Part shown: positions 1-64,000 of the stretch, piece by piece
Layout of the letters: each line of letters opens with the position of its first letter
Position numbering within the stretch: position 1 is the first letter of the stretch
Program-made: the position numbers and the translations under genes
Notes under the pieces: generated by a model
Databases searched by the model: none
What the model was told of the DNA's origin: nothing
The model's input: only the letters and a program-made list of their open reading frames with translations
Origin: Rhodospirillaceae bacterium
Lineage (GTDB): Bacteria; Pseudomonadota; Alphaproteobacteria; GCA-2731375
NCBI GenBank assembly: GCA_018701215.1
Contig: JABIWH010000012.1
Span: forward strand, 3,164 to 67,163
Length of the DNA: 64,000 nucleotides
Reading direction: 5' to 3'

Positions 1-1
1 G

Positions 2-64
2 GACAGACAGGAAGCGATCAGCGCTTTTGTCGAAAAACGGGCGCCGAATTATACCGGCGAATAG
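2..64 (+). CDS. enoyl-CoA hydratase/isomerase family protein, C-terminal fragment (5' end outside window)
   Basis: Frame-2 translation ...EAISAFVEKRAPNYTGE* matches the conserved crotonase C-terminus. It ends 27 nt upstream of the next CDS. Confidence 0.5.
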   Translation, partial: DRQEAISAFVEKRAPNYTGE

Positions 65-90
65 CCAGCAACCGAGTAGGGATCAGGACC

Positions 91-1260
91 ATGTATTTCG
101 CGGATGAACCCGAACACATCACCATGCTGCGCGATACACTGCGCCGCTTTACCGAACAGGAATGCCCCCGCGAGAAACGCCTGCAATGGCTGGCGGCCCA
201 CGCCTGGCCCCGTGACGTCTTCGCCAAACTAGCGGAATTGGGTGTCTGTGGCCTGACCGTGGAAGAAGATTACGGCGGCCAGGGCCAGGACTGGTACGCC
301 GCCACGGCCGTGATTGAGGAATTGGGCCGGGGCGGGGTATGTCTGGCGGGGCCTTATATCCAATGCGCCTTTTATGGCGGCGGCAATATCTCGGAAAGCG
401 GCTCGGCGGCGCAAAAGGCCGAATTGCTGCCCAAGATCGCCAAGGGCGAGCTGCAATTCGCCTATGGTCTGTCGGAGCCCGATACAGGCGGTGATCTGGC
501 CAACGTACAGACCAAGGCGCATCTGGAAGACGGCGGCGATACGGTGGTCATCAACGGCGTCAAACGCTGGTGTACGGGCGCTGATTGGGCCGACTACATC
601 ATTTGCTTCGTCAATTCCGACCCGGAGGGCGAGAAATATCAAAATCTCTCGATGATCCTGGTACCCACCGATGCTGCCGGTATCACGCGCCAACAATTGA
701 CCCATCGCAATCTGGTCTATACCCACAGCTTCGATGTCTACTTCGATAATGTGCGCCTGCCCAGCGATAGCATCCTGGGCGGCCCGGAGGCCTGGAACAA
801 AGGCTGGCGGGCGCTGGCCGGCCGGTCGTTGGATGTGGAAAAAGTCGAGGTCGCGGCCATGACCTTCGGCCTGGCCCAATCGGCGGTGGAGGAGGCCTGG
901 GAATACGCCCAGCAACGCAAACAGTTCGGTACCGTGATCAGCGGCCATCAGGCGGTGCGCCACGAACTTGTCGAGGCGAAAACCAAGCTGGAAGCCTGCC
1001 GGCACATGCTCTATCACGCCGCCTGGCTGGTCGGTGAGGGCCGCCCGGCGTCGGTGGAAACCAGCATGGCGAAGTTGTTCATCGCCGATGTGGGTGTGGA
1101 GATCGGCCTGGCCTGTCAGCGGGTCCTGGGCGCCTATGGCATGGGGGAGGAGTTCGACATGATGCAGACGGTCACCGATCTGATCGGCATGCCCATCGTC
1201 GGCGGCTCCTCCAACATGCAAAAGAACAACATCGCCAACCGGCTCGGGCTAGCGGGATAA
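91..1260 (+). CDS. acyl-CoA dehydrogenase family protein
   Basis: 389-aa ORF with ACAD N-, middle and C-terminal signatures (YGLSEPDTGGD, RWCTGADWADY, C-terminal helical domain). The antisense ORF 229..1221 is an artefact. Confidence 0.9.
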   Translation: MYFADEPEHITMLRDTLRRFTEQECPREKRLQWLAAHAWPRDVFAKLAELGVCGLTVEEDYGGQGQDWYAATAVIEELGRGGVCLAGPYIQCAFYGGGNISESGSAAQKAELLPKIAKGELQFAYGLSEPDTGGDLANVQTKAHLEDGGDTVVINGVKRWCTGADWADYIICFVNSDPEGEKYQNLSMILVPTDAAGITRQQLTHRNLVYTHSFDVYFDNVRLPSDSILGGPEAWNKGWRALAGRSLDVEKVEVAAMTFGLAQSAVEEAWEYAQQRKQFGTVISGHQAVRHELVEAKTKLEACRHMLYHAAWLVGEGRPASVETSMAKLFIADVGVEIGLACQRVLGAYGMGEEFDMMQTVTDLIGMPIVGGSSNMQKNNIANRLGLAG

Positions 1261-1263
1261 GAG

Positions 1264-1950
1264 CTATTCGCCTGCCTTGTTGATCAGCACCACGTCGTTG
1301 CCGGCGATGGTCAGGGTCGCCGCTGGTCCCATGCCTGACCAATGCGCGGCCAGCCAATGGAAGCTGGCTTCGGAGAAATAGCTGATATGGGTCGGGTCGG
1401 TGATGTAGTGCCAGGTCTTGAACGCGCCTTGGTCACGCACCCGCTTGGTCATGATGCTCAGCCAACCGCCCGGCGCCAGGCGGTCCCATAACTGGTCCAG
1501 CTCCCGCCCCGGTTCGGCCAAATGTTCCGCCACCTCGCTCAAGGTGATGAAATCGTAGGCCCCGGACAGCACGGTTTCATTAGGCGCGTAATACGGATCG
1601 TAAAGGGCCATTTCGTGACCGGCCTCGATAAACATCCGCGATAAAGTTGGCCCCGGCCCGCAGCCAAAATCCAGGCCCTTGGCTGCGGCGGGCAGGCGTT
1701 GGTTGAGCGGTGTAAAAAGTCGATCGAGAAAGCGCCGGTAGCCGGGGTCGTCCGGTTGGTTCTCGTGCAAGTCGTAGTAGGCCTTCTCCTCCCCTGCCGA
1801 GAGATGCTGGCCGCGCGGCACGAACACCAAATCGCAGGTATGGCAGTGCAGATAATTCCGCGTCTTGTCAGCATGGTAGGCCGCGATGCCGGTGCCGTGG
1901 CAGAGCGGGCAGACGTTATCCCCGCTGTTCGGAATGCACATTCGGGGCAT
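1264..1950 (-). CDS. class I SAM-dependent methyltransferase with N-terminal Cys4 zinc ribbon
   Basis: Paired CxxC motifs (CPLCHG...CHTC) followed by the SAM motif I LDFGCGPG. Confidence 0.75.
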   Translation of the reverse strand: MPRMCIPNSGDNVCPLCHGTGIAAYHADKTRNYLHCHTCDLVFVPRGQHLSAGEEKAYYDLHENQPDDPGYRRFLDRLFTPLNQRLPAAAKGLDFGCGPGPTLSRMFIEAGHEMALYDPYYAPNETVLSGAYDFITLSEVAEHLAEPGRELDQLWDRLAPGGWLSIMTKRVRDQGAFKTWHYITDPTHISYFSEASFHWLAAHWSGMGPAATLTIAGNDVVLINKAGE

Positions 1951-3517
1951 CGGCTGCGAAAGCTTCCAGCAGGAACCGCTCCTGGGGTTTTTCCGAAGCC
2001 GTCTTGGGGATTTCCGTCAGCACTTGCAGATAGCTTGGCACGAAGTTGGCTTCCAGCGCGCGGCGGCAAATCGCAAATACTGACTGCGGCTGCAAACTGG
2101 CGCCATCCACCGCAACCACGGCGGCGACAACATCCTTTTCGCCGGGCGCGCCGGATGCCGCGGGCACGCCGTAGACGAAGACATCGCCAATATCCGGGTG
2201 TTCGGCAATAGCTTGTTCGACAAAGCCGGGATTAATGAAATCGCCGTTATGGCGCAGACCGCCGCCCTTGCGGTAATCGAAAAACAGCCAGCCGTCGGCA
2301 TCGCCATGACCGATATCGCCGCTGCGCAGCCAGCCGCCCTCGGTCTTCTTGGTCGAGGCCTCTGTATTCTTGAAATATTCCACCGCCGGTGCCGGGCCTT
2401 TTATGGGCCGCGAGATAATCTCGCCCATGACCCCAGGTGGACATTCCACGCCATCGTCGTCGACAATTTTCATCTCCAGCCCCTTGGGTGCCTTACCGAA
2501 GCTGCCGATGGGGCCAACGCCGATGGGCTTGTAGGCCAGGCCGCCCTCGATGGCGCCATAGAATTCAAAAATATCGACGTTGAAGCGCTGTTCGAACTTC
2601 TCCCAGATGGTCGCCGGCATACCCGCCGAGATCACGAAGCGCACGGGATTATCGCCGTCATTCGCCTGCTCCGGCTCGGCATAGACCGCCGCCGTCATGC
2701 CGCCCAACAGATTGAACACGGTGGCGCCATACTGCCGCGTGATATCCCAAAGCCGTGATTTGGTGAAGCGGCGGGAGATGATGCAACGCATGCCCATGGC
2801 CAGGCTGCTGCCCAGGGTCAGCATCTGGGCGTTGCCATGGGTCAGGGACAGGCCCGTATAGGGCCGATCGCCGGCCTCGAACGGAAAGATCGTACCCAGA
2901 CCGCCATAGCGGCCATTGCGGAAGACCACGCCCTTGGGATCACCCGTGGTGCCGGAGGTATAGAGGATCTGCAAGGGATCGGACGGTCCCGACAGTCGGC
3001 TGTCCACCACCCTGTCCGGGCGCGCATAAACGGCCGCCATGTCTTCGGCGCCAGCAACCTGGGCGACGGTCGTATCGGCCAAACCGTCCTCGCTGCCCAT
3101 CACCAATATCCATTGCAGATTTGGTAGCTGTTCGCGGATCTCCACCACCTGATCAAGGCAGTAATCGGCGCAGATCACGCCCTTGCACTCAGAGTTATTC
3201 AGGGTATAGGCCAGTTTGGCGCCACGTCCACGCGGGTCGATGGGCACGAAGACGCAGGCCGAAATCGATGCCCCGACCATGACATCGACGAATTCCGGAT
3301 GATTGCGCATCATCAGGGCAAAGCGGTCGCCGGGCGCCATGCCACGGGCGATCAGTTCAGCCGCAACTTTGTTGCCGTTGCCCCACAGATCGGCATAGGT
3401 GCGGATTTCGTCCTCGAACCTGCCGCCGCCCTCGAACGTGACCACGTCCAGGTCCGGCTGTTCCTCGGCCTTGACGGCAATCAGATCGGCAAGGATCCGG
3501 GTATCACGCTCGACCAA
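1916..3517 (-). CDS. AMP-dependent acyl-CoA synthetase/ligase
   Basis: 533 aa with the AMP-binding motif YTSGTTGDPKG and ANL-superfamily architecture. The 3' end overlaps the start of the downstream methyltransferase by ~35 nt. Confidence 0.9.
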   Translation of the reverse strand: MVERDTRILADLIAVKAEEQPDLDVVTFEGGGRFEDEIRTYADLWGNGNKVAAELIARGMAPGDRFALMMRNHPEFVDVMVGASISACVFVPIDPRGRGAKLAYTLNNSECKGVICADYCLDQVVEIREQLPNLQWILVMGSEDGLADTTVAQVAGAEDMAAVYARPDRVVDSRLSGPSDPLQILYTSGTTGDPKGVVFRNGRYGGLGTIFPFEAGDRPYTGLSLTHGNAQMLTLGSSLAMGMRCIISRRFTKSRLWDITRQYGATVFNLLGGMTAAVYAEPEQANDGDNPVRFVISAGMPATIWEKFEQRFNVDIFEFYGAIEGGLAYKPIGVGPIGSFGKAPKGLEMKIVDDDGVECPPGVMGEIISRPIKGPAPAVEYFKNTEASTKKTEGGWLRSGDIGHGDADGWLFFDYRKGGGLRHNGDFINPGFVEQAIAEHPDIGDVFVYGVPAASGAPGEKDVVAAVVAVDGASLQPQSVFAICRRALEANFVPSYLQVLTEIPKTASEKPQERFLLEAFAADAPNVHSEQRG

Positions 3518-3527
3518 ATTTACGCTC

Positions 3528-4760
3528 CTACTTACTCAATAATGTCAGACACATGGCTGCGGCATCGCTGCCGATGCTGCCGCCGCCATTGTGGGCCAGG
3601 GCAACCTTGGCGCCCTCGACCTGACGTTTGCCAGATCGGCCCTGTAGCTGCTCGGTTAACTCAACAATCTGCGCGATGCCCGTGGCGCCCACCGGATGGC
3701 CCTTGCGCAGCAGACCGCCGGAGGTATTGACCGGCAGCCGTCCGCCCAGCCTGGTGGAACCATCGCGGATCAGCTCGGACCCCTGGCCCTTACCGCACAG
3801 GCCGATGCTTTCGTAGGTGGTAATCTCCGCCGGCGCCGAGGCGTCATGCAGTTCGATGACGCTCAGGTCCTCCGCGCCCAGGCCGGCCTCCTCATAGACT
3901 TCACGGGCGCAAACCTGGGCCACGGTTTCTTCGCCCTTGGCACGGTCCCAGCCCGAGCGCAGTACGGAGGAGCGCACACGCACCGGATTCTGAATGCCCA
4001 ATTCCCTGGCCTTGCGTTCACTGACCATGACCACCGCCGCCGCGCCATCGCCGATGGGGGAGCACATGGGCCGGGTCAGCGGTTCGGCGATCATTGGCGC
4101 GGCCAGCACTTCCTCCACCGTCATCACGTCCATGAACTGGGCCCGTGGGTTCATGCTGCCATGGAAGGAATTCTTGGCCGAAACGCCGGCTAGATCTTCT
4201 GCCGTGGCGCCGTATTTTTCCATATAGGCGCGGGCGGAGGCGGCATAGATATCCATGAACATGGAACGTTTTTCGCCCGCGCCCGAGGCTGCCTTGTCCG
4301 CGCCCTTGGCCGCCGCTTGCGCGGCCAGCTTGGCCTTGATCTCCACCAAGGCTTCCACATCGACGGCGCCCGAAAAAGCGGCGAAGCTTTTCCGCTTATC
4401 CTCGTGGTACAGCTTTTCCACGCCCAGGGCCAAAACCACGTCATAACAGCCCGACGAGACCATGGCCGAGGCCTGGTTGAAGGCGGTGGAGGCCGAGGCG
4501 CAGGCGTTTTCCACGTTGATCACCGGGATGCGTCCGATGCCCGCATCACGAAGCACCACCTGGCCACGGATGCATTCCTGACCGGTTACCAATCCGGCGG
4601 CGGCGTTGCCCACATAAGCGGCCTCCAGGTCGGATTTATCCAGGCCCGCATCAAGCAGGGCGGCGGTCACGGCCTCCGCGCCAATGGATTTCATGCCCCG
4701 GTCCATATGCTTGCCGAACTTGGTCATGCCGACACCGGCGACGATGGCGTTCATACGCAT
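3528..4760 (-). CDS. thiolase-like protein (SCP-x / lipid-transfer-protein type acetyl-CoA C-acyltransferase)
   Basis: 410 aa with thiolase N- and C-terminal domains (VAGVGMTKFGK, NVENACASAS, C-terminal NTSGGLLRKGHPVGATG). Confidence 0.85.
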   Translation of the reverse strand: MRMNAIVAGVGMTKFGKHMDRGMKSIGAEAVTAALLDAGLDKSDLEAAYVGNAAAGLVTGQECIRGQVVLRDAGIGRIPVINVENACASASTAFNQASAMVSSGCYDVVLALGVEKLYHEDKRKSFAAFSGAVDVEALVEIKAKLAAQAAAKGADKAASGAGEKRSMFMDIYAASARAYMEKYGATAEDLAGVSAKNSFHGSMNPRAQFMDVMTVEEVLAAPMIAEPLTRPMCSPIGDGAAAVVMVSERKARELGIQNPVRVRSSVLRSGWDRAKGEETVAQVCAREVYEEAGLGAEDLSVIELHDASAPAEITTYESIGLCGKGQGSELIRDGSTRLGGRLPVNTSGGLLRKGHPVGATGIAQIVELTEQLQGRSGKRQVEGAKVALAHNGGGSIGSDAAAMCLTLLSK

Positions 4761-4786
4761 GGCGTTTTCCCTTCTCCAATTTAGTA

Positions 4787-5581
4787 CTAAAGCAGCCCTG
4801 CACCCTTCAGGCCGAGCGCATTTTTCAAGAACTCCAGCTCGTCTTCACGTTCGGGCAAGGGGGCCGGACGGGTAAACATACCGTCCTCTTTCAGTCCCGA
4901 CACCACATTTTCATCACGCGGGAAGGGTGTTTGAAAGCTATTCATATGAAATAGTTCCTCGAACGGCTGGCGCGGACGTTGACCGCCCGCCTCCCAATGC
5001 TCCAAAGGATAGCCCACGGTCTGCAGCAGCAGGAACCGCGCACTTTCGGGCACATTGCAGGCATTCAGAATTTCGCGGCCCTTGGGGCTGCCCAAACAGC
5101 AGGTGCCCAGGCCCTGTTCAAAAGCCATCAAGGTCGCTTGCGCGATACCTTGACCACAGTCCAGCTCGCTAATACCGGGATCCTTGAGCGGCCCTCTGAA
5201 TTTATCGAAGAACGGGATCAGTTTGTTTTCCAAGGCGTCATGGCGGGCCGCCTTGTCGCCATAGCCCAAGGCACCGGCCTCAACCAAACCACGCAGGCGG
5301 TCGGATTGTTCATCGACGGCGTCCGGCTGCAGATACCAGACGATAATCACCGGGGCGACCTTAAGCTGCCAGCCCACGACAGCGGCAAACAGGCTGTCGA
5401 TGACATGTTGCGGCGCACTTTCGCGAAAGATCGCCACCGCGCGCAGGCTTTGCACATTACCCCAGTGCGAGGCGATACGGGCGGCTTCCAACATGCGCTG
5501 GATCTTTTCCGGCTCCACCGGCTTGTAAGGTTTCAAGAACCTGATCGAACGCCGCCGGCCAATCGCTTCACGTAGTTCCAT
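4787..5581 (-). CDS. nitroreductase family protein
   Basis: The N-terminal RRSIRFLKP motif and overall 264-aa length are typical of the NADH/flavin nitroreductase fold. Confidence 0.75.
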   Translation of the reverse strand: MELREAIGRRRSIRFLKPYKPVEPEKIQRMLEAARIASHWGNVQSLRAVAIFRESAPQHVIDSLFAAVVGWQLKVAPVIIVWYLQPDAVDEQSDRLRGLVEAGALGYGDKAARHDALENKLIPFFDKFRGPLKDPGISELDCGQGIAQATLMAFEQGLGTCCLGSPKGREILNACNVPESARFLLLQTVGYPLEHWEAGGQRPRQPFEELFHMNSFQTPFPRDENVVSGLKEDGMFTRPAPLPEREDELEFLKNALGLKGAGLL

Positions 5582-5611
5582 GTCGATATCTCCTGGTACC
5601 TATAACCGCAC

Positions 5612-6811
5612 TTAAAATCTTTCCGCCGCCATCAAGCCAAGCAGGTCATTGCTGCCGTCCTCGATCATGCCGATGCGGGCATCGCGCAGCATACGCTCCA
5701 CGGGATGGTCGCGGATGATGCCGGCGCCGCCGAAAATGGTCATGGCCTCGCTCGCCACATCAAAGGCGGTCTGGGTCGAGGTCACCTTGGTGGCAATGGC
5801 ATATTCCAGCCGGGCATCGGCGGTAGTGAAATTCTGCATGCAGACCTGCCAGTTCAGGGCCCGCGCCGCCAGCACCTTGCGAAACATCTCGAACAGGCGG
5901 CCCTTGACGTTTTGATGCTGGATAATCGGCACGCCGCCCTGTTTACGCTCCTTGGCATAGGCCAGCGCTTCATCGAACGCCGCCTGGGCCAAGCCGGAAA
6001 AGCTGATGCCCATGGAGGAATTGGCCCGCGTCAGGATCATCGTGGTGAAATCAGTGTAACGTTCGGGCGGGGCCACCATGTTGGCGGTCGGAATGCGCAC
6101 ATCGTCGAAAAAAATCTCGCCCTGGTTCAAGCTGCGCTGACCGATCTTGTCCGTCGGTTTGCCCCTGGTGACGCCTTTGTCTTTCAGGTCGACCAGAAAG
6201 ACGCCGTGTTTTACCTCTTCGCCGCCGTCATCATAGGTGCAGAACAAGGCGGCGGTCTCGGCGATGGTGCCGTTCGAGACCCAGGCGGATTTTTGCCCGT
6301 TGATGACAATGGAATTGCCGTCCGGGCGGGCGATGCAGTTGGCCCGGCCGCGATCATGTCCCGTGGCCGAAGCGGCGGCATTTACATCCAGCTCATCGCT
6401 GCCATGGTCGGGTTCGGTTATGGCCCAACAGCCGATCTGGTCATAGTTGAACTGTTCCATCAATTCCGGATTATGGGATGCGTTGGCAACCATGGCCGGA
6501 AAGGTGGAGCCGCCCAGGCCAAGGGCCAGCCCGGTATCGCCCCGGCCCAACTCGTAGCCGACCAGGCAGACCAGCCTGGCCTTTTGCGTCCGCGACATAT
6601 CCTCGCCCATGCGCATGCCGGCAAAGCCCAGATCACGGAATTGCCTGTGCGCATCGTAGAGAGGCGAGCCGTCCTCAATGACCTCGTCCGCCGGCAGCTT
6701 GTCCAGCGCCGCGCCCATAGGCCGCAGCACATCCGTGGCGAAGCGGCGCGCGGTTTCCTGCACCGCTCGTTCGGTCTCGTCCAAATCGAGCGGTAGCGCG
6801 AAATCTATCAT
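5612..6811 (-). CDS. acyl-CoA dehydrogenase family protein
   Basis: ACAD domains are present. The ORF-track N-terminal extension to 6976 is rejected; the start is placed at the ATG at 6811 (MIDFALPLD...), which has a GAGGAAGG RBS 7 nt upstream. Confidence 0.85.
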   Translation of the reverse strand: MIDFALPLDLDETERAVQETARRFATDVLRPMGAALDKLPADEVIEDGSPLYDAHRQFRDLGFAGMRMGEDMSRTQKARLVCLVGYELGRGDTGLALGLGGSTFPAMVANASHNPELMEQFNYDQIGCWAITEPDHGSDELDVNAAASATGHDRGRANCIARPDGNSIVINGQKSAWVSNGTIAETAALFCTYDDGGEEVKHGVFLVDLKDKGVTRGKPTDKIGQRSLNQGEIFFDDVRIPTANMVAPPERYTDFTTMILTRANSSMGISFSGLAQAAFDEALAYAKERKQGGVPIIQHQNVKGRLFEMFRKVLAARALNWQVCMQNFTTADARLEYAIATKVTSTQTAFDVASEAMTIFGGAGIIRDHPVERMLRDARIGMIEDGSNDLLGLMAAERF

Positions 6812-6959
6812 GGTTGCCTTCCTCTGTGGGCTGACGGGTCCAGTTTGATGGTAGCGCCGCAAATCGCCTAGGTGATTGACCTCAATCAAGGCAGCTTGTG
6901 CGGGCCGGAAATGCGCCCTAATTTGAGCGCCCGTCGCAACCCATTCGAGGAACCCTCCC

Positions 6960-7988
6960 ATGTCCAACACCAGCAATGACCGCTACCGCATCGTTGGCGC
7001 CCTTGGCTCCCCCTATTCCATGAAACTGCGGGCGATTATGCGCTATCGCCAGCTGCCTCACGATTGGGTCCTGCGTACGACGGCAAACCGGGCCGAGACA
7101 GCGAATGTAAAACCGAACCTGGTGCCCATGCTGCGCTATCCCGGCGAAAGTGATTATCGGGTGGATTCCACCCCCCTGGCCTATGATCTGGAGGCGCGCC
7201 ATCCCGGCCAGCGCTCGATCATTCCCGACGACCCCGGCCATGCCTTTCTCTCCCATCTGCTGGAGGATATGGCCGATGAATGGCTGACCAAGGCGATGTT
7301 CCATTACCGCTGGTACTATGACGCCGATATCTACTATGCCTCGCACTGGATCGCCGATGACGGTTATCCCGAAACACGCGGCGCCGAGCGCGATACCGCC
7401 GCCAAGATGTTCGCTGACCGGCAAATTGGCCGCATGCCCATCGTCGGCTGCACGCCAGAGAACAAGCCGGTAATCGAGGATACCTTCCACCGCGTCCTGG
7501 CCCTGCTGGAAAGCCGGGTCAGCGTCTATGATTTCCTCTTTGGCACACGGCCTAGCCTGGGCGACTTTGGCATCTTTGGCCAACTGAAACCATTATCAAC
7601 GGACCCAACCCCCATGGCGATCATGCGGGCGGAAGCCATGAAAACCGAAAGCTGGGTGCGGCAACTGGACGATGCCTCGGGCATCGATGGCGAATGGCTG
7701 GACCCGGGCGATGACCTGCCGGCGGCGACCATGGGTCTGCTGGCATTGGCCGGGGAATATTATATGCCGTTCCTCCTTGCCAACGCCGACGCCGTCGAAG
7801 CGGGCGAAGACACATTCTCGCTGAATTACGCCAAGGGCCCCTACAGCCAAGGCACCTTTCGTTATCAGCTGAAATGTCTGAGCGAGCTGCGCTACCGCCT
7901 CTCCACCTTAAGCGGCGAGCCGGCGGAGCGGACCCGCGCCGTTTTGCAGCAGACCGGCTGTCTGGATGCGCTCAATTCGCAACGCTAA
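6960..7988 (+). CDS. glutathione S-transferase family protein
   Basis: N-terminal thioredoxin-like GST domain (RIVGALGSPYSMKLRAIMRYRQLP) plus a C-terminal helical domain, 342 aa. Confidence 0.7.
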   Translation: MSNTSNDRYRIVGALGSPYSMKLRAIMRYRQLPHDWVLRTTANRAETANVKPNLVPMLRYPGESDYRVDSTPLAYDLEARHPGQRSIIPDDPGHAFLSHLLEDMADEWLTKAMFHYRWYYDADIYYASHWIADDGYPETRGAERDTAAKMFADRQIGRMPIVGCTPENKPVIEDTFHRVLALLESRVSVYDFLFGTRPSLGDFGIFGQLKPLSTDPTPMAIMRAEAMKTESWVRQLDDASGIDGEWLDPGDDLPAATMGLLALAGEYYMPFLLANADAVEAGEDTFSLNYAKGPYSQGTFRYQLKCLSELRYRLSTLSGEPAERTRAVLQQTGCLDALNSQR

Positions 7989-8833
7989 TCGCGCAATGCC
8001 CGCGCTTGGATGCGGGCGGAATACATCGAAAGCAACCGATGGTCCGCATCCCAGGCGGGCAACGCCGTATAATCGACGGCTTTGGCGAAAGCCGCGATGG
8101 CGTCCTGCAGGGCGCGGTCCAGCGCGGCCAATGTCTTTGGCACGATTTCCGCACTTTCACAGACCGTGGCCAAGGCCAGGACCAAGGCAATCAGCGCCTG
8201 CTCCAATGCTTTGTCGGCGCCCTTTAGTTGCGCCAGTAAGTAGCCGGCACCGGCGAGCATGACGAAGCGCGGCTCGCGCCGGCCGAACTGCCGCATCTGG
8301 TCAATGCCATAAACATTACCAGGCGCCACCTCCGCCGCCTCGAAGCGGGCAAAACCCTGGCTCATGGCGGCGAGAAAACCCGGCGCATCTCTATGGCTGA
8401 GATGAACGCCCGAAATCTGAGTGGGGATCAGGATGCATTGCCCGGTCTCATTTAACGTCACCAGCAAATGATCCAGATGCCGTGATTGCGCCACCCAGGA
8501 CTTGCAGCCATCCAAGGCGAACCCCGCGCCACTGGCCGTAAGCCGTGTGCCGGGATAGGCGGCGGGGTCGGTTTTGTCCTCGGTCGCGGCATAGGCGGCC
8601 CAGCCCTGGCTTGGCACGTCCCCAAAGACATACCGGATTGCCGCCTGATAGCCGGCGATGAAAACCCACGGCAAGCAATCCGCGCTCATGCCGCCCTGTA
8701 GTGCTTGAAGAACCGGCGGCAGTGTATCCAAGCCTTGGCCATGCCAGGCTTTGTACCAGGCAGCCTCGTCCGGTGCCGATATGATTGGCACCTCGCCATT
8801 CAGGAAACGTTCGATCAAGCCGGCGGCCGGCAT
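7985..8833 (-). CDS. hypothetical protein
   Basis: 282-aa ORF filling the gap between the GST gene and the monooxygenase. It is co-directional with the downstream operon. I recognise no motif. Confidence 0.45.
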   Translation of the reverse strand: MPAAGLIERFLNGEVPIISAPDEAAWYKAWHGQGLDTLPPVLQALQGGMSADCLPWVFIAGYQAAIRYVFGDVPSQGWAAYAATEDKTDPAAYPGTRLTASGAGFALDGCKSWVAQSRHLDHLLVTLNETGQCILIPTQISGVHLSHRDAPGFLAAMSQGFARFEAAEVAPGNVYGIDQMRQFGRREPRFVMLAGAGYLLAQLKGADKALEQALIALVLALATVCESAEIVPKTLAALDRALQDAIAAFAKAVDYTALPAWDADHRLLSMYSARIQARALRD

Positions 8834-8845
8834 GGCGTCCTCCTC

Positions 8846-10042
8846 TTAATCCGTAATCCGCTCGGCGGCGCGCAGGGAGGCAATCATCGAGGTGCGCAGC
8901 AGATAGTCGTGGGTCTTTTTCGGATCATCGGAAACCTCGGCCAGAAAATCGCGAAACGTCCGCTGTGCCGCGGGCGTATTGGCTTCGAGGTTCTGCTTGT
9001 TGCGGATAGTCTGGCTGTTGACATAGTCCAGAGCAATAGGCCGGCGCTGCTTCTCGTAAAGGTCCAGCAAACCGTCATCCCCTTCGCCATGCCAGACCTT
9101 GGCCATTTTTCCGGCCAGATTGAAGGCATCATGAATCCCGCCGTTCATGCCCATGCCCCCCAAAGGATTATTGATATGGGCGGCATCGCCGGCAATGAAG
9201 ACGCCGCCCTCGCGGTAGCGCTCCGCCACCCGCTGATGCACCCGGTACAGGGTGGTGTGGGTCCGCTCGTAGGTGTCCGCCATCGAATGGGCCCATTGCA
9301 TGCGGGCCTCGATCCGCTCGGGGTCAAAGATTTCAGCCTCGGTTTCTTCCGGCCTGGTTGGGAACATGGCCCGCCACAGGCCCGGCACCTTGAGCAGGAA
9401 GAACCACTGCTCCGGATCGGCAAAGTAATTCACCAGGGTCAGGTCTGGCATTGCCTCTTCGAACGGATAAGGTGTCGAGACCACCAGAAAGCGTTCGTCC
9501 CAGGTGAAACCCTCGAACGGAATATCCAAGGTTTGGCGCACGACGCTGTTCGCACCCTCGGCACCAATCAGCCAGCGGCCCGTGAAGACCTCCTCGCCAT
9601 CCGGCGTTTTGACCAATGCCGTTACGCCATTTTCGGTCTGACGCAGGCCCGTGATGGCATGGCCAAATCGGATGTCCGCGCCGCCCTGAGCCTCGATCCA
9701 ATCATGCAGCAGGAAGTTCAGCTTGAACTGTTCGCACTGCACCCGGAACGGATGCTCTGTATCATCGGCAAGAACGGAGAAGTCAAACTCCGCCAGGCAA
9801 CCATTGGCGCGGTCGCGGAATTGAAACTTCGGCGCCACCAGGCCTTGCTCGATCAGGCTTTGCGTGGCGCCATAGGGCGCCAGCATATCCAGGGTCGGCG
9901 GATGAAAAGTCGATGCGCGCAGATTTTCGGGCAAGGCGTCCTCGGCCTCGAATACGGTCACGGGAATGCCGGCCTGGGTCAGATAGGCCGCAGCGCTTAG
10001 CCCCACCGGGCCGGCGCCGGCAATCAATATACGATTGGTCAT
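8846..10042 (-). CDS. FAD-dependent monooxygenase (UbiH/PheA-type aromatic hydroxylase family)
   Basis: GxGxxG dinucleotide fold (RILIAGAGPVGLSAAAYL) and the DG/GD motifs (GAEGANSVVR; FIAGDAAHINNPLGGMGMNGGIHDAFNL). The start is set at MTNRIL..., 4 nt after the SDR stop. Confidence 0.85.
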   Translation of the reverse strand: MTNRILIAGAGPVGLSAAAYLTQAGIPVTVFEAEDALPENLRASTFHPPTLDMLAPYGATQSLIEQGLVAPKFQFRDRANGCLAEFDFSVLADDTEHPFRVQCEQFKLNFLLHDWIEAQGGADIRFGHAITGLRQTENGVTALVKTPDGEEVFTGRWLIGAEGANSVVRQTLDIPFEGFTWDERFLVVSTPYPFEEAMPDLTLVNYFADPEQWFFLLKVPGLWRAMFPTRPEETEAEIFDPERIEARMQWAHSMADTYERTHTTLYRVHQRVAERYREGGVFIAGDAAHINNPLGGMGMNGGIHDAFNLAGKMAKVWHGEGDDGLLDLYEKQRRPIALDYVNSQTIRNKQNLEANTPAAQRTFRDFLAEVSDDPKKTHDYLLRTSMIASLRAAERITD

Positions 10043-10046
10043 TTGA

Positions 10047-10814
10047 CTAGGGCGCCGTCCAGCCGCCATCGACCATGATGGTGGTGCCGGTGATCAGGGC
10101 CGCCGCGGGCGAGGCCAGAAAGACCACCGCGCCCAACACATCCTCGATCTTGCCCAGCCGGCCCAGAGGGATCTTGCCCTGCAAATCGGCCACCACCGCC
10201 GGGTCCTTCAAACGTTCCGCCAGCATAGGCGTCGCGATGGCCGTAGGGCCGACGGCGACGACGCGGATATTCTTCGGGGCAAGCTCGACAGCGGTGGATT
10301 TGGTCAACCCTTCGATGAAATGCTTGGTGCCGGAGTAGATCGAGGCGCCCTGCCGGCCCACCTTGCCAAAGGTGGACGACAGATGAATGATTACACCGCC
10401 GCCCTGGCGGTCCATGATCCGGGCGGCGGCCTGAGCCACCAGAAACGCGGCCCGGATATTCAGATTGACCATCAGGTCGAGAGTTTCGATATCGGCCTCG
10501 AGGAAACCCATGGGCACATTGGTGCCGGCGTTGTTGACCAGAATATCCAGACGTTCCAGCCCGGCCATGGCCTCGGTCAAAGCCGCCTGATCTCCGACGT
10601 CGCAGGCCACTGCCCGGCCCTTGCCGCCCTTGGCCTCTATTTCGGCCACCACCGCCTCGACCTCGGCCCCGGTCCGGGCCATGGCGATTACCTCGGCGCC
10701 GGCTTCTGCCAAGGCCAAGGCACAGCCACGGCCAATGCCCCGGCCCGCGCCGGTGACCAGGGCCACCTGGCCATCAACCCGCATGGACGGCAGGACTGTG
10801 TTTACTTCGCTCAT
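10047..10814 (-). CDS. SDR family NAD(P)-dependent oxidoreductase
   Basis: TGAGRGIGRG Rossmann motif and NNAG motif in a classical 255-aa SDR. Confidence 0.9.
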   Translation of the reverse strand: MSEVNTVLPSMRVDGQVALVTGAGRGIGRGCALALAEAGAEVIAMARTGAEVEAVVAEIEAKGGKGRAVACDVGDQAALTEAMAGLERLDILVNNAGTNVPMGFLEADIETLDLMVNLNIRAAFLVAQAAARIMDRQGGGVIIHLSSTFGKVGRQGASIYSGTKHFIEGLTKSTAVELAPKNIRVVAVGPTAIATPMLAERLKDPAVVADLQGKIPLGRLGKIEDVLGAVVFLASPAAALITGTTIMVDGGWTAP

Positions 10815-10840
10815 TTTTCTGCTTCCCTATACGATCAGGC

Positions 10841-12538
10841 TTAGACGATCTCTGAAACCACCACGTTCAACAACACCTGGCGGCGTTCCTCACGCACCAT
10901 TTTCACGGCCCGGGCCAAGGCATCCTGTAATTTATCGGGATCGGTGACCCGTTCGCCATAGCCGCCGCAGGCCGCGATGATCTGCTCATAATCCGGTGCC
11001 GGGTCCAGGCGCGAGAGCGGAATATCGTTGCCGCCCAGGGCCCTGCCGTCGGGATACATTGCCTTGGTGGCCCGGCGCACCGCGCCCCAACCATGATTGT
11101 TGACGACAATGTAGAGGATCGGCAAGTCATAGGCCCGGCCGCAGTAATGCGCCGCCATGGGGTTGCCAAAGAAATACGAGCCATCACCGATGGTGGCAAT
11201 GATCAGATCGTCGGGCGCCGCCAGCTTGGCGCCAAGTGCTGCGCCCAGACCCCAACCCAGGCCGCCCGCCGGGCTCGGCCCGAAATAGCGGCCAGGCTGG
11301 TTGATGCCCGCATGTTGCGGCACCACGCCCATTTCATTGACCAGAATGGCGTCATCGCCCAGATGTTCGCCCACGCACTGGGCCAGCCAGGCGGGATGGA
11401 TGGGATCAGCGGTGCGGGCGTTATCGCGGATGCCTTGCCATTTATCGCGCACGGCCTGGCGTGCCGTCGCCACGGTCTCGCGCCGGATGTCGATTTTACC
11501 TGTATCGCTCCCCGCCATGGCTTCCGCCAGCAGCGGCAGCGCCGCCTTCGCGTCCGCCGCGATCGACAAAGCGGATGGAAAGCCACGGATGGGATAGCGG
11601 CTGAACAACGGATCAGGCGCCAGGTGGATCACTTTGGCGTTTGGGTGCACGGGATCGGTCGCGGGGATCCAGGGTACATCGCAATCCAAGACCAGGACCG
11701 CATCCGCCTTCGCCAAATGTGGCGAGGCCTCGTAATCCAGATGCATGGGATGGTCATTGCCCAGGCAGAGATAGCGGGGCACATGGGTGATAACGGGAAT
11801 GGCGTAGCGTTCCACCAACTCGGCCAGATGCCCCGCGGCCTTGGTGGACTTGCCCACATCCGCCGTAATGATCAGCGGATTGTCCGCCGCCATCAGTATT
11901 TCGGCGGCCTGGGCGATTTGCTCCGGATCGGGGTGGGCGACGCCGGTGGCCGCGGCCCGGCGCGGCGCCAGGGACGGCGTCGCCGGCGCGGCCAGGACCT
12001 CGCGCGGAATGGACAGATACACGGGCCCCGGAATATCGGATTCACAAATGGTGATGGCCCGATCCAGGACGATATCGACCTCCGCCGGGGCGCGCAGCTC
12101 ATAGTCCCATTTAACCAGCTCGCGCAGCATGCCGGCCTGATCGAACATTTCCTGGGCCCAATGAATATGCCGGCTGCGCGTGCCCTCCGCCAAGGGCGCA
12201 TGTTCCGACCATGGCGTCCGGCCGGCCATCAACAATATCGGCACGTTGGTACGGTAAGCATTGGTCAGACCGCAAATGGCATTCGAGGTGCCCACGTTGA
12301 CATGCAGCATCACCGCCAGGGGCTTGCCCTTGATCATGGCATAGCCGTGCGCCATGGCGATGGCGACATTCTCGTGCGGCACAACAAGCGGTTGCGGCCC
12401 GTCACTGCGGTCTCCGGCTTGCGCTATGGCTTCGATAATCGGTGGGAAATCGGTGCCCGCATTGGCCAGAAAATATTCGATGCCCGCCGCCTGCAAGCGT
12501 GCCAGTACCGCATGGCCGACATTTGTTTGATCGCTCAT
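10841..12538 (-). CDS. thiamine-diphosphate-dependent enzyme (acetolactate synthase / benzoylformate decarboxylase-like)
   Basis: 565 aa with TPP_enzyme N, M and C domains, including the ThDP-binding GDGS...N region (ATIGDGSYFFGNPMAAHY...VVNNHGWG). Confidence 0.85.
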   Translation of the reverse strand: MSDQTNVGHAVLARLQAAGIEYFLANAGTDFPPIIEAIAQAGDRSDGPQPLVVPHENVAIAMAHGYAMIKGKPLAVMLHVNVGTSNAICGLTNAYRTNVPILLMAGRTPWSEHAPLAEGTRSRHIHWAQEMFDQAGMLRELVKWDYELRAPAEVDIVLDRAITICESDIPGPVYLSIPREVLAAPATPSLAPRRAAATGVAHPDPEQIAQAAEILMAADNPLIITADVGKSTKAAGHLAELVERYAIPVITHVPRYLCLGNDHPMHLDYEASPHLAKADAVLVLDCDVPWIPATDPVHPNAKVIHLAPDPLFSRYPIRGFPSALSIAADAKAALPLLAEAMAGSDTGKIDIRRETVATARQAVRDKWQGIRDNARTADPIHPAWLAQCVGEHLGDDAILVNEMGVVPQHAGINQPGRYFGPSPAGGLGWGLGAALGAKLAAPDDLIIATIGDGSYFFGNPMAAHYCGRAYDLPILYIVVNNHGWGAVRRATKAMYPDGRALGGNDIPLSRLDPAPDYEQIIAACGGYGERVTDPDKLQDALARAVKMVREERRQVLLNVVVSEIV

Positions 12539-12555
12539 TGTCCGCTTCCCCTACT

Positions 12556-13971
12556 TTATTCGTTTGCAATTATCGCCGTGGCGGCGCTTGCATCATCCAG
12601 CACCGCGTCCAAGTCTACATCGCCCGCGCCGGGCACCTTGATCACCGTAAAGGTGAAATCATCCGCCGCCAGGGGAATGGTCGCATCCAGGCCCATCTTG
12701 GCACCGACGCCTCCGTCCGTGGTGGTCGGGTCCAACTTGGAGGCTTGGGTATTGTTGACCACCAGCAAATCCTGATCCGCCTGAAAGCGCGTTGCGATGG
12801 CCCATTCCACCGCCTCGCCATCATGAATATTGACGTCCTTGTCAACCACGACCACCTGCTTGATATCGTAGTGGGCGGCGAAGGCACCCATCATGATATT
12901 CTTGGCCTGGCCTTCCTGCTTCTTGTCGATCTTGACCACCAGATGATAGCGGCAGATGCCGCCGCGTGAGAGATGCACGTCCAGCACGGCTGGGTCATGG
13001 CGCTGCAGGGATTCCAATATGGTCGCCTCGCGCGGCAGGCCGCCCAGCAGCAGATGCTCCATGCCGCCGCCGACGATGGTGTGGAAAATCGCGCCTTCCC
13101 GGTGCGTGATTGTATCAACCTGGATCACATGGCGGTTGGCGCGGCGGCCGTAATATTGCGGGAACTCGCCGAACGGCCCCTCGGGTTCGGCCACGCCGGG
13201 CAGCACCCGGCCTTCCAGAACGATTTCCGCATGCGCCGGCACCCGAACGTTATTGGTTTTGCATTTGACCATTTCCACCGGTGCGCCGTGCAGGGCGCCA
13301 ACGATTTCCATTTCGTCAAAATCCATGGGCACGATGGCCTGGCTGGCCAATAGAGACGCGGGATCGACGCCGATCACGATGGCGACTTCCAGGGCCTGGC
13401 CGGCTTCCTCGGCCATTTGGCTGTAGGTCCAGGTATGGCGCGGCAACAACAGGACGCCGATGCGGTCCTTGCCGCTGATCTGGCAGCGGTGGATGGAGAC
13501 GTTCTGGATACCGTTCTTAGGATTGCGGGAAATCATCAGGCCGGCCGCGATATATGGCCCACTGTCCAATTCGTTGTGCGTGGGCACGGGCAATTGGCCG
13601 TTAATATCGACGTCTGTGTGCACCACCGCCTGTACCGGAGCGTCCTCGACCTCGACCCAAGGCAGCGGATTACGCACCGCATCCTGATAGCGCGCGATCA
13701 GGTCATCTTCGGATACGCCAAGACAATCACCGATCCATTTGCGCGAGGCCAACAGATTGGCGGCCACGGGTATCTCGTGGCCGTCGGGTTTGGGAAAGAG
13801 CACCGCCTTGTCCAGTTCCAGCTGATCGGAGACCGCGGCCAGTTCATGCACAAGGCCCACACCCGGTTTGGCCACCGCCAGACGGTCGGTGGCGGCAAGA
13901 TGGGTCAGCCATTCGCGCAGATTCTTGCTGCAATGATTGGCTGATGGTGCCGGGGCTTTTTCGGCGGTCAT
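12556..13971 (-). CDS. UbiD-family (prFMN-dependent) decarboxylase
   Basis: 471 aa with UbiD family signatures throughout (the central E...HxxG..E region and the C-terminal VVVVDKDVNIHD). No ubiX-like partner is present in the window. Confidence 0.85.
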   Translation of the reverse strand: MTAEKAPAPSANHCSKNLREWLTHLAATDRLAVAKPGVGLVHELAAVSDQLELDKAVLFPKPDGHEIPVAANLLASRKWIGDCLGVSEDDLIARYQDAVRNPLPWVEVEDAPVQAVVHTDVDINGQLPVPTHNELDSGPYIAAGLMISRNPKNGIQNVSIHRCQISGKDRIGVLLLPRHTWTYSQMAEEAGQALEVAIVIGVDPASLLASQAIVPMDFDEMEIVGALHGAPVEMVKCKTNNVRVPAHAEIVLEGRVLPGVAEPEGPFGEFPQYYGRRANRHVIQVDTITHREGAIFHTIVGGGMEHLLLGGLPREATILESLQRHDPAVLDVHLSRGGICRYHLVVKIDKKQEGQAKNIMMGAFAAHYDIKQVVVVDKDVNIHDGEAVEWAIATRFQADQDLLVVNNTQASKLDPTTTDGGVGAKMGLDATIPLAADDFTFTVIKVPGAGDVDLDAVLDDASAATAIIANE

Positions 13972-13977
13972 AAGAGG

Positions 13978-14403
13978 CTATGCCTCAACTACATTGAAGG
14001 CGGGATAGGCGGTCTCGTCGTTGACGGCATCCCAGGCCAGTTCGACCCGCTGGCCGATGGCAACTTTATCAGGCGCCATGTTCAGGACGTTGCCAAGAAT
14101 GCGCACGCCTTCGTCCAGCTCCACCGTCACCACGGATAGCGGCAGGCGGCCCTCCATGCTGGGACCCGGCACCCGTACGATGGTGCAGGCATAGATCGTC
14201 CCCGTGCCCGCGACCTTGCGCCATTCCAGATTACGCTTGCCGGTATAAAGACTGATGGGCCGGGGATAATGCTGGAACTGCTTCGTATCCGGGCAATACT
14301 GCATCATCAATTGGCCGTCCTTGGTGCCCTGCCAGAAGGCATTGGTATCGACGAAACGGTTGGGCTTCGGCGTCGGGCGGGGTTTGATTTGTTCTTCTGA
14401 CAT
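13978..14403 (-). CDS. Zn-ribbon/OB-fold protein (DUF35), thiolase partner subunit
   Basis: 141 aa with a Cys/His zinc ribbon (YCPDTKQFQHYPRP...C) and an OB-fold. It sits immediately downstream of an SCP-x-type thiolase, as in BbsAB/Ltp2-ChsH2. Confidence 0.8.
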   Translation of the reverse strand: MSEEQIKPRPTPKPNRFVDTNAFWQGTKDGQLMMQYCPDTKQFQHYPRPISLYTGKRNLEWRKVAGTGTIYACTIVRVPGPSMEGRLPLSVVTVELDEGVRILGNVLNMAPDKVAIGQRVELAWDAVNDETAYPAFNVVEA

Positions 14404-14404
14404 C

Positions 14405-15556
14405 CTAAGCCTCCAAAATCATCGCGGTGGATGTGCCCCAGTTTCGGGCGTAGGGAATGACGCCGATCCCGGTGACCAGGGCGTTTTGCGTATTGGCGAC
14501 CTGGCGTTGGCCCGCCTCGCCGAACATTTGGCGCACTGCTTCTGCCAGGTTCAGACCGCCGCTGGCCAAACCTGGCTGTCCCGCCGAAAGCTGCCCGCCA
14601 CCCGTATTCAGCGGCAGATCGCCCTTGCACGATAGATCCGTCGCCATGACATAGTCGCTGCCCTTGCCCTTTTCGCAGAAGCCGAAGTCTTCCATCTGCA
14701 TCATCACCGCGATGGTGAAATCATCGTAGGGTTGGAAGCTGCCGATATCGCCCGGCTTCAGACCGGATTTCTCGAACACCTTGGGCGCCAGCACGCTAAA
14801 GCCGGTCTCGGTGACATCCGCCACCGGGTCGGCACCCTTGAAGTTGGTCACTTCGGCATAGGCCGTGGGGCGGACCATTTTCTCGATACCCAGTTCCCTG
14901 GCCTTGGCCTCGGAGGTGACCAGAAAGGCATTGCCGCCGTCGCAGAACATCACGCAATCCAGCAGCCGTAACGGATCAGCGATCATGCGGGAGTTCATAT
15001 AGTCGTCCACCGTGATCGGCTTTTTCAATTTTTCAAAGGCGTTGTCGTTCATCAGACCGCCTTGCCGCTGGGCAATGGCGATCTTGGCCAAGGCCTCGTA
15101 GTTCAGGCCGTATTGATGTTCATAGCGGCTCATCAACAGACCAAAGGCCGAGGGCGGGCCCAGAACACCCACCGGATCCTGAAACTCACCGCGCCAGGCG
15201 CCGTAATTGGCGCCCCAGTTGGTGCTGGGGGCATCCGCCGACAGCACCACCGCAACCTCGCATTGCCCTTCGCGGATCGCAGCCATGGCGCGGGCCACAC
15301 CCCCCGTGGCGGAACAACCACCCATGCCGCCGTAATTCAGCCAGGTCGGCGACAGGCCCAGGGCCTCGGTCATGTAGAAGGCAAAGAACGGATTGGCGCA
15401 TTCACTCAGCGGTACGGTGACCGACAGGCCGTCGACCCGCGCTATGTCCACGCCGGTTGATGCCAGCAATGCGGCAAACGCTTCACCCGCGAAATCATAG
15501 GCGCTGCGCCCGCTGCGAAATTCCACCGCCGTTTCCGAATAGCCGGCGATGACCAT
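14405..15556 (-). CDS. thiolase-like protein (SCP-x/Ltp type)
   Basis: Thiolase N- and C-terminal domains. The track ORF is trimmed from 16372 to the ATG at 15556 (MVIAGYSETAV...), which is where similarity to the paralog at 48806 begins. Confidence 0.8.
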   Translation of the reverse strand: MVIAGYSETAVEFRSGRSAYDFAGEAFAALLASTGVDIARVDGLSVTVPLSECANPFFAFYMTEALGLSPTWLNYGGMGGCSATGGVARAMAAIREGQCEVAVVLSADAPSTNWGANYGAWRGEFQDPVGVLGPPSAFGLLMSRYEHQYGLNYEALAKIAIAQRQGGLMNDNAFEKLKKPITVDDYMNSRMIADPLRLLDCVMFCDGGNAFLVTSEAKARELGIEKMVRPTAYAEVTNFKGADPVADVTETGFSVLAPKVFEKSGLKPGDIGSFQPYDDFTIAVMMQMEDFGFCEKGKGSDYVMATDLSCKGDLPLNTGGGQLSAGQPGLASGGLNLAEAVRQMFGEAGQRQVANTQNALVTGIGVIPYARNWGTSTAMILEA

Positions 15557-15676
15557 ATTCTCGTCTGACAAGTTCCGCTCCTCCGTAAATTTTCTTCTCT
15601 TACTGTTGCCCTGATTGTAGCCGCGCTTTGCGTTCCATGAATAGCCCGTGATACCGTAATACCTACAGGACCCCAC

Positions 15677-18451
15677 ATGAGGATGCGTCGCATGACCGAT
15701 ATCAAACCAGAAACCAAGCCAGGAACAAAAAAGGTCCCGACCTATTGTTTCCAGTGCGTTTCGGGACCGGATCTGATCAAGGTCGAGGTCGAGGATGGCG
15801 TCGCGGTGCGGATCGAACCGAACCTGAATATTTGCGGCCAGCATCCAGGCCAGGGCACGCCGTGCGTCAAGGCCTATGGCCTGGTGCAGAAAACCTATAA
15901 TCCGAACCGGGTGCAACAGCCCATGAAGCGGACCAACCCCAAGAAGGGCCGCGACGAAGACCCCGGCTTCGTACCGATCAGTTGGGACGAGGCGTTGGAT
16001 ACGGTAGCCGCTAAGATGAAGGAAATCCGTGCCAAGGGGCTGAAGGACAATTCCGGCTATCCGCGCCTGGCGGTCAGTTTCGGCGGCGGCGGCACACCAA
16101 CCCGGTTCATGGGCAGTTTCCCCGCCGTACTCGCCGCCTGGGGGCCGGCGGATCTGGGTTTTGGCGCCGGCCAGGGGGTGAAATGCTACCACTCGGAACA
16201 TCTGTATGGGGAATTGTGGCAGCGGGCCTTTACCCTGGAGGTCGACAGCCCGTACTGCGAATACGTCATCAACTGCGGCAAGAATGTCGATGCTTCCGGT
16301 GGCGCCACGGGCGTTAGGCGTGGTGCGGAGGCACGCCGGCGTGGTTTGAAGCGCGTCATGGTGGAGCCACATCTGTCCGTGACAGGCGCCATGTCTGCCG
16401 AATGGGTGCCCATCAAGGCCAAGACCGATGCCGCGTTTCTATTTGCGGTCATTCACCGCATCATCAAGGAACGTGACTGGGCCGAGGTTTGCGACGTCCG
16501 TTTTCTGAAAGAAGATACAACTTCGCCCTATCTGGTGGGGCCGAACGGCTATTACATGCGCGAACCCAGCACGGAAAAGCCATTGATCTGGGATCTGGCC
16601 GACGGCCAGGCCAAGCCGTTCGATGCCAATATCCAAGACCCGGCCCTGGACGGCAGCTTCAAGGTCACGGGATTGGAAATAGGCGCCGACGATGAAGTCT
16701 GGCGCCATGATGGTGTCGAAGTGAAGCCGGCCTTCCAGGTACTGCTGGATCATATGGAGGAATACACCCCCGATTGGGCCGAGGCCGAATGCGATGTGCC
16801 GGCGGAAACCATCCGCCGCGTGGGTGACGAGTTCGTGGCCCACGCCCGCGTCGGCGAATTCATCGAGATCGAGGGCGAGATGCTGCCCCTGCGTCCCGTA
16901 GGCGTGGCCCTGGGCAAAAGCGTCAACAACGGGCCGGGCGGCTATCACGCGGTCTGGGCCCGGACTTTGTTGAGCGTCCTGGTTGGTGCCATCGAAGTTC
17001 CCGGTTCGAACCTGGGCACGAAAGTGCGTCTGAACCGGCCCGCCAACAACAAGCATCTAAGTGCGGTATCCAGCCGTGACGGCATCATGGACTTCCCCTT
17101 CAACGATACCTCGAAAGAAGGCTGGTCCTCCCAACCGAAAATCCGCAACGGCTATAACTCCCTGGTGCCGCTGTCCTCGTCCTCGCCCTGGGCGCCGGCC
17201 TTGGGCCCGGCCCATCTACCCTGGCTGTTCCAAAAGAAGGCGCCGGATAATTGGCCGCGTCCGACGCTGCCCGATATGTGGATCTGCTACCGCACCAACC
17301 CCGCCATTTCGTCCTGGAACGCGCCTGAAGTCGCCGAACGTATCGCGGAATTTCCCTTCACGCTGTCGTTTGCCTACACCCGGGACGAGACCAATCATAT
17401 GGCGGATATTGTGCTGCCGGAGGCAACGGATCTGGAAAGCCTGCAGCTCAGCCGTATCGGCGGTACCGGCTCGGGCGAACAGTTCTGGAAGCATCAAGGC
17501 TGGATGATCCGCCAGCCGGCGGTGGAACCCGTGGTCGACGCCATGGACATGACCGATATCGCCACCGAGATCTGCCAGCGCGTCGGCATCCTGGGCGAAT
17601 ACAACATGGCCATCAACAAGGGTGCGGCGGGCATGAAGCTGGCCAACAACCAGTTCGACTACAGCCTGGAGCCGGACGTGGCCTATGGGGTGGAGGAGAT
17701 CTGGGATCGCGTGGCGAAAGCCGCCAGCCACGATCTGAGCAACGGCGAGGAAGTCCACGACCTGGCCTGGTTCAAGGAAAACGGCTACATGCTGCGCGAT
17801 TTCGCCCAGCGCGAATGGTACCTCTACCCTTATATGAAGGAGCGTGGCATTCGTTTCGAGCTGCCGTATCAAGAGCGCATCAAACGCCATGGGGTGCAAC
17901 TGGCAAACCGCCTGCACGAGGTTGGCGTGGAATGGTGGGACGGCCAGTTGGAGGATTATGATCCCCTGCCGAAATACGAATCCTTCCCCGATATCTGGAC
18001 CAACTATGTCCGCGAAATGGGTAAGGAGCCCGACGACTATCCCTTCTGGGCCCTGACCGCGCGCAGCATGCAATACGCCTGGGGCGCCAACGTGGGCATC
18101 CCGCTGATCTATGAAGTGGCGGAGAATGTCGCCGGCCATTCAGGCATCATCATGAATATGCAATCGGCGCAGAAAATGGGCATCAACCAGGGCGACCCGG
18201 TGGTGATCGAATCCGCTACCGGCATCACCCATGGCAACGCCGTGCTGCGCCACGGCATCCGCCCGGACACGGTGTTGATGATTGGCCAGTTCGATCATTG
18301 GGCAACGCCCTTCGCCAAGGATCTGAACCTGCCCAGCCTGAATTCGGTGACGGATATCGCGTTGTCCCTGACCGATGGCACGGGCAGTGGGTCGGACATA
18401 GTGCGGGTGAAGATCAGCAAGGATCTTAGATTGCGGAGAACCGGCTCGTGA
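15677..18451 (+). CDS. molybdopterin-dependent oxidoreductase, catalytic subunit (DMSO reductase family), cytoplasmic
   Basis: 924 aa with molybdopterin oxidoreductase domains. It has an N-terminal Cys cluster with atypical spacing, Cx2Cx25Cx10C, and no twin-arginine signal. An alternative start at 15692 has a GAGG RBS. Confidence 0.85.
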   Translation: MRMRRMTDIKPETKPGTKKVPTYCFQCVSGPDLIKVEVEDGVAVRIEPNLNICGQHPGQGTPCVKAYGLVQKTYNPNRVQQPMKRTNPKKGRDEDPGFVPISWDEALDTVAAKMKEIRAKGLKDNSGYPRLAVSFGGGGTPTRFMGSFPAVLAAWGPADLGFGAGQGVKCYHSEHLYGELWQRAFTLEVDSPYCEYVINCGKNVDASGGATGVRRGAEARRRGLKRVMVEPHLSVTGAMSAEWVPIKAKTDAAFLFAVIHRIIKERDWAEVCDVRFLKEDTTSPYLVGPNGYYMREPSTEKPLIWDLADGQAKPFDANIQDPALDGSFKVTGLEIGADDEVWRHDGVEVKPAFQVLLDHMEEYTPDWAEAECDVPAETIRRVGDEFVAHARVGEFIEIEGEMLPLRPVGVALGKSVNNGPGGYHAVWARTLLSVLVGAIEVPGSNLGTKVRLNRPANNKHLSAVSSRDGIMDFPFNDTSKEGWSSQPKIRNGYNSLVPLSSSSPWAPALGPAHLPWLFQKKAPDNWPRPTLPDMWICYRTNPAISSWNAPEVAERIAEFPFTLSFAYTRDETNHMADIVLPEATDLESLQLSRIGGTGSGEQFWKHQGWMIRQPAVEPVVDAMDMTDIATEICQRVGILGEYNMAINKGAAGMKLANNQFDYSLEPDVAYGVEEIWDRVAKAASHDLSNGEEVHDLAWFKENGYMLRDFAQREWYLYPYMKERGIRFELPYQERIKRHGVQLANRLHEVGVEWWDGQLEDYDPLPKYESFPDIWTNYVREMGKEPDDYPFWALTARSMQYAWGANVGIPLIYEVAENVAGHSGIIMNMQSAQKMGINQGDPVVIESATGITHGNAVLRHGIRPDTVLMIGQFDHWATPFAKDLNLPSLNSVTDIALSLTDGTGSGSDIVRVKISKDLRLRRTGS

Positions 18452-20061
18452 ACGATCTATCCAGTAAGCGTTTCGGTATGGTGATCGACCTGAACAGCTG
18501 TGTCGGCTGTCAGACCTGCACTATTGCCTGCAAGCATGCCAACGACACTCCGCCCGGCGTACAATGGCGCCGGGTGATCGATGTGGAATTGGGCACCTTC
18601 CCCAACGTGGAACGCCTGTTCATGGTCACCGGCTGTCAGCATTGCGCCGAGCCGTCCTGCGTGCCGGTCTGCCCCACGGGTGCGACCAAGCAACGGGCCG
18701 ACGGCCTGGTCACCATGGACTACGACCTGTGCATCGGCTGCGGCTATTGCGCCGTCGCCTGTCCCTATCAGGCCCGCACCATCGCACACGAGCAAAACTG
18801 GTACTACGGCCAGCCGACGTTGCAGGAAGCCAAGGTGGCCCATGACGACCGCATCGGCGTCGCCATGAAATGCACCTTTTGTGTGGAGCGCGTGGATAGC
18901 GGCCTGGCAAACGGCCTGACGCCCGGCGTGGACCCTGACGCGACGCCCGCCTGCGCCAGTTCATGTATCGCGACGGCGATCCATTTTGGCGATTTCAACG
19001 ATCCCGACAGCAACGTCAGCCAACTGAGCAACGAAGACAACAGCGTTCAGATGCATGCGGAGCTGGGCAATGATCCCGGCATCAAATACCTCTACGGCCT
19101 GCCTAATTCCATGCCGGGGCGGGAACGCACGGCGGACGACGTGGACGAGCTGGCCTTGCAGGACCCCGCCAATCCGTTGGTGGGCAAGGTACAGAAATTT
19201 TGGGACATGCGCGCGGCGATGAATTTTATCCTGGGCGGCATGAGCACGGGCCTGATCATCTCGGCCTGGCTGGCCTATCTGATGGGCGGCATATCGGAAA
19301 GCGCCCTGGTCGGCGTCAATGTGGTGGCCGGCGTGGGCATGGCCGCGGGTTTGTTCTTCGTGTTTTTGGAGATCGCCCGCAAGCTGCGCTTCCTCAATGT
19401 GTTGCTGCGCCCGCAGACGTCCTGGATGACGCGGGAGACCTATGTGGTGGCGCTGTTCTATCCCACCCTGCTGCTGGATCTGCTCTGGCCCAGCGGTGTC
19501 CTGCATCTGTTGCTGGTCATCGAAGCGGCCGCATTCCTCTATTGCCAGGCCCGCATTCTGCCGGCAGGCAAGGGCATCCCCGCCTGGCGCGCGCCGTTGA
19601 TGCCCTGGATGCTGATCGCCACGGGTTTGCTGGAGGGCACGGGCCTGCTAGCTATTTCCGCCACCCTGCATCCAGCGATGCATTCCGTTGCCCCCCTGGC
19701 GGCGGGCATGGGCGGCGCCCTGGCCGTGATCAATGCCATCCTGTGGCGCAACTACATTGCCAACGCGGCCAGCAACGGCATCGGCCCCCTGCCCCGCAAG
19801 GCCCTGGGCGCCATCAACCTACCCCTGCGCCTGATTGGCCACGCCCTGCCCTTGCTGGGCTTCGCCGCCTTCCTCGGCCTATGGCCCACGCAACCCCTGG
19901 TCGCCACGTTGGCGGGCCTGGGCGCCGTGGTCGGCGGCATCATGTGGAAAATCACGGTGATCACCAAAGCCAGCCATCAGCAAGGTTTCAATCTATCAAA
20001 AGTACCGCAGCGCGGTTCCGGCACACGCGCCGCGCCGGCCAGGATGGGCACGACGGCATAG
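18448..20061 (+). CDS. 4Fe-4S ferredoxin-type electron-transfer subunit fused to NrfD/DmsC-like integral-membrane anchor
   Basis: The N-terminal ~250 aa carry four CxxCxxCxxxCP clusters (DmsB/PsrB-like). The C-terminal ~280 aa form about eight hydrophobic helices. The GTG start overlaps the alpha-subunit stop (GTGA). Confidence 0.8.
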   Translation: MNDLSSKRFGMVIDLNSCVGCQTCTIACKHANDTPPGVQWRRVIDVELGTFPNVERLFMVTGCQHCAEPSCVPVCPTGATKQRADGLVTMDYDLCIGCGYCAVACPYQARTIAHEQNWYYGQPTLQEAKVAHDDRIGVAMKCTFCVERVDSGLANGLTPGVDPDATPACASSCIATAIHFGDFNDPDSNVSQLSNEDNSVQMHAELGNDPGIKYLYGLPNSMPGRERTADDVDELALQDPANPLVGKVQKFWDMRAAMNFILGGMSTGLIISAWLAYLMGGISESALVGVNVVAGVGMAAGLFFVFLEIARKLRFLNVLLRPQTSWMTRETYVVALFYPTLLLDLLWPSGVLHLLLVIEAAAFLYCQARILPAGKGIPAWRAPLMPWMLIATGLLEGTGLLAISATLHPAMHSVAPLAAGMGGALAVINAILWRNYIANAASNGIGPLPRKALGAINLPLRLIGHALPLLGFAAFLGLWPTQPLVATLAGLGAVVGGIMWKITVITKASHQQGFNLSKVPQRGSGTRAAPARMGTTA

Positions 20062-20089
20062 GTTCGGGCATGGCGACAGTCGGGGTCTG

Positions 20090-20626
20090 ATGGTAGATCT
20101 CGATATCCCGCAAAATTCGGCGTCATCTGACTACAGGGGTGAGGTTCACAAATTGAATGATTATTGGATTGATATTGCAAGAATTCTGATACCGGGCGCA
20201 CTGATCGCGACTTTATCAGCGATTATCACAGTAAAACTCGCAATTCGTCGGTTTCACGAAGAAAAGTGGTGGGAAAAAAAGGAAGCCGCTTATACGAGTC
20301 TCTTTGAGGTAATGCACCGACTTAAGAATTACGCCGTACAACACTATGAGCAAGAACTCGATCCGGGGAGCTTCTCCAAAGAATATATGAAAGAACTTGA
20401 AGTCGAATGGCAAAAGGCAAGTCGTGAATATGCGAAGCTGCGCGATCTGGCTTCATTTCACCTCAGCGACGGCGCCCTCGCAGTTCTTGAAAAATTTGAC
20501 AATCAGAAGCAAAAAGCTCGAAATAAATTCGACCTATTTCTTTGGATCGAGGGAGACCTTGAGGCTGTGACTGAATGCCTCGAACAACTTAAGTTAGCCG
20601 CAAAAAAGGACCTCAAAGTGCGTTGA
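20090..20626 (+). CDS. hypothetical small membrane-anchored protein (low-GC island)
   Basis: 178 aa with one N-terminal TM helix (IARILIPGALIATLSAIITVKLAI), followed by a charged helical domain. GC is about 45% against ~65% background. A TTG start at 20153 with a GTGAGG RBS is an alternative. Confidence 0.55.
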   Translation: MVDLDIPQNSASSDYRGEVHKLNDYWIDIARILIPGALIATLSAIITVKLAIRRFHEEKWWEKKEAAYTSLFEVMHRLKNYAVQHYEQELDPGSFSKEYMKELEVEWQKASREYAKLRDLASFHLSDGALAVLEKFDNQKQKARNKFDLFLWIEGDLEAVTECLEQLKLAAKKDLKVR

Positions 20627-20801
20627 ATTCATTCTTTTGGGCTGCTGCTACATTTGTTGCCGCAATCCAGAATTCGCACTTCATTTGACGTCGCATTCCA
20701 GATTTCGGGCGATTGATTGCATTGCCCTATCCAGTTCGCGTATAGGGTGGCCTAGGTGCGCTTACATCCGGTGCCAATGCATCAAAGGACAGGTGGGTAC
20801 G

Positions 20802-21797
20802 ATGAAATTCAAGCAACGCACACTTATGCAAATCGCTGATATGATCTGCGGGAATCTTGAGGGAGAAAAAAATCTCTTTCGATATCGAAGCAGTAGTTAT
20901 CTGACGGAATTTTTCCAAGACTGCGATACCGATTATGAGCATGATGGTTCGACGCGCAAGTATTGGGTCGCAGACACACTTTTGAAAATTCTATCTGAAC
21001 CAAACCTCAACGCAAATACGCCTACAGAAACGTTCTCGCGTGTCATTCAGACTCTCATGGATCAAGGAGATGCCGAAAACGAGAATAAGGAGCGAGAGGG
21101 CGCATTGGTCCTGCTAAACACGGCACTCGCCCGCGAGGGCTTTGAAGCCTTTTACGCGCCCGATAAGCAATGCTACTTGCGCCACATTGCGACAAACACG
21201 ATTGTGAGGACCTCACCCAACCCCCATCGTCCTTTTTCAGAGGCGGAAATCATCCAGCGGGAGCTACTAATCGCTTATCTCAACGACGCCTCAGAAGATG
21301 AGTTGATTGAAGAGGTTTTATTGCCCCTCTTTCGCCACCTTGGTTTTCATCGCGTGACGTCTGCCGGGCACAAAGATAAGGCCCTGGAGTACGGCAAAGA
21401 TGTTTGGATGAGGTTTACTTTGCCTACGCAGCACGTTCTTTATTTTGGCATTCAAGCTAAGAAGGGGAAACTGGACGCATCTGGCACAAGCAAAGCGACA
21501 AACGTGAACGTTGCCGAAATCCATAATCAGGTAACGATGATGCTAGGGCATGAGATTTTCGACCCGGAGATCGGCAAGCGCGTCCTAGTTGATCATGCAT
21601 TCATTGTGGCGGGCGGAGAGATCACTAAAGCAGCGCGTAATTGGCTTGGAAATAAGTTGGATGCCACGAAGCGAAGCCAGATCATGTTCATGGACCGAAA
21701 CGACATTCTGGATTTATTTGTTGTCACAAATGTGCCCCTGCCCGATAGAGCCCAGCCGGATACAGCGCCAATCGACGCAGACACAATACCATTTTAA
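20802..21797 (+). CDS. Mrr-like restriction-endonuclease-fold (PD-(D/E)xK) domain protein with uncharacterised N-terminal domain
   Basis: The C-terminal ~150 aa match the Mrr catalytic-domain pattern (LFRHLGFHRVT...GKDVWM...YFGIQAKKGK...IVAGGEITKAARNW). The start at 20802 has an AGGTGGG RBS, and the track's N-terminal extension is rejected. The region is low-GC. Confidence 0.6.
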   Translation: MKFKQRTLMQIADMICGNLEGEKNLFRYRSSSYLTEFFQDCDTDYEHDGSTRKYWVADTLLKILSEPNLNANTPTETFSRVIQTLMDQGDAENENKEREGALVLLNTALAREGFEAFYAPDKQCYLRHIATNTIVRTSPNPHRPFSEAEIIQRELLIAYLNDASEDELIEEVLLPLFRHLGFHRVTSAGHKDKALEYGKDVWMRFTLPTQHVLYFGIQAKKGKLDASGTSKATNVNVAEIHNQVTMMLGHEIFDPEIGKRVLVDHAFIVAGGEITKAARNWLGNKLDATKRSQIMFMDRNDILDLFVVTNVPLPDRAQPDTAPIDADTIPF

Positions 21798-22099
21798 CAA
21801 TTGCAACAGGTCAATAGAAGAAAAGGAAGAAATTAGATCCTGTCTTGAATTTTGAGTTTTTGGGGCAAATTCCGGACAAATTTACGCCGCGCGGCATGGC
21901 AATATCGAGATAAAACACCAACTGCGAACAGGATGGTTCGGGGAACATGTCGCGGACCACATTATTCGGCAAAATTTAGCAATAATTTACCTCCCTCGGC
22001 CATTATATCGCCGTCACCGGGTCGGCTTGCGCTAATTGTTGATGGCCCTCCCGGCGCCAGTTATCCGCGTACGTTGCGCGGCGACGGAGGAAAGTGTGA

Positions 22100-23038
22100 A
22101 TGACGGACAAGTCTGAATCGGCTGGAACAAGCAGTATCGAGGCGGCAAAGGACGCGGTCGAACAAATTGGCCTGCCCAGCCTGAATATTCTGGTGGTGGA
22201 GGATTACCCGCTCAACCAGGAAGTCATCTCGGCCATGCTGGGCCATCTGGGGCACCGGATCGATATCGCTGAAGATGGTCTGGAGGCCGTCTCGGCGGTG
22301 CTGCGGTTCCGCTATGACATGATCCTGATGGACATCCATATGCCGAAGATGGACGGCAATACCGCCGCCCGCCGCATCCGCTCGTTACCCCGGCCCGAAG
22401 GCGATATTCCCATTATTGCCCTGACCGCCGATGCCTCAATGGAGCAACAGAAACAATGCCTTGCTTCGGGCATGAACGATTATTTGACCAAGCCGATCAT
22501 CCTGCCGGAACTGCTGCAAGCGATGGCCCGGTGCCTGGCGCAGGGGAAAACCCCTGATAGCGGCCGCGGCACACAGCCGGCTGGCGCGAATACGAAAACT
22601 GATTTCGCGCCGGGGTCCGAGGTCGGCACAATCTCCACCCCGGCCTCCGATCCAAAGATGGACCCCGACGTCGTGGTGAAATTCGCCGCCATGGTGGGCT
22701 GGGAGACGGTCACGCAACTGTTGGAAACCTTGGAAAAAGACTTTCCCGAACACCGCAAAATTATTACCCAGGCCGCCGAAATGGGTGAAATCGAAGTGCT
22801 GCGGCGGCAAATCCAGGCCCTAAACGGTGTTCTCAGCCAGTTCGGCGCAACAAAAGTGCAGGAAACCGCGAACGTCGTCGAAACCCTATGCAAGGCGGAC
22901 TTCGGCGCTACAGCGATTGACCTGATACCGCAGTTCCTGAATTTATGCAGCGCTTCCATTGCTGACCTACGCCAGGTCGTCAACGCGGAGGCGCCGGACC
23001 ACGGCCACGGCGATACGGCCGCGCCTCTCTCGATGTAG
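22100..23038 (+). CDS. response regulator receiver protein with C-terminal Hpt-like domain
   Basis: CheY-like REC domain (VVEDYP, ILMDIHMP, ALTA, LTKP), then a helical domain matching the Hpt pattern except that the phospho-His position is Gln (IQALNGVLSQFGA). Confidence 0.75.
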   Translation: MTDKSESAGTSSIEAAKDAVEQIGLPSLNILVVEDYPLNQEVISAMLGHLGHRIDIAEDGLEAVSAVLRFRYDMILMDIHMPKMDGNTAARRIRSLPRPEGDIPIIALTADASMEQQKQCLASGMNDYLTKPIILPELLQAMARCLAQGKTPDSGRGTQPAGANTKTDFAPGSEVGTISTPASDPKMDPDVVVKFAAMVGWETVTQLLETLEKDFPEHRKIITQAAEMGEIEVLRRQIQALNGVLSQFGATKVQETANVVETLCKADFGATAIDLIPQFLNLCSASIADLRQVVNAEAPDHGHGDTAAPLSM

Positions 23039-23057
23039 AGCGTTTCCGCCGGCGCTA

Positions 23058-23155
23058 GAGCAATTTTCAATTAATCGGAATCGCTCTCGCGACGTAAGTA
23101 ATTGGTTCAATTGCCCGATTCTTAAGAGTCCGAGCGCATTTTTTTCGAATGCGCG
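23058..23155. repeat. conserved palindromic intergenic element, copy A
   Basis: ~95 nt nearly identical to the elements at 53701 and 54094 (GAGCAATTTT.GATTAATC..TCGCTYTCGCGAC..AATTR.TTCAATTGC..TCTTAAGAGTCCGAGCGC). It lies between the convergent ends of the response-regulator and MFS genes. Confidence 0.7.
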
Positions 23156-24499
23156 CTAGTCCTGGCTCTCCATATCGTCGACCAGCTCTGCGAAGCTTTC
23201 CTGCACCGCATCGGCATCGGTATCCGAGGCAGTGACGATTTCCTCCAATTCGATATCCGGGTTCATTGCCACGCTCATCGGCGTCGGGGCCATGGCGACG
23301 AAATCGCCCATATCTTCCGACGCCACCGCCTCGCGCCGCAGGCTGCGCCAGATGGCGAACAGACAGAGCAGCGCCATGGCGCCCGCGATGGTGTAAAAAA
23401 AACCTTTCGGCCCTGCCAGATCCATGGCCAGGGCCGCGATGGGCGCGCCTAAAGCCGAGCCCACCGAGGCGACCAACACCAGGGCACCGCTGGCCGCCAC
23501 CATCTGACTGGGGTTGAGATAGTCGTTGGTATGCGCTGTACAGAGCGCATACAGCGGCGTCGAAAGACCGCCGATCAAGGCGATCACCAGATAGGCCGAC
23601 CAGCTGGCACCGATACCATTGCTCGCCACATCCCCGCCGAAGCCGCCCGCAAAGTTTGGCGCGATAACGGCAACGGCCGCACCGGCCGCGCAGGTTGCGA
23701 TGATGACCCAACGCCGCCCGATAACGTCGGAGGCTTTTCCCAAGGGATATTGCAAAAAGACGCCGCCGAGAACCAAGGCCCCCATGAAAAGCGAGATCTG
23801 TCCCACCGAAAGGCCGATTTCGGCGGCATAAACGGCCCCCATACCGAACACCGCACCCATCATGACACCGTTCATGAACATGCCGGAGACCCCCAGGGGC
23901 GAGACCTGGAACAGCTGACGAATGCCGACATTTTCCGAAGTGTTGAATTCCGGCGCCCGGCTGACCGAGAGCAGAATGGGAATGACGGCGATGGAGACCA
24001 GGACGGAAATCAGCACGAACAATTCGTACGATGAAGGCGCGGCGATGTTCAGCATGAATTGTCCCCCCGCCATGCCGCCCAGGGAGATCAACATATAGAA
24101 GCTGAGCAGTTGCCCACGGGTTTCATTTTCCGAGGCGTCGTTGAGCCAGCTTTCCGCCACGATATACAACCCCGCGTAGGCGATACCGGTCACGCAGCGC
24201 ATAAGCCACCAAACCCAGGGGTCAATGATCACCGCATGCAGCAGGATCGAGGTAGAGGCCAATGACGCCATGGCACCGAAACTGCGGACATGGCCGACCC
24301 TGGTGACGATTTTCGGCACGATCGTGGCGCCGACCAGCATGCCGATGAAATATCCCGACATCACCAATCCGGTAGTGGTGACGCCAAAGCCTTCCATGGA
24401 AGCGCGCAAGCCCAGCAACGAGCCCTGCAAGCCATTGCCCAGCATGATCAGGCCAAGGCCCAGAAACAATGCCCAACTATCGGAGATTACCCGTAGCAC
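23156..24499 (-). CDS. MFS transporter
   Basis: 447 aa with ~12 predicted TM helices and an acidic C-terminal tail. Confidence 0.85.
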   Translation of the reverse strand: MLRVISDSWALFLGLGLIMLGNGLQGSLLGLRASMEGFGVTTTGLVMSGYFIGMLVGATIVPKIVTRVGHVRSFGAMASLASTSILLHAVIIDPWVWWLMRCVTGIAYAGLYIVAESWLNDASENETRGQLLSFYMLISLGGMAGGQFMLNIAAPSSYELFVLISVLVSIAVIPILLSVSRAPEFNTSENVGIRQLFQVSPLGVSGMFMNGVMMGAVFGMGAVYAAEIGLSVGQISLFMGALVLGGVFLQYPLGKASDVIGRRWVIIATCAAGAAVAVIAPNFAGGFGGDVASNGIGASWSAYLVIALIGGLSTPLYALCTAHTNDYLNPSQMVAASGALVLVASVGSALGAPIAALAMDLAGPKGFFYTIAGAMALLCLFAIWRSLRREAVASEDMGDFVAMAPTPMSVAMNPDIELEEIVTASDTDADAVQESFAELVDDMESQD

Positions 24500-24588
24500 C
24501 CTGCATCACCTCATGGAGCTGTCGAAATTTAGCGGTCGAAGCTGGCGCCAGATAAAACCCATGGAAACACGCGGATCGTCGCCGCGCC

Positions 24589-25470
24589 TTATTTTGCCAG
24601 ATGTTTCCGCACGTGATCCAGGAATACATCCAACCTATCATGATGGGCCCAGTGGCCGGCGCCTTCGATGGCGGCGACGGAGGCGTTCTGGAAACTTTCC
24701 AGGCGGCCGTCCTGGGCCGGGTCCGTGGCCCAGCTTTCCGTACCGCGAACCAGTAACGTCGGGCAGGTAATGCGCGACCATAGATGGCGCACATCGTCCG
24801 TGGTCAAGCCATAGGGGCGAAAAATGCGCACATAGTTGTCGAACTTCCAACTATAGGTGCCGTCCTCGTTCTGGGTGGCGCCATGCACGGTCAAATGCCG
24901 GGCCTGTTCCTCGGTCAAATGAGGATTCTCTTCCTGCATCCGCCGAAAGGCATCTTCCAGGGAGGCATAGCGCCGGGGCGTGCGGCCCGACAATTTTTTC
25001 AATTCCTCGGCCCATTCGTTCAGGCGGGTATCGATGGTCTTGCCGGCATTCTTGGCCAGATTGGCGGGCGATGAACCCAAACCTTCAATAGCCGTGATGC
25101 TTTTGACGCTGTCGGGGTACAGACCGGCATATTGCAAACTGATCATGCCGCCCAGGGAATGGCTGAGGATGGTCACCGGGGCCATGTTCTTTTGTTGCAC
25201 CAGGTGGGCGATATCGTAGACATATTCGGGCATGGTATAGCTGCCGCCCATGCTCCATTGGCTATCGCCGTGGCCGCGCAGATCCGGCGCGATGATGTGA
25301 TATTCATCGCGGAAGGCCTCCGCCACCCAGTCCCAGTTGCGGCAATGATCCCGGCCGCCATGCACCAACAGCATGGGCGGCGCGCCCTCGTTGCCCCAGT
25401 CCACGTAATGCAGACGCAGGCGTTGCGAGAAATAAACGTGGCTGGCGGGACCGGAAGTGATTGCTGGCAA
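24589..25470 (-). CDS. alpha/beta-fold hydrolase
   Basis: HGG oxyanion motif (LLVHGGRDH), nucleophile elbow GHSLGG and a C-terminal His. Confidence 0.85.
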   Translation of the reverse strand: MPAITSGPASHVYFSQRLRLHYVDWGNEGAPPMLLVHGGRDHCRNWDWVAEAFRDEYHIIAPDLRGHGDSQWSMGGSYTMPEYVYDIAHLVQQKNMAPVTILSHSLGGMISLQYAGLYPDSVKSITAIEGLGSSPANLAKNAGKTIDTRLNEWAEELKKLSGRTPRRYASLEDAFRRMQEENPHLTEEQARHLTVHGATQNEDGTYSWKFDNYVRIFRPYGLTTDDVRHLWSRITCPTLLVRGTESWATDPAQDGRLESFQNASVAAIEGAGHWAHHDRLDVFLDHVRKHLAK

Positions 25471-25500
25471 AGTTTTATCCCCTAATTTTTAGCAGTTAGC

Positions 25501-26523
25501 TCAGGCGGCTTTTTTCAAGTACCGCGAGACCAAGGTCTCGGCGATCTGCACCGCGTTCAGGGCCGCGCCCTTGCGCAGGTTGTCCGAGACCACCCAAACA
25601 TTCAGACCATTTTCAACGGTCGGATCAACGCGGATACGTGAAATAAACGTCGCGTATTCGCCGACGCATTCCACCGGCGTGATATAGCCGCCCGGCTCAC
25701 GCTTATCCACGACCATGCAGCCCGGCGCCTCGCGCAGGATGTCACGCGCCTCGTCATCATCAATCGGGCGCTCGAATTCTATATTCACCGCCTCGGCATG
25801 ACCGACAAAGGTGGGCACCCGCACGCAGGTCGCGGTCAGTTTGATGGCCGGGTCCAAGATCTTCTTGGTCTCGGCCGTCATCTTCCATTCTTCCTTGGTA
25901 TCCCCGTCATCCATGAAGACATCGATCTCCGGGATCACGTTGAAGGCGATCTGCTTGGGGAATTCCCGCGGGCTGGGTTGATCGTTGACGTAGATACCCT
26001 TGGTCTGAATGAACAGCTCGTCCATGGCCTCCCGCCCGCCACCGGAGGTGCTTTGATAGGTGGCGACCACCACGCGCTTGATCTTGGCCCGGTCATGCAA
26101 AGGCTTCAACGCCACCACCAGCTGCGCGGTGGAGCAATTGGGATTGGCGATGATATTGCGCTGGTCATAGCCGGCCAGATCACCTGGATTGACCTCAGGC
26201 ACCACCAGGGGGACATCGGGGTCCATGCGGAAGGCGGACGAATTGTCGATCACCACACAACCGGCCTGAGCCGCCACCGGGCCCCATTTGCGGCTGACGT
26301 CGCCGCCGGCCGAAAACAAAGCGATATCCACGGTAGAGAAATCGAAGGTATCGAGAGCTTTAACTTTCAAGGTCTTCTCGCCATACATCGCATCCCGGCC
26401 AGCCGAACGGGTCGAGGCCAAAGGCACGACTTCATCCGCCGGAAACGTCCGTTCATGCAAAATATTCAACATCTCCCGGCCCACGTTGCCCGTGGCGCCG
26501 ACGACCGCGATCTTGAAACCCAT
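25501..26523 (-). CDS. asd: aspartate-semialdehyde dehydrogenase
   Basis: N-terminal NAD-binding AVVGATGNVG and the conserved Asd core. The start is set at MGFKIAV..., which has an AAGGAATGAG RBS. Confidence 0.9.
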   Translation of the reverse strand: MGFKIAVVGATGNVGREMLNILHERTFPADEVVPLASTRSAGRDAMYGEKTLKVKALDTFDFSTVDIALFSAGGDVSRKWGPVAAQAGCVVIDNSSAFRMDPDVPLVVPEVNPGDLAGYDQRNIIANPNCSTAQLVVALKPLHDRAKIKRVVVATYQSTSGGGREAMDELFIQTKGIYVNDQPSPREFPKQIAFNVIPEIDVFMDDGDTKEEWKMTAETKKILDPAIKLTATCVRVPTFVGHAEAVNIEFERPIDDDEARDILREAPGCMVVDKREPGGYITPVECVGEYATFISRIRVDPTVENGLNVWVVSDNLRKGAALNAVQIAETLVSRYLKKAA

Positions 26524-26615
26524 GGCACTCATTCCTTGTTTCAACAAGATTCGAAAAGGTGTTCGAAAAGGGGCGCATCAATAGCGCCAAACCGAGCTTA
26601 TTTTCAAGTGGTTAA

Positions 26616-27527
26616 TCAAGCAACGCTGACACGGTTTGCCTCCACCCCGACCTCTGCCAATACCCAGTCGCGAAAGGCGCGAACCTTGGGGTGATCCAGG
26701 GCGCGGGCGGGATAAACCATATAGTAGGCATATTCCGCCGGCAGCCCCAGCTCAAAGGGCTTTACCAAGCGGCCGCTGGCCAGGTCGTCGCTGATCAGCG
26801 CGCTGCGGGCCAACGCGATGCCCTGGCCGGCCACGGCGGCATCAATCACCAGCGCCGATAGGTTATAGCCCGGCCCCCGGTCTGGATCGACACCTTCCAC
26901 ACCCGCCGCCAGCAGCCAAATCCGCCATGTCTCGCGCATATCGTCATGCAACAGGGTGTGATGGCGCAGGTCGTCCGGATGGCGCAGGGGATGCGGCCCA
27001 TTTAACAGCTCCGGGCTGCAAACCGGAAATACATCCTCGGTCATAAGCGCAACGACTTCCACGCCGGGCCAATGGCCGTCGCCGTAGCGGATCGCCAGAT
27101 CGACATCATCACGGGCGAAATCGACGATTTCATCGCCGGCTGAAACCCGTACATCGATGTCGGGCTGCAGGGCGCGAAAACGCCCCAGGCGCGGCACCAG
27201 CCAGGCGGACGCGAATGAGGCCAGGGTGGAGACGGTCAAAACACCGCTGTCCTGGCGCTTGGTCAGGCGGTCCGTGGCGGCGGCCAGCAGATCCAGGCAT
27301 TCGCGCACCGCAACCAAATAGTTCTGGCCATTCTCGGTCAGGACAATCGCCCGGCCACGGCGGCGAAACAGCACCAGGCCCAGCCATTGCTCCAACGCCT
27401 TGACCTGATGGCTGATCGCCGCCTGGGTTACGTGCAATTCCTTGCCCGCGCGGGTGAAGCTCAACTGCCGCGCCGCCGCCTCGAAGGCACGCAGGGCATT
27501 TAGGGGCGGAAGCTTTCGATCAGCCAT
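26616..27527 (-). CDS. LysR family transcriptional regulator (GcvA-like)
   Basis: N-terminal HTH (LNALRAFEAAARQLSFTRAGKELHVTQAAISHQVKALE) plus a LysR substrate-binding domain. Confidence 0.9.
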   Translation of the reverse strand: MADRKLPPLNALRAFEAAARQLSFTRAGKELHVTQAAISHQVKALEQWLGLVLFRRRGRAIVLTENGQNYLVAVRECLDLLAAATDRLTKRQDSGVLTVSTLASFASAWLVPRLGRFRALQPDIDVRVSAGDEIVDFARDDVDLAIRYGDGHWPGVEVVALMTEDVFPVCSPELLNGPHPLRHPDDLRHHTLLHDDMRETWRIWLLAAGVEGVDPDRGPGYNLSALVIDAAVAGQGIALARSALISDDLASGRLVKPFELGLPAEYAYYMVYPARALDHPKVRAFRDWVLAEVGVEANRVSVA

Positions 27528-27542
27528 TAATATCTCATTAAT

Positions 27543-27561
27543 TCATTAGATTATCTAATGA
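27543..27561. promoter_or_regulatory. perfect 9-1-9 palindrome TCATTAGAT-T-ATCTAATGA, candidate LysR-type operator
   Basis: Seen directly in the AT-rich divergent intergenic region between the LysR gene and the DUF1127 gene. It has a T-N11-A-like architecture. Confidence 0.5.
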
Positions 27562-27653
27562 TATATATGAAAAACACTCGTTTGTCATCTTCGTGATTTA
27601 CGGCTATATCCTGCTGTACAAGATAACCAATACGCCACGAAAGGAGCATTGCC

Positions 27654-27857
27654 ATGATACGGGCCTTACCGATTACGATTAGAGAAATTGACCTTGGAGT
27701 TATGCTGATGAATGTCGCCAGAACGTTCTATCAATGGCAGGTTCGGGCCGAGCAGCGCCAGCGCCTGGGGGAGCTGGGTCAACATGCCCTCAACGACATG
27801 GGGATTTCACGCAGCCAGGCCAAGGCGGAAGCCCGCAAGCCTTTCTTCTGGAATTAA
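27654..27857 (+). CDS. DUF1127 domain small protein
   Basis: 67 aa with the C-terminal LGELGQHALNDMGISRSQA motif typical of DUF1127. It has an AAAGGAG RBS and is divergent from the LysR regulator. Confidence 0.7.
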   Translation: MIRALPITIREIDLGVMLMNVARTFYQWQVRAEQRQRLGELGQHALNDMGISRSQAKAEARKPFFWN

Positions 27858-27975
27858 CCGCAGAACAACCAGTACGGCGATTCAACATTAGTTGGATCGC
27901 CGTTCGGATTCAGGCTGCACGCGGGCCAGTGAAGGGCTATTCTCTCTGCACATGATTCTGCGGGAGGAGACGGCA

Positions 27976-28818
27976 ATGTTTTCGAGGCACAGATGGCTTG
28001 ATACGGGACTCGGCACGGGCTTGATCATTTTGCTGGCGGCGGCCTCGGCGAATGCCGGCAGCAAGGGCGGCATGTACGACATGAGTTCGATGATCAACGA
28101 AGCCCATCCCTTCGCCGTCCCCAGCTATAACCGCGCGCCAGGCACCATGGCGCCTGCACCAGCCATGCGTCCCATCGCTCCGCCCTCGCCCACTTTGCGC
28201 TACACCCCACCACCACCACCCGTGGCACAAGCCAGTGCCAGCGGTTCGGCACCCTACCGGCCCTTTGGCGACATCGTGGCCGGCGACTGGTTCAGCCGCT
28301 TCTATATCGCCGCCGGCGGCGGCTTGCATTTGCAAAGCGATCTGGACGGCAGCACCGCCGGCGCCTCGTACAGTATTGAATTTGATCCGGGCTTCACCAT
28401 GCATGGCGCCCTGGGCACCTATCTGGGCCGGGACTTCCGCATAGAAGGGGAACTTGCCTATCGCATGGCCGAATATGACCAGGGCACGGCCGGCGGCGCG
28501 ACAAGCATGCCAACCGGCGATCTGAAAATGGCCACGGGCATGGCCAATGTCTACTACGACGTGCACCTGGGCTCGTCCTTCGTGCCGTACGTTGGCGGCG
28601 GCCTTGGCATCGCGCAAATAGAAAGCACCGCCGCGACCATTGGCGGCGTCACGGCCGCAGCCAAGGATGCCACGGAATTCGCTTATCAAGCCATCATTGG
28701 TGTCACTTATGAATACGACCGCAGCTGGAGTTTGGGCCTGGACGCCCGCTATATCGGCACCGCCGACGAAGATGTCTCCGCCACCGCCATTACGTTGAAC
28801 GTGCGCTACAGTCTGTAA
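27976..28818 (+). CDS. outer-membrane beta-barrel protein (Omp25/RopB-like porin family)
   Basis: Signal peptide (MFSRHRWLDTGLGTGLIILLAAASANA), a Pro-rich linker, then alternating amphipathic beta-strands ending in the aromatic-rich ...ITLNVRYSL. GGAGGAG RBS. Confidence 0.75.
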   Translation: MFSRHRWLDTGLGTGLIILLAAASANAGSKGGMYDMSSMINEAHPFAVPSYNRAPGTMAPAPAMRPIAPPSPTLRYTPPPPPVAQASASGSAPYRPFGDIVAGDWFSRFYIAAGGGLHLQSDLDGSTAGASYSIEFDPGFTMHGALGTYLGRDFRIEGELAYRMAEYDQGTAGGATSMPTGDLKMATGMANVYYDVHLGSSFVPYVGGGLGIAQIESTAATIGGVTAAAKDATEFAYQAIIGVTYEYDRSWSLGLDARYIGTADEDVSATAITLNVRYSL

Positions 28819-28824
28819 GGAGGC

Positions 28825-29655
28825 TCAAGCGCCATCGGCGAAGCGGGCATCGCGCCAGGCGATGGCGGCGTTGACACCTTGCTCCTTGCGAATGCGGGCG
28901 AACTCTTGCTTTTCCCATGACGGCGTGGAGTTGATCTCCACATCGAGATCCAGGCCGCTCAACAGCGCCTGGCGCATACCCATGATTTCATAACTGCGGT
29001 TGATCGCCTGCTTGGAAAGCCGCACCGAGACCGAAGCCGAACGCGCAATCTTGATCGCCATGGCGCGGGCCTGCGCCTGCAAATCGTCTTCTGCCACCAA
29101 GCGGTTGACCAGCCCCATACGCAGGGCATCGGACGCAGATAGACGGTCCTCGCCGGTCAGCATCAGTTCCTTGGCCTGTTTCGGGCCGGTTATCCAGGGC
29201 AACAGCATGGCCACGGCGCCGGTGCCGAAGCGCACCTCCGGTTCACCAAATATCGCGCTTTCCGTGGCAATGGTAATGTCACAGGCCAACGAGGCCTCGA
29301 AGGCGCCGGCCAGGCAATAACCGTGTACGGCGGCAATGGTCGGCTTGGGACAGTCCCAGAACTTGATGATAAAATCGAATTGCAGCCCCATCTGGGCCCG
29401 CACCTTGTCGATGCTGTCCAGTTTCCGCTCGCCCGATGCCATCAGGTCAAAGCCGGCCGAAAACGTACGCCCCGCGCCACTGACAATGACCACGTGAACA
29501 TCATCATCCTGGGCGAAATCATCCATTGCGGCGATGCTGGCCTGCATCAACTCGTTGTTGAAAGCGTTCAGCTTGTTGGGACGGTTGAAGGTCAGGAAGC
29601 CAATGCCGTCTTCCCGCCGCGTTAAAATAAGATCCTGCTCGGACACAATCTTCAC
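28825..29655 (-). CDS. enoyl-CoA hydratase/isomerase family protein
   Basis: Crotonase fold motifs (VVIVSGAGRTFSAGFDL, AAVHGYCLAGAFE). Confidence 0.85.
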   Translation of the reverse strand: MKIVSEQDLILTRREDGIGFLTFNRPNKLNAFNNELMQASIAAMDDFAQDDDVHVVIVSGAGRTFSAGFDLMASGERKLDSIDKVRAQMGLQFDFIIKFWDCPKPTIAAVHGYCLAGAFEASLACDITIATESAIFGEPEVRFGTGAVAMLLPWITGPKQAKELMLTGEDRLSASDALRMGLVNRLVAEDDLQAQARAMAIKIARSASVSVRLSKQAINRSYEIMGMRQALLSGLDLDVEINSTPSWEKQEFARIRKEQGVNAAIAWRDARFADGA

Positions 29656-29676
29656 TCCTCAAGGGCCGATATTGTT

Positions 29677-30582
29677 TTAGGGGCCAATACTGTAACTCAG
29701 GCAATTCTCGATGCTGCCTGCCAGCTGCCGCAGCAATTGGCCATAAGCATCCGGGCCGGGCGGGATGGCGACGCCCACGGCATCCAGATTGGCGACACGG
29801 ACAGCCAATCCATCGGCCAGGGTGTCCACTAGTTTGGCCGGAAACCGCGCCTCGCGAAACAGGCAGCGTATCTTGCCTTTTGCAAGGCGCTTGCGAATGG
29901 CCGCGATGCGCCGGGCACCTGGTTTACGGTCCGGCGCGATGGCGATGGCCCCCTGGACATTGGTGCCGAAACGGGCTTCGAAATACTGATAGGCATCATG
30001 CAGCACCAGATAGGGCAAGGGCCGGACAGGTGCGAGAAGCCGGTGAATTTCCAACTCCAAGGCCCGCAGTTCGGCGATGATCCGATCGCCATTGCGGCGA
30101 TATTCCGCGCCATGACCGGGATCGAGATCACTCAGAGCGGCAACGGCGGCGCGCACCATTGCCTGAGCATTGCGCGGGTCGAGCCAAATGTGGGGATCAT
30201 GGCTTTGTTCCCCATGATCCTGGTGCCCGGACCAGATGCCGCCCTCGCGCGCCGGCAGCAAGCGCAGGCCCGGTGCATTCGACAAGGCGACGGTCTTGGC
30301 GCCGCCCGCCAGAGTGGCCAGGGGTTTTTGCAAATAGCCCTCCAAGGCCGGGCCGATCCAAAACACCACGCCGGCACCGGCCAGGGCGCGCGCCTCGGAC
30401 GGGCGCAGGGCGTGGCTATGGGGATCGGCGCCGCTGGACAGCAGCAAATGCGGTTCGCCAAGACCCGCCATCACGCCAGCGATAAGACTATGCGCCGGTT
30501 TCAGGGTAACCACGACCCTGGGCCCGCCCGCGACTGCGGGGGCGGTCACCAGCAGCAAAAATATCAGGAGCAAAATCCGCAT
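29677..30582 (-). CDS. metal ABC transporter substrate-binding protein (ZnuA/TroA-like)
   Basis: Signal peptide plus a His-rich loop (HQDHGEQSHDPHIWLDP) and the TroA-like fold. No permease or ATPase genes are adjacent. The start is trimmed to MRILLLIF.... Confidence 0.7.
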   Translation of the reverse strand: MRILLLIFLLLVTAPAVAGGPRVVVTLKPAHSLIAGVMAGLGEPHLLLSSGADPHSHALRPSEARALAGAGVVFWIGPALEGYLQKPLATLAGGAKTVALSNAPGLRLLPAREGGIWSGHQDHGEQSHDPHIWLDPRNAQAMVRAAVAALSDLDPGHGAEYRRNGDRIIAELRALELEIHRLLAPVRPLPYLVLHDAYQYFEARFGTNVQGAIAIAPDRKPGARRIAAIRKRLAKGKIRCLFREARFPAKLVDTLADGLAVRVANLDAVGVAIPPGPDAYGQLLRQLAGSIENCLSYSIGP

Positions 30583-30593
30583 ATCGACCAAGT

Positions 30594-31334
30594 CTAGTCC
30601 GGGACCAGGCGGTGGGGACGCAAAGCCTGATAGTACGGCTGCGCGGCGGCCAAGAGGTCTTGCAAATGCGCCGGAACCGGCCGGGTGGCTTCGCCTGGCG
30701 CCATGAAGCCGGTTGATTTTTCCACCGCGCCATACCAATGCGCCGCCCACAGCCCATCGCTGTCGCGCCGCCCCGCCGGCCAGGATAGCATGGCAGGATC
30801 AAAGGCAATGCCGGCACGCCGGCACAAGGCCCGCAACATAGCCTCGGGATTGGCCAGGACATCATCGGATTCCAACACCAGTGGAACCTCGCCGGTACGT
30901 TGATGGGCCCATTCAAACAGCCGTTGTTGCTGTGGCAGGCCCAGGTCTTCCAATGTTACCTCGGCCCGCTTTTCGATATACGAGGCCAGAACCCGCGCCG
31001 GATCGCGGATCAGAAATGCGTTCGTTAGGCCATCCAGCCAGTCCATGGCCATATGGGGCAACAGATGGTGGGTCATGTGTTTTTGGTAAAACACCGCCGC
31101 GCCATCGGGCACCGGCCCAATGGCTTTGTCGGCGACCTTTTGCCAATCGTTCTCGTAAGCCGCGATAATCTCCGCCGCCAGTGCGTGGTCCAGGCCCGTT
31201 GCCGCCAGGTAGTGGGCATAGAACGGCTCGTCCCAAACCACCGCATCGGCCCGGTTTTCAAAGGCCCGCATCATGGCGGTGGAAATATTGCGTGGGCCCG
31301 ACCACATGGCGATGCGCACCGCCCCTTGCGTCAT
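30594..31334 (-). CDS. sulfotransferase-family-like protein (putative)
   Basis: 246 aa. The N-terminal GPRNISTAMMRAF resembles the PAPS-binding region of the sulfotransferase family. Its ATG overlaps the TGA of the upstream gene (ATGA). Confidence 0.45.
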   Translation of the reverse strand: MTQGAVRIAMWSGPRNISTAMMRAFENRADAVVWDEPFYAHYLAATGLDHALAAEIIAAYENDWQKVADKAIGPVPDGAAVFYQKHMTHHLLPHMAMDWLDGLTNAFLIRDPARVLASYIEKRAEVTLEDLGLPQQQRLFEWAHQRTGEVPLVLESDDVLANPEAMLRALCRRAGIAFDPAMLSWPAGRRDSDGLWAAHWYGAVEKSTGFMAPGEATRPVPAHLQDLLAAAQPYYQALRPHRLVPD

Positions 31335-32233
31335 GCGCCCGCTTCCCTCTCGCACAGATCCCGGTACAGAGCCTGCAGCCGGGCCGTAACCGGGCCGGTA
31401 TCGCTACCGATCACCCGGCCGTCGATCTCGTGCACCGGGATCAGACCCGCAAAGGTACCGGTGACAAAGGCCTCGTCCGCGTTATAGACATCTTTCAGGC
31501 TGAAGTCCTTTTCCAGAGCGGGAATGGCATTGCCCCGCGCCAGCTGCAGAATATTGGCGCGGGTGATGCCGGCCAGGCAATAGCGCCCCGATGATGTCCA
31601 GACCTCGCCCTTGCGGACAATAAAAAAATGCGTCGAATTGCAGGTCGCGACAAAACCATGCGGATCCAGCATCAGGGCCTCGTCCGCGCCCATCTTGTCG
31701 GCCTGGATGCAGGCAGTGATGCAATTCAGTTTGCTGTGGGTGTTCAGGGCCGGGTCCTGTACGTCCGGGGCGCCCCGGCGCACGTGCACCGTGGCCAGCT
31801 TCAACCCAGGGCCTTCTACCGCCACCTTATATTCCGGGATAATTACCACGGTCGGCGGTGTGATGGTGACCTTTGGGTGCTGATAGGGTGTGGACTTGAT
31901 GCCGCGGGTCACCATCAGGCGGATATGGACATCCGTATCCATGGAATTGCCGGCCAGCACCTCGTCGATCCGGGTCACCATCTGCTCCGGGCTCAGGCCA
32001 ATATCCATATCGATGGCCTTGGCGCCCTCATACAGGCGTTCCATGTGGGCCTCGAGAAACAGCAGGCGGCCCTTGTGCAGGCGAATGCCTTCCCACACCC
32101 CATCGCCCAGCATAAAGCCGGAATCGAAGACCGAGACCTTGGCATCGTCACGGGAAAATAATTCCCCATTGATGGAAATCAGGATTGATGCATTGCGCTG
32201 ATCGTCCAGATAATCGTGGCTGCCGCCTGCCAT
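31331..32233 (-). CDS. class IV aminotransferase (branched-chain-amino-acid / D-amino-acid aminotransferase family)
   Basis: 300 aa with the fold-type IV PLP signature (FDSGFMLGDGVWEGIR...E.H..RL) and a C-terminal GTFAG region. Confidence 0.85.
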   Translation of the reverse strand: MAGGSHDYLDDQRNASILISINGELFSRDDAKVSVFDSGFMLGDGVWEGIRLHKGRLLFLEAHMERLYEGAKAIDMDIGLSPEQMVTRIDEVLAGNSMDTDVHIRLMVTRGIKSTPYQHPKVTITPPTVVIIPEYKVAVEGPGLKLATVHVRRGAPDVQDPALNTHSKLNCITACIQADKMGADEALMLDPHGFVATCNSTHFFIVRKGEVWTSSGRYCLAGITRANILQLARGNAIPALEKDFSLKDVYNADEAFVTGTFAGLIPVHEIDGRVIGSDTGPVTARLQALYRDLCEREAGA

Positions 32234-32241
32234 GTCTTAGC

Positions 32242-32871
32242 CTAGTCCGGCCGGGGTACGGCGAATATGCTGTCCGGCGTGATCGCCGCATAGTCCAGAT
32301 AGCCCAGACGGGCCAGGGGCTGAACCTTAGCGGAATCGATCTTGCCGTCGACAATCACATCATCATCGATATGAATACCCACGACCTGCCCGATCACCGT
32401 GGTATTGGGCACGCCGGTCCGGGTCTCAGGCAGATCGATGATATGCAGTACCTTGCATTCCAGGGCGATGGGTGAATTTGCCACCCGCGGCGGCTTGACC
32501 TGTTCACAAGGTGCGGCCTGCAACCCGGCTTCCGCCATTTCATCGTAACTGGCGGGTGCATGGATCGAGGTGGCGTTCATGGGCTCCAACAGCTCCATGG
32601 TCACCATGTTGAAGACGAACTCGCCGGTATCACGCACATTGGTCAGGGAATCTTTGGGCTCGGTGGTACCGGTCTTATAGCCGTTCGGACAATACATAAC
32701 GCAGGGCGGATCGCCGCACAGCGCATTGAAAAAGCTGTAGGGTGCGAGATTGATAACGCCATTCGTATCGACGGTGGAGATCCAGCCAATGGGCCGGGGT
32801 ACCACCAGGGCGTTATAGACCGTGTGCTTGAACGGGGGCGGCTTCATGCCGTCCTTGGGGTCGAAATACAT
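32242..32871 (-). CDS. flavin reductase family protein (FMN-binding split barrel)
   Basis: 209 aa with the NADH:FMN oxidoreductase-like pattern (PRPIGWISTVD..G.INLAPYSFFN). Confidence 0.75.
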   Translation of the reverse strand: MYFDPKDGMKPPPFKHTVYNALVVPRPIGWISTVDTNGVINLAPYSFFNALCGDPPCVMYCPNGYKTGTTEPKDSLTNVRDTGEFVFNMVTMELLEPMNATSIHAPASYDEMAEAGLQAAPCEQVKPPRVANSPIALECKVLHIIDLPETRTGVPNTTVIGQVVGIHIDDDVIVDGKIDSAKVQPLARLGYLDYAAITPDSIFAVPRPD

Positions 32872-32897
32872 ACTGCAAAGTTCCTCTGTTATTAGGT

Positions 32898-33812
32898 CTA
32901 AATCGGATCCCAGGCGTAATATTCACCGCTGCCTTCCAGGCCATACAGATCCTGGCGCAGGGCCGGCTCCAAAGTGGCGGCCAGATCCTCGGGCGTCCAG
33001 CCGTCGCCCTTGTGCAGGGTGCGGATGGGACGGGGCTGGCTCATCAGATAGATCTCGTTGCCGCGCACGCCGAAAATATTGCCCGTGACATCCTTGGCCG
33101 CCTCGCTGCACAGATATGTCGCCACCGGCGCGATATGCCCGGCCGAGGCGTTTTGGCGGAATTTGTCAAAGGCCTCGGCCATTTCGTCCGAGGTCACGGG
33201 AATAGCCTCGATCATACGGGTCCAGGCAAAGGGCGAGATACAGTTGGAGCGAACGTTGGCCCGCGCCCCTTCCATGGCAATCACCCGCGAGAGGCCCACG
33301 ATACCCATCTTGGCGGCGGCATAATTGGCCTGACCGGCATTGCCCACCAGACCGGAGGTCGAGGTGAAATGCACGAAAGCGCCTGATTTCTGGGGCCGAA
33401 AATGCTCCATGGCGGCGCGGGAGACGTTGTAGGTGCCGTTCAGATGCACATCGATGACGGCTTTCCATTCCTCATCGGTCATTTTGTGGAAATAGGCATC
33501 GCGCAGGATGCCCGCCACATTAACCACCGCGTCGATCTGGCCAAAACTGTCGATGGCTTCCTGTACCATCCGCGCCGCGTCCGCCGCTTCAGCCACCGAA
33601 CCTTGGTTCGCGACCGCCTCGCCGCCGGCTGCCTTGATCTCGGCCACCACTTCATCCGCCGGGGTTTGATCGGTTGCCTCGCCATGCAGGCCAGCCCCAA
33701 AATCATTGACCACTACCTTGGCGCCCGCCGCCGCCAGATCCATTGCCACGGCACGGCCAATGCCACGCCCCGAACCGGTTACCAGGGCTACCTTGCCATC
33801 CATCAGTCCCAT
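32898..33812 (-). CDS. SDR family oxidoreductase, MFE-2-type (3R-hydroxyacyl-CoA dehydrogenase-like)
   Basis: TGSGRGIGRA motif plus VVVNDFG, which is characteristic of the MFE-2 dehydrogenase domain. The start is set at MGLMDGKV..., which has a GGAGGA RBS. Confidence 0.8.
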   Translation of the reverse strand: MGLMDGKVALVTGSGRGIGRAVAMDLAAAGAKVVVNDFGAGLHGEATDQTPADEVVAEIKAAGGEAVANQGSVAEAADAARMVQEAIDSFGQIDAVVNVAGILRDAYFHKMTDEEWKAVIDVHLNGTYNVSRAAMEHFRPQKSGAFVHFTSTSGLVGNAGQANYAAAKMGIVGLSRVIAMEGARANVRSNCISPFAWTRMIEAIPVTSDEMAEAFDKFRQNASAGHIAPVATYLCSEAAKDVTGNIFGVRGNEIYLMSQPRPIRTLHKGDGWTPEDLAATLEPALRQDLYGLEGSGEYYAWDPI

Positions 33813-34128
33813 GTTGCGTCCTCCGCCTCGTTTTGAGTCAAATGTGATTTGTTGCGTTTCTGGACCTGACGCTAGCATTGTCGCGCCCGCCCTGCTATAG
33901 CAAGCCCATGACAAAGTGGATTTGGCGGACTATTTCCGTCGCCGCGCTGCAACAGCCGCGACGACGACGACGTTCCATCCGACGCCCTCAAGATAACCTG
34001 GGCGCCGGCGGGATCAGCCGCGCGTCGCTTCGGCTCAGCTAGAGCCTGGTGGCGGCGGTAATCCGGACCGGCGTCATTTGAAATACCAGGCGCCCCGCTA
34101 GGCGCCCGCCAATCCGGAAGCTCTTAAA

Positions 34129-34626
34129 ATGTTTCAAGTCAGCCTCGAAAAGCCCGCCGACGGTCCCGCGATTGAAAAACTGCTGGATCAATCATTCGGA
34201 TCCACCCGGCTTCAATTAACCGCCTATTGTCTGCGCAACGATACCTCGGCCCTGCCGGAATTGTGCTTCGTCATGCGCGGTGCCAGCTTTCTCTGCGCCT
34301 CGATCCGCTATTGGCCGGTATTGATCGAAGGCAAGCATAAATCCCTGCTGTTGGGTCCCCTTGCAGTAGGACAGGCATGGCGGGGCCAGGGCTTCGGCGG
34401 AATACTGCTCCGCCACAGCCTGGCGCGGGCCAAGGCCCTTGGCCATCAAGCGGTGCTGGTGATCGGCTCGCCGGAATATTACCAGCCGTTTGGCTTTTCA
34501 GCGGAGCTGACCCACGGTCTATCGCTGCCCAAAGCAGTGGACGATGGCCGTTTTCAAGCCTGTGAACTGGCCCCGGGTGCCCTGACCGGGGTTTCCGGCG
34601 CGGTCGCCTCGGCGCGAGACAGCTAG
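34129..34626 (+). CDS. GNAT family N-acetyltransferase
   Basis: Acetyl-CoA-binding motif [19 protein letters not shown] in a 165-aa protein. Confidence 0.8.
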
Positions 34627-35786
34627 ACGACCTTTCGGACTTCGGCCAGGAAATGATTCACGTCGTCACTCAAATTCGTCGATTGCTGGGATAGCGCGCC
34701 GGCGGCGTCCAGGATTTGTCCGGCGGCGCTGCCGGTTTCGCCGGCGCCTTCGGAGACTTTGTGAATATTTTCGGTCACCTCGCCGGTGCCGGCCGCCGCC
34801 TGATCAACGTTTCTGGCAATTTCCTGCGACGCCGTGCCTTGCTCGTCCACGGCGGCGGAAATGGTGCCGGCGACCTCGCTCATCTCGTCAATGGCCTCCG
34901 TGATACTCTGAATGGCGCGAACCGTATCGGAAGTCGCGGATTGTATACTTTCGATTTGGCCGCTGATTTCCTCGGTTGCCTTGGCCGTCTGGCTGGCCAG
35001 GTTCTTCACCTCGGATGCGACCACGGCAAAACCCTTGCCGGCCTCGCCGGCACGCGCTGCCTCGATCGTGGCGTTCAGGGCAAGTAGATTGGTTTGGCCC
35101 GCGATACCGGTAATCAGTTCGACCACGTCGCCAATTTTTTCCGAGGCTGAAGACAAGCCGTCAATTTGCGTCTGTGCATTCTTCGCTTCGATGACTGCAT
35201 TGCCGGCCATCTCGGAGGAGCGTGAGACCTGGCGGCTGATTTCACCAACCGAGGCGGTCAACTCTTCGGCCGCCGTGGCGACGGTCTGTACGTTGGTGGC
35301 AGCTTGTTCAGCCGCCGCCGCCACCGCCGTGGCCTGCTCGCTTGTTCGTTCGGCATTCGCATCCATGGACTTGGCCGATGCCTCGAGTTTCGTCGATGCG
35401 GATGCGACCTGATGGATGGAACCCTGCATGGCCTCGTCGAATTCGGTTATCACACCGGCAAAGGCTTTGGCCCGTTGTTCAATGGCCTCCGTTGCGGCAT
35501 TGATCGTCCGGCTGGCGGAGCCAAAGGCGCCGGGCATGCCCTTTTCCTGGATACGGCGGAAATATTTGTTGCCCGAGACATATTCCAAGGATGCCTCGGA
35601 TTCCCGAATATAGGCATCCGTCCGGTCAATCATCCGGTTGAGGGCAAGGAACACCTCCCTGAAGGCGGGGTGCTCGTCCAGCTCCGTAATACGGGCCTCG
35701 AAATCGCCTTCCGCCACGGCGTTGCAGACCACGAGGGCTTTCTTGATCGCGCCGGATTGAGTGCCGGTTATTCTATCTATGAACAT
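34623..35786 (-). CDS. methyl-accepting chemotaxis protein, soluble (no TM segments)
   Basis: The highly conserved MCP signalling domain is complete ([38 protein letters not shown]), and there is no hydrophobic segment. Confidence 0.85.
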
Positions 35787-35855
35787 TTAGTGTCCTTCTC
35801 CAATTCGCGGGCCAACCATGTCGCCCGCCAAGGCTTGTCGCTCTGGGATTTTTGT

Positions 35856-36380
35856 CTAAAGGGTCGCGATGAACTGATCATAAGCGACACCCTGGTCGCT
35901 CAGCAGTGTGCTGACCATATCGAAAGATGCCAGCATGCCGTCCTTCGCGTTCGGGTGCTTCTGCTCTTCCGCAAGCAACGATTGGTAGAGGGGGATAATA
36001 TGCTTGGTCAGGATGTCCCGGTTGGGCACCCTGCGATTGGAGTGATAGCCAATGGTATTGCCACTGCTATCTTTGCTGGGCGTGACATGTGCCAGGACCC
36101 AGTAATAGTCGCCGCCGTTAGAGCGGTTTATGACATAGGCGAAAATCTCACTGCCGCCTTGGATAGTATCCCACAGCAACTTGAAGACCGAGCGCGGCAT
36201 ATCAGGATGCCGGATTATACTGTGAGGTTGCCCCAGGACTTCTTTTTCCGAATACCCGGCTAAACGCAAAAAGACATCATTGGCATAGGTGATGCGACCC
36301 TTGAGGTCGGTCTTACTGACGATCAGTTCGTGATCCTCGAAAAACCGCTCAGCCCCGGTGATGTGATTGTCCCTGTTCAT
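35856..36380 (-). CDS. PAS domain protein, Aer-like (FAD-binding PAS)
   Basis: ITYANDVFLRLAGYSEKEVLGQPHSIIRHPDMP matches the Aer/NifL-type PAS domain. The start is set at the ATG at 36380 (GGGGAA RBS) rather than the track's TTG. Confidence 0.8.
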   Translation of the reverse strand: MNRDNHITGAERFFEDHELIVSKTDLKGRITYANDVFLRLAGYSEKEVLGQPHSIIRHPDMPRSVFKLLWDTIQGGSEIFAYVINRSNGGDYYWVLAHVTPSKDSSGNTIGYHSNRRVPNRDILTKHIIPLYQSLLAEEQKHPNAKDGMLASFDMVSTLLSDQGVAYDQFIATL

Positions 36381-36464
36381 TAAGAAATTCCCCAAACTCA
36401 ACGGGCGCCGCGCGAGCGGATACAGTCCCCAGATGTGCCCCCATTGAGGTGAAATCTACCGTGA

Positions 36465-36770
36465 ATAGTTTGCGAATTTGTTAATTTGTGAAAAAATCAA
36501 CTCTGCCTTGAGTATATAATATCTGTATAGTAAAAAATTTGGAATAGTGTGAAAATATTATCCAGTAGATGTTACCGTACATATTATTAATATTCTTTTG
36601 CGCAGTAACTAGACAGTTTTTTAGTATATATATTTTTATTATTACTATATTTATTAGAATTATTTTATATATATTTCAAGTTTCTATCCATTTCGTTATA
36701 TTTCATATTCCAGTGTTACAATATGTAATAATTCTAAAGAAATGCCGAAAAACATGATCTTCCGATTATT
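36465..36770. other. anomalous ~300-bp AT-rich tract (~20% GC)
   Basis: Seen directly as runs of TATATA/TTTTATT in a ~65% GC genome. It lies upstream of the PAS gene and downstream of the regulator gene. Confidence 0.9.
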
Positions 36771-36878
36771 GAGACGCTGGCTGCACAGGTGCTCAGACTT
36801 CATGCCAAAGAGGCCTCCATCGTTAAATTGACGCGACGAGGCATATGCAACACGGCCTTTATCTATCGCTGAGGCCGC

Positions 36879-38918
36879 CTACTCCGGCACGCCTGCTCTA
36901 GCCAATCCATCCAGGTATAGAGCCAATTGCTCCGAACTCTTGATGTAAAACAATTTCGCCTTGGCATAGCGACGGGAAAATTCCGGCTGCAGCTTCAGCA
37001 GCGACGTTACCGCGGCCGCACAATCATCCGAACGGCCCAGCTGTCCCAACGCGGCGGTCCGGTGCGCATAGGCCCAATACTGGCAGTTTGGCAGGCGGAT
37101 CGCCTTTTCCGCCCACTGAACGGTTTGCTCGTAGTCCTCGGCAAAAAAATGCGCCAGGGAGCGGTAGGTATAAAAAGCCCATAGCTGCGGGTCATTGGGA
37201 CTGAGTTGGATGGCCCGTTCGAATTGTTCAATGGAGGCTTGCAACCGGCCTTCATACGCCAGGCTATCACCCAGGCCGCAATGGGCCATGGCGAGGCCCG
37301 GATTACGCTCCAGTGCCGTCGTCAGATGGGCCAGGGCCTCGTCATATTCACAACGCGCCAGATGCACCCGGCCCAGCATCATATGGGAGACGGCGTTTTG
37401 CTCGTCGATCGCAACGGCCTTGCGCGCGGCGGTCAGGGCGGCATCCAACGCCGCGGCGCTGGGTTCGGTATCAAAGTAGACCATAGAGAGAACCCGGGCA
37501 TAGGACCACCAGGCGTAAGCCGCGCCAAATTCCGGATCCAGTTCGATGCAACGCAAAAACTGCGTCTGGGCCTCCAGATTGTCGTCTGCGGTAAATTTAT
37601 AAAAGCTGGCGAGGCCGAGGTGATAGCAGCTCCAGGCATCAAGGTTTTCGGTTGACCGGCGCATCACGCGGCTGCGTTCCTCGGCGCCGACTACCGGTTC
37701 GATACGTGCGGCGATGGTTTCGGTAATCTCGTCCTGCACCGCGAAAATATCCGCCAGCCCGCGGTCATAGCGCTCCGACCAGATATGTTCCCGGCTAGCC
37801 GCATCCAGCAATTGCGCCGTGATGCGAACTCTCTCACCAGCCTTGCGGATGCTGCCCTCTACCAGATAATCCACGGCAAGGCGGCCGTATTCACCCTCGC
37901 GCCGGGAGGCGGCCGCTTCAAAATCCGTCGAGGCGTGATGGGCAATCACGGAAAGCCAGCGGTTCCGCGCCAAAGCGGCAACAATATCCGCCGTGATGCC
38001 GGAAGCAAAAAACTCCTGATCCGGCTCCACGCTGAGAGAGGCAAAAGGGCGCACGGTGATCCGGGGTTTGTGGGCCTGCCCCGGTAGGGCGTTGATCATG
38101 GCGGCGGCTCTTGGCACCGGATCAGCCGGCGGGCCTGCGACGGCCGCCACATCAGCCTTGGCGCCAGACGAATTGATCTGCTCGTACAGGGCCTTGATGC
38201 GCGCGCCCGGGTCGACCTGCAACTCGTCGCGCAATATTTTCGCGCAGGCACGGTATTGCTGTATGGCAGCACCCGGCTCGCCCGCCTGAAGATGCACCTG
38301 CATCAAGGCCAGGTGCGCACGCTCGTTCAAAGAATCAAAGGCCAATGTCCGATGCGCCAATTGAATGGCGGCATTGATGTCACTCGCACTCAAGGTCATG
38401 TTGGCCAGACGGTCCAGGACACCAACCGCGGCCTCGTTATAACGGATCCGTTCCGCCCGCAGCCATTCATCGAAGGTGCCGTTCTGCGCCTTCATGTCCG
38501 CCAACAAAGGGCCGCCATACAGCCCCGCCGTCGCCACCAGTTGGGCCGGCTGCACCGGCATCTCCGCCGCCGCCAAATGGGCCAGTTGGGACAACGTCTG
38601 GGCATCGACTTGCACGGCCTCCCGCTGCAACCAGACATGGTTGCGATCCGCCCGCAGGGGGCCGTCATCACCGCCCAAGGTTTTTCGCAGCCGGGAGATG
38701 CATTCGCGCAGGCTTTGTCGGGCCTGATCTTCGAACCGCTCGCCCCACAGCAGCGCCATCAGATCCTCCCGGCTGGAAGAGCGCCCCTGGTTGAGACACA
38801 GATAAACCAGCAAAGCCTGGCGCTTTTTGCCGGTTACAGCCAGAATTTCGCCGCTTTCGTCCGACACCGTCAAACGCCCAAATACTTTAATGGATAGTGT
38901 CTTCATGATTCCTGTCAT
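36879..38918 (-). CDS. winged-helix (SARP/BTAD-like) transcriptional regulator with TolB-N-like central domain and C-terminal TPR repeats
   Basis: N-terminal OmpR/PhoB-type DNA-binding region plus BTAD, a central VRPFASLS..DQEFFASGITADIVAALARNRWLSVIA motif, and TPR-like helical repeats at the C-terminus. Confidence 0.75.
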   Translation of the reverse strand: MTGIMKTLSIKVFGRLTVSDESGEILAVTGKKRQALLVYLCLNQGRSSSREDLMALLWGERFEDQARQSLRECISRLRKTLGGDDGPLRADRNHVWLQREAVQVDAQTLSQLAHLAAAEMPVQPAQLVATAGLYGGPLLADMKAQNGTFDEWLRAERIRYNEAAVGVLDRLANMTLSASDINAAIQLAHRTLAFDSLNERAHLALMQVHLQAGEPGAAIQQYRACAKILRDELQVDPGARIKALYEQINSSGAKADVAAVAGPPADPVPRAAAMINALPGQAHKPRITVRPFASLSVEPDQEFFASGITADIVAALARNRWLSVIAHHASTDFEAAASRREGEYGRLAVDYLVEGSIRKAGERVRITAQLLDAASREHIWSERYDRGLADIFAVQDEITETIAARIEPVVGAEERSRVMRRSTENLDAWSCYHLGLASFYKFTADDNLEAQTQFLRCIELDPEFGAAYAWWSYARVLSMVYFDTEPSAAALDAALTAARKAVAIDEQNAVSHMMLGRVHLARCEYDEALAHLTTALERNPGLAMAHCGLGDSLAYEGRLQASIEQFERAIQLSPNDPQLWAFYTYRSLAHFFAEDYEQTVQWAEKAIRLPNCQYWAYAHRTAALGQLGRSDDCAAAVTSLLKLQPEFSRRYAKAKLFYIKSSEQLALYLDGLARAGVPE

Positions 38919-39062
38919 TGCAGCATTGCACGGGCCGTTGCAGGCAATATCTCACAGTTTATTAACGTTCAAAAGCCTTCTGCCTGACGATGGCACAATG
39001 GGCCGGTGCGATATTGCGTCATCGCGGGCAATACACTGCCCGGTTTAAAAGGGAAAAAACAA

Positions 39063-39839
39063 ATGAGCACTGACATACTTGTCGATGCCGACGCCCTAAG
39101 GGAAGATGTGAAGGATAAGTACCGGGATGTCGCGCTCGACCCGCATGGAGAGTTTCATTTCCATACGGGCCGTCCGCTGGCGAAGCGCCTGGGCTATGAC
39201 AATGCGGTTGTTGGCGCCATGCCTGATGCCGCGGTCGAATCTTTCGCGGGCGTCGGCAATCCATTTTCACTGCGCCCATTGCAGGCCGGCGAGCGTGTCG
39301 TCGACCTTGGTTCCGGTGCCGGTTTTGACTGTTTCATCGCGGCCCAGCAGGTTGGCGCCGAAGGTCATGTCATCGGGATCGATATGACGCCGGAAATGCT
39401 GGCCAAGTCGCGCGCTACGGCCCAGGTGATGGATCTGGCACAGGTTGAATTCCGCGAAGGCCTGCTGGAAGAGCTGCCGGTGGAAGACGGCCAGGCGGAT
39501 GTGGTCATCGCCAATGGCGTGATTAACCTTTGTTCCGACAAACAGCAGGTGTTTGCCGAGATTTGGCGCGTCCTGCGGCCAGGCGGCGTGCTGCAGTTCG
39601 CTGATATCGCCAATGGCCGGCCGGTGCCAGAGGCGGCCGTCAACAATATTGATTTGTGGACTGCTTGAATCGCTGGTGGCATGCCGTGTGCAGGCTGGCA
39701 GAAGATGATGTTGGATACGGGCTTCAAGAACGGGCAGATGGGCCCGCCCGTGGATACATTTGGCGGCGCGGGGGGTGAAACCAATGCGCGCCGGTTCGAG
39801 GTTTTCGGTTACGCCTTCATGGCCCAGAAACCTCTATAG
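39063..39839 (+). CDS. ArsM/AS3MT-like SAM-dependent methyltransferase with in-frame TGA (candidate selenocysteine) at 39666..39668; alternatively a pseudogene
   Basis: SAM motif VVDLGSGAGFD. The ORF stops at a TGA exactly where the catalytic Cys of AS3MT (..LWGE-C-LGGALYW..) aligns (IDLWTA-TGA-IAGGMPCAGW). The same frame continues for 56 more conserved codons to a TAG at 39837. Confidence 0.55.
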
Positions 39840-39916
39840 GCGAGACTAACTTTCGGCCCGTCAGCCTCACCCTCTCAAGTGGCTGGCGGGCCGTTTTATT
39901 TTCAACAGCTGTCTTC

Positions 39917-40972
39917 TTATACTGGCTCCAACGGTGCGTTGAGTTCGGTGTCGGCGACAATGATGCCGCCGCGATTGCCGATTTCGATGCTGCCGTAGCG
40001 TTGCGCATAAACCTCCGGCAAAGGCCGGGCGCCGGGAATAGCCAGCCATAGCCGCAACAGATGGCGGCGGCGGGCCAGATCGCCCCATTCCTCATAGGCG
40101 GTGCGGTCATGCAGCAGGGTATGATTGTGAACAAACAGCAAATCGCCCGGCTGCAATGGGAATTCCAGATTTAAGGCCGGGTCGTCAGCCAGAGCGTCGA
40201 ACATGTCCAGAGCTTCATTCTGGGCATCGCTGAGCTGGGGCACGCCTTCCAGGCGTTGCGCCGAGCGGACATAGTGCGGTGCATAGAGCGCGGAAAGATG
40301 GCCTGCATAGGCATTGAATACGGGAATTTCAAAATATTCCCGACCGTCCGCGGTGACCTCGCCACGCCGATCGGTCGCCATGGGCTCGAACAACAGCTTG
40401 GCCAGATCGGGGCGGCGTTGACGCATTTCGTTGTAGATTGTCATGGAACTGACCAGGCCGGACTGCCCGCCCGACTTGGCGCCGCGCAGACACATCAAGC
40501 CGACAATATCGCAAGAATCAGTGTGATAATTCTGCCGCTCCGTGGTTTGGTAAATGCGCACCGAGGCATCGGTGGTGGAGAGGCCCAGGTCGCAGACATG
40601 GCCCAGAATATGGCCCTTGCCGTTCTGCGAGCGGGCTTTGCCCATGTGTGTGCCGATGCCATAGAACAACGCCGCCGCCATCGCGATGTCATCGGCATGC
40701 GAGGGCAGCCCCCGCAGCGCCACGAAGCCGCGCCCATGCAGGCATTCATGCACCGCCCCGGCGATCACCGGCATGCTCTCGGGCAGGGGGAAATCAGCCT
40801 TGGTCATGGCGGCAATGTCGCCGCCCGCTTCAAGGTATGCGCCTGCCTGGGCTTCCATCTCGGCGACCTGCGCATCGTTCAAGGTGACCAGCCAATCGTT
40901 GGCGGCGGCCTGGTCCGGACCATACCAGGCGGATGGTCCGGTGACTTTCGGCGGTAATTCTGCGATTTCCAA
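39917..40972 (-). CDS. TauD/TfdA-family Fe(II)/2-oxoglutarate-dependent dioxygenase
   Basis: HxD iron motif (YHTDSCD), a distal His (LFVHNHTLLHDR) and the 351-aa length typical of the family. Confidence 0.8.
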   Translation of the reverse strand: MEIAELPPKVTGPSAWYGPDQAAANDWLVTLNDAQVAEMEAQAGAYLEAGGDIAAMTKADFPLPESMPVIAGAVHECLHGRGFVALRGLPSHADDIAMAAALFYGIGTHMGKARSQNGKGHILGHVCDLGLSTTDASVRIYQTTERQNYHTDSCDIVGLMCLRGAKSGGQSGLVSSMTIYNEMRQRRPDLAKLLFEPMATDRRGEVTADGREYFEIPVFNAYAGHLSALYAPHYVRSAQRLEGVPQLSDAQNEALDMFDALADDPALNLEFPLQPGDLLFVHNHTLLHDRTAYEEWGDLARRRHLLRLWLAIPGARPLPEVYAQRYGSIEIGNRGGIIVADTELNAPLEPV

Positions 40973-41087
40973 GACTCAGGCACTCCATGGTAGGTGAAAC
41001 GCGCTACGCTTCGACAAATGTTGCAAATACTCTAGCTAATGTATACTGGCCGTCAAATCGCAATGACTATTCTGGAAGGGTAAGGCC

Positions 41088-42482
41088 ATGAGCTTGGCAA
41101 GCAGTGAGGCAACCTTGGGCGTGATCGAAGAACTGCGGGCATTGTTGGGCGAGCGCCTTTCGACCGCCGATGCGGTGCGCGATGCCCATGGCCGTGACGA
41201 AAGCTGGCACCCGACCGAGGCGCCCGATGCGGTGGCCTTTGCGCAATCGACCGAGGAGGTGTCGGCGATTGTGAAAATCTGCCATGCCGCCGGCACCCCG
41301 ATCATCCCGTACGGCGCCGGCACCTCGGTCGAAGGGCATATTCAGGCGACACGGGGGGGCATCTGCGTCGATGTAGGCGGCATGAACGAAGTGTTGGAGG
41401 TTCACGCCGAAGATCTGGATTGCACGGTGCAGCCCGGCGTACGGCGCAAACAGTTGAACGATTACCTGCGCGACACGGGATTGTTCTTTCCCATTGATCC
41501 CGGCGCCGATGCCTCCATCGGCGGCATGACCGGAACCAGGGCTTCGGGCACCAACGCCGTGCGCTACGGCACCATGCGCGAGAACGTCATGTCGTTGACC
41601 GTGGTTCTGGCCAACGGCGAGGTCATTCGCACGGCGCGGCGGGCGCGCAAATCATCCGCCGGCTATGATCTGACACGGCTGTTCGTCGGCTCGGAAGGCA
41701 CCCTGGGCATCATCACCGAGATTACCCTGCGCCTGTACGGCATTCCGGAGAATATATCTTCGGCAGTGGTGCCGTTTGAGACCCTTGAAGGGGCCGTTGA
41801 TACGACGATCTGCACCATTCAGTCCGGCATTCCCATCGCCCGTATTGAGCTTCTGGATGATGTTCAGATGGATGCGCTGAACAGATATTCCAAGATGGAT
41901 CATCCGGTAAAACCAACACTGTTTTTGGAATTCCATGGCACCGACGCCGGCGTGGCCGAACAGATCGCCATGGTCAAGGCCTTTGGCGAGGATTTCGGCG
42001 CCGGTGAGTTCCAATGGTCCGATCAGCTGGAAGACCGCAATCGTCTGTGGCAGGCCCGCCATGATGTGGCCTATGCCTGCAAGGCGCTGCGGCCCGGTTG
42101 CGAGATCTGGGCCACGGATGTCTGCGTGCCGCTTTCACGGCTGGCGGAATGCATCGCGGAAACCCGCAAGGATCTGGAAGGCGCCTCGATCCCCGCGCCG
42201 TTGTGCGGCCATGTTGGTGACGGCAATTTCCACTTGGCTTTTGTTCTGGACCCAAACGTACCGGCGGAAATGCACGAGGCCGAGGAATTGAACGAACGCC
42301 TGGTCAACCGGGCCCTGGCCATGGACGGCACCTGCACCGGCGAACATGGCGTGGGGCTGGGCAAGCAGAAATACATGCGGGCCGAACATGGCGATGCCAT
42401 CGAGGTCATGCGCGCCGTCAAGGCGGCCATTGATCCCGACAACATCATGAACCCCGGCAAAATGCTGCCGCCGCAAAACTAG
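41088..42482 (+). CDS. FAD-linked oxidase (D-lactate dehydrogenase / GlcD-like)
   Basis: N-terminal FAD-binding PCMH domain (IIPYGAGTSVEGH) and a C-terminal FAD-oxidase domain ending in IMNPGKML. Confidence 0.85.
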   Translation: MSLASSEATLGVIEELRALLGERLSTADAVRDAHGRDESWHPTEAPDAVAFAQSTEEVSAIVKICHAAGTPIIPYGAGTSVEGHIQATRGGICVDVGGMNEVLEVHAEDLDCTVQPGVRRKQLNDYLRDTGLFFPIDPGADASIGGMTGTRASGTNAVRYGTMRENVMSLTVVLANGEVIRTARRARKSSAGYDLTRLFVGSEGTLGIITEITLRLYGIPENISSAVVPFETLEGAVDTTICTIQSGIPIARIELLDDVQMDALNRYSKMDHPVKPTLFLEFHGTDAGVAEQIAMVKAFGEDFGAGEFQWSDQLEDRNRLWQARHDVAYACKALRPGCEIWATDVCVPLSRLAECIAETRKDLEGASIPAPLCGHVGDGNFHLAFVLDPNVPAEMHEAEELNERLVNRALAMDGTCTGEHGVGLGKQKYMRAEHGDAIEVMRAVKAAIDPDNIMNPGKMLPPQN

Positions 42483-42495
42483 CGGAGGGAACGTT

Positions 42496-43476
42496 TTGCA
42501 AAAAGGCAATCTGGGCTCCTTGGGGCCGGTCAGCCGGCTGACCTTGGGCGGCGGCGGTCTGGGCCAGCTGTGGGGCCGGACCGATCGGGCGGAGTGCGTC
42601 GCCACCCTGCGGGCGGCGGTGGATGCGGGCATTGATCTGATCGACCTGGCCTACCGCTATGGCGAGGGCGAGGCCGAGGAGGTATTTGGCGAAGCCTTCG
42701 AGGGCCGCCCGCCGGACGCTGTCCGCATCACCTCCAAATGTCTGTTGGGCAATACACCAGGCGACCAGATTGAAGCCCGCCTGCGGCAATCGATCCATGA
42801 CAGTCTGGCCCGTTTGCGGCTGGAACGCCTGGATCTGTTCTTCCTGCATTCCAACATCGCGCCCGACGGCCACCCCATGCAGCGTCATCCCGACGCCGGC
42901 GCCCGCATGACCGCGCAAAGCGATTTCATCGCCACGGTGCGGCCCTGTTTCGAGGCCTTCGTCGCGGAAGGCTTGATCGCTGCCTGGGGTCTGACCGGCA
43001 TCGGCCATCCCGACGCTATTATTGAATTATTGGCCGATAGGCCGGCGCCGGCGGTGGTGCAATGCATCGCCAATGCCATGGATTCGCCCGGCGCCCTGAA
43101 ATTTTACGACGAGCCGGCCCGGCCCCGCGAGGTGATCGCGGCGGCACAGGCGAACGGTGTAGGGGTGATGGGTATCCGCGCGGTCCAGGCCGGTGCCCTG
43201 ACCGACGCCATCGACCGGGACCTGCCCCCTGATCATGGGGAGGTTCGGGATTACAATCGGGCCGGCGCTTACCGCGCCCTGGCAGCGGAATTGGGCCTCT
43301 CGGCAGCTACCCTGGGTCACCGTTATGCGCTAAGCATGGCCGGTGTGGATACGGTGGTTCTGGGGGTGAAAAACCGCGCGGAACTGGCTGAATGCGTGGC
43401 GGCAGCCGAGGCCGGCCCCTTGCCGGATGATATCATGGCGCGGGTGGATGGCTGTTTTACCGGCAATACCAACTAG
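42496..43476 (+). CDS. aldo/keto reductase
   Basis: AKR TIM-barrel signatures (IDLIDLAYRYGEGEAEEVFGEA..., RLDLFFLH). Confidence 0.85.
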   Translation: MQKGNLGSLGPVSRLTLGGGGLGQLWGRTDRAECVATLRAAVDAGIDLIDLAYRYGEGEAEEVFGEAFEGRPPDAVRITSKCLLGNTPGDQIEARLRQSIHDSLARLRLERLDLFFLHSNIAPDGHPMQRHPDAGARMTAQSDFIATVRPCFEAFVAEGLIAAWGLTGIGHPDAIIELLADRPAPAVVQCIANAMDSPGALKFYDEPARPREVIAAAQANGVGVMGIRAVQAGALTDAIDRDLPPDHGEVRDYNRAGAYRALAAELGLSAATLGHRYALSMAGVDTVVLGVKNRAELAECVAAAEAGPLPDDIMARVDGCFTGNTN

Positions 43477-43488
43477 GGTGAAAAGAAC

Positions 43489-44061
43489 GTGAGCACGGGC
43501 GACGCGATTAATACGGACGCAACCGGCGTCACACGACAGGCGATCGTCCTGGTGGACGAACATGACAATCAAGTTGGTCTTTGCGAAAAGTTGGAGGCCC
43601 ATCGTCAGGGCCTGCTGCACCGCGCATTTTCGGTCATCATCAAGAACGATGCCGGACAAATCCTGTTGCAACAACGGGCAGCCGGCAAGTATCACTCGCC
43701 AGGTCTGTGGGCCAATGCCTGTTGCGGACATCCCGGCGAGGGTGATGATGTGGGCCGGGCAGCACGGCGCCGCCTGGGCGAGGAAATGGGTTTCGAGACC
43801 GATTTATACCCTGGCCGGCAGCACAGCTATCGCGCCGATGTGGGCGGCGGTTTGATCGAAAATGAATTCGTGCATGTCTTCTTTGGCTGTTTCAATGGCG
43901 CCATCATGGCCAATGCCGACGAGGCCGCAGATTACCGTTGGCTTGACGCGGATGCCTTGCTGGCCGAGGTGGCCGCCGATCCGGAAAGTTACAGCACTTG
44001 GTTTCGCGACTATCTATTTCATTTCGGCGATGAAATTATCGCCTGGAAACCCGAGATTTAG
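43489..44061 (+). CDS. idi: isopentenyl-diphosphate delta-isomerase, type 1 (Nudix)
   Basis: LHRAFSVIIKN...LLQQRAAGKYHSPGLWANACCGHP and a downstream E-rich Nudix box (GEEMGFE). Confidence 0.85.
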   Translation: MSTGDAINTDATGVTRQAIVLVDEHDNQVGLCEKLEAHRQGLLHRAFSVIIKNDAGQILLQQRAAGKYHSPGLWANACCGHPGEGDDVGRAARRRLGEEMGFETDLYPGRQHSYRADVGGGLIENEFVHVFFGCFNGAIMANADEAADYRWLDADALLAEVAADPESYSTWFRDYLFHFGDEIIAWKPEI

Positions 44062-44066
44062 CGCGT

Positions 44067-45269
44067 TCAAAGACCCAGAACTTGCTTGGCGACAATATTT
44101 CGCTGAATTTCGTTGGAGCCGCCATAGATGGATGAAGCCCGGAAATTCAGGAATTTCGGCACCGCGGGTACCGCATGGACGGGGCCGATGGGTTCAATGT
44201 TGTTGCCGGGCACACGGGCTTCGGGCTGATAGGCCGCGCCGTAATAATGCACCGCCTCGACCATCAGTTCGGTAACCCACTGATTGGTTTCAGAGCCCAG
44301 AACCTTCATGATCGAGCTGGCCGGACCGGGCCTGCCGCGCTGGACAATTTCGGCAATGGTCCGGTGTTCGGTATATTCCGCCGCCTGTTGCTTAATCTCC
44401 GCCGCCGCGACCTTCAGGGCAAAGGCCGGGTCGTCGCCCAAAACGCCACCGGCCGCCGGTTCGGCAGCCGTAATTTCATGCAGCTTGCCAAGCGACGAGG
44501 CGACCATGGCCGCATAGGCGCTGCCGCCGCGTTCGAACTCCAGCAGATATTTGGCCACCGTCCAGCCGTCGTTCTCCTCGCCCAGACGATTTGCCACGGG
44601 GACCCGCACATCATCGAAGAAAACCTGATTAACCTCGTGATCGCCGGCCAGAGTGATGATCGGCTCGACCTTGATGCCTGGATCGTCCATATCGAACAAT
44701 AGGAAACTGATGCCTTCCTGGCGCTTCTCGGTATCGGCGGTGCGCACCAGACAAAAGATCCGGTCCGCATGCTGGGCCCCGGTTGTCCAGATTTTCGAGC
44801 CGTTGATGACATATTCATCACCGTCGCGGACCGCCCGCGTCTGTAACGAGGCCAGATCCGAGCCCGAGCCCGGTTCGGAATAGCCCTGGCACCAGATATC
44901 CTCGCCCGAGAGGATTCTTGGCAGGTAGTGGGCCTTTTGTTCGTCGGTGCCGAACTGCATGATCACCGGGCCGACCAAGGCCAGGCCCATGAGATAGACC
45001 GTTGGTGTGCCCACCTTGCCGGCCTCGGAATCGTAGATATAGCGCTGCATGGGCGTCCAGCCGGTGCCGCCGTATTCAGCCGGCCAGGTCGGCGCGATCC
45101 AGCCCTTTTCGTAGAGGATCTTGTACCAGCGCTGGCTGATATCGAATTCCGCGAAGACACCGGAATTCAGGCGCGTGGCAGCGCGCAGGTCATCCGTCAG
45201 TTTCTCGTCGAAAAAAGCCCGCACCTCGTCGCGGAAAGCCAGATCGTCGGTACTCATTTCCAAATGCAT
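44067..45269 (-). CDS. acyl-CoA dehydrogenase family protein (paralog 1 of 3)
   Basis: 400 aa. It shares ~70% identity by eye with the adjacent gene at 45336 (WCQGYSEPGSGSDLASLQTRA...). Confidence 0.9.
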   Translation of the reverse strand: MHLEMSTDDLAFRDEVRAFFDEKLTDDLRAATRLNSGVFAEFDISQRWYKILYEKGWIAPTWPAEYGGTGWTPMQRYIYDSEAGKVGTPTVYLMGLALVGPVIMQFGTDEQKAHYLPRILSGEDIWCQGYSEPGSGSDLASLQTRAVRDGDEYVINGSKIWTTGAQHADRIFCLVRTADTEKRQEGISFLLFDMDDPGIKVEPIITLAGDHEVNQVFFDDVRVPVANRLGEENDGWTVAKYLLEFERGGSAYAAMVASSLGKLHEITAAEPAAGGVLGDDPAFALKVAAAEIKQQAAEYTEHRTIAEIVQRGRPGPASSIMKVLGSETNQWVTELMVEAVHYYGAAYQPEARVPGNNIEPIGPVHAVPAVPKFLNFRASSIYGGSNEIQRNIVAKQVLGL

Positions 45270-45335
45270 GGATTTGACCTATCCCTTAGAGCAACTTTTC
45301 AGCATCAAATTGTTGCCAAATTTATGCCGTTTGAT

Positions 45336-46538
45336 CTAGAGCCCCAGAACCAACTTGGCCATGATGTTGCGTTGCACTTCCGAGGAACCGGCATAGATCG
45401 TGGCGGCGCGGAAGTTGAGGTACTTCGGCACCACCGGCACGGATTTCGCCGGGCCAATAGGTTCTGCATTGTTGCCGGGTACGCGGGCCTCGGGCTGATA
45501 GGGTGCGGCGTAATATTGCGTCGCTTCAACCGCCAGTTCCGAGATTAACTGATTGTTCTCCGAACCCAGCACTTTCATCATGGAACTGGCAGGACCCGGC
45601 CGCCCGCGCTGGGCAATTTCCGACATAATACGATGCTCTGTCGCCTGCACCGCCATCTGCCGCACTTCCAAGGCGGCCATTTTGGCGGCAAAAGCATCGT
45701 CCTCGATCAGACGGCCGCCGCCGGTCTGCTCGCTCTCGGCAATGGCGCGCAATTTATTCAATGCAGCTTCCAGTACCGTGGCATAGGCCGCACCGCCGCG
45801 TTCGAACTCCAACAAATATTTGGCCACGGTCCAGCCGTCATTCTCCGGCCCGATGCGGTTGGCGATGGGCACGCGCACATCGTCGAGGAAAACCTGATTG
45901 ACCTCGTGATCGCCAGAGATAGAGATAATCGGCTCGATCTTGATGCCTGGCGTGTTCATATCGATCAGAATGAACGAGATGCCCTCCTGCCGTTTGCCTT
46001 CGGTCGAGGTGCGGACCAGACAGAACATGCGGCTGGCGTGCTGCGCGCCGGTGGTCCAAAGCTTGGTGCCGTTGACCACATAGTCGTCGCCGTCAACAAT
46101 GGCCCTGGTCTGCAACGACGCCAGGTCGGAGCCCGAGCCCGGCTCGGAATAACCCTGGCACCAGACATCCTCGCCGGAGCGGATGCGGGGGAGATAAAAA
46201 TTCTTCTGCTCGTCCGTGCCGAATTTCATCACCACGGGCCCGACCATACGCAGGCCCATGGAGAACAGCCGCGGCGCACCGGCGGCACCGGCTTCGGAAT
46301 CGTAGATATACCGTTGCATGGGTGTCCAGCCGGTACCGCCATGCTCCGTCGGCCAGGCCGGCGCGATCCAGCCTTGTTCATAAAGCGCCGTATGCCAGCG
46401 CCGGCCAATCTCGAACTCGGCAAATACGCCGGAGGTCAAATTCGAGGCCTCGCGCATATCGTCGCTCAACTTGGCATCGAAGAACGCCCGCACCTCGTCA
46501 CGAAAGGCGGCGTCTTCCGCCGTCATGGCCATATCCAT
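45336..46538 (-). CDS. acyl-CoA dehydrogenase family protein (paralog 2 of 3)
   Basis: 400 aa, a tandem duplicate of the gene at 44067. Confidence 0.9.
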   Translation of the reverse strand: MDMAMTAEDAAFRDEVRAFFDAKLSDDMREASNLTSGVFAEFEIGRRWHTALYEQGWIAPAWPTEHGGTGWTPMQRYIYDSEAGAAGAPRLFSMGLRMVGPVVMKFGTDEQKNFYLPRIRSGEDVWCQGYSEPGSGSDLASLQTRAIVDGDDYVVNGTKLWTTGAQHASRMFCLVRTSTEGKRQEGISFILIDMNTPGIKIEPIISISGDHEVNQVFLDDVRVPIANRIGPENDGWTVAKYLLEFERGGAAYATVLEAALNKLRAIAESEQTGGGRLIEDDAFAAKMAALEVRQMAVQATEHRIMSEIAQRGRPGPASSMMKVLGSENNQLISELAVEATQYYAAPYQPEARVPGNNAEPIGPAKSVPVVPKYLNFRAATIYAGSSEVQRNIMAKLVLGL

Positions 46539-46657
46539 CTTTACAAACTCCCTATAAACCGGTGCCGTGCCGATGCTGTACCGGTGCCTCTATAACTGAT
46601 GCCATGGTATAATACGAACCCCAGCCGATAAAGCCGATAAAGAAGCATGCAAAGACC

Positions 46658-47602
46658 GTGAGCCAACATAATAAACCTACATTGGGCATATTCTTCGTGG
46701 TCCTTGGCATGACCGCCATCACCATCAATGACATGTTGATCAAGCTGTTGTCCGGTGACTATCCCTTGCACCAAATCGTCTTCCTGCGTTCCGTCATCGG
46801 CATCGTCTTTAGCCTTGCCCTGGTGCAGTTGGAGGGCGGCTTCGGAATCCTGCGCACGGACAAGCCGTTGCTGCATCTGCTGCGCGGGCTGCTGATGGTA
46901 GTTGCCAACCTGTCATTCTTTGCCGCCCTGGCGGTGCTGCCCCTGGCCGATGCCACGGCGTTGTTCTTTGTCGCGCCCTTGTTTATCACGCTGCTATCGA
47001 TACCCATTCTGGGCGAGAAGGTCGGCATCCGGCGGATCAGCGCCGTACTGGTCGGGTTTGCCGGCGTCCTGGTCATGCAGCAGCCCTGGGCCTCCGAAGG
47101 CCTGGGCACGGGCGAAAGAATTGTCCTGCTGCTGCCCGTACTGGCCGCCTTTACCTATGCCCTGTGTCAGATCATGGCGCGGCGTCTTGGCGCGACGGCC
47201 AAGGCCTCGGCCATGGCGGTCTATATTCAGGGCACGTTCATTTTGGTCAGTCTCGGCTTTTGGGCCGTCGCGGGCGATGGCCGCTATGCGGTGGGCGTCG
47301 ACAACGCAAGTTTGCAGTTTCTGTTGCGGGCCTGGCGCTGGCCCAATGAAGGCGATGCTCTGCTGTTCCTGGCGTTGGGCGCATTGTCCGGGGTGATCGG
47401 CTATTCCATCTCGCAAGCCTACCGCCTGGCCCAGCCGGCAACGGTAGCACCGTTTGAATATATCGCCATGCCCTTGGCGGTGCTTTGGGGCTGGTTGCTA
47501 TGGGACTATCTGCCCAGCGCGCAAATCCTGGTTGGCATCACCTTGATCATGGGCGCCGGCCTTTATGTTTTCCTGCGCGAAAAGCAACGCGGACGGTCCT
47601 GA
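46658..47602 (+). CDS. DMT superfamily transporter (EamA-like)
   Basis: Two EamA repeats with ~10 TM helices. Confidence 0.8.
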   Translation: MSQHNKPTLGIFFVVLGMTAITINDMLIKLLSGDYPLHQIVFLRSVIGIVFSLALVQLEGGFGILRTDKPLLHLLRGLLMVVANLSFFAALAVLPLADATALFFVAPLFITLLSIPILGEKVGIRRISAVLVGFAGVLVMQQPWASEGLGTGERIVLLLPVLAAFTYALCQIMARRLGATAKASAMAVYIQGTFILVSLGFWAVAGDGRYAVGVDNASLQFLLRAWRWPNEGDALLFLALGALSGVIGYSISQAYRLAQPATVAPFEYIAMPLAVLWGWLLWDYLPSAQILVGITLIMGAGLYVFLREKQRGRS

Positions 47603-47746
47603 CGCCGGCGTTTGGCGAACGATCCATAAAAGACCGGGCAAGAAATCCGTTTCCTCGTCAGCGCAAATGCTATGATCGTATCCGGAGTGGCAAGTTATCG
47701 TCCTGAGTTTCAAGGGCCGCGCCATCGGATTGGTAAAGGGTATTCC

Positions 47747-48775
47747 ATGATCAAGACACGTGTAACCGAGTTGTTGGGCATCGAAACGCCCATTATTGAA
47801 GGCGGCATGGCCATTGCCGGAAATGGCGAACTGGCAGCCGCCGTGTCCAACGGCGGCGGCCTGGGCGTAGTGTCGTCGAACCCGGGCTGGAGCAAACAAA
47901 GCGAGCGGACCGAGAACGTGCGCCAGCATCTGCGCCGGGCCAAGGCGCTGACCGAAAAGCCGCTTTGCGCCAATATGTCCTTGCAGCTGATAGGGAAAAA
48001 TCCGGAACGGCATCTGGACATGCTGGTGGAGGAAGGCGTGAAGATTGTCGTCACCTCCGGCGGCAGCCCAGGCGTGCTGACCCAGACGGCCAAGGATTAC
48101 GGTCTGACCGTGATGCATGTGGTCGCCAATGTGCGTCAGGCGCGGCGCTCGGAAGATTCGGGTGTCGATATCGTCATTTGCGAAGGCTATGAAGCCGGCG
48201 GCATCGAGGGCGCGGACGAGGTCACCTCCATGGTCCTGATCCCCAGTGTCGTTGCGGCGGTCTCCATCCCCGTGGTCGGTGCCGGTGGCTTTGGCAGCGG
48301 CCGCGGCATGGTCGCCGCGCTGGCCCTGGGTGCCGAAGGCATTCAAATGGGCAGTGCTTTTCTAGCCACCACCGAATGCCATGTGCACCAGAACTTCAAA
48401 CAGGCGATCGTCGCCGCCGATGATACCGGCACGGTGATGATCCAGCGCATGATCGGCCGTCTGTCCAGGGTCATTAAGACCCCACGCGCATTGCAATTTC
48501 AGGACATGGACAAGCGCGGCGCGGCGGTGGAAATGCAGGAATTCATGGCTGCCACGCCGTCGGATGCCAATATGGATGGTGCGCCGACCATGGACGCGCA
48601 ATGGCATGGCCAGATGGGCGGCGATATGGAGAATGGCGAAGCCGCCGCCGGGCAATCCATCGCCTTTGTCCAGCAGATCAAGAGCGCCTCCGACGTCGTC
48701 CGCGATATCTCGGCGGAGGCCGAGGTCTTGCTTGCCGAGATAGAAAACGGCGCCCTGCGACGGGCGCGCGCATAA
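47747..48775 (+). CDS. nitronate monooxygenase / 2-nitropropane dioxygenase family (FMN TIM barrel)
   Basis: PIIEGGMAIAGNGELAAAVSNGGGLGVV plus the C-terminal IQMGSAFL motif. The start is trimmed to MIKTRV.... Confidence 0.85.
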   Translation: MIKTRVTELLGIETPIIEGGMAIAGNGELAAAVSNGGGLGVVSSNPGWSKQSERTENVRQHLRRAKALTEKPLCANMSLQLIGKNPERHLDMLVEEGVKIVVTSGGSPGVLTQTAKDYGLTVMHVVANVRQARRSEDSGVDIVICEGYEAGGIEGADEVTSMVLIPSVVAAVSIPVVGAGGFGSGRGMVAALALGAEGIQMGSAFLATTECHVHQNFKQAIVAADDTGTVMIQRMIGRLSRVIKTPRALQFQDMDKRGAAVEMQEFMAATPSDANMDGAPTMDAQWHGQMGGDMENGEAAAGQSIAFVQQIKSASDVVRDISAEAEVLLAEIENGALRRARA

Positions 48776-48805
48776 CCGGCTCTTGAAACAATAAGGAGAT
48801 CCGCC

Positions 48806-49969
48806 GTGGCTAATGCAATGCGGGACGTCGCCATTGTCGGCGTCGCAGAATCCGATTTGGGCGTGGTGCCCGATAAGAGCAAATTTCAGCTTTCCGCCGA
48901 AGCCAGCCGGGCGGCACTTGATGACGCCGGGCTGTCGGTCAAGGACGTGGACGGGCTGTTCACCACCATCATCACGGAAGGTGGTCAATTTTCCTCCATG
49001 ATGATGGCGGAATATATGGGCATCACGCCGCGCTATACCGATTCTACATCGCTTGGCGGCTCGTCCTTCGTGGTCTATGTGGAGCACGCGGCGATGGCCA
49101 TCGCGGCCGGCTTGTGCGACGTGGCGCTGATCTGCCATGGCAGCACGAACATTTCCGACCGCGGCGGCAAGGGCGGCCCGGTGTCGCAATCCACCGAAGT
49201 ATTCGGCCCGACCCAGTTCGAAGAGCCCTATGGCGTCTCCACCGTCGGCAGCTATGCCCTTGCCGCTCAGCGCCACATGCACGAATACGGCACGACCTCT
49301 GAGCAGCTGGCCGAAATCGCCGTGGCGACGCGGAAATGGGCCGCCATGAACCCCAAGGCCCGCATGCGCGATCCCATCAGCATCGACGATGTGATGAATT
49401 CGCGGGTCATCGCATCGCCGCTGCATCTACTCGATTGCTGCCTGGTGACGGACGCCGGCGGCGCGGTGGTGTTGACCTCGCTGGAACGCGCCCGCGATCT
49501 GAAAAAGGCCCCCGTGCGGGTACTGGGCGCGGGCGAGGCACATACCCACCGGATGATCAGCCAGATGCCGGATCTGACGCAGACCGCAGCGGCGATTTCG
49601 GGCAAGCTGGCCTTCGAACGGGCGGGGCTGACGCATTCGGACATTGATGTCGCGGAAATCTACGATTCCTTCACCATCACGGTTCTGCTGACCTTGGAAA
49701 GCCTGGGCTTTTGCGCCAAGGGCGAAGGCGGCGCCTTTGTCTCCAACCAACGTACCGCGCCGGGCGGTGAGTTTCCCATGAATACTCAGGGTGGCGCCCT
49801 CTCATACACCCATCCGGGCATGTTCGGCATCTTCACGGTCATCGAAGGCGTGCGCCAGGTGCGCGGCGAATGCGGGCCAAGGCAGGTTCCGGACGCGCGC
49901 GTGGCGCTATGCAACGGCACCGGGGGCGTCTTATCGTCCACCGGTACCATAATTTTAGGGCGGGATTAA
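48806..49969 (+). CDS. thiolase-like protein (SCP-x/Ltp type)
   Basis: 387 aa and paralogous to 14405..15556 (DDVMNSR.IA.PL.LLDC, NT.GG.LS). Confidence 0.85.
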   Translation: MANAMRDVAIVGVAESDLGVVPDKSKFQLSAEASRAALDDAGLSVKDVDGLFTTIITEGGQFSSMMMAEYMGITPRYTDSTSLGGSSFVVYVEHAAMAIAAGLCDVALICHGSTNISDRGGKGGPVSQSTEVFGPTQFEEPYGVSTVGSYALAAQRHMHEYGTTSEQLAEIAVATRKWAAMNPKARMRDPISIDDVMNSRVIASPLHLLDCCLVTDAGGAVVLTSLERARDLKKAPVRVLGAGEAHTHRMISQMPDLTQTAAAISGKLAFERAGLTHSDIDVAEIYDSFTITVLLTLESLGFCAKGEGGAFVSNQRTAPGGEFPMNTQGGALSYTHPGMFGIFTVIEGVRQVRGECGPRQVPDARVALCNGTGGVLSSTGTIILGRD

Positions 49970-49971
49970 TC

Positions 49972-50385
49972 ATGACACGACCATCAGCACTGCCCCCTCT
50001 TCCGCGACCTTATCAGGACACAGCCGCCTATTGGGAGGCCGCCCGCGAGCATCGCTTTATCATCCAGAAATGCAGGGACTGTGGGGAATATCAATTCTAT
50101 CCACGCGGCGTCTGCAGCCATTGCCTGGGCAGCGCATTGGACTGGGAGGAAGCCTCTGGCCGGGCGGAGGTTTATTCCTTTTCCGTCAATTACCGGGCGC
50201 CGCATCCGGGCTTCGCCGAGGCGACGCCCTTTGTGCTGGCCCTGGTCACGTTGGCGGAAGGTCCACGCATGATGACCAACATCGTCGATTGTGATCCGGA
50301 ATCGGTGCGCATCGGCATGGCGGTGACGGTAACCTTCGACGACGTCACGGAAGAAGTAACTTTGCCGAAATTCCGGCCAGCCTAA
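49972..50385 (+). CDS. Zn-ribbon/OB-fold protein (DUF35), thiolase partner subunit
   Basis: CxxC...CxxC ribbon (CRDCGEYQFYPRGVCSHC) plus an OB-fold. The start lies 2 nt after the thiolase stop. Confidence 0.8.
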   Translation: MTRPSALPPLPRPYQDTAAYWEAAREHRFIIQKCRDCGEYQFYPRGVCSHCLGSALDWEEASGRAEVYSFSVNYRAPHPGFAEATPFVLALVTLAEGPRMMTNIVDCDPESVRIGMAVTVTFDDVTEEVTLPKFRPA

Positions 50386-50393
50386 AGCATGGC

Positions 50394-51578
50394 CTACATG
50401 CCCAGAACCAGCTTTGCCATGATATTGCGTTGAATTTCATTGGAACCCCCCGCGATGGAACGGGCCCGGAAATCCAGATAGTGACCGACCACGGTTAATT
50501 CATCCGCCCGGCCAAGGAGTTCGATGTTGCTGTCCCATTCCCGCGCCGCCGGCTGATGTGGTGCGGCGTAGTTGCCGATGATCTCTACCGCGCATTCGCT
50601 GATTTCCTGCACAAGGGTACCGGCACGGGTTTTCAACATCGAGGATGCCGGGCCGATGCGCCCCGTCGCGCTCATTTCCGCGATGACCCGCTGTTCGGTG
50701 ATTTCCACGGCTTGAACGGCCGATGCCAGGCCGGCCAGACGCTGCGCGAAGGTGCCATTGATCATGCCCCGAGCCGCGGCCAATTGTCTTAGGTGCACCA
50801 TGGCGCCTTGCAGGCGGGCGCCCCAGGCGCGGCCGCCGCGTTCGAACTCCAGCAGATACTTCGCCACGGTCCAGCCTTCGTTTTCGGCACCGACACAATT
50901 TTTTTGCGGCACTCTTACATTATCCAGGAAGACCTGATTGACCTCGTGATTGCCGGCCATGGTAATGATCGGCTCCACCGTGATGCCCGGTGTGTCCATA
51001 TCGATCAGAACAAAGGAAATGCCGGCTTGTGGTTTACCGTCGCTCGAAGTGCGGACCAGACAGAACATGCGGCTGGCATATTGCGCATGGGTGGTCCAGA
51101 TTTTGGTACCGTTGATGATGTAATCGTCGCCGTCCTTGTCGGCCCGGCATTGCAACGAGGCCAGGTCCGAGCCCGAGCCCGGCTCCGAATATCCCTGACA
51201 CCAGCTATCCTCGGCCGCCAAGATGCGCGGCAGATAGTAGGCTTTTTGCGCCTCGTTGCCATGGCCCATGATCGCCGGGGCGACCATTTCCAGACCCATG
51301 GGCGCCAGCATCGGCGCATCCGCCAAATGGCATTCGGTGGCGAAAATATGGCGCTGCATGGGCGTCCAGCCCGTGCCGCCATATTCCACGGGCCAACTGG
51401 GCGCGGCCCAGCCCCTGGCATACAGAATCTTTTGCCAAGCCTGGCTGGCCTCGTGCGGGCTACAGATACCCATGGTGCGCTGTCCGGCCTGGCGCAGTTC
51501 CAACGTGAGGTTATCGCTGAGAAAATCCTGAACCTCTTCGCGAAAGGCCTGATCCTCCGTGCCTGTCTCGAGATGCAT
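50394..51578 (-). CDS. acyl-CoA dehydrogenase family protein (paralog 3 of 3)
   Basis: Same family as 44067 and 45336. The start is set at MHLETGTEDQAFREEV by alignment with the paralog N-termini. Confidence 0.85.
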   Translation of the reverse strand: MHLETGTEDQAFREEVQDFLSDNLTLELRQAGQRTMGICSPHEASQAWQKILYARGWAAPSWPVEYGGTGWTPMQRHIFATECHLADAPMLAPMGLEMVAPAIMGHGNEAQKAYYLPRILAAEDSWCQGYSEPGSGSDLASLQCRADKDGDDYIINGTKIWTTHAQYASRMFCLVRTSSDGKPQAGISFVLIDMDTPGITVEPIITMAGNHEVNQVFLDNVRVPQKNCVGAENEGWTVAKYLLEFERGGRAWGARLQGAMVHLRQLAAARGMINGTFAQRLAGLASAVQAVEITEQRVIAEMSATGRIGPASSMLKTRAGTLVQEISECAVEIIGNYAAPHQPAAREWDSNIELLGRADELTVVGHYLDFRARSIAGGSNEIQRNIMAKLVLGM

Positions 51579-51778
51579 TTTGCCAACTACTCCAATCAAC
51601 ATTTTTCTCAGTGTACGCGCCGTTCGACGTGGGGGTGGAGAAAAAAATGCCGCATTTTTCCCTATCCGGGCTTTGACTTAAGCGCCCAGAACGCGTGAAA
51701 TAGCGCAAACGCGCAATCGTAGACGTTGGCTTCGCACGGCCCAGAGAAATACCCTGCGCCAGGAAAGGAATTAATCTT

Positions 51779-53185
51779 ATGACGGATCGAGTGACGGATC
51801 GCGGCAATTCACCGGAAAGCCGGGACATCGCCCATGTTTTGCACCCCTATACCAACCTGGCGACCCATGAAATTACCGGTCCGCAAATCGTCACCAAGGG
51901 ACGCGGTGTCTATGTCACGGACGAAAGCGGCAAGGAATATATCGAAGGCCTCGCCGGCCTATGGTGCGCCTCGTTCGGTTTCGCCGAAGAAGAACTCGTC
52001 AAAGCGGCTACGGAGCAGCTCCGCACCCTGCCCTATTATCACAGCTTTGCGGGCAAGTCGGTGCATCCCGCCATTGACCTGGCGGAGCGGTTGAAGGAAA
52101 TCGCCCCCGTTGAATTTTCCAAGGTGTTCTTTGCCAACTCCGGCTCGGAAGCCAACGATTCCGCCGTCAAGATGGTTTGGTACTTCAACAACGCGCGGGG
52201 CACGCCGAAGAAGAAGAAATTCATCTCGCGCCTGCGCGGCTATCACGGCGTCACCGTAGCCTCGGGCAGCCTGACGGGTCTGCCCTATGCCCAGGCCGAT
52301 TTCGACCTGCCCCTGGATTTTGTCCGCCACACCATGACGCCGGATTATTATCGCGGTGCCGAGGCGGGCGAATCGGAGGAAGATTTCGCCTCCCGCTGTG
52401 CCCAGGCGCTGGAAGACATGATCCTAGAAGAGGGTCCCGAGACCGTGGCCGCCTTCATCGCTGAACCGGTGATGGGCGCCGGCGGCGTGATCGTGCCACC
52501 CAAGACATATTTCGAGAAAATCCAGGCGGTCCTGAAGAAATACGACGTGCTGATGATCGCGGACGAAGTGATCTGCGGCTTCGGCCGTACCGGCAATATG
52601 TGGGGTAGTCAGACCTTTGGTATCAAGCCTGACATTCTGACTTGCGCCAAGGCGCTGTCATCGGCCTATCTGCCGATCTCGGCCGTGATGATCAGCGAGG
52701 AGATTTTCCAGGGTCTGCGCGGCAATTCGGAAAAACTTGGCCTGTTCGGCCACGGCTATACATACTCTGCCCATCCCGCCTGTGCCGCCGTCGCCGTGCG
52801 GACCCAGGAATTGATGCAGGAGCGGGATATCATCGGCCATGTGAAGGCGGTATCGCCGCACTTCCAGAACCGGATCGCCACCCTGGGTGATCATGCCATG
52901 GTTGGCCAGGCCCGCGGCGTTGGCCTGATCGGCGCGGTGGAAATCGTCGCTGATAAGGCAAGCAAGCGTTCCTACGACCCCGCCGCCAAGGTCGGCGCGC
53001 TGATCCAGAACGCGGCCCAGGAACATGGCCTGATCACCCGCGCCATGCCCGGCGATATTCTGGGTTTCTGCCCGCCTCTGATCATTTCGCCAAGCGAAAT
53101 CGACGAGATGTTTGACCGCTTTACCAGGGCCCTGGACGAGACCGAAATGCAGTTGAAGCAGCAGGGCGCCAGCGCCGCGCAATAA
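51779..53185 (+). CDS. class III (omega) aminotransferase, aspartate aminotransferase family
   Basis: 468 aa with the PLP-lysine region (ADEVICGFGRTGNMWG...T.AKALSSAY) and the LHPYTNL N-terminus. Confidence 0.85.
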   Translation: MTDRVTDRGNSPESRDIAHVLHPYTNLATHEITGPQIVTKGRGVYVTDESGKEYIEGLAGLWCASFGFAEEELVKAATEQLRTLPYYHSFAGKSVHPAIDLAERLKEIAPVEFSKVFFANSGSEANDSAVKMVWYFNNARGTPKKKKFISRLRGYHGVTVASGSLTGLPYAQADFDLPLDFVRHTMTPDYYRGAEAGESEEDFASRCAQALEDMILEEGPETVAAFIAEPVMGAGGVIVPPKTYFEKIQAVLKKYDVLMIADEVICGFGRTGNMWGSQTFGIKPDILTCAKALSSAYLPISAVMISEEIFQGLRGNSEKLGLFGHGYTYSAHPACAAVAVRTQELMQERDIIGHVKAVSPHFQNRIATLGDHAMVGQARGVGLIGAVEIVADKASKRSYDPAAKVGALIQNAAQEHGLITRAMPGDILGFCPPLIISPSEIDEMFDRFTRALDETEMQLKQQGASAAQ

Positions 53186-53293
53186 CCCGGCGCCGTATTT
53201 CTGGACTAGGGCGCCCAACAGCGGGCTGTCCAATGAAAACCCGCCGCGTGATTGCTCGCGCGGCGGGGTTCAAGGAAGAGCTTCGAAACAGCG

Positions 53294-53551
53294 CTAGTTT
53301 TTCTTGGCAGCGCAAGGATTGCAGGGGCTGCAAGCCTTTTTCGCGGCACAGGGATTGCAGGCGCCACAACCTTTTTTCTTGGCGGCGCAGGGATTACAGG
53401 CACCGCAGCCTTTTTTCGCGGCACAGGGATTGCAGGATTTCGCCGCCGGCGCGCAAGACGCCAGGGCGCTTGGCAGGGTCGCGGTCGCGGTCATCGCCGC
53501 AATGGCGACGGAGCCGAGGACGATTTTTACTCTAGCGGTCGGGTTTGACAT
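53294..53551 (-). CDS. secreted cysteine-rich repeat mini-protein
   Basis: GGAGG RBS and a signal peptide ending ALA|S. The mature ~54 aa consist of four tandem C-x-x-C-N-P-C-A-A-K-K units. The repeats are also visible at the DNA level (53330-53440). Confidence 0.6.
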   Translation of the reverse strand: MSNPTARVKIVLGSVAIAAMTATATLPSALASCAPAAKSCNPCAAKKGCGACNPCAAKKKGCGACNPCAAKKACSPCNPCAAKKN

Positions 53552-53700
53552 TTTATTGGCCTCCAAATCAGATCTCTAAGGTCGGTTTTTTTTCATGACT
53601 ACGCAGGTGCAATTTGGCTGGTCCCTTGGGACAACGCCAATCACTTGCGATCACGAGACCTTGAGCGGAGGCCGCGGCTGCCAGAGCGGGTCGAAAATTG

Positions 53701-53797
53701 GAGCAATTTTTGATTAATCAGGGTCGCTTTCGCGACTTAAGCAATTAATTCAATTGCGCTCTCTTAAAAGTCTGAGCGCTTTCGCTTCCGATGCGCC
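53701..53797. repeat. conserved palindromic intergenic element, copy B
   Basis: Same ~95-nt family as 23058 and 54094. It lies between the 49-aa ORF and the Cys-rich gene. Confidence 0.7.
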
Positions 53798-53947
53798 CTA
53801 ACGGCCGACGCGGGCTTCCAGCATCTGGGCGGAAAGGCTGATGCCCTTGGCCACGGGGTGCTCGGTTGCGTACAGCGGGCACGTGGCCTGGTTGGTTTCC
53901 TGACCCAGCCGCGAAATCATCATGGCAATTTGCTTTACCAGTTTCAT
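53798..53947 (-). CDS. small ORF (49 aa), hypothetical; not in supplied ORF track
   Basis: ATG at 53947 with AGGA 9 nt upstream. It encodes MKLVKQIAMMISRLGQETNQATCPLYATEHPVAKGISLSAQMLEARVGR and is flanked by element copies C (5') and B (3'). Confidence 0.4.
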   Translation of the reverse strand: MKLVKQIAMMISRLGQETNQATCPLYATEHPVAKGISLSAQMLEARVGR

Positions 53948-54093
53948 GGTCTTGTCCTAGCGATCTAATTGGTGGTTTCGGCTGCGCGGCTGCCGCATCG
54001 CCTTTTGTCACGAGGGTGAGATAGGCCTGCTTGGGTGCCGGGACAATTGCAAAAATTAGAGGCTAGGCATGCGCTGCCCGCATGGCTTTATTT

Positions 54094-54180
54094 GAGCAAT
54101 TTTTGATTAATTCGGAGTCGCTTTCGCGACTTAGACTATTGATTCAATTGCTCTTTTCTTATGAGTTTGAGCATGCTTTA
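54094..54180. repeat. conserved palindromic intergenic element, copy C
   Basis: Same family as the other two copies. It lies between the SDR stop (54203) and the 49-aa ORF. Confidence 0.7.
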
Positions 54181-54202
54181 AAGAAACACTCTCTAAGAAA
54201 TT

Positions 54203-55012
54203 CTAAAGACCCATGCCGCCATCGGCATGGATGGTTTGGCCGGTGATATAGGCGGCATCGGGCGAGAGCAGGAATTCAATCAGGGCCGCGATTTCATCAG
54301 GCTGGCCCAGGCGCCCCAGGGGAATACGCTCGGCGGCCCGGCGCCAGCTTTCCGCATTCAAGGCGGCATGCGCGCCTGCCTGTTTCTGGACATAGCCGGG
54401 CGCAACACAGTTCACCGTCACGCCATGGGGTGCCAGGTCCACCGCCAGGGCGCGGGCCAGGGCTTCCAACCCCGCCTTGGCCGCGGCGCTTGCCGGCATC
54501 GACACGCCATCAAGTTGAAACCGATGCGCCACAAACGAAGATACCGCCACCACCCGGCCCACCTCGGCGGCCTGCAACAAAGGCATGGCGGCCCGGCAAA
54601 GGCGGTGAAAGCCGCCGGTTATGGCCGCCAGGCTGTGCGCCAGGGCATCATCTTCCAAACTTGCCAAGGGCGTTTTGTCGGCGAAACCGGCGTTGGCGAC
54701 CAAACCGTCCAAACGGCCTTCGCTTGCCACCGATGCAATCAGGTCCGCGGCAACGCCTGTATCGGCCAGATCACCTAACAATAAATGGCTCCGTCCGCCC
54801 TTGGCCTCGACCGCCCTGGCGACCTCTTCGGCACCCGTCCGGTTGGCACGGGTGTGGATGAACAACGTGATATCCGGTGCGGCCAGACGCCGGCATAAAG
54901 CCGCGCCAATCCCGCTGGCCGCGCCGGTCACCAGGATTGTACGGTTCCGATTTTCATTTTGTGGGTTCAATCTGGCAATCTCCCTGCGGCAAGTCGTTGC
55001 TAAATGCCGCAA
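54203..55012 (-). CDS. SDR family oxidoreductase
   Basis: TGAASGIGAAL Rossmann motif. The track start is a TTG, and an in-frame TTG at 54970 with an AGGGAG RBS is an alternative. Confidence 0.8.
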   Translation of the reverse strand: MRHLATTCRREIARLNPQNENRNRTILVTGAASGIGAALCRRLAAPDITLFIHTRANRTGAEEVARAVEAKGGRSHLLLGDLADTGVAADLIASVASEGRLDGLVANAGFADKTPLASLEDDALAHSLAAITGGFHRLCRAAMPLLQAAEVGRVVAVSSFVAHRFQLDGVSMPASAAAKAGLEALARALAVDLAPHGVTVNCVAPGYVQKQAGAHAALNAESWRRAAERIPLGRLGQPDEIAALIEFLLSPDAAYITGQTIHADGGMGL

Positions 55013-55125
55013 TCCGGTGGTGACAGCGGTAACACTCTTTTTACCGGAATTTTGCTACTTTAGCATTGCCGATGGTGCGCTGAAATACCATCTAGCTTTG
55101 CAGCAGTGAAAGTTGAAGACCTACT

Positions 55126-55608
55126 ATGCCGGAGCAAGACCAAGCCGCCCCGCGACAACGGGGCATGCCGCAAACCATGACCCGCGCCCAGATCTGGGGC
55201 CGGCGTGTAATGCTGGCGGTTCTGTCCCTGGTTCTTGCCATACCCGTGGTCAATATGCGCCGCCTGATGACCGAGGGGATACCGACAGGACTGCAGCATG
55301 GCAACATCAACTATGCCTACGTTATCGGCATGTTCTTTTCGGTGCTGCTGGTTCTGGTCTGGTATTTTGCCTACAAGGGGCGTGGCCAGGCGCGAATCAT
55401 GTTGGGCATCATATATTTGGTAACCACGTCTGTTACCGTGGTCGTGCCCCTGACATTGTTGTTCCTGGGCACAACCCTGCCGCCGTCCTGGCCTATCAGC
55501 ATCAGCCTGGCGGCGGTCTATGGCCTGGCGGGCTGGGTATTGTTGGTCTCCAGCAACATCAAGGCCTTTCAACTCTACCAGCGGCAAGCGAAAGCCACGT
55601 CGCGATAG
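55126..55608 (+). CDS. hypothetical membrane protein (4 predicted TM helices)
   Basis: 160-aa ORF with four hydrophobic segments. The start is uncertain. Confidence 0.5.
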   Translation: MPEQDQAAPRQRGMPQTMTRAQIWGRRVMLAVLSLVLAIPVVNMRRLMTEGIPTGLQHGNINYAYVIGMFFSVLLVLVWYFAYKGRGQARIMLGIIYLVTTSVTVVVPLTLLFLGTTLPPSWPISISLAAVYGLAGWVLLVSSNIKAFQLYQRQAKATSR

Positions 55609-55732
55609 GCGGCCACGCGGCAAACACATTGCACAACCAAGCAAGCGCCGCCCGCAGGGTCTGCTGGCGCTGGCGCTCGGGCCGCACTATCGTAGTGCTG
55701 ATTCTGTTGTGCACGTTTTGATCGCATAGACC

Positions 55733-56443
55733 GTGGAAATGCTGAATACCGCAATGATCCTGGCCGCCGGTCTGGGCAGCCGCATGGGTGCCTTGACCGA
55801 GACACGGCCAAAACCGCTGCTTGAAGTCGGTGGCCGCGCCATCATTGATCGGGTGCTGGACCACTTGGTCGATGCGGGCGTCAGGCGCGCCGTGGTCAAT
55901 TTGCACCATGGCGCCGCGCTCTTGCGCCAACATCTGAACCGCCGCAAAGATCTGACGATCGAATTCTCGGACGAGAGCGATGGCCTGATGAATACCGGCG
56001 GCGGCGTGGCCAAGGCGCTGCCGTTGCTTGGCGCGGGGCCATTCTTTGTCATCAACGGCGATGTCATGTGGCTGAACGGCATGCGCAACACTCTGGCCGC
56101 CCTGGCGGCCCGGTTTCAGCCTGAACAAATATCCGCCTTGCTGTTGATGCAGCCGACGGTCGGCGCCGTCGGCTATGGCGGGGTGGGAGATTTCGGCATG
56201 CTGCCCGACGGCCGATTGTACCGCCGCCCGGAAAACGAGGTCGCGCCGTTTATCCATGCCGGCATCCAGATCCTAGCACCGTCATTGTTCCTGGACTGCC
56301 CCAAGGCGCCATTTTCGCTCAACCGGATCTATGATCAGGCAGCCGGTCAGGGCCGCTTGTACGGTTTGCGGCACGAAGGCCAATGGATGGAGCTAAACCG
56401 CCCCGAGGGGCTGGCCGCGGCCGAAAGCGCCCTGGAGGTCTAG
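55733..56443 (+). CDS. nucleotidyltransferase family protein (MurU / sugar-1-phosphate nucleotidylyltransferase-like)
   Basis: AMILAAGLGSRMG...PKPLL glycosyltransferase-A-like NTP-transferase motif. Its position upstream of addB matches alphaproteobacterial synteny. Confidence 0.8.
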   Translation: MEMLNTAMILAAGLGSRMGALTETRPKPLLEVGGRAIIDRVLDHLVDAGVRRAVVNLHHGAALLRQHLNRRKDLTIEFSDESDGLMNTGGGVAKALPLLGAGPFFVINGDVMWLNGMRNTLAALAARFQPEQISALLLMQPTVGAVGYGGVGDFGMLPDGRLYRRPENEVAPFIHAGIQILAPSLFLDCPKAPFSLNRIYDQAAGQGRLYGLRHEGQWMELNRPEGLAAAESALEV

Positions 56444-56447
56444 GGCA

Positions 56448-59390
56448 ATGGCTGGCGAGGCCCATGTTTTCAACATCGCCGCCGGCGACGGCTTTTCCGA
56501 CCGCCTGGTCGAGGGCCTGCTGCTGCGTTATGGCGGCGATCCACTGACCATGAACCGGGTCACTCTGCTGCTGCCGACCCGGCGCGGCATGCGGGCGGTG
56601 CGCGATGCTTTTCTGCGCCAGACGGGCGGGCGGGCCATGCTGTTGCCACGCATGCAGGCAATCGGCGATGTGGACGAGGAAGAATTGTTGTTTGATCCCG
56701 CCTTCGATGCATTGCACGGCGGCGAGCTGTTGGAGCTGCCGCCGGCGATAACCGGCCTGCGCCGCCAACTTTTGCTGTTGCATCTGATTGCCCGCCACCG
56801 CGGCATCGACCCGGCCCAGGCAGCCCCCCTGGCCCGGGAATTGGCGGATCTGTTGGACCGTTTGCAGACCGAGGATGTGCCCCTATCGGCGCTGGAAGAT
56901 CTGGTGCCGGACGACCTGGCGGCCCATTGGCAGCAAACCTTGGAGTTCCTCAATCTGTTGGCGGCGCCCTGGCGGGCCTTGTTGGCGGCGGAAGGCTGCA
57001 TGGACCAAAGCGCCCGGCGCAATGTATTGCTGCGGGCACAGGCGGAGCGCTGGCGTCTTGCACCGCCGCAAGACCCGGTCATTGTCGCCGGCTCCACCGG
57101 TTCCATTCCCGCCACCGCCGCTCTCATCGCCGTGGTGGCGCATCTGCCCCAGGGCGCGGTGGTGCTACCCGGACTGGATATGTTCTCGAACGAAACGGCC
57201 TGGTCGGCGGTGGATCAGAGCCACGCACAATTCGGCCTGTGCCAATTGCTGCAGCGGATCGGCGTGGATCGGACCGGCGTGCAGCCCTGGCGGGGTGCTG
57301 CGGACGAGAGCCCGCGCCACCATTTGCTGCGCGAAGCCCTGCGCCCGACCGAAACGACGGAGCAATGGCGCCAGCTGCCGGCGCTGGATGCCACTGCCGC
57401 CGCCGGTCTGGTGCGCATTGACTGCGCCGACGCCATCGAAGAAGCCGGGGTGATCGCATTGTCTCTGCGCCGGGCGTTGGAGACAGCGGGGCGTAGCGCG
57501 GCCCTGATCACGCCTGACCGTGGCCTGGCTAGGCGGGTGGCGGTGGAGATGAAACGTTGGGGCGTCGCGGTCGATGATTCCGCCGGCCTGCCTCTGGCCA
57601 GCACCCCGGCGGGTTCCTTCCTGCGCCTGACGGCGGAAATGCTGGGCAGCGCGCTGGACCCGATCGATTTGCTGGCGACATTGAAACACCCCTTGGCCCT
57701 GGCTGGGCGCGAGGCCGGCGCCCTGAAGGCCGCAGCGCGGGATATTGACCGCCATGCCCTGCGCGGGCCGCGCCCGGGCCCGGGCTTTGACGGTTTGGCG
57801 GCGGCGATGGCGGCGGCCCGCCATATGACGGACCGGGCCAGGACATTGCTGGATGATTTGACCCGGCATGGGACAGAAGCATTGTCATTGTCTGGGCGGG
57901 AGGCGGTTGATTTAACGGATTTACTGTCGGCCCATGTTCGCTTCGCAGAATGGCTGGCAACGGACCGGGACGGCCAATGCCATCTCTGGGCCGGTGATGG
58001 AGGCGAAGCCGCCATGCGCTTCATCGCCGATCTGCTGACCGCCGCCGCTGGCTTGCCGGTAATGGCGGCGGGCGGCTACGCCAGCCTGTTGAACAATTTG
58101 ATGGTCGGACAGGTGATCCGTCCGGCCTTTGGGCTGCATCCACGCCTGCATATCTGGGGCCCCTTGGAAGCGCGCCTGCAACAGGCGGATCTGGTAATTC
58201 TGGGCGGCCTGAACGAAGGCACCTGGCCGGCGGGCGCCGAGGCCGACGCCTGGCTGAGCCGTCCCATGGCCGCCAAGCTGGGCCTGGCCGCGCCGGAGCG
58301 GCGGATCGGTCTGGCCGCGCATGATTTTGCCCAGGCTGCCTGTGGCACTGAGGTCATTCTGACCCGCGCCGCAAAAGTAGATGGTACACCATCGGTGCCC
58401 TCGCGCTGGCTGTTGCGGTTGGAGCAGGTGCTGACAGCCGCCGGATTGACGCTGGCGCGAAAACCGGCGGACGAACTGCGCGCCTGGCAGGAGCAATTGG
58501 ATGCCGCCCCTGGCCCGCCCCGGCCCATACAAGCGCCCGAATGCCGCCCGCCACTGGCCGCCCGGCCCCGGCAGATGTCCGTGACCCAGGTGGAAACCTG
58601 GATCCGCGACCCTTATGGCGTTTATGCCCGCCGCATACTTGGCTTGCGCGCCCTGGACCCCATCGCCGCCGATCCTTCGGCTGCCGACTACGGCAACGCC
58701 GTGCACCAGGCACTGGAGATGTTCGCCCGGGAATATCCCGATGAAATCCCAGCCGACGCCGATGCCGCTCTGCTGAGCATGGGACGCAAGGCCTTTGGCG
58801 AAATGCTCAACCGTCCTGGCGTCCGCGCTTTTTGGTGGCCGCGCTTTCAACGTATCGCAGCCTGGTTCCTGGCCCAAGAGGGCGAACGCCGCCCCGGCAT
58901 TCTGCCCCTGGCGACCGAGGCCAAGGGCAGCTTGGTATTGCCGGGCCCAGCAGGGTCCTTTGAATTGACCGCGATCGCCGACCGCATCGACCGCCTGGCG
59001 GACGGCAGCCTGGGCATCATCGACTACAAAACCGGCGTGGCGCCGCGCGAGAGCGAGCTGCTGCGTGGCGACGCGCCGCAATTGCCGCTTGAAGCCGCCA
59101 TTGCGCAGTCTGGCGGTTTCAATGATGTGCCCGGCACGCCCGTCTCTACCTTGAGCTACTGGCGGGTTTCGGGCGGGCGCCAAGCGGGCGAGATCAGGGA
59201 TATCAAGGCCGATGGCGGCGATCTGGCGGAGCAGGCCCGGCAAGGCTTGATCAATCTAATCGCGCATTTCGATGATCCGGAAACCGCCTATCGCTCCCGC
59301 CCCCGCCCGGCCATCGCGCCGCGTTTTTCCGACTACGACCATCTGGCCCGGATCAAGGAATGGTCCGCCGGCGGCCCCGGCGATTTTTAG
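56448..59390 (+). CDS. addB: double-strand break repair protein AddB (alphaproteobacterial type)
   Basis: 980 aa with a C-terminal PD-(D/E)xK nuclease region (GIIDYKTG) and an inactivated helicase-like N-terminal domain. It lies immediately upstream of addA. Confidence 0.85.
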   Translation: MAGEAHVFNIAAGDGFSDRLVEGLLLRYGGDPLTMNRVTLLLPTRRGMRAVRDAFLRQTGGRAMLLPRMQAIGDVDEEELLFDPAFDALHGGELLELPPAITGLRRQLLLLHLIARHRGIDPAQAAPLARELADLLDRLQTEDVPLSALEDLVPDDLAAHWQQTLEFLNLLAAPWRALLAAEGCMDQSARRNVLLRAQAERWRLAPPQDPVIVAGSTGSIPATAALIAVVAHLPQGAVVLPGLDMFSNETAWSAVDQSHAQFGLCQLLQRIGVDRTGVQPWRGAADESPRHHLLREALRPTETTEQWRQLPALDATAAAGLVRIDCADAIEEAGVIALSLRRALETAGRSAALITPDRGLARRVAVEMKRWGVAVDDSAGLPLASTPAGSFLRLTAEMLGSALDPIDLLATLKHPLALAGREAGALKAAARDIDRHALRGPRPGPGFDGLAAAMAAARHMTDRARTLLDDLTRHGTEALSLSGREAVDLTDLLSAHVRFAEWLATDRDGQCHLWAGDGGEAAMRFIADLLTAAAGLPVMAAGGYASLLNNLMVGQVIRPAFGLHPRLHIWGPLEARLQQADLVILGGLNEGTWPAGAEADAWLSRPMAAKLGLAAPERRIGLAAHDFAQAACGTEVILTRAAKVDGTPSVPSRWLLRLEQVLTAAGLTLARKPADELRAWQEQLDAAPGPPRPIQAPECRPPLAARPRQMSVTQVETWIRDPYGVYARRILGLRALDPIAADPSAADYGNAVHQALEMFAREYPDEIPADADAALLSMGRKAFGEMLNRPGVRAFWWPRFQRIAAWFLAQEGERRPGILPLATEAKGSLVLPGPAGSFELTAIADRIDRLADGSLGIIDYKTGVAPRESELLRGDAPQLPLEAAIAQSGGFNDVPGTPVSTLSYWRVSGGRQAGEIRDIKADGGDLAEQARQGLINLIAHFDDPETAYRSRPRPAIAPRFSDYDHLARIKEWSAGGPGDF

Positions 59391-59403
59391 GGCGATTTCT
59401 GGT

Positions 59404-62400
59404 ATGCGCGCCACCGATCAACAACGCCTGGCCGCCGACCCCGGCGCTTCCGTCTGGGTAACCGCATCGGCGGGAACCGGCAAGACCCATGTCCTAACCG
59501 ACCGGGTGCTGCGCCTGTTGTTACGGGATTGCCCGCCCGAACGCATTTTGTGCCTGACCTTCACCAAGGCGGCGGCGGCGGAAATGGCCAACCGCCTGCA
59601 CCAAAGATTGGGCGCCTGGGCCGTGGCCGATGACGCCACGCTGTCCCAGGCGTTGATGGACCTGACCGGCCAGAGTTTCGAGGCCCAGGACATGAACCTG
59701 GCCCGGCGCCTGTTTGCCCGTGTGCTGGATACGCCCGGCGGCCTGAAGGTGCAGACCATTCATTCTTTTTGCGAGGCCCTGCTGCGCCGTTTTCCCCTGG
59801 AGGCCCGCCTGGCGCCGCATTTCCAGGTCATGGACGAACGGCAGGCGGATGAGATCCTGCAAGGGGCACTGGAAAGTATCCTGGAACAGGACGCTTTGAC
59901 CCCCGCACCGCTGGTCGCGGAATTGACCGCCCTGGTGGATCAGGAGACCTTCAAGGGCTTGATGGCCAATCTCTCGTCTGATCGGGGGCGGTTGCAACGG
60001 CTGCTCGATCAACCCGGTGGCCTGGACGGTTTGCTGGCCAGCATGCGCCAGAGCCTTGGCCTAGGTGAAGACGAGGGTGAATTGGCAATTTTGAACGCGG
60101 CCGCCGATCCAAACAATTTTGATGGCCCTGGATTGCTGCGCCTGGCGCAACAGATGTTGCAAGGCGGCAAGCTTGAAATGCGCCACGGCCAGGCCATCGC
60201 CGATTGGCATGGCGCGCCCGAGACGCGGGTAGCGCGCTTCGATACCTATCTGGCGGGCTTTTTCACCAAGGACGGCCAGGGCACGCCCTATGCCAAACCG
60301 CTGACCAAGAAGAGCATGGAGACTATTCCGGACGGCCTGGATATCCTGGGCGAGGAGTGTCTGCGTCTGGAGGATGTCCGCCAGCGGCGCAATGCCGTGC
60401 GGGTGGCCGCCGCCACGGAATTGCTGTTGCGTCTGGGTGCGCGGCTGATCGCGGCCTATCAACGCGAAAAGGACCGCCTGGCCCTGCTGGATTACGATGA
60501 CCTGGTCTTAAAGGCCGGCTATCTGCTGTCGGTAGGCAGCAGTACCGAATGGGTGCTCTACAAACTGGACGGTGGTCTGGATCACATCCTGATTGACGAA
60601 GCCCAGGACACCAATCCCGAACAATGGCAGGTGGTCCGCACCTTGGCCGATGAATTCTTCACCGGTGACGGTGCCTATGAAGATGGCGATGACAGCCTCA
60701 TGGGTACACCCCGGACCTTGTTCGCAGTGGGCGATGTAAAGCAATCCATCTACAGCTTTCAACGCGCCGACCCGGCCGCCTTTCAGGCCATGCGCAATCA
60801 TTTCGCGGCCCGCGTGGGCGCTGCCAAACGACGCTGGCATCCGGTGGAGCTGGCGCTGTCCTTCCGCTCGACCCCGGCGGTACTGGAGGCGGTCAACGCC
60901 ATCTTCGCCGACCCAGAAGCCAGCGACGGCCTGATTTTTGCCGATAACGAAGCCGTCCGCCATATTCCCAACCGCGCCACGGATGCCGGATTGGTGGAGA
61001 TCTGGCCGACCGAGCAGCCGGAAACCGTCGAAGAACAGCCTGCCTGGGCCCCGCCAACCGAACAGCGCTACCAGGACAGTCCCGTGGCGCGCCTGGCCAG
61101 GCGGATCGCCAAGCAGGTTGAAGAATGGCTGCAACAGAAGGAAATGCTGGTCGCCCAGGGCCGCCCTATCGGCCCCGGCGATATTCTGATCCTGGTGCAG
61201 CGCCGCGCCAATTTTGTCGAGGCCATGGTCCGCGCCCTGAAACGCCGGGGCATTCCCGTCGCCGGCGTCGACCGCATGGTCCTGACCGAGCAATTGGCAG
61301 TCATGGATCTGATCGCCCTGGGCCGCTTCCTGTTGTTGCCGGAAGATGATTTGAACCTCGCCGTGGTCCTGAAAGGCCCACTGATCGGCTGGGACGACGA
61401 CAAGCTGTTTGCCCTGGCCCATGGCCGCCGAGGCAGCCTGTGGGATGCCTTGCGGGAGCACGGGGCGAATGGGGAAGATCCGGCCTATACCGCATTGTCC
61501 GAATTGCTGGCAAAGGTCGACTTCGCACCGCCATTCGAATTGTTTGCCGAGTTACTGGGCGCGGGTGGGGGCCGGCGGCGCATCCTGGCGCGCCTGGGCC
61601 CGGATGCCAACGACCCCATCAACGAATTCCTCGATCTCGCATTGTCCTATGAGCGTGATCATGCGCCCAGCCTGCAAGGCTTTCTGCACTGGCTGGAGCG
61701 CGGCGAGACCCAGATCAAGCGGGATTTGGACCAGGGGCAGGATCAAGTCCGGGTGATGACCGTACATGGCGCCAAGGGCCTGGAGGCGCCTATTGTCTTT
61801 CTGGCGGATACCGTGCGGGCGCCGGACAAAACGCCGGCTCTATTGTGGCCGCGAAGCCAAAATGATCAGCATGATCAACATGATCAACGGGGCGGCGCAA
61901 CACCCTTGTGGGCGCCGATCCGCGCCATGGAAGAAGAGGTCATGCGCCAGGCCCGCGCGCAGGCCGAACAGGACCGGGACCGGGAATACCGCCGTCTGTT
62001 CTATGTCGCCCTGACGCGGGCGGCGGAGCGGCTGTATATCTGCGGTTTTGAAGGCAAAAGCGGACGCAAGGATCATTGTTGGTACGAAATGGCCTGGCGA
62101 ACCCTGGACAGCATGCCCGAAATCGAGCGGCCGGCGGAATTGAATGGCGGCCTGCGCCTGGCCAACCCGCAGACCTCGGAGGTGCGCCCAGGGCCCATCC
62201 CGGCGCCGCCAACACTGCACGGCCTGCCCAGTTGGGCCGGCCAGCCCGCGCCCATGGAGCCGGTCCCCCCCCGGCCCCTGGCGCCTTCGCGCCCCGATGG
62301 GCCGGAGCCCAGCGTGGCCAGCCCTCTGGGCGAAGACGGCCAAGCCCGCTTCCAGCGCGGCAATCATATCCACCGTCTGTTGCAAACCCTGCCGGATTTG

Positions 62401-62838
62401 GCGGAAAATCAACGCGAAGAGGCCGCCGCACGCTATCTTGCCCTGCCCGCACATGTGCTGGATCAGGCGCAACAGGCTGAAATATTGGCCGAAACCATGG
62501 CGGTGTTGCGGCATCCTGATTTTGCCGCGATTTTTAGCCCGGATGCCAGGGCGGAGGTGCCCTTGACGGCATTATTGTCGGGACGGGTGGTCAGCGGCCA
62601 AGTGGATCGTCTGCTGGTGACCGATTCGGAAATCCTGCTGATCGACTACAAAACCAACCGTCCGCCGCCAAAATCGGTTGCCGACGTCGATATTACCTAT
62701 TTGCGGCAACTGGCTGGTTACCACGCTATTCTACAGGAAATTTACCCTGAAAAATCAATATATTGCGCGCTTTTGTGGACGATGGACGCGAACTTAATGG
62801 CGATCGATGGGGCAATTTTAAAGGCATATGCGCCTTGA
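59404..62838 (+). CDS. addA: double-strand break repair helicase AddA (UvrD-like helicase-nuclease)
   Basis: Walker A (ASAGTGKTHVL), UvrD helicase motifs and a C-terminal nuclease (IDYKTNRPP). The start is trimmed to MRATDQQRL..., 13 nt after the addB stop. Confidence 0.9.
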   Translation: MRATDQQRLAADPGASVWVTASAGTGKTHVLTDRVLRLLLRDCPPERILCLTFTKAAAAEMANRLHQRLGAWAVADDATLSQALMDLTGQSFEAQDMNLARRLFARVLDTPGGLKVQTIHSFCEALLRRFPLEARLAPHFQVMDERQADEILQGALESILEQDALTPAPLVAELTALVDQETFKGLMANLSSDRGRLQRLLDQPGGLDGLLASMRQSLGLGEDEGELAILNAAADPNNFDGPGLLRLAQQMLQGGKLEMRHGQAIADWHGAPETRVARFDTYLAGFFTKDGQGTPYAKPLTKKSMETIPDGLDILGEECLRLEDVRQRRNAVRVAAATELLLRLGARLIAAYQREKDRLALLDYDDLVLKAGYLLSVGSSTEWVLYKLDGGLDHILIDEAQDTNPEQWQVVRTLADEFFTGDGAYEDGDDSLMGTPRTLFAVGDVKQSIYSFQRADPAAFQAMRNHFAARVGAAKRRWHPVELALSFRSTPAVLEAVNAIFADPEASDGLIFADNEAVRHIPNRATDAGLVEIWPTEQPETVEEQPAWAPPTEQRYQDSPVARLARRIAKQVEEWLQQKEMLVAQGRPIGPGDILILVQRRANFVEAMVRALKRRGIPVAGVDRMVLTEQLAVMDLIALGRFLLLPEDDLNLAVVLKGPLIGWDDDKLFALAHGRRGSLWDALREHGANGEDPAYTALSELLAKVDFAPPFELFAELLGAGGGRRRILARLGPDANDPINEFLDLALSYERDHAPSLQGFLHWLERGETQIKRDLDQGQDQVRVMTVHGAKGLEAPIVFLADTVRAPDKTPALLWPRSQNDQHDQHDQRGGATPLWAPIRAMEEEVMRQARAQAEQDRDREYRRLFYVALTRAAERLYICGFEGKSGRKDHCWYEMAWRTLDSMPEIERPAELNGGLRLANPQTSEVRPGPIPAPPTLHGLPSWAGQPAPMEPVPPRPLAPSRPDGPEPSVASPLGEDGQARFQRGNHIHRLLQTLPDLAENQREEAAARYLALPAHVLDQAQQAEILAETMAVLRHPDFAAIFSPDARAEVPLTALLSGRVVSGQVDRLLVTDSEILLIDYKTNRPPPKSVADVDITYLRQLAGYHAILQEIYPEKSIYCALLWTMDANLMAIDGAILKAYAP

Positions 62839-63027
62839 CGCGTCGGGTCGGGCTACCTACCCTTTTAGACTAAGGTGAATTATTGACGCAGCGTAAGGAC
62901 GGGTGCTATGAACCCGCCGCTTTTGGGCTGCGCGGTAATAAATACGCGAGAATAGTGACGCGAGAATAATGACACGGCAATTAGTACGCAGCGATAAGAG
63001 CGCTGCAAAGAAGAATTGGAAAAGACC

Positions 63028-63348
63028 ATGACCACGAAACCCGTCTCCGACGACTCGTTCGAAAGCGACGTACTGAACGCCGAAGGGCCGGTGGTGGTGG
63101 ATTTCTGGGCTGAATGGTGCGGCCCCTGTAAACAGATCGCCCCAGCCCTGGAAGACATCGCAGCCGAGCTGGGCGACAAGGTCACGATCGCCAAGGTCAA
63201 TATCGACGACAATCCCTCCATTCCGGCAAAATATGGTGTGCGTGGCATTCCCACCTTGATGTTGTTCAAGGACGGTGAAGTCGCCTCCATGAAGGTTGGT
63301 GCCTTGCCCAAGGGCAAGATCCAGGAATGGATAGAGGAATCGATCTAG
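63028..63348 (+). CDS. trxA: thioredoxin
   Basis: WCGPCK active site in a ~106-aa protein. Its position after addA is conserved in alphaproteobacteria. Confidence 0.9.
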
Positions 63349-63377
63349 CCCGTTTCCCAAAGCGCCGCTCGGACGGC

Positions 63378-64000
63378 TCAGGCCGGTTTCAACTCGTCTT
63401 GCGGGTCGGTAGCCAGAACGCTGCCAACCAAGTGCAGCGTGCCGCAAATCAGCACCCTGGGTGCCGCGCTGCCCGTGCAGTCGGCCATGATACGCGCCAG
63501 CGCGTCCGCCACGCCATCGACGGGTGCCGCATCCAGACCCTGTCCACGTGCCGCCCTGACGATATCTCCAGGCGCCATGGCCGCGCCTTCGTCGGCTATG
63601 CCGACCGCATGTAGTTTCGGCGCCAAGGTTCGAAATGGCGCCAGGAAGCCGGCCGCATCCTTGTTCCGCAACATTCCCATGATCAAATGTAACCGCCTGG
63701 GCGTTTCGTCCCGTGCCTGCCAGTCTTGCATGGTTTGGGCCAGGGCCTCGCCGGCGCCGGGGTTATGACCGCTGTCCAGCCATAGCTCGCCGTCCGGAAC
63801 CAGTTGATCATACAATGGACCCTGGCGGAGACGCTGCAAGCGGCCGGGCCAGTGCACCTTGCTCAGGCCGGCGGCCATATTGGCCATGGACACGGAAAAC
63901 CCGAGCAAGTTTTGCAGGCAGGCCAGGGCAAGGCCGGCGTTTTGCACCTGATGCAGTCCCGCCAGGGCCGGCATGGGCAGTTGCAGCACACCCTTGTCTG
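63378..64000 (-). CDS. folC: bifunctional folylpolyglutamate synthase/dihydrofolate synthase, C-terminal part (5' end beyond window)
   Basis: Mur-ligase C-terminal-domain pattern (GRLQRL...LWLDSGHNPGAGEAL...ICGTLHLVG). The ORF is open to the window edge. Confidence 0.7.
   Translation of the reverse strand, partial: DKGVLQLPMPALAGLHQVQNAGLALACLQNLLGFSVSMANMAAGLSKVHWPGRLQRLRQGPLYDQLVPDGELWLDSGHNPGAGEALAQTMQDWQARDETPRRLHLIMGMLRNKDAAGFLAPFRTLAPKLHAVGIADEGAAMAPGDIVRAARGQGLDAAPVDGVADALARIMADCTGSAAPRVLICGTLHLVGSVLATDPQDELKPA

Follow-up and report, generated by a model that had tools for sequence, protein, structure and literature searches.

A two-polypeptide molybdoenzyme of the wider PadBCD family, with a predicted cytoplasm-facing active site, in a Rhodospirillaceae bacterium

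Described relatives of the enzyme

Phenylacetyl-CoA:acceptor oxidoreductase (PadBCD) of Thauera aromatica and Aromatoleum evansii (Rhee & Fuchs 1999) resembles the enzyme analysed here in that it lacks a twin-arginine (Tat) signal and combines a PsrC-type anchor with a four-cluster ferredoxin. The two also have in common the FS0 motif C-x2-C-x4-D...C and the motif of a cysteine molybdenum ligand, and a FlK-type thioesterase accompanies both PadBCD and the wider clade of our enzyme. They differ in architecture and setting. PadC (215 aa) and PadD (302 aa) are separate proteins, while their counterpart here is a single protein of 537 aa; PadBCD is encoded with padEFGHI, PaaK, PaaX and FdhD, while the module described below lies instead beside a thiolase/DUF35 pair, a UbiD decarboxylase and a TPP enzyme. 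The subunits of PadBCD are reportedly of 93, 27 and 26 kDa. PadBCD works without oxygen and carries phenylacetyl-CoA through a four-electron oxidation to phenylglyoxylate, with a quinone or an artificial acceptor taking up the electrons.

Three further systems are instructive. PsrABC of Thermus thermophilus (PDB 2VPW-2VPZ) has the same three-module layout, and its PsrC is the best match of our anchor; it differs in its canonical all-Cys FS0 cluster, its three separate subunits and an alpha subunit only about 18% identical to ours. PsrA is said to be exported by the Tat pathway and to face the periplasm. SoeABC (Allochromatium vinosum, Ruegeria pomeroyi), in turn, is reportedly a Tat-less, cytoplasm-facing Mo-bisPGD enzyme with an anchor of the NrfD/PsrC type (Dahl et al. 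2013), and thus the topology proposed here has a precedent. SoeABC, likened here by description only, acts on an inorganic substrate and has separate subunits. The type II Mo-bisPGD enzymes ethylbenzene dehydrogenase and steroid C25 dehydrogenase hydroxylate C-H bonds without O2, using oxygen from water, and have a related alpha fold (2ivf_A). They are, however, periplasmic and soluble, have an Asp molybdenum ligand, a haem b gamma subunit and no membrane anchor, and belong to another subfamily.

The catalytic subunit and its relation to PadB

We analysed a two-gene module in a 64,000-nucleotide stretch of contig JABIWH010000012.1 (hereafter, the window). The catalytic alpha subunit, a PadB-like Mo-bisPGD protein matching the Pfam families Molybdopterin and Molydop_binding, is encoded by an open reading frame of 924 aa on the + strand (15677..18451). 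On the same strand, a frame of 537 aa (18448-20061) follows, and its start overlaps the stop of alpha in the tetranucleotide GTGA (18448..18451). The ORF calls and the sequence itself agree with the preliminary description, which had reported two genes coupled in this manner. Homology searches returned hundreds of full-length homologues of each protein at E = 0, and therefore the gene pair is not a chance artefact.

An in-frame stop (15638-15640) lies 12 codons 5' of the first ATG of alpha. The leading MRMRRM is probably untranslated, with the true start at M6 (ATG 15692) giving a protein of 919 aa; close homologues begin at the equivalent of M6, and this ATG is preceded by AGGA. The first cysteine is residue 24, the maximal KD19 value over the first 60 residues is 0.64, and no hydrophobic h-region was found within them. 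A Tat-like motif in the open frame before the CxxC was absent from 167 out of 168 related loci; the sole match (L099) occurs only in the frame upstream of that locus's probable start methionine. In the window's clade, the median length of this open frame is 26 codons. The upstream stop, the early cysteine and the missing h-region bear out the earlier claim that alpha has no twin-arginine signal, and no cryptic signal was detected.

The nearest solved fold to alpha is that of ArrA (6cz7), at an identity of only 17%, and the fold is also related to PsrA and to 2ivf_A. Assignment to the periplasmic reductase families was set aside at their NCBIfam scores: 151 bits for PhsA (cut-off 694), 108 for ArrA (cut-off 1600) and 111 for DmsA/YnfE (cut-off 778).

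The N-terminal cysteines of alpha had been read as an atypical cluster with the spacing Cx2Cx25Cx10C. This was a misreading. The cysteines are C24, C27, C53 and C63, with the spacing Cx2Cx25Cx9C, and C53 does not belong to the family motif: it is Cys in only 11/169 family members and represents a clade-specific extra cysteine. C24, C27 and C63 are invariant in the 169 sequences, drawn from both the window and PadB clades, and D32, which aligns with the canonical third cysteine, is kept in 166 of them (His in two, Cys in one). More distant relatives have Cys, not Asp, at this alignment position. As judged from the alignment, the real FS0 motif of the family is C-x2-C-x4-D-x30-C, common to authentic PadB, and corresponds in alpha to C24-x2-C27-x4-D32-x30-C63 (15746..15865, + strand).

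The putative molybdenum ligand is Cys170 (codon 16184..16186, + strand; motif GVKCYHSEHLYGE), which is invariant in 169/169 family members; the motif GVKC(Y/V)HSEHLYGE is invariant or nearly so throughout the same sequences of both clades. Cys170 aligns with a Cys that is also conserved among remoter relatives of the Psr/Arr type, and is probably the protein ligand of the metal, an assignment in which the alignment to PsrA around the PsrA ligand Cys is of low confidence.

The PadB reference was fixed by gene context in A. evansii KB740 (L034), where PaaX, FdhD, PadB, PadC and PadD are followed by PadE/G/H/I and PaaK, and the proteins match NCBIfam equivalog models above cut-off. Identity to this system is 56% over 905 aa for alpha (PadB), 56% over 210 aa for the FeS domain (PadC) and 39% over 297 aa for the anchor (PadD). 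The trees were computed by neighbour joining on Kimura distances, not by maximum likelihood, with unnamed representatives as outgroups. With near and far representatives, 100/100 bootstraps supported the window clade, the PadB clade and the two combined; in a tree that also contained intermediate groups, 100/100 was again obtained for the window clade and for the clade on the PadB side. Alpha thus falls in a clade sister to that of PadB. Membership in the PadBCD family in the broad sense is supported by sequence: alpha is nearest to PadB, PadC-like and PadD-like parts are present, no export signal precedes alpha, and the metal motifs are those of the family. A place among SoeABC enzymes is considered improbable, given how much closer alpha stands to PadB and given its gene context.

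The fused subunit and its predicted orientation in the membrane

The second protein (all coordinates + strand) begins with a PadC-like four-cluster ferredoxin domain (residues 1-216; 18448..19095), whose 16 cysteines (18499-18966) fall into four CxxCxxCxxxC-type groups. A linker with four K/R (residues 217-253; 19096..19206) leads to a PadD-like anchor of the PsrC/NrfD/DmsC type with a presumed quinone site (residues 254-507; 19207..19968), and a basic tail, also with four K/R and sharing the side of the FeS domain, ends the protein (19969..20061, stop codon included). Pfam detected Fer4_11 and other Fer4 families, and NrfD at threshold; the NCBIfam matches of the ferredoxin domain (DsrO, NrfC, ArrB, TtrB and DmsB) were all below cut-off. 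AlphaFold2 placed eight transmembrane helices at residues 254-507 with pLDDT mostly above 90, and modelled the FeS domain poorly (pLDDT below 50). The best Foldseek match of the anchor in the PDB was PsrC (2vpw_C, E 3e-6, target-normalised TM 0.74), in a structure that has bound menaquinone. Both the cysteine count and the helix count confirmed the earlier description of a DmsB-like four-cluster ferredoxin fused to an NrfD/DmsC-like anchor of about eight helices.

The fusion is common and no rarity. It is universal in the window's clade, where it was found in 43/43 scorable loci, and the best 120 homologues of the subunit are all 524-566 aa long. In canonical pad loci, PadC and PadD are separate genes in every scorable locus. 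A separate fused clade exists on the PadB side, two members of which (L161, L163) have padE-I-like genes and PaaK; fusion is therefore compatible with the pad pathway.

The anchor loops carry 14 K/R on the side of the FeS domain versus 0 on the opposite side, and in 40 homologues the means are 14.6 versus 0.3. By the positive-inside rule, which is statistical and not a measurement, the FeS domain is therefore predicted to be cytoplasmic. The cytoplasm-facing active site proposed earlier agrees with this charge bias, and no periplasmic orientation emerged. Sequence features thereby support an enzyme that is membrane-bound and faces the cell interior, the side on which CoA esters occur.

These data also bear on whether the enzyme could be a respiratory reductase of the Psr/Phs/Ttr/Arr/Dms type, exported to the periplasm by the Tat pathway. 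Outside the family, sequence searches of NCBIfam and the PDB indeed matched PhsA, ArrA, DmsA and PsrA best, the anchor has the PsrC fold, and a near outgroup at 39% identity (P0262) does carry a Tat motif. We nevertheless consider such a reductase extremely improbable: alpha has neither a Tat signal nor room for one, and the FeS domain, covalently attached to the anchor without a signal peptide of its own, lies on the side that the charges mark as cytoplasmic.

Gene neighbourhoods and the proposed reaction

A divergent intergenic region of 120 bp (15557..15676) separates alpha from an operon of five genes on the - strand (10047..15556), annotated with Pfam and NCBIfam. They encode an SCP-x-type thiolase-like protein (14405-15556), a DUF35/ChsH2-OB protein (13978-14403), a UbiD decarboxylase (12556-13971), a TPP enzyme of the PRK08327 type (10841-12538) and an SDR (10047-10814). 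This operon is a probable pathway partner of the molybdoenzyme. The same divergent set adjoins alpha in three loci at 97% identity (L001-L003), and at 84% identity (L172) it comes with an added CoA ligase and no visible SDR, as that locus breaks off within the TPP gene. The window was, as the preliminary description had noted, rich in genes for CoA-ester enzymes (acyl-CoA dehydrogenases, thiolases, a CoA ligase and an enoyl-CoA hydratase). The CoA ligase closest to the module is 12 kb away.

Neighbouring ORFs were clustered over 55 loci of the window's clade, with representatives named by Pfam. The usual operon of the relatives is CoA ligase, hotdog thioesterase, alpha and fused subunit; the window's subclade is paired instead with thiolase-DUF35, UbiD and the TPP enzyme. 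A FlK-type hotdog thioesterase lies directly upstream on the same strand in 32/51 non-redundant loci of the window's clade, and 16/55 loci have an AMP-binding CoA ligase upstream. The same thioesterase family occurs in 51/79 canonical pad loci. The phenylacetate pathway includes hydrolysis of phenylglyoxylyl-CoA, and a thioesterase is among the enzymes listed for it (PMC9765128; PMC13416013).

The enzyme might be a true phenylacetyl-CoA:acceptor oxidoreductase, with the substrate and role of PadBCD and with PadC and PadD simply fused. The identity of alpha to PadB, the common active-site and FS0 motifs and the pad-type loci of the fused clade on the PadB side speak for this. Six of 55 clade loci also have a PaaK-like ligase directly downstream, two (L119, L130) have a PaaX-like gene, and JGI names close homologues phenylacetyl-CoA:acceptor oxidoreductase, although this name is an automatic orthology-term label. 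We regard this explanation as unlikely. The window's clade is distinct from that of PadB, and most canonical loci carry the remaining genes for anaerobic phenylacetate breakdown (padEFGHI, padJ/PaaK, PaaX), whereas padE-I occur in 0/58 loci of the window's clade. Searches by tblastn with A. evansii proteins found none of padEFGHI, padJ/PaaK, PaaX and FdhD in the window region, and none of padEFGHI, padJ/PaaK and PaaX in L001-L006; a FlK-type thioesterase is likewise absent from the window. The thiolase/DUF35 pair, UbiD and the TPP enzyme are foreign to the known anaerobic phenylacetate route.

By sequence, then, the enzyme is a member of a large paralogous clade and not PadBCD sensu stricto: its FeS and anchor parts form one polypeptide in place of separate subunits, and the canonical PadB clade is recovered without it. 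The earlier label PadBCD-like fits as regards the homology of the three modules and the sister position. As the clade is paralogous and without pad pathway genes, the label does not extend to orthology, and phenylacetyl-CoA does not follow as the substrate. The searchable literature returned no account of any enzyme of the window's clade, which has no characterised member.

Our preferred reading, to which we assign a probability of roughly 0.7, is that of a two-polypeptide, cytoplasm-facing Mo-bisPGD, iron-sulfur and quinone-reducing enzyme with a mechanism modelled on PadBCD. We infer its reaction chemistry, quinone use and substrate by analogy. A carboxylic acid would first be converted into its activated form, the CoA thioester. 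The molybdenum centre, ligated by Cys170, would then oxidise the activated alpha-CH2 of the thioester with an oxygen atom from water, yielding a 2-hydroxy-acyl-CoA and then a 2-oxo-acyl-CoA. Electrons would pass through the FS0 cluster (C24, C27, D32, C63) to the ferredoxin domain with its four [4Fe-4S] clusters, and finally to a quinone in the eight-helix anchor covalently joined to that domain. The probable substrate is an acetyl-CoA bearing an aryl or other substituent, not necessarily phenylacetyl-CoA. Instead of a thioesterase and phenylglyoxylate oxidoreductase, the TPP enzyme, the UbiD decarboxylase and the thiolase/DUF35 pair would probably receive the product in the window's subclade. 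A CoA thioester is favoured because a thioesterase and CoA ligases accompany modules of the window's clade and because CoA-ester enzymes abound in the window.

The enzyme might instead be a hydroxylase or dehydrogenase that has this fold and faces the cytoplasm but acts on a substrate other than a CoA thioester. This could be a free (hetero)aromatic acid that UbiD would subsequently decarboxylate, or else sulfite, the substrate of SoeABC, described above as Tat-less with an NrfD-type anchor. UbiD genes adjoin the module not only in the window but also in L006 and in a 49%-identical relative (L009), hydroxylases of the xanthine-dehydrogenase type and Tct carboxylate transporters are found repeatedly near clade members, and two family members (L004, L005) are orphan two-gene modules with no CoA enzymes nearby. 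However, of the characterised relatives, by far the nearest uses a CoA thioester, no neighbours are commoner across the clade than an acyl-CoA thioesterase and CoA ligases, and no sulfur-metabolism genes surround the module in the window; we hold a non-thioester substrate to be improbable, somewhat more so than phenylacetyl-CoA itself. The contexts across the clade are heterogeneous, and a single substrate for all its members is therefore unlikely. One further locus (L173) has genes resembling those of benzoyl-CoA reductase/2-hydroxyacyl-CoA dehydratase nearby.

Gene structure and membrane orientation

The module consists of two genes on the forward strand. The first (15677-18451) is an ORF of 924 aa with matches to the Pfam families Molybdopterin and Molydop_binding, and encodes the PadB-like catalytic Mo-bisPGD subunit, hereafter alpha. 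The second (18448-20061) is an ORF of 537 aa that starts with GTG, and this start overlaps the TGA stop of alpha in the tetranucleotide GTGA at 18448-18451. Its product matches Fer4_11 and other ferredoxin families in the N-terminal part and NrfD, at threshold, in the C-terminal part. The 16 cysteines of this fused subunit are arranged as four ferredoxin-type groups. Thus, the two ORFs, their overlap and the joining of a ferredoxin and an anchor in one polypeptide, all proposed in the preliminary description, were recovered from the sequence.

The beginning of alpha, 'MRMRRM', is probably untranslated, since close homologues begin at the equivalent of Met6 (ATG at 15692), with an AGGA 5' of this ATG. 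An in-frame stop at 15638-15640 lies 12 codons 5' of the first ATG, the first cysteine of alpha is already residue 24, and no hydrophobic stretch precedes it. Alpha thus has no Tat signal, as had been claimed, and no space for a hidden one. The N-terminus of the fused subunit (VNDLSSKRFGMVIDLNSC...) has no signal peptide either. The frame before CxxC, with a median of 26 codons in the window's clade (the sister group of the PadB clade), was free of a Tat-like motif in 167 of 168 related loci, so that the cryptic upstream Tat signal named earlier as a possible objection was not found in alpha and is not typical of its relatives.

In the AlphaFold2 model of the fused subunit, residues 254-507 form eight long helices, and pLDDT there exceeds 90 for the most part; the FeS domain was poorly modelled (pLDDT <50), and its model is unreliable. 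The best solved Foldseek match of the anchor was PsrC, the menaquinone-binding anchor of polysulfide reductase (E 3e-6, target-normalised TM 0.74); the next was ActC of alternative complex III. Lysines and arginines were counted on each membrane side, using helix boundaries from the AlphaFold2 model. The side of the FeS domain (linker, loops 2-3, 4-5 and 6-7, and C-tail) carries 14 in the window and a mean of 14.6 in 40 homologues, while the four loops of the opposite side carry 0 and a mean of 0.3, respectively. Under the positive-inside rule, this asymmetry puts the FeS domain, and alpha with it, in the cytoplasm, in line with the topology proposed from the sequence and opposite to the periplasmic placement that would have spoken against it. 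The orientation predicted from charge agrees with the lack of export signals on both subunits. An enzyme facing the cytoplasm would feed the quinone pool rather than act as a terminal reductase. Periplasmic reductases of the Psr, Phs, Ttr, Arr and Dms types are Tat-signalled, unlike the window enzyme, and identity with any of them was ruled out by the absence of a Tat signal, by the orientation, and by NCBIfam scores far below cut-off. SoeABC provides a precedent for a Mo enzyme without a Tat signal on an NrfD-type anchor.

Relationship to PadBCD and distribution of the fusion

Close homologues of alpha carry the automatic labels 'phenylacetyl-CoA:acceptor oxidoreductase' (JGI) and 'molybdopterin-dependent oxidoreductase' (NCBI). 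In a search of cluster representatives, the nearest separate representative, P0255, was 57% identical to alpha; its contigs encode FdhD, a 917-aa alpha, a PaaX regulator and, as separate proteins, a ferredoxin of 215 aa and a membrane protein of 301 aa. When species genomes were scanned with P0255, the matches were, among others, Thauera (97%), several Aromatoleum, and Aromatoleum evansii KB740 (82%). The KB740 locus has the order PaaX, FdhD, PadB (919 aa), PadC (215 aa) and PadD (302 aa), and continues 3' of PadD with PadE, PadG, PadH and PadI (NCBIfam equivalog models above cut-off) and the phenylacetate-CoA ligase PaaK. This arrangement is the canonical anaerobic pad cluster of the literature (PMC4453571). 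All three modules of the window are homologous to these authentic proteins: alpha is 56% identical to PadB over 905 aligned aa, the N-terminal domain of the fused subunit is 56% identical to PadC over 210 aa, and its C-terminal domain is 39% identical to PadD over 297 aa.

In a neighbour-joining tree of 61 sequences (843 columns, Kimura distances, 100 bootstraps), the window's clade, the PadB clade and their union were each recovered in 100/100 bootstraps, and the remaining representatives, the nearest at 39-49% identity and the remoter at about 33%, branched outside. When intermediate metagenome groups were added in a second bootstrap, the window's clade and the whole PadB side again each received 100/100. 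According to these distance-based trees, with cluster representatives as outgroups, alpha is sister to PadB and lies outside the canonical PadB clade, which answers in the affirmative the question of sisterhood raised in the preliminary description. PadBCD is thus the closest known system, and the window enzyme is a member of the family in the broad sense, not a PadBCD orthologue: it lacks the separate subunits, the pad pathway context and the position in the canonical clade.

Conservation of the fusion had been proposed as a check, and the fusion is conserved. Within the window's clade, it was found in all 43 scorable loci from genomes and metagenomes, with none split, and the best 120 matches of the fused subunit are all 524-566 aa long and come from Alpha- and Betaproteobacteria. 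In the canonical PadB clade, PadC and PadD are split in every case. A separate, well-supported fused group stands on the PadB side (L145, L146, L150, L155, L156, L158, L161, L163 and L167-L169; fusion scorable in 10 members), and two of its loci, L161 and L163, adjoin padE-I-like genes and PaaK. The second bootstrap joined this group with the window's clade in 0/100 replicates. The fusion may either be ancestral and have been followed by later fission, or have two origins. In both cases, this variant of the architecture can go together with the pad pathway, and it is no rarity.

The relatives show further variation in gene content. The 84%-identical relative L172 has, at 6201-13373, two tandem alpha genes (915 and 924 aa, 83% mutual identity) followed by one fused-subunit ORF, so two catalytic subunits may share a single electron-transfer and anchor subunit. 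Most canonical pad loci (L007, L008, L013-L091) have a gene for an FdhD-type sulfurtransferase immediately 5' of PadB, whereas FdhD was never seen adjoining alpha in the window's clade. This contrast hints at a different maturation of the Mo cofactor, or at an FdhD encoded elsewhere.

A specialist would expect PadBCD relatives that are Tat-less and membrane-bound, and databases already label them PadB-like. To our knowledge, PadBCD is one of few enzymes that oxidise a thioester-adjacent C-H with water instead of O2, and it has been studied in denitrifying Rhodocyclales only. Its sister clade is large and uncharacterised, and the electron-transfer and anchor modules are fused there. The clade has spread widely among Alpha- and Betaproteobacteria of sea and soil, and is common both in genomes of these classes and in metagenomes from marine and other habitats. 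Our literature searches (PadBCD, PadB/C/D, phenylglyoxylyl-CoA) found no paper describing the fused clade, and a tblastn search of a plasmid collection with alpha gave a single distant match, from Sporomusa (28% identity). No structure of the family has been solved, and for such work the gene pair, with its two polypeptides, offers a simpler system.

Metal sites of the catalytic subunit

The N-terminal cysteines of alpha are C24, C27, C53 and C63, with the spacing Cx2Cx25Cx9C; of the pattern reported previously, the Cx2Cx25 part stands, and the spacing before the last cysteine is x9, not x10. Among the best 120 homologues of alpha, C53 is present in the 20 closest only, and the rest have extra cysteines at other positions or none. 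We aligned 169 alpha sequences, drawn from the window's clade and that of PadB and from the nearest outgroups. C24, C27 and C63 do not vary in this alignment, and D32 is present in 166/169 sequences, with His in 2 and Cys in 1. The position of C53 is occupied by Cys in only 11/169, so C53 was rejected as a family-wide cluster ligand; it may be a local alternative ligand in the window's subclade, its closest relatives.

The residue aligned with D32 in more distant relatives is the third Cys of their canonical CxxCx(3-4)C motif. The invariant C24, C27 and C63, together with the near-invariant D32, define the family motif C-x2-C-x4-D-x30-C, and this motif predicts that FS0, the N-terminal iron-sulfur cluster of alpha, would be a Cys3-Asp [4Fe-4S] or [3Fe-4S] cluster. 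The replacement of the third FS0 Cys by Asp (window 15746-15865; 169 members) extends across the whole PadB family, the authentic enzyme included. NarG-type enzymes have a His ligand instead, at the position of the motif's first Cys, and we know of no description of a Cys3-Asp FS0 in Mo-bisPGD enzymes. Such a ligation of the cluster would be unusual among them. The nearest outgroups, P0262/L011 and P0259 (39-43% identity to alpha), differ at both the Asp position and the N-terminus: one combines a clear Tat motif (RRRFIKAGTALGAAAA) with His at the Asp position, and in another a degenerate Tat-like N-terminus goes with Cys at the Asp position. Export status has therefore switched near the base of the lineage.

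C170, in GVKCYHSEHLYGE, is invariant and aligns with the conserved Cys of Psr/Arr-type relatives; by this alignment it is probably the molybdenum ligand. A structure model of alpha (pLDDT 74.5) served for a fold search, in which the nearest solved structure was ArrA, at 17% identity. In metagenome loci of the window's clade (from L122-L125, L129, L131, L136), alpha is adjoined by SelB (7 loci) and SelA (6 loci). Selenocysteine in alpha was therefore considered, and rejected: these loci encode full-length alphas whose Mo-ligand position is Cys and whose frame contains no TGA.

Gene neighbourhoods and the proposed reaction

ORFs within 8 kb of the module were clustered in 55 non-redundant loci of the window's clade, and the representatives were named by Pfam. 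By this ORF clustering of our own, from which the shadow ORFs seen were discarded, an FlK-type hotdog acyl-CoA thioesterase (~137 aa) lies immediately upstream on the same strand in 34/55 loci and an AMP-binding CoA ligase lies upstream in 16/55. Other neighbours are a xanthine-dehydrogenase-type Mo subunit (10/55), a TPP enzyme (8/55), SelB (7/55), and SelA, a directly downstream PaaK-like ligase and a TctC receptor (6/55 each). With tblastn, the thioesterase was found immediately upstream in 32/51 tree-placed loci of the window's clade, and its family in 51/79 canonical pad loci and in most loci of the intermediate groups. Thus, the thioesterase accompanies the family as a whole and is conserved with it. 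Oxidation of phenylacetyl-CoA yields phenylglyoxylyl-CoA, the hydrolysis of which gives phenylglyoxylate (PMC9765128), and the enzymes of the anaerobic phenylacetate pathway include a thioesterase (PMC13416013); the conserved companion fits this hydrolysis. The usual operon of ligase, thioesterase, alpha and fused subunit suggests that CoA thioesters are the substrates of the window's clade and that CoA serves as a transient activator. Such operons point, by their context, to a CoA-dependent oxidation of acids.

In L173, at 11927-16565, HGD-D and BcrAD/BadFG genes, two of each, adjoin a 76%-identical member of the window's clade. They belong to the benzoyl-CoA reductase or 2-hydroxyacyl-CoA dehydratase type and hint, for that organism, at a context of anaerobic aromatic or 2-hydroxyacyl-CoA chemistry. 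In L004 and L005, from complete or near-complete genomes, the two genes form an orphan module without CoA enzymes in the vicinity, set among transposase genes in L004 and near FGE-sulfatase and Methyltransf_33 genes in L005.

The window itself has no FlK-type thioesterase anywhere in its 64 kb, and no PaaK, PaaX, padE-I or FdhD. Five genes are divergent from alpha: an SCP-x-type thiolase-like gene, DUF35/ChsH2-OB, a UbiD decarboxylase, a TPP enzyme (NCBIfam PRK08327; 665 bits, cut-off 456) and an SDR. Three 97%-identical marine contigs (L001-L003) have the same divergent arrangement. L172 shares the thiolase-like, DUF35, UbiD and TPP genes, but a CoA ligase gene separates DUF35 from UbiD; this locus ends inside the TPP gene, so that no SDR is seen. 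In L006 (72% identity), the module is likewise flanked by UbiD genes, and in L009 a UbiD gene adjoins the 49%-identical outgroup. Elsewhere in the window, acyl-CoA dehydrogenases and thiolases are plentiful, and a CoA ligase and an enoyl-CoA hydratase are encoded as well, which confirms surroundings rich in CoA-ester enzymes. NCBIfam gave no specific name to the monooxygenase, acyl-CoA dehydrogenase, thiolase or ligase of the neighbourhood, all of which scored below cut-off.

By analogy with PadBCD, whose biochemistry was reportedly described by Rhee & Fuchs in 1999, the Mo centre would hydroxylate and then further oxidise the alpha-CH2 of a CoA thioester, with oxygen derived from water. Electrons would pass from FS0 through the four clusters to a quinone in the anchor. 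A plausible, unproven route in the window would start with activation of an acid to its acyl-CoA, the alpha carbon of which would be oxidised by the Mo enzyme; the TPP enzyme would then cleave or decarboxylate the product, and UbiD and the thiolase/DUF35 pair would process the products onward. A bolder reading, to which we assign a probability of about 0.3, is that members of the window's clade are O2-independent, water-dependent alpha-oxidases for carboxylic acids other than phenylacetate, which use CoA as a transient handle and pass electrons to the quinone pool, and that the window's subclade shortens side chains by one carbon, the 2-hydroxy- or 2-oxo-acyl-CoA being cleaved by the TPP enzyme before UbiD and thiolase/DUF35 act. 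If substrates were found, a quinone-linked, O2-independent alpha-oxidation step would be added to the catabolism of aromatic or branched acids, and the automatic label 'phenylacetyl-CoA:acceptor oxidoreductase' on these genes would be corrected. Points that merit follow-up are how large the clade is, how consistently it is fused, the structure of its operons, and the Cys3-Asp site of FS0.

Two stretches of the window differ from the marine contigs L001-L003. At 6960-10069, between an acyl-CoA dehydrogenase and an SDR, lie genes for a GST-N-like protein, a 282-aa protein without assignment and an FAD_binding_3 aromatic-type monooxygenase, which L001-L003 lack at that place; for the monooxygenase, MhpA-like phenol hydroxylases come closest, with a score below cut-off. 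Directly 3' of the fused subunit, a low-GC stretch at 20090-23038 (GC 0.48 at 20001-22000) contains two ORFs of 178 and 386 aa (GC3 0.45 and 0.54), neither with a Pfam, NCBIfam or PADLOC match, followed by a response-regulator/Hpt protein. This stretch is absent from the 97%-identical L001-L003, and thus looks like a strain-specific insertion.

Follow-up and report, generated by a model that had tools for sequence, protein, structure and literature searches.

A widespread stand-alone protein with a divergent Mrr-type nuclease-like domain and an SSB-like C-terminal tip, encoded in a low-GC islet of a Rhodospirillaceae bacterium

The C-terminal tip of the bacterial ssDNA-binding protein SSB is a recruiting hub for more than 12 genome-maintenance proteins. 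It is carried behind a disordered linker and combines acidic residues with a terminal [I/L/P]-P-F-COOH, in variants that are specific to lineages: DDDIPF in E. coli (PMC5872125), DDDLPF in Firmicutes, as in S. aureus SsbA, a tip usually conserved in the SSBs of Gram-positive bacteria, including B. subtilis (PMC5531588), and DDEPPF in Actinobacteria, as in M. smegmatis (PMC3575820). The terminal P-F-COOH is the signature that is bound by the pockets of SSB partners (PMC5872125). Among the PD-(D/E)xK nucleases, EcoKMrr (Mrr_cat, PF04471) is a solitary enzyme without a methyltransferase, and its nuclease domain lies C-terminal to a separate winged-helix domain. Shedu SduA, the END nucleases and type IV enzymes also combine a sensor with a PD-(D/E)xK domain in stand-alone genes, which have a patchy distribution and are located on prophages, plasmids or islands (for END, PMC12191111); the END nucleases consist of a FokI-like nuclease and an inactive EndoIII domain (PMC12191111). 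In CBASS, Pycsar and Thoeris, a conserved small component is combined with swappable effectors.

Here, we compare with these systems a low-GC islet that encodes two proteins, ORF1 and ORF2 (Table 1), and lies within the window, i.e. the whole 64,000-nucleotide stretch of Rhodospirillaceae DNA that was analysed. A preliminary description had presented the two genes as a candidate two-gene defence module, in which a small membrane protein accompanies an Mrr-like nuclease. The comparison indicates that the genes are not conserved as a pair and draws attention to ORF2, a member of a large and strongly constrained family that carries an SSB-like tip.

Table 1. Features of the islet, with positions counted from the first nucleotide of the window
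Feature	Position	Strand	Basis or remark
Low-GC islet	20062..22099	.	between Fe-S/NrfD gene (ends 20061) and response-regulator/Hpt gene (starts 22100)
ORF1, probably 157 aa with TTG start; predicted membrane-anchored four-helix bundle, rare family	20153..20626	+	homologue starts, ribosome-binding site
ORF1 N-terminal transmembrane helix ILIPGALIATLSAIITVKLAI, then invariant basic/aromatic stretch RRFHEEKWWEKK	20183..20245	+	hydropathy, alignment
Natural deletion allele, same species (segment absent)	20226..21160	+	blastn breakpoints, ~6 nt microhomology
ORF1-ORF2 spacer, 175 bp	20627..20801	+	sequence read; ORF2 has its own ribosome-binding site AAAGGACAGGTGGG
ORF2, 331 aa, large unnamed family of stand-alone proteins	20802..21797	+	homology searches
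ORF2 N-terminal domain, ~aa 1-145	20802..21236	+	AlphaFold2: five helices and a small sheet
ORF2 predicted divergent Mrr-type PD-(D/E)xK nuclease domain, ~aa 146-308	21237..21725	+	fold search, motifs
Putative catalytic core D200 (21399-21401)...Q218-A219-K220 (21453-21461)	21399..21461	+	cf. EcoKMrr GIDG...VQAKR
Proline-rich variable linker NVPLPDRAQPDTAPID	21726..21776	+	predicted disordered towards its end
C-terminal tip ADTIPF-COOH, SSB-Ct-like; consensus D-D-D-[L/I/P/V/M]-P-F	21777..21794	+	family ends
Islet non-coding tail, 302 bp, low GC	21798..22099	.	GC 0.49

The islet follows a molybdopterin oxidoreductase gene and a Fer4/NrfD fusion gene and is succeeded by a Response_reg-Hpt gene. 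Its GC content of 0.480 is the minimum of the window, as none of the 1,159 other 2,038-bp windows is as low (mean 0.606, sd 0.025; z = -5.1). Locally, GC amounts to 0.62-0.69 in the flanks and to 0.43-0.53 along the islet, and GC3 is 0.44 in ORF1 and 0.54 in ORF2 vs 0.72-0.81 in the molybdoenzyme and response-regulator genes on either side. The drop from ~65% to ~45% given in the preliminary description is thus roughly right, and the foreign composition that it attributed to the islet is borne out by GC against the rest of the window and by GC3 against the flanking genes. The two co-directional genes that it recognised are both real and lie on the same strand. As it had also stated, no tRNA and no convincing flanking repeat were found in the islet, which has no Rfam RNA either, and no integrase is encoded by the genes within ~6 kb on either side. 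Neither a promoter-like site nor a plus-strand terminator-like site was found in the ORF1-ORF2 spacer, and the non-coding tail yielded no Rfam match and no plus-strand terminator-like site. When approximately 100 loci were compared for common flanking DNA (element ends, attC-like sites), similarity was detected between close relatives alone.

The longest reading of ORF1, from an ATG at 20090 (20090-20626), gives the 178 aa originally assigned to it. However, all of the aligned homologues (26/26) start at the position of L22 and the TTG at 20153 has a GGTGAGG ribosome-binding site in front of it, and for these reasons the 157-aa reading (20153-20626) is more likely; the assigned length is thus probably too great, while the single transmembrane helix and the helical C-terminal domain stand. 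The only hydrophobic N-terminal helix spans I32-I52 in the 178-aa numbering (Kyte-Doolittle maximum 2.06 over 19 residues), and the AlphaFold2 model (pLDDT 89) consists of one long N-terminal helix and a helical bundle, for which the PDB structure matches are generic four-helix bundles only. The possibility that ORF1 is non-coding can be dismissed, as its homologues, at identities of 45-68%, fall into 37 clusters, and 24 columns of the alignment are invariant. ORF1 matches phrog_17948, a family with no function assigned (E 3.6e-14), and has no match among Pfam, NCBIfam or the defence models of PADLOC-DB v2.0.0; no relatives were found in viral contigs.

Elsewhere, ORF1 relatives adjoin at least 8 unrelated partner genes. 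In 11 of the 15 informative contexts, a different effector-type gene lies 60-180 bp downstream on the same strand, the partners including HNH_2, a CAP12/Pycsar-type TIR, a DUF6602/NucC-like nuclease, NYN and a PD-T4-6-like kinase. With the Mrr-like ORF2 added to this set, the arrangement resembles the effector swapping of CBASS, Pycsar and Thoeris, and ORF1 may be a new modular partner of diverse effectors. It differs from these systems in that its loci contain no signal-producing enzyme or sensor, its partners have no common domain, some copies are solitary, and its sole profile match is the PHROG family and not a defence model. Copies that have no downstream partner or have their neighbour upstream were observed at loci L092-L094, L100, L131 and L133, and no similarity was detected among the partners, ORF2 included, nor a common N-terminal adaptor domain.

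ORF1 and ORF2 were observed together in no lineage other than that of the Rhodospirillaceae bacterium from which the window comes. An ORF1 relative was found by tblastn within 8 kb of ORF2 at none of 80 loci from other species, the ORF1 profile detected no relative among the 1,067 ORFs within 6 kb of these 80 loci, and the 13 ORF1 loci of other organisms that were scanned contained no ORF2 relative. Upstream of ORF2 relatives, no small membrane protein comparable to ORF1 was found, and clustering of the same 1,067 neighbouring ORFs revealed no conserved ORF2 neighbour. Lack of co-conservation, which the preliminary description itself took to speak against a two-gene module, is therefore what the neighbourhood comparison found, ORF2 being solitary and the partners of ORF1 varied. 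At most, ORF1 is a facultative partner of ORF2 in this lineage. Within the species, moreover, an allele occurs in which a deletion fuses ORF1 aa 1-45, including the transmembrane helix, in frame to ORF2 aa 121-331 (proteins P0157 and P0310; contigs L128-L130 from three JGI samples).

ORF2, starting with ATG at 20802, has the length of nearly all of its homologues, of which 3,891 were identified; the best 120 of these 3,891 share 75-85% identity across phyla. Among genomes of 185,579 species, 445 matches were obtained, and the family occurs in at least 445 species and more than 12 phyla, with hosts in Proteobacteria, Actinobacteria, Bacteroidetes, Acidobacteria, Chloroflexi, Verrucomicrobia, Planctomycetes, Cyanobacteria, CPR and Bipolaricaulota. 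Its members are annotated merely as "hypothetical protein", and ORF2 has no match among Pfam, NCBIfam, PHROG or PADLOC models. A weak PADLOC match to Stk2 at the N-terminus (E 0.005), which was obtained with 1 of 39 family members, was judged to be due to chance, so that the earlier statement that neither protein belongs to a named defence system agrees with the PADLOC scan. Identity between phyla reaches 63-82%, while dS is saturated, dN/dS is 0.04-0.08, and the GC content of the gene varies from 0.37 to 0.63 across loci and partly follows that of the host. The similarity between phyla therefore reflects selection and not recent transfer. This extreme conservation and the SSB-like tip are the most unusual features of ORF2, and both were missed by the preliminary description.

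The C-terminal half of ORF2 is predicted, on the basis of fold searches and colinear motifs, to be a divergent Mrr-type PD-(D/E)xK domain. Foldseek searches of the PDB returned FokI, EcoT38I, AvaII and NucS, and BFVD matches were viral proteins labelled 'Restriction endonuclease' or 'type IV Mrr domain', with probabilities of up to 1.0; the modelled fold fits the alpha-beta-beta-beta-alpha-beta core of restriction and repair nucleases. The AlphaFold2 model places D200 before strand 201-206 and Q218-A-K220 on strand 212-220. Residues E196, D200, Q218 and K220 are invariant in 39 family sequences and are kept in members at 39-49% identity, and the quoted motifs D...QAKK, IVAGGEITKAA and IMFMDRNDILDLF do occur and vary little or not at all among family members. 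As in Mrr, the usual catalytic glutamate of the D/E position is replaced by glutamine. Five ORF2 motifs, including QAK(K/R), are colinear with EcoKMrr, where GIDG...VYVQAKRW, TTSGFTSQAR and VLVDGERLVHLM occur in the same order, although this reading was made by eye and the automatic hhalign register differs from it in the middle of the domain. ORF2 thus shares with EcoKMrr the PD-(D/E)xK fold, as far as it can be predicted, the D...Q-x-K core (QAKK in ORF2, QAKR in EcoKMrr), the downstream 'TTSGFT..A' and 'vlvDg..L' motifs, the solitary occurrence without a methyltransferase and the C-terminal position of the nuclease domain. On the other hand, its similarity to EcoKMrr is sub-threshold by hhalign with the family profile (E 0.03-0.37), Pfam Mrr_cat finds no match even at E <= 1, and an extra beta-hairpin is inserted at residues 251-262. 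The proposed Mrr catalytic fold is accordingly upheld as a divergent version by structure searches and motifs and receives nothing from the Mrr_cat HMM. Since glutamine takes the place of the catalytic glutamate, nuclease activity of ORF2 is an assumption.

The N-terminal domain had been said to resemble neither the Mrr winged helix nor any recognised domain, and this agrees with the searches: residues 1-145 have no Pfam match to Mrr_N, no family or PDB sequence relative was found, and Foldseek returned low-probability, winged-helix-like matches only, e.g. to MukE. Likewise, PDB sequence and profile searches detected no relative. A Cys/His metal site in this domain (C16, C41, C124, H128) was considered and rejected, as it is lost in divergent members. 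Identity as an END nuclease was likewise rejected because the architecture differs (PMC12191111); from both Shedu SduA and END, ORF2 is distinguished by the lack of a PADLOC sequence match and of an iEndoIII or DUF4263 domain, and no counterpart of its SSB-like tip and extreme conservation was found.

Behind the nuclease-like domain, ORF2 continues into a variable linker (positional entropy 3.3-3.7 bits at positions -7 to -12), and residues 321-331 have a pLDDT below 50 in the AlphaFold2 model. The family nevertheless ends uniformly: -PF is found in 202 of 212 unique members and [ILVMPCFA]PF in 199 of 212, and D or E predominates at positions -4 to -6 (entropy 1.4-1.8 bits). Among the features of the family, the tail ranks second in conservation. 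ORF2 consequently fits the tail feature of the SSB family, a disordered linker that leads to an acidic tip with [I/L/P]-P-F-COOH, whereas it differs from SSB in having a short linker (~15 residues), in lacking an OB fold and in bearing the tip on a nuclease-like domain and not on a DNA-coating protein. Pfam detects no SSB/OB domain in ORF2, whose predicted fold comprises a helical and a nuclease domain, and no SSB gene was present in any retrieved locus.

The tip varies with the host. It reads ..EPPF in Actinobacteria and DDDIPF or DDDLPF elsewhere; the PPF end is found in 10 of 12 complete actinobacterial members vs 1 of ~66 from other phyla, LPF in all seven Bacteroidetes members, and DDIPF in the members from E. 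coli and Klebsiella. These variants match those of SSB in the corresponding host groups, the host tips being literature values together with two actinobacterial SSBs that were read directly from a plasmid collection (Nocardia, ...DDEPPF; a Streptomyces plasmid, ...EEPPF) and hence from genomes other than those of the ORF2 members. In a neighbour-joining tree, the only one on which this is based, the PPF/IPF split largely corresponds to one actinobacterial clade with few (~3) independent changes: PPF is also carried by members that branch elsewhere (Micromonospora L088, Bryobacterales L083), and CPR members nested in the main actinobacterial clade carry IPF.

Members of the ORF2 family are carried by 47 plasmids, of which 25 are conjugative; the conjugative carriers include plasmids from both Klebsiella and E. 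coli. On an IncI plasmid of E. coli, the relative adjoins vapBC, an Abi gene and a gene for an S-4TM effector. A Qin-like cryptic prophage with an ORF2 relative is present in 189 of 5,426 complete E. coli genomes (3.5%). The family is further represented on 20 IMG/VR contigs, and a search of 50,697 phage genomes yielded no member. Integrases, AbiEii, type I S subunits, Mrr_cat, TrwC and IS elements are found directly beside it, but mobile-element and defence genes are a minority of the 148 immediate neighbours at 80 loci, most of which are ordinary, and many copies lie alone on chromosomes, away from any mobile element. The association with defence islands is therefore moderate, and the mobile and defence setting suggested for the islet is consistent with the relatives of both genes, which often lie among such genes. 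Polymerase genes of the DnaE type adjoin ORF2 at two loci, and at a third locus one lies no more than ~3 kb away; at one further locus, the neighbour of ORF2 is an impB/mucB-type polymerase gene.

We lean towards the explanation in which ORF2, a solitary accessory nuclease carried by mobile elements, docks into the SSB interactome and serves in defence or exclusion, ORF1 being independent of it. It has to be weighed against the module proposed originally, in which ORF1 would sense or regulate and ORF2 would act as the nuclease effector of a dedicated Abi or defence system. The adjacent, co-directional genes in a common low-GC islet suit such a module, as does the way in which ORF1 relatives precede varied effectors, resembling a conserved module with swappable effectors. 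We nevertheless regard it as unlikely: ORF2 does without ORF1 in other genomes, E. coli included (ORF1 at 0/80 loci), the partners of ORF1 lack detectable similarity that could form a common interface, and some ORF1 copies are partnerless or have their neighbour upstream. The 175-bp spacer with a separate ribosome-binding site for ORF2 and the circulating allele without most of ORF1 and the ORF2 N-terminal domain also speak against it. To a similar degree improbable is a role of ORF2 as a non-immune accessory or repair factor that benefits mobile elements, the tip of which would titrate or recruit host SSB partners. Such a factor might aid the establishment of plasmids or prophages, help to escape recombination or defence by the host, or process intermediates of replication and repair. 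It would agree with the presence of ORF2 on conjugative plasmids and prophages, with the polymerase genes near a few loci, with the lack of a known defence-model match, and with a degree of conservation to be expected of contact with conserved core machinery more than of an arms race, whereas the frequent toxin-antitoxin, Abi and restriction neighbours, the many solitary chromosomal copies outside mobile elements and the conserved, intact putative nuclease motif argue against it.

The tip might also have a role in cis, either autoinhibitory, as an acidic tail that mimics DNA, or as a stability tag for a protease or adaptor. Acidic tails of ssDNA-binding proteins (SSB, T7 gp2.5, T4 gp32) fold back on their own DNA-binding surface, mycobacterial ClpX reportedly interacts with SSB, and the ORF2 tail is acidic, disordered and placed behind a flexible linker. 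Tracking of the host, with PPF in Actinobacteria and IPF or LPF elsewhere, would be needless for a purely cis-acting tail, and this reading is accordingly less likely again; the invariant P-F-COOH, moreover, matches the signature to which the pockets of SSB partners bind (PMC5872125). Finally, the Mrr-type D...QAK core with the later Mrr motifs, structural matches that include Mrr-domain proteins, and the solitary gene without a methyltransferase are all as expected of a classical, though divergent, Mrr-like enzyme of type IV (modification-dependent), to which the tail would be incidental. We consider this the least probable of the readings and quite doubtful, as neither Mrr_cat nor the Mrr_N winged helix is detected by HMM and the tail is strongly conserved and co-varies with the host. 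Restriction enzymes normally evolve fast, in contrast to the dN/dS of 0.04-0.08 and the 63-82% identity across phyla seen here, a difference that also sets ORF2 apart from EcoKMrr; evolution this slow is, however, likewise atypical of a defence gene and speaks against the role that we favour, as do the lack of members in 50,697 phage genomes and in PADLOC and the merely moderate association with defence islands.

In the favoured explanation, the islet would be a small piece of horizontally acquired DNA with two independent accessory genes. ORF2 would consist of a family-specific N-terminal domain that presumably acts in sensing or DNA recognition, the putative nuclease (D200, Q218-x-K220), the short proline-rich linker and an SSB-imitating tip, (D/E)3-[L/I/P/V/M]-P-F-COOH. 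The tip would dock the protein into pockets that usually receive the SSB tail, on host proteins of replication, recombination and repair, which in E. coli include the Pol III chi subunit, PriA, RecQ, ExoI and RecO, and docking may place the nuclease at replication or recombination intermediates or let ORF2 compete with SSB. Because the tip changes with that of the host SSB, it most likely binds host proteins in trans and does not fold back. Defence against, or exclusion of, incoming replicons is the most likely role, as the gene is located on prophages, conjugative plasmids and small islands, often amid toxin-antitoxin, Abi or restriction genes. The anatomy, distribution and conservation of the family, its tip motif and the variation of the tip with the host are observed, whereas we infer nuclease activity, partner binding by the tip and a defence role. 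More tentatively, and with rather less confidence than in the general reading, we propose that a nuclease family has copied the SSB tip and keeps it matched to the host so as to plug into the SSB-partner network (chi, PriA, RecQ, ExoI, RecO), which may localise or gate an immune or exclusion nuclease at intermediates of replication and recombination or allow the detection of invaders that tamper with the SSB interactome.

No report of a non-SSB protein, nuclease included, that bears a host-adapted SSB tip was found in the literature. The ORF2 family is common enough to matter, given its occurrence on conjugative plasmids, in at least 445 species and in 3.5% of complete E. coli genomes, and the ORF1 family with its varied effector neighbours provides a second, smaller lead for the discovery of defence systems. 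If the tip is functional, an accessory nuclease would exploit the conserved replication and repair network for its targeting or control, which would account for a rate of evolution that, in an accessory gene, is about as low as in core housekeeping genes. SSB-tip mimicry, if true, would then be a previously undescribed route by which an immune or exclusion nuclease is localised or gated.

The islet, a low-GC region carrying ORF1 and ORF2 (coordinates are collected in the table), has a GC content of 0.480, compared with a mean of 0.606 (sd 0.025) for the 1,159 other equal-length windows, none of which is as low (0/1,159; z = -5.1). GC3 is 0.44 in ORF1 and 0.54 in ORF2, against 0.72–0.81 in the flanking genes, namely a molybdopterin oxidoreductase and Fer4/NrfD fusion gene upstream and a receiver-Hpt response regulator gene downstream. 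The foreign composition proposed in the preliminary description is therefore borne out, and its molybdoenzyme and response regulator flanks were recovered on the expected sides. Searches of the islet returned no tRNA, no Rfam RNA match and no meaningful flanking repeats, and neither a promoter-like site nor a plus-strand terminator-like site was found there. The host is a Rhodospirillaceae MAG in which both deposited proteins (MBT3780466.1 and MBT3780467.1) are labelled "hypothetical protein". The stretch of the window with the next-lowest GC contains an ordinary-looking methyl-accepting chemotaxis protein gene.

Coordinates and neighbouring genes of the islet, its deletion allele and related loci
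Sequence	Position (strand)	Feature
Window	20062-22099	Low-GC islet
Window	20153-20626 (+)	ORF1, membrane-anchored helical mini-protein; gene 3': ORF2
Window	20802-21797 (+)	ORF2, 331 aa, divergent Mrr-type PD-(D/E)xK domain
Window	about 20226-21160	Segment missing from the deletion allele
Window	about 34600-36300	Second-lowest GC stretch, GC about 0.51
Window	34623-35786 (-)	Methyl-accepting chemotaxis protein gene
L012	7380-7973	Small gene upstream of ORF2 homologue
L023	7445-7984	Small gene upstream of ORF2 homologue
L122	6218-6861	vapBC pair upstream of ORF2 homologue
L123	6205-6842	vapBC pair upstream of ORF2 homologue
L001/L002 (Methylocella)	4397-7855	DnaE-type gene near ORF2 homologue
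L095	1694-2569	Co-directional defence-like run with ORF1 relative; 3' of the relative: DUF6602/NucC-like nuclease, then AbiJ_NTD3 protein
L126	1332-4911	Co-directional defence-like run with ORF1 relative; 3' of the relative: methyltransferase-like protein, then HATPase_c_3 protein
L133	751-1716	Co-directional defence-like run with ORF1-family gene
L007		Gene 3' of ORF1 relative: HNH_2 nuclease
L091		Gene 3' of ORF1 relative: CAP12/Pycsar-type TIR protein
L096		Gene 3' of ORF1 relative: NYN nuclease
L097		Gene 3' of ORF1 relative: PD-T4-6/mad6-like Ser/Thr kinase
L008, L098, L099, L125		Genes 3' of ORF1 relatives: family not assigned

The assignment of ORF2 as an Mrr-like nuclease is supported by its predicted structure and motifs, as no significant sequence match was obtained: Pfam Mrr_cat did not match, PDB sequence and profile searches were empty, and hhalign of the family against EcoKMrr gave E values of 0.03–0.37. 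The AlphaFold2 model (pLDDT 77) resembles FokI (E 9e-3), followed by EcoT38I, AvaII and NucS, among PDB folds, and is matched with a probability of up to 1.0 by viral proteins named "Restriction endonuclease" or "type IV Mrr domain". Five motifs are colinear between ORF2 and EcoKMrr (LIEEVLLPLFRHLGF with FEVIVLDVLHRLGY, EYGKDVW with GDGGIDG, YFGIQAKKG with VYVQAKRW, VAGGEITKAAR with TTSGFTSQAR, and MFMDRNDILDLF with VLVDGERLVHLM), and E196, D200, Q218 and K220 are invariant, being retained in members at 39–49 % identity. These features support the nuclease domain initially proposed. Some distant relatives, represented by P0214 and P0302, keep the nuclease domain with entirely different N-terminal regions; P0302 has no -PF tip and P0214 ends in ...DDPFA, and the N-domain and tip therefore appear to be modular additions to the core.

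Homologues of ORF2 are numerous, with 3,891 matches among 5.8 billion proteins, the best 120 of which all show 75–85 % identity and come from widely differing phyla. Among 185,579 species represented by one genome each, 445 loci were found, and the 80 retained (65–82 % identity) span Alpha-, Beta-, Gamma- and Deltaproteobacteria, Actinobacteria, Bacteroidetes, Acidobacteria, Chloroflexi, Verrucomicrobia, Planctomycetes, Cyanobacteria, CPR and Bipolaricaulota. At none of these 80 loci does an ORF1 relative lie within 8 kb of the ORF2 homologue, and the ORF1 profile found no relative among the 1,067 ORFs within 6 kb. Clustering of all neighbouring ORFs revealed no conserved partner, the upstream genes are heterogeneous, and no flanking DNA motif is common to unrelated loci. 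The ORF2 family is large, unnamed and solitary. A small upstream gene (179–197 aa, ...NPL..VMGILEEIRKCQDAGATTA...) accompanies the ORF2 homologue in both a Burkholderiales MAG (L012) and a Gemmatimonadaceae MAG (L023), where approximately 240 bp of upstream DNA are 82 % identical, which points to a putative two-gene block exchanged between phyla. Kribbella jiaozuonensis carries two copies of the homologue on two scaffolds (L075 and L076), and since the 300-bp flanks are identical on both sides, the gene lies in a duplicated element.

The alignment of the family terminates in ...DDDLPF, and a -PF terminus is present in 202 of 212 unique full-length members (LPF in 88, IPF in 58, PPF in 30, VPF in 10, MPF in 8 and another residue at -3 in eight). 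Across these 212 members positions -4 to -6 are mostly D/E (entropy 1.4–1.8 bits) and variability is high at positions -7 to -12 (3.3–3.7 bits), while the last 11 residues of ORF2 are predicted to be disordered; the tip persists in members at just 39–49 % identity. The tip of E. coli SSB is DDDIPF (PMC5872125), S. aureus SsbA ends in DDDLPF, which is reported to be usually conserved in Gram-positive SSBs, including that of B. subtilis (PMC5531588), and M. smegmatis SSB ends in GADDEPPF (PMC3575820). SSBs read directly from Nocardia farcinica and a Streptomyces plasmid end in ...RMDDEPPF and ...YTEEPPF. The ORF2-family tail has the architecture and sequence of an SSB C-terminal tip.

The tip also varies with the host. 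PPF terminates 10 of 12 complete actinobacterial members (tips include PDEPPF, PEEPPF, PQEPPF, DSEPPF and WDDPPF) but only 1 of about 66 from other phyla, whereas LPF is found in 7/7 Bacteroidetes members and DDIPF in those of E. coli and Klebsiella. When the tail was left out of a neighbour-joining tree, the actinobacterial members fell mostly into a single clade; PPF occurs beyond it in Micromonospora (L088) and Bryobacterales (L083), and two CPR members nested within it end in IPF. Because the tree implies few independent switches, about three, and the SSB tips compared came from papers and the two SSBs read directly rather than from genomes carrying ORF2 members, the co-variation is suggestive rather than proven. 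It argues that the tip may bind host proteins co-evolving with the host SSB tail.

The genomic context of ORF2 is not that of a fixed system. The family occurs on 47 of 72,556 plasmids (E. coli, Klebsiella, Salmonella, Rhodococcus, Ensifer and Paracoccus), 25 of them conjugative, and every listed plasmid copy is labelled "hypothetical protein"; it was absent from 50,697 phage genomes, and 20 IMG/VR contigs carry it. On an E. coli IncI plasmid the homologue follows vapBC near DUF4238, S-4TM effector and Abi genes; the region also holds an ATP-binding protein, and the S-4TM effector is pore-forming. The vapBC pair lies approximately 140–160 bp upstream on enterobacterial plasmids. In 189 of 5,426 complete E. 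coli genomes, a Qin-like cryptic prophage carries the homologue between an integrase-like gene and hokD. The E. coli proteins are WP_023147794 for the prophage copy and WP_089576189 for the IncI plasmid copy. The 148 immediate neighbours at the 80 loci are mostly ordinary genes, and include integrases (4), HTH_36 (4), AbiEii (2), type I S subunits (2), Mrr_cat (2), DnaE-type polymerases (2), transposases and one TrwC relaxase. DnaE-type DNA polymerase III alpha genes occur at 3 of the 80 loci (two adjacent, one approximately 3 kb away), and a Y-family polymerase gene (impB/mucB, IMS domain) flanks the homologue in one further locus; this may be coincidental or may point to an association with replication or mutagenesis cassettes.

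ORF1 is a real gene, as judged from 37 homologous clusters (45–68 % identity, 24 invariant columns). All homologues begin at the position of its TTG codon, which is preceded by GGTGAGG, and a protein of 157 aa is therefore more probable than one of 178. A single N-terminal hydrophobic helix, as originally described, precedes the invariant stretch RRFHEEKWWEKK, and the AlphaFold2 model (pLDDT 89) predicts a long helix and a four-helix bundle, matched in the PDB only by generic four-helix bundles (E > 0.1). Pfam, NCBIfam and PADLOC models gave no match, the sole family match being phrog_17948, whose function is unassigned. In 11 of 15 informative contexts, ORF1-family genes are followed within 60–180 bp by a same-strand gene that differs by locus, ORF2 in the window being one of the eleven, and these partners show no detectable mutual similarity; other copies have remnants of an integrase or transposase, or a group II intron, beside them, or are preceded by their neighbour. 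Runs of co-directional defence-like genes that hold ORF1 relatives include AbiJ_NTD3, methyltransferase-like, HATPase_c_3 and DUF2971 proteins, and ORF1 may be a marker for one kind of defence island.

A natural allele on contigs from three JGI samples (L128–L130) carries a 935-bp deletion whose junction shows approximately 6 nt of microhomology and which joins ORF1 residues 1–45 (TM helix included) to ORF2 residues 121–331 in frame, with loss of the ORF1 cytoplasmic bundle and the ORF2 N-domain. Its flanks are 99.95–100 % identical to the window, and ENA and Logan assemblies hold near-identical fusion proteins of the same 90 %-identity cluster; the allele circulates in the same Rhodospirillaceae population. 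The cell appears to tolerate a membrane-anchored predicted nuclease domain, which argues against a constitutively toxic nuclease.

The explanations were rated as separate plausibilities that do not form a partition. Rated at somewhat better than even is that mobile elements carry ORF2 as an accessory, stand-alone Mrr-like nuclease, with ORF1 as a separate or facultative neighbour; its SSB-mimicking tip would plug it into the host SSB interactome by binding SSB-partner proteins, and the putative nuclease would serve in defence or exclusion. The two genes had initially been read as a candidate defence module, and of that reading the compositionally foreign islet, the membrane mini-protein, the Mrr-like nuclease and the lack of any named system all stand; nevertheless, the pair is not co-conserved, as the 80 ORF2 loci lack both an ORF1 relative and any conserved partner, and a dedicated module seems unlikely. 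ORF1, with its differing downstream genes, may form the conserved part of a modular system whose effectors can be exchanged, or it may be an independent small gene residing in defence islands.

The other three alternatives overlap single steps of the stand-alone nuclease model. It is doubtful, to the same degree as the dedicated module, that ORF2 benefits the mobile element or acts in repair rather than in immunity. A cis-autoinhibitory tail or degron is slightly less probable, and the suggested co-variation of the tip with the host speaks against a purely cis-acting tail. Least probable of all is a plain type IV enzyme whose tail is incidental.

ORF2-family pairs at 80–89 % protein identity for which dS could be estimated (it is too saturated in more distant pairs) have dN of approximately 0.07–0.12, dS of 0.9–3 and dN/dS of 0.04–0.08, and gene GC (0.37–0.63) partly tracks the host. 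Because of this low dN/dS, high dS and partly host-like GC, the high identity is best read as long-term purifying selection and not recent spread. The literature covered, a part of all journals, contains no account of the family, nor of a non-SSB nuclease that mimics the SSB tip, and the novelty would lie in a predicted PD-(D/E)xK nuclease that combines a host-matched SSB-Ct-like tip with unusually strong conservation. Such constraint is unusual in an accessory gene, and more so in a defence gene.

What the first reader, a model, noticed from the sequence alone, without database searches (positions are those of the whole stretch)
39063..39839. ArsM/AS3MT-like methyltransferase interrupted by an in-frame TGA exactly at the catalytic-cysteine position: candidate selenoprotein
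The SAM-methyltransferase ORF ends at a TGA (39666-39668), yet the same frame continues for 56 more codons to a TAG at 39837. The peptide read across the TGA is IDLWTA-[TGA]-IAGGMPCAGWQKMMLDTGF. This aligns residue-for-residue with the conserved third cysteine motif of arsenite methyltransferases (..VLWGE-C-LGGALYWKE..), putting the TGA on the catalytic Cys. Sec-for-Cys substitution at a redox or catalytic cysteine is the hallmark of genuine selenoproteins. An AS3MT-like selenoprotein family has been reported from marine metagenomes. No selA/selB/selD genes lie in the window, and I could not identify a convincing SECIS hairpin by eye in the 60 nt after the TGA. A pseudogene or a sequencing error therefore remain possible.
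Basis: partly seen in the sequence, partly recalled or inferred. Interest (0 to 1): 0.7.

Follow-up and report, generated by a model that had tools for sequence, protein, structure and literature searches.

The report
ArsM-like methyltransferase selenoprotein gene
The in-frame TGA is almost certainly a real selenocysteine codon with its own conserved recoding hairpin, in a methyltransferase related to arsenite methyltransferases; this selenoprotein family is already known, but public annotations routinely cut it short at 201 residues.

Summary
The ORF starts at ATG 39063, has TGA at 39666-39668 (codon 202) and stays open to TAG 39837-39839.

The TGA is not an error or a pseudogene lesion:
- It sits at the same codon in every close ortholog and in at least 119 species-representative genomes (Alpha-, Beta- and Gammaproteobacteria, Acidimicrobiia, other Actinomycetota).
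- The 55-57 codons after it evolve under purifying selection like the rest of the gene.
- It aligns with Cys in most full-length homologs, and with CmArsM Cys224 / human AS3MT Cys206.

It is a hairpin at 39678-39696 with loop CGUGU. It meets the published bacterial SECIS criteria and shows one compensatory pair. It is present in 98% of TGA forms and 12% of Cys forms.

In five other genomes the gene lies next to selA-selB (tRNA-Sec in three, selD in one). Sec machinery in the window's own genome could not be checked.

Arsenite-methyltransferase-like selenoproteins have been reported since 2007-2008, so this is a new member of a known kind. One twist: this subfamily lacks two of the three canonical ArsM cysteines and keeps only Cys157 and Sec202. 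In Actinomycetota it sits in a rhodanese-rich, sulfur-stress-like operon. Its substrate is therefore uncertain.

The parts
39049..39054 (+). Putative ribosome-binding site (AAGGGA), 8 nt before the ATG
   Evidence: Read from the sequence. Inference only.
39063..39665 (+). Codons 1-201 of the methyltransferase: SAM-binding Rossmann core with the DLGSGAG motif and conserved Cys157 (NLC)
   Evidence: Pfam Methyltransf_31/11/25. NCBIfam ArsM-type models are the best hits. PDB ArsM alignments. Public gene calls end here at 201 aa.
39666..39668 (+). UGA codon 202, read as selenocysteine; equivalent to CmArsM Cys224 / hAS3MT Cys206 (UxxG motif)
   Evidence: The TGA is conserved in all orthologs and in at least 119 species genomes.
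39663..39703 (+). 41-nt stretch that is invariant at the DNA level among orthologs sharing only 85-100% protein identity. It is the only invariant run of 14 nt or more in the gene.
   Evidence: Third-position divergence is 0.022 in codons 202-216 against 0.42 and 0.44 in the flanking parts.
39673..39701 (+). Bacterial SECIS hairpin. The core stem pairs 39678-39684 with 39690-39696 (with an A39681 x G39693 mismatch); the apical loop is 39685-39689 (CGUGU). A possible lower stem pairs 39673-39675 with 39699-39701.
   Evidence: It is the MFE fold of 39666-39705 (-11.5 kcal/mol). 95.5% of cells are paired over 80 distinct sequences, with a G-C/U-A compensatory pair (63/16/1), against 15-45% paired in slid controls. 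It is present in 98% of TGA forms and 12% of Cys forms. It meets the bSECIS criteria quoted in PMC13188914.
39669..39839 (+). Codons 203-258 plus the TAG stop: the C-terminal part of the enzyme (helix, strand 6, helix, strand 7 of the Rossmann sheet)
   Evidence: The peptide is conserved. d12 is 0.12 and d3 is 0.44, like the rest of the gene. An AF2 model of a Cys-form homolog places two sheet strands here at high pLDDT.
39854..39903 (+). Intrinsic terminator: a 13-bp G+C-rich hairpin followed by UUUUAUUUU, starting 15 nt after the distal TAG
   Evidence: Fold energy -31 kcal/mol, z = -4.7, 0 of 200 shuffles as good. The simple scan finds a terminator-like site here. It may also serve the convergent TauD gene that ends at 39917.

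Best explanation
window:39063-39839 is one gene for a 258-residue selenoprotein.

Recoding. While the ribosome reads UGA202, the mRNA hairpin just downstream (core 39678-39696, loop CGUGU, 16 nt after the UGA) is bound by the Sec-specific elongation factor SelB. SelB delivers Sec-tRNA(Sec), so translation continues to the TAG at 39837. The recoding is shown at the sequence and comparative level only; SelB binding is inferred.

Product. It is a class I SAM-dependent methyltransferase of the arsenite-methyltransferase (ArsM/AS3MT) lineage. It lacks the ArsM C-terminal domain. Sec202 occupies the position of the substrate-binding Cys224/Cys206.

Substrate. In this subfamily the only other conserved thiol is Cys157. 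The other two canonical ArsM cysteines are Val/Ile64 and Gly152. I infer that Sec202 and Cys157 together hold a soft, thiophilic substrate next to the SAM methyl group. My rough split is: trivalent arsenic or a related metalloid about 40%; a sulfur or selenium species such as sulfide, selenide, persulfide or methanethiol about 30%; something else about 30%.
For: 1. The anatomy is as described.
2. The TGA is conserved at codon 202 in 8 orthologous contigs whose final stops differ (TAG, TAA or TGA). It is also present in at least 119 species genomes from several phyla, each with a conserved extension of about 56 codons.
3. Selection: first- and second-position divergence is 0.087 upstream and 0.12 downstream of the TGA, and third-position divergence is 0.42 and 0.44, so the extension is translated.
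4. Sec/Cys pairing: 90 of the top 120 homologs have Cys here, and ArsM structures have the As-binding Cys here.
5. SECIS:
- Synonymous sites are frozen for 15 codons after the UGA.
- The hairpin is 95.5% paired in 80 sequences, with a compensatory G-C to U-A pair.
- It is the MFE of the window sequence at -11.5 kcal/mol.
- It meets all four bSECIS criteria: 5-nt loop, G then U at loop positions 2-3, 16-nt spacing, MFE at or below -7.5.
- Control: the hairpin is found in 98% of 119 TGA forms and in 12% of 51 Cys forms. Those 6 Cys forms, and a TGG form, still carry the SECIS sequence verbatim, which marks them as recent conversions.
6. selA-selB lie 1-4 kb or less from the gene in 5 genomes, with tRNA-Sec in 3 and selD in 1.
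7. The terminator follows the distal stop, not the TGA.
8. The part after the TGA encodes two strands of the Rossmann sheet, so a 201-aa product would be an incomplete fold.
9. The family is listed as a selenoprotein in the literature.
Against: - No selA, selB, selC or selD lies in the 64-kb window, and the rest of this genome could not be searched.
- The window's own hairpin has an internal A x G mismatch, and its folding energy is no better than shuffled sequence (z = 0.14). The case for it rests on comparison, not thermodynamics.
- Only one stem pair shows compensatory change, possibly from few evolutionary events.
- Rfam finds nothing.
- There is no protein-level evidence.
- For function: the NCBIfam ArsM score (220.8) is below the cut-off of 263, two of the three catalytic Cys are missing, and no ars genes are nearby.
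Confidence: 0.88

Rival explanations
1. Pseudogene: a nonsense mutation (TGC/TGT to TGA) has inactivated an ordinary Cys-containing methyltransferase.
For: Many homologs carry Cys at this column. No Sec machinery lies in the window.
Against: The same TGA is found in at least 119 species from several phyla. The downstream frame is intact and under purifying selection. A conserved hairpin is specific to the TGA forms.
Confidence: 0.02
2. Sequencing or assembly error at 39666-39668.
For: None beyond the general possibility in metagenome assemblies.
Against: Independent assemblies (L006, L007, L133, L134), 99.97-99.995% identical to the window, carry the same TGA. So do all orthologs.
Confidence: 0.005
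3. TGA is a true stop. The cell makes a 201-residue protein, and the downstream 43-52 codon ORF that gene callers predict is separate or untranslated. The conserved hairpin would then serve another role, such as mRNA stability or attenuation.
For: All public annotations call it this way.
Against: The downstream peptide is colinear with the C-terminus of the Cys-form homologs and is under protein-level selection. There is no conserved start codon: the window's ATG 39681 is Leu, Val or Ile in most of the family. The 201-aa product would lack strands 6 and 7 of the fold. The hairpin co-occurs with TGA, not with TGC/TGT.
Confidence: 0.03
4. SECIS-independent read-through or other recoding of UGA (for example near-cognate Trp insertion) rather than selenocysteine.
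For: Two homologs have Trp (TGG) at this column. Sec machinery was not shown for this genome.
Against: The Trp form still carries the SECIS sequence verbatim, so it looks like a very recent TGA to TGG change. The Cys/UGA pairing, the SECIS-type hairpin and the adjacency to selA-selB-selC in other genomes all point to Sec. TGA is used as an ordinary stop elsewhere in the window.
Confidence: 0.04

Closest known systems
Arsenite S-adenosylmethyltransferase selenoprotein family (PRK11873/NF008823; UxxG motif; Fomenko et al. 2007 Science 315:387; Zhang & Gladyshev 2008 GOS study; Peng et al. 2016)
   Same: It is a SAM methyltransferase of the ArsM lineage with Sec in a U-x-x-G motif (here U-I-A-G) at the Cys206/Cys224 position. 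The family is reported from marine metagenomes (8 Sec sequences and 245 Cys homologs in GOS) and from 39 sequenced bacteria.
   Different: I could not compare directly with the published example (WP_011987699.1). The window protein scores below the NF008823 cut-off and lacks the Cys72 and Cys174 equivalents. It may therefore be a side branch of what those surveys lumped under 'ArsM'.
Canonical ArsM/AS3MT enzymes (CmArsM 4FR0/4FSD/6CX6, CrArsM 5EVJ, human AS3MT 8XT7)
   Same: These are the best sequence and fold matches among solved structures (E = 7.6e-26 by sequence; TM 0.60-0.69 for a Cys-form homolog's model). The SAM-binding core is the same, and the '(G/T)x-C/U-(L/I)(G/A)GG' loop carries the As-binding Cys.
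   Different: Identity is about 30%. There is no C-terminal domain (258 aa against about 320-400). Cys72 is Val and Cys174 is Gly. A different conserved Cys (Cys157, five residues after the Cys174 position) appears instead. No ars gene context is seen.
NCBIfam ArsM-fusion selenoproteins (NF041537 ArsM/AhpD, NF041536 ArsM/DUF2284, NF047649 methyltransferase/UXPK-star; Haft & Tolstoy 2025, as cited in PMC13188914)
   Same: These are the highest-scoring NCBIfam models (225, 206 and 207 bits) over the methyltransferase part, with Sec in the same UxxG position.
   Different: The scores are far below the cut-offs (510, 575, 460). Only model positions of about 9-227 match. The window protein has no AhpD, DUF2284 or UXPK C-terminal module and only one Sec.
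ArsMs that work with fewer cysteines (two-Cys BlArsM, Huang et al. 2018; single-Cys TtArsM of Thermus, PMC8649762)
   Same: They show that As(III) methylation does not need the full cysteine triad, so a Cys157 + Sec202 pair could suffice.
   Different: The two-Cys enzyme keeps the canonical Cys174/Cys224 pair (from my own knowledge of Huang et al. 2018, not checked here). TtArsM is a distant lineage that uses histidines. Neither is a selenoprotein.
H2S/methanethiol S-methyltransferases MddH, MddM1 and MddM2
   Same: They are cytosolic SAM methyltransferases that act on small chalcogen nucleophiles and are widespread in marine Proteobacteria and Actinomycetota. This is a possible functional analogy, given the rhodanese, MBL and DsrE neighbours in Actinomycetota.
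   Different: They are described as UbiE- or UbiG-family proteins of 204-210 aa (MddM1/M2) or UbiE-like (MddH), not ArsM-like. No Sec is reported. No sequence comparison was made here.

Membership tests
Bacterial selenoprotein gene (UGA decoded as Sec via SECIS and SelB) | In-frame UGA with the reading frame continuing to a distal stop | tested here: met
   TGA 39666-39668, frame open to TAG 39837-39839.
Bacterial selenoprotein gene (UGA decoded as Sec via SECIS and SelB) | The UGA aligns with Cys in homologs (Sec/Cys pair) | tested here: met
   Among the top 120 homologs, 90 have Cys, 26 end at this codon and 2 have Trp.
Bacterial selenoprotein gene (UGA decoded as Sec via SECIS and SelB) | UGA and the downstream coding sequence are conserved in orthologs, with purifying selection after the UGA | tested here: met
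   8 orthologous contigs. At least 119 species genomes. d12 is 0.12 and d3 is 0.44 downstream, against 0.087 and 0.42 upstream.
Bacterial selenoprotein gene (UGA decoded as Sec via SECIS and SelB) | bSECIS hairpin just after the UGA: 3-9 nt loop, stem of 4 bp or more, G in loop position 1-2 followed by G or U, 16-37 nt spacing, MFE at or below -7.5 kcal/mol | tested here: met
   Loop CGUGU, spacing 16 nt, MFE -11.5 kcal/mol; criteria from PMC13188914. 95.5% paired in 80 sequences with one compensatory pair. Present in 98% of TGA forms and 12% of Cys forms. Caveat: the window copy has an A x G mismatch in the stem, and its z-score is not significant.
Bacterial selenoprotein gene (UGA decoded as Sec via SECIS and SelB) | selA, selB, selC and selD present in the same genome | not testable with these tools
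   None lies in the 64-kb window, and the rest of the genome was out of reach. At family level, selA-selB are adjacent to the gene in L119, L027, L130, L069 (also selD) and L076. tRNA-Sec is present in L027, L130 and L076.
Bacterial selenoprotein gene (UGA decoded as Sec via SECIS and SelB) | Selenium shown in the protein (75Se labelling or mass spectrometry) | not testable with these tools
   This needs an experiment. Cultured carriers exist (L037 Pseudonocardia asaccharolytica DSM 44247; L097 Actinomycetospora cinnamomea DSM 45771).
Arsenite methyltransferase ArsM/AS3MT (NCBIfam NF008823 / PRK11873) | Class I SAM-dependent methyltransferase fold with a GxGxG SAM motif | tested here: met
   Pfam Methyltransf_31 at 3.6e-31. 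The AF2 model of a Cys-form homolog is a seven-stranded Rossmann fold whose best PDB matches are ArsM structures.
Arsenite methyltransferase ArsM/AS3MT (NCBIfam NF008823 / PRK11873) | Score at or above the curated family cut-off | tested here: not met
   NF008823 scores 220.8 bits against a cut-off of 263 (with Cys substituted for Sec).
Arsenite methyltransferase ArsM/AS3MT (NCBIfam NF008823 / PRK11873) | Conserved As(III)-binding cysteines (CmArsM Cys72, Cys174, Cys224; at least the Cys174/Cys224 pair) | tested here: not met
   Only the Cys224 position is kept, as Sec202. Cys72 is replaced by Val/Ile64 (100 of 103 Sec-form sequences; Ser in 2) and Cys174 by Gly152 (all 103). Cys157 (101/103) is conserved at a non-canonical position.
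Arsenite methyltransferase ArsM/AS3MT (NCBIfam NF008823 / PRK11873) | Arsenic-resistance gene context (arsR, acr3/arsB, arsC, arsH) | tested here: inconclusive
   The window's neighbours are a BTAD/TPR regulator, TauD, an FAD oxidase and an aldo-keto reductase. Actinomycetota loci have an ArsR-family regulator, but it is fused to rhodanese and accompanied by MBL+rhodanese, MFS and DsrE-like genes. No recognisable arsenic pump or reductase recurred, but the neighbourhood survey was crude.
Arsenite methyltransferase ArsM/AS3MT (NCBIfam NF008823 / PRK11873) | As(III) methylation activity | not testable with these tools
   This needs an enzyme assay.
ArsM-fusion selenoproteins (NF041537, NF041536, NF047649) | Second domain (AhpD, DUF2284 or UXPK-star tail) with additional Sec, and a score above the cut-off | tested here: not met
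   225, 206 and 207 bits against cut-offs of 510, 575 and 460. Only the methyltransferase part of each model is matched. The protein ends ...AFMAQKPL after 258 residues with a single UGA.
MddH/MddM S-methyltransferases | Membership of the UbiE/UbiG-type MddH, MddM1 or MddM2 clades | not tested
   No sequences were in hand. The papers describe them as UbiE/UbiG-family proteins, MddM1/M2 being 204-210 aa. The window protein's best family matches are ArsM-type.

The most novel reading that the evidence does not exclude
This widespread subfamily (at least 119 species; abundant marine Rhodospirillaceae-like Alphaproteobacteria and Acidimicrobiia) may not be an arsenite methyltransferase at all. It could be a distinct Sec/Cys157-dependent methyltransferase for reactive sulfur or selenium species (sulfide, persulfide, selenide, methanethiol). 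That would make it an unrecognised, selenium-dependent route to volatile methylated chalcogens. The hints are three: loss of two canonical As-binding cysteines; the conserved actinobacterial operon of ArsR/BigR-like+rhodanese, the methyltransferase, MBL(persulfide-dioxygenase-like)+rhodanese, MFS and DsrE-like genes; and occasional direct linkage to selA-selB-selC.
Probability: 0.25. Interest if true: 0.6.

Novelty: new member of a known kind. Interest (0 to 1): 0.3.

Why it matters
The practical point is annotation. Every public gene call examined for this gene ends at residue 201 or calls the tail as a separate 43-52 aa ORF. This affects NCBI, JGI and ENA records across many species and hides a full-length selenoenzyme. 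The family offers a clean SECIS example with a built-in control: TGA forms against Cys forms, plus 'fossil' SECIS elements in recent Cys and Trp converts. That makes it useful for training selenoprotein and SECIS predictors.

The biological point is modest. The enzyme adds a Sec-dependent methyltransferase to abundant marine Alphaproteobacteria and Acidimicrobiia. Its unusual cysteine complement and gene context raise the testable question of whether it methylates arsenic or sulfur/selenium species.

Tried and rejected
- Single-sequence folding of 39660-39740 and 39666-39705 gave z-scores near 0. Thermodynamics alone neither supports nor refutes a SECIS in this G+C-rich gene.
- RNAalifold on 7 close orthologs proposed a larger structure with no covariation, because the region is invariant among them. 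I replaced it with the hairpin seen across 119 diverse sequences.
- Rfam (gathering thresholds) and ARAGORN found nothing in the window.
- A search for a second selenoprotein gene in the window found none. All TGA-spanning open frames were listed, and the best-looking cases were checked. 27937-29655(-) is an enoyl-CoA-hydratase-like gene ending at a true TGA stop. 23156-24634(-) has the sequence of a multi-pass membrane transporter (no family search was run) with a normal start.
- My first neighbourhood clustering, using the longest ORFs, was swamped by spurious high-GC antisense ORFs. It was redone with a codon-position G+C filter.
- MddH and MddM1/M2 were considered as the identity of the family and rejected from their published descriptions.
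- Looking up the window's 1188-aa protein to find the source contig failed. The FAD oxidase worked.
A Cys-form homolog (P0090, 65% identical) was modelled instead.
- Testing for selA/B/C/D in the window's own genome was not possible.
Full report
**1. Observation**

- An ORF starts at ATG 39063, preceded by AAGGGA.
- It reaches TGA at 39666-39668, which is codon 202.
- The same frame runs 56 more codons to TAG at 39837-39839.
- The read-through peptide is ...NNIDLWTA-U-IAGGMPCAGWQKMMLDTGF...FGGAGGETNARRFEVFGYAFMAQKPL.

Pfam sees a class I SAM methyltransferase (Methyltransf_31, 3.6e-31). The best NCBIfam matches are all ArsM-type models. Three of them are curated selenoprotein models, but none reaches its cut-off: NF041537 scores 225 against 510, NF008823 (ArsM) 221 against 263, and NF047649 207 against 460.

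**2. The TGA is not an accident**

In a protein search, every close relative (84-100% identity; Alphaproteobacteria and 'Rhodospirillaceae' MAGs) is annotated as exactly 201 residues. Full-length homologs of 257-260 residues at 64-70% identity cover the whole read-through protein.

I fetched DNA for eight orthologous contigs. In all of them the first stop is TGA at codon 202, the frame stays open for 56-58 codons, and the final stops differ (TAG, TAA or TGA).

Divergence across six orthologs was measured by codon position.

| Region | Positions 1+2 | Position 3 |
|---|---|---|
| Codons 1-201 | 0.087 | 0.42 |
| Codons 217-257 | 0.12 | 0.44 |

The tail is therefore under the same protein-level selection as the body.

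A degenerate DNA pattern for D-L-W-T-[AG]-TGA-[IV]-[AG]-G-G was scanned against one genome per species.
- Acidimicrobiia and Ilumatobacteraceae;
- other Actinomycetota, including the cultured Pseudonocardia asaccharolytica DSM 44247 and Actinomycetospora cinnamomea DSM 45771;
- Alphaproteobacteria, including two complete chromosomes;
- Burkholderiales and Gammaproteobacteria.

Every hit whose sequence did not run off the contig has a conserved extension, about 55-57 codons in most.

The window itself is 99.995% identical over 21.4 kb to GCA_018649745.1 contig JABIHI010000038.1 and 99.986% identical to an independent ENA assembly. Both carry the same TGA. Pseudogene and sequencing error are excluded.

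TGA is also used as an ordinary stop elsewhere in the window, so the genetic code is standard.

**3. Sec/Cys pairing**

Among the 120 best homologs, 90 have Cys at this column, 26 end there and 2 have Trp.

The HMMER alignment to solved ArsM structures places codon 202 on the Cys of G-E-C-L-G-G (CmArsM Cys224). By motif this corresponds to human AS3MT Cys206, one of the two confirmed As-binding residues (abstract of PMC3877260). The local motif U-I-A-G fits the 'UxxG' motif that a 2026 review lists for the arsenite-methyltransferase selenoprotein.

**4. The SECIS**

Among close orthologs, the 41 nt at 39663-39703 are invariant. This is the only invariant run of 14 nt or more in the gene. Third-position divergence in codons 202-216 is 0.022, against about 0.42 elsewhere. 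That indicates a constraint at the RNA level.

The 119 diverse sequences reveal the structure (positions counted from the first base after the UGA):
- Positions 10-16 pair with positions 22-28.
- The consensus is G-GCCUGC / GCAGGC-U around the loop CGUGY.
- In the window this is 39678-39684 pairing with 39690-39696, loop 39685-39689 (CGUGU), with an A x G mismatch because Leu(CUG) is Met(AUG) in this clade.

On 80 distinct 'LPC-type' sequences, 95.5% of cells are paired, against 15-45% when the partner is slid by 1-3 columns. One pair switches cleanly between G-C (63 sequences) and U-A (16), with one exception. No shuffle out of 500 reaches the observed pairing or covariation score.

An actinobacterial 'LPR-type' variant shifts the stem by two nucleotides (GCCC/GGGC) but keeps the same CGUG loop start: CGUGC in 30 of 38 sequences and CGUGA in 6.

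The window's 40 nt fold into exactly this hairpin as their MFE (-11.5 kcal/mol). The energy is not better than shuffled sequence (z = 0.14), whereas the consensus versions reach z of about -2.

The hairpin meets the four published bSECIS constraints: a 3-9 nt loop; G in loop position 1-2 followed by G or U; 16-37 nt between the UGA and the loop (here 16); and MFE at or below -7.5 kcal/mol.

Control. In 51 Cys-form genes from metagenomes, the hairpin is present in only 6, against 98% of the TGA forms. Those 6 encode C-IAGGLPRAGW and retain the LPR-type SECIS sequence verbatim. The typical Cys form encodes C-IAGG[LK]PVDDW and cannot form the stem. The Trp form in Blastococcus deserti is TGG followed by an intact SECIS sequence. 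These are best read as very recent Sec-to-Cys and Sec-to-Trp conversions. The hairpin therefore tracks the UGA, not the protein sequence.

**5. Sec machinery**

tblastn with E. coli SelA, SelB and SelD finds nothing in the window, and ARAGORN finds no tRNA there. I could not search the rest of this genome.

At family level the link is direct. selA-selB lie within 1-4 kb or less of the TGA gene in five genomes:
- a Betaproteobacteria MAG (L119), a Burkholderiales MAG (L130) and one uncultured bacterium (L027);
- one Actinomycetota MAG that also carries selD (L069);
- one Mycobacteriales MAG (L076).

tRNA-Sec (anticodon UCA) is next to selB in three of them, L027, L130 and L076.

**6. Gene ends and fold**

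A 13-bp G+C-rich hairpin followed by UUUUAUUUU starts 15 nt after the distal TAG (-31 kcal/mol, z = -4.7). Nothing comparable follows the TGA.

The window protein could not be submitted for modelling, so I used a Cys-form homolog (P0090, 65% identical). Its AlphaFold2 model has pLDDT 87 and pTM 0.89.
- The residue equivalent to Sec202 lies in a flexible loop after strand 5.
- The part encoded after the TGA forms a helix, strand 6, a helix and strand 7 of the Rossmann sheet, at high confidence.
- A 201-residue product would therefore be an incomplete fold.

Foldseek ranks ArsM structures first (5EVJ, 4FR0, 6CX6; TM 0.60-0.69, 28-32% identity). Other small-molecule methyltransferases follow closely.

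**7. What it does**

The recoding is well supported. The chemistry is inferred.

Across 103 Sec-form sequences the only conserved thiol or selenol positions are Cys157 (101/103) and Sec202 (103/103). Cys209 alternates with Arg, and Cys90 is usually Ser. The positions of CmArsM Cys72 and Cys174 are Val/Ile64 (100/103; Ser in 2) and Gly152 (103/103).

Known ArsMs normally use two or three cysteines. A single-Cys Thermus enzyme exists, and that paper also cites a two-Cys enzyme. As(III) methylation by a Cys157/Sec202 pair is therefore possible but not assured.

Gene context gives no arsenic signal.
- In the window clade the neighbours are a divergent BTAD/TPR regulator, TauD, an FAD-linked oxidase and an aldo-keto reductase. 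They vary among close relatives.
- In Actinomycetota, Sec, Cys and Trp forms all sit in a recurring cluster:
  - an ArsR/SmtB (BigR-like) regulator fused to rhodanese;
  - the methyltransferase;
  - sometimes a DsrE-like protein;
  - an MBL-fold (GloB/persulfide-dioxygenase-like) protein with two rhodanese domains;
  - an MFS transporter.
- That context resembles sulfide/persulfide-stress operons more than ars operons.

The known H2S/MeSH methyltransferases MddH and MddM1/M2 are described as UbiE- or UbiG-type proteins and so appear to be a different family.

My working model: Sec202 and Cys157 hold a soft metalloid or chalcogen substrate next to SAM. I put an arsenic-type substrate slightly ahead of sulfur or selenium species.

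**8. Comparison with what is known, and novelty**

'Arsenite S-adenosylmethyltransferase' is an established selenoprotein family:
- Fomenko et al. 2007, as listed in the review PMC13188914;
- 8 Sec sequences against 245 Cys homologs in the GOS marine metagenomes;
- 39 organisms in a 2016 survey.

NCBIfam also has curated models for fused ArsM selenoproteins.

The window gene is therefore a new member of a known kind. What may be new in detail:
- the non-canonical cysteine complement and the sub-threshold ArsM score;
- the breadth of the TGA form (at least 119 species);
- systematic truncation in public annotation;
- the sulfur-type operon context in Actinomycetota;
- the 'fossil SECIS' in recent Cys and Trp converts.

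**9. Verdict**

This is a genuine selenoprotein gene with an identifiable SECIS. It belongs to an already described family, so interest is moderate to low (0.3). The main open points are the Sec machinery of this particular genome and the true substrate.

Noticed in passing
window, whole 64 kb: Among 51 coding-like ORFs of 150 aa or more, the stop codons are TAG 26, TAA 14 and TGA 11. TAG-rich, TGA-poor usage is unusual for a 60% G+C proteobacterium. This was not checked with proper gene calls.
   Followed up: no
L001-L003, about 13400-13780 (orthologs of window 41088-42482): In the P0093 lineage (translated for L001-L003), the FAD-linked oxidase gene is interrupted after '...DTGLF' by an insertion of about 370 nt. 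The coding sequence resumes at a repeated 'GLFFP'. The window copy is intact. It may be a small mobile element.
   Followed up: no
L029, L071, L113, L120, L135, L136 and about 15 other Actinomycetota loci: There is a recurring cluster around the methyltransferase: an ArsR/BigR-like regulator fused to rhodanese, (DsrE-like), an MBL-fold protein with two rhodanese domains, and an MFS transporter. Sec, Cys and Trp forms all share it. It looks like a sulfide/persulfide or selenium stress operon.
   Followed up: partly
L027 1858-5774; L130 3793-7171; L119 4626-7866; L069 2875-7429; L076 2917-7717: In these loci selA-selB lie directly beside the TGA-containing methyltransferase gene. tRNA-Sec is present in L027, L130 and L076, and selD in L069. 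In L130 the tRNA-Sec gene ends about 150 nt from the methyltransferase gene. This may be a mobile 'selenoprotein plus machinery' cassette.
   Followed up: partly
L135 (Blastococcus deserti, P0040); L141 and five other metagenome loci: A Trp form (TGG) and six Cys forms (TGC) still carry the LPR-type SECIS sequence unchanged after the codon. They look like very recent losses of Sec that left a fossil SECIS.
   Followed up: partly
window 39006-39668 and 39681-39839; L006-L011, L133, L134: Every public gene call for this gene ends at 201 aa, and several add a separate 43-52 aa ORF for the tail. NCBI names it 'methyltransferase domain-containing protein'. This is a systematic mis-annotation.
   Followed up: yes
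window 44058-45269 (-): An acyl-CoA dehydrogenase gene ends in TGA, followed by two sense codons and a hard stop. That is superficially the 'UXX-star' selenoprotein pattern, but it is probably chance.
   Followed up: no
window 31088-52482: This stretch is 99.995% identical to GCA_018649745.1 contig JABIHI010000038.1 (91,133 bp). The window probably corresponds to positions of about 3301-67300 of that contig. The FAD oxidase protein of this population is indexed in 142 blocks of the assembly collection, so the organism is common in sequenced samples.
   Followed up: partly
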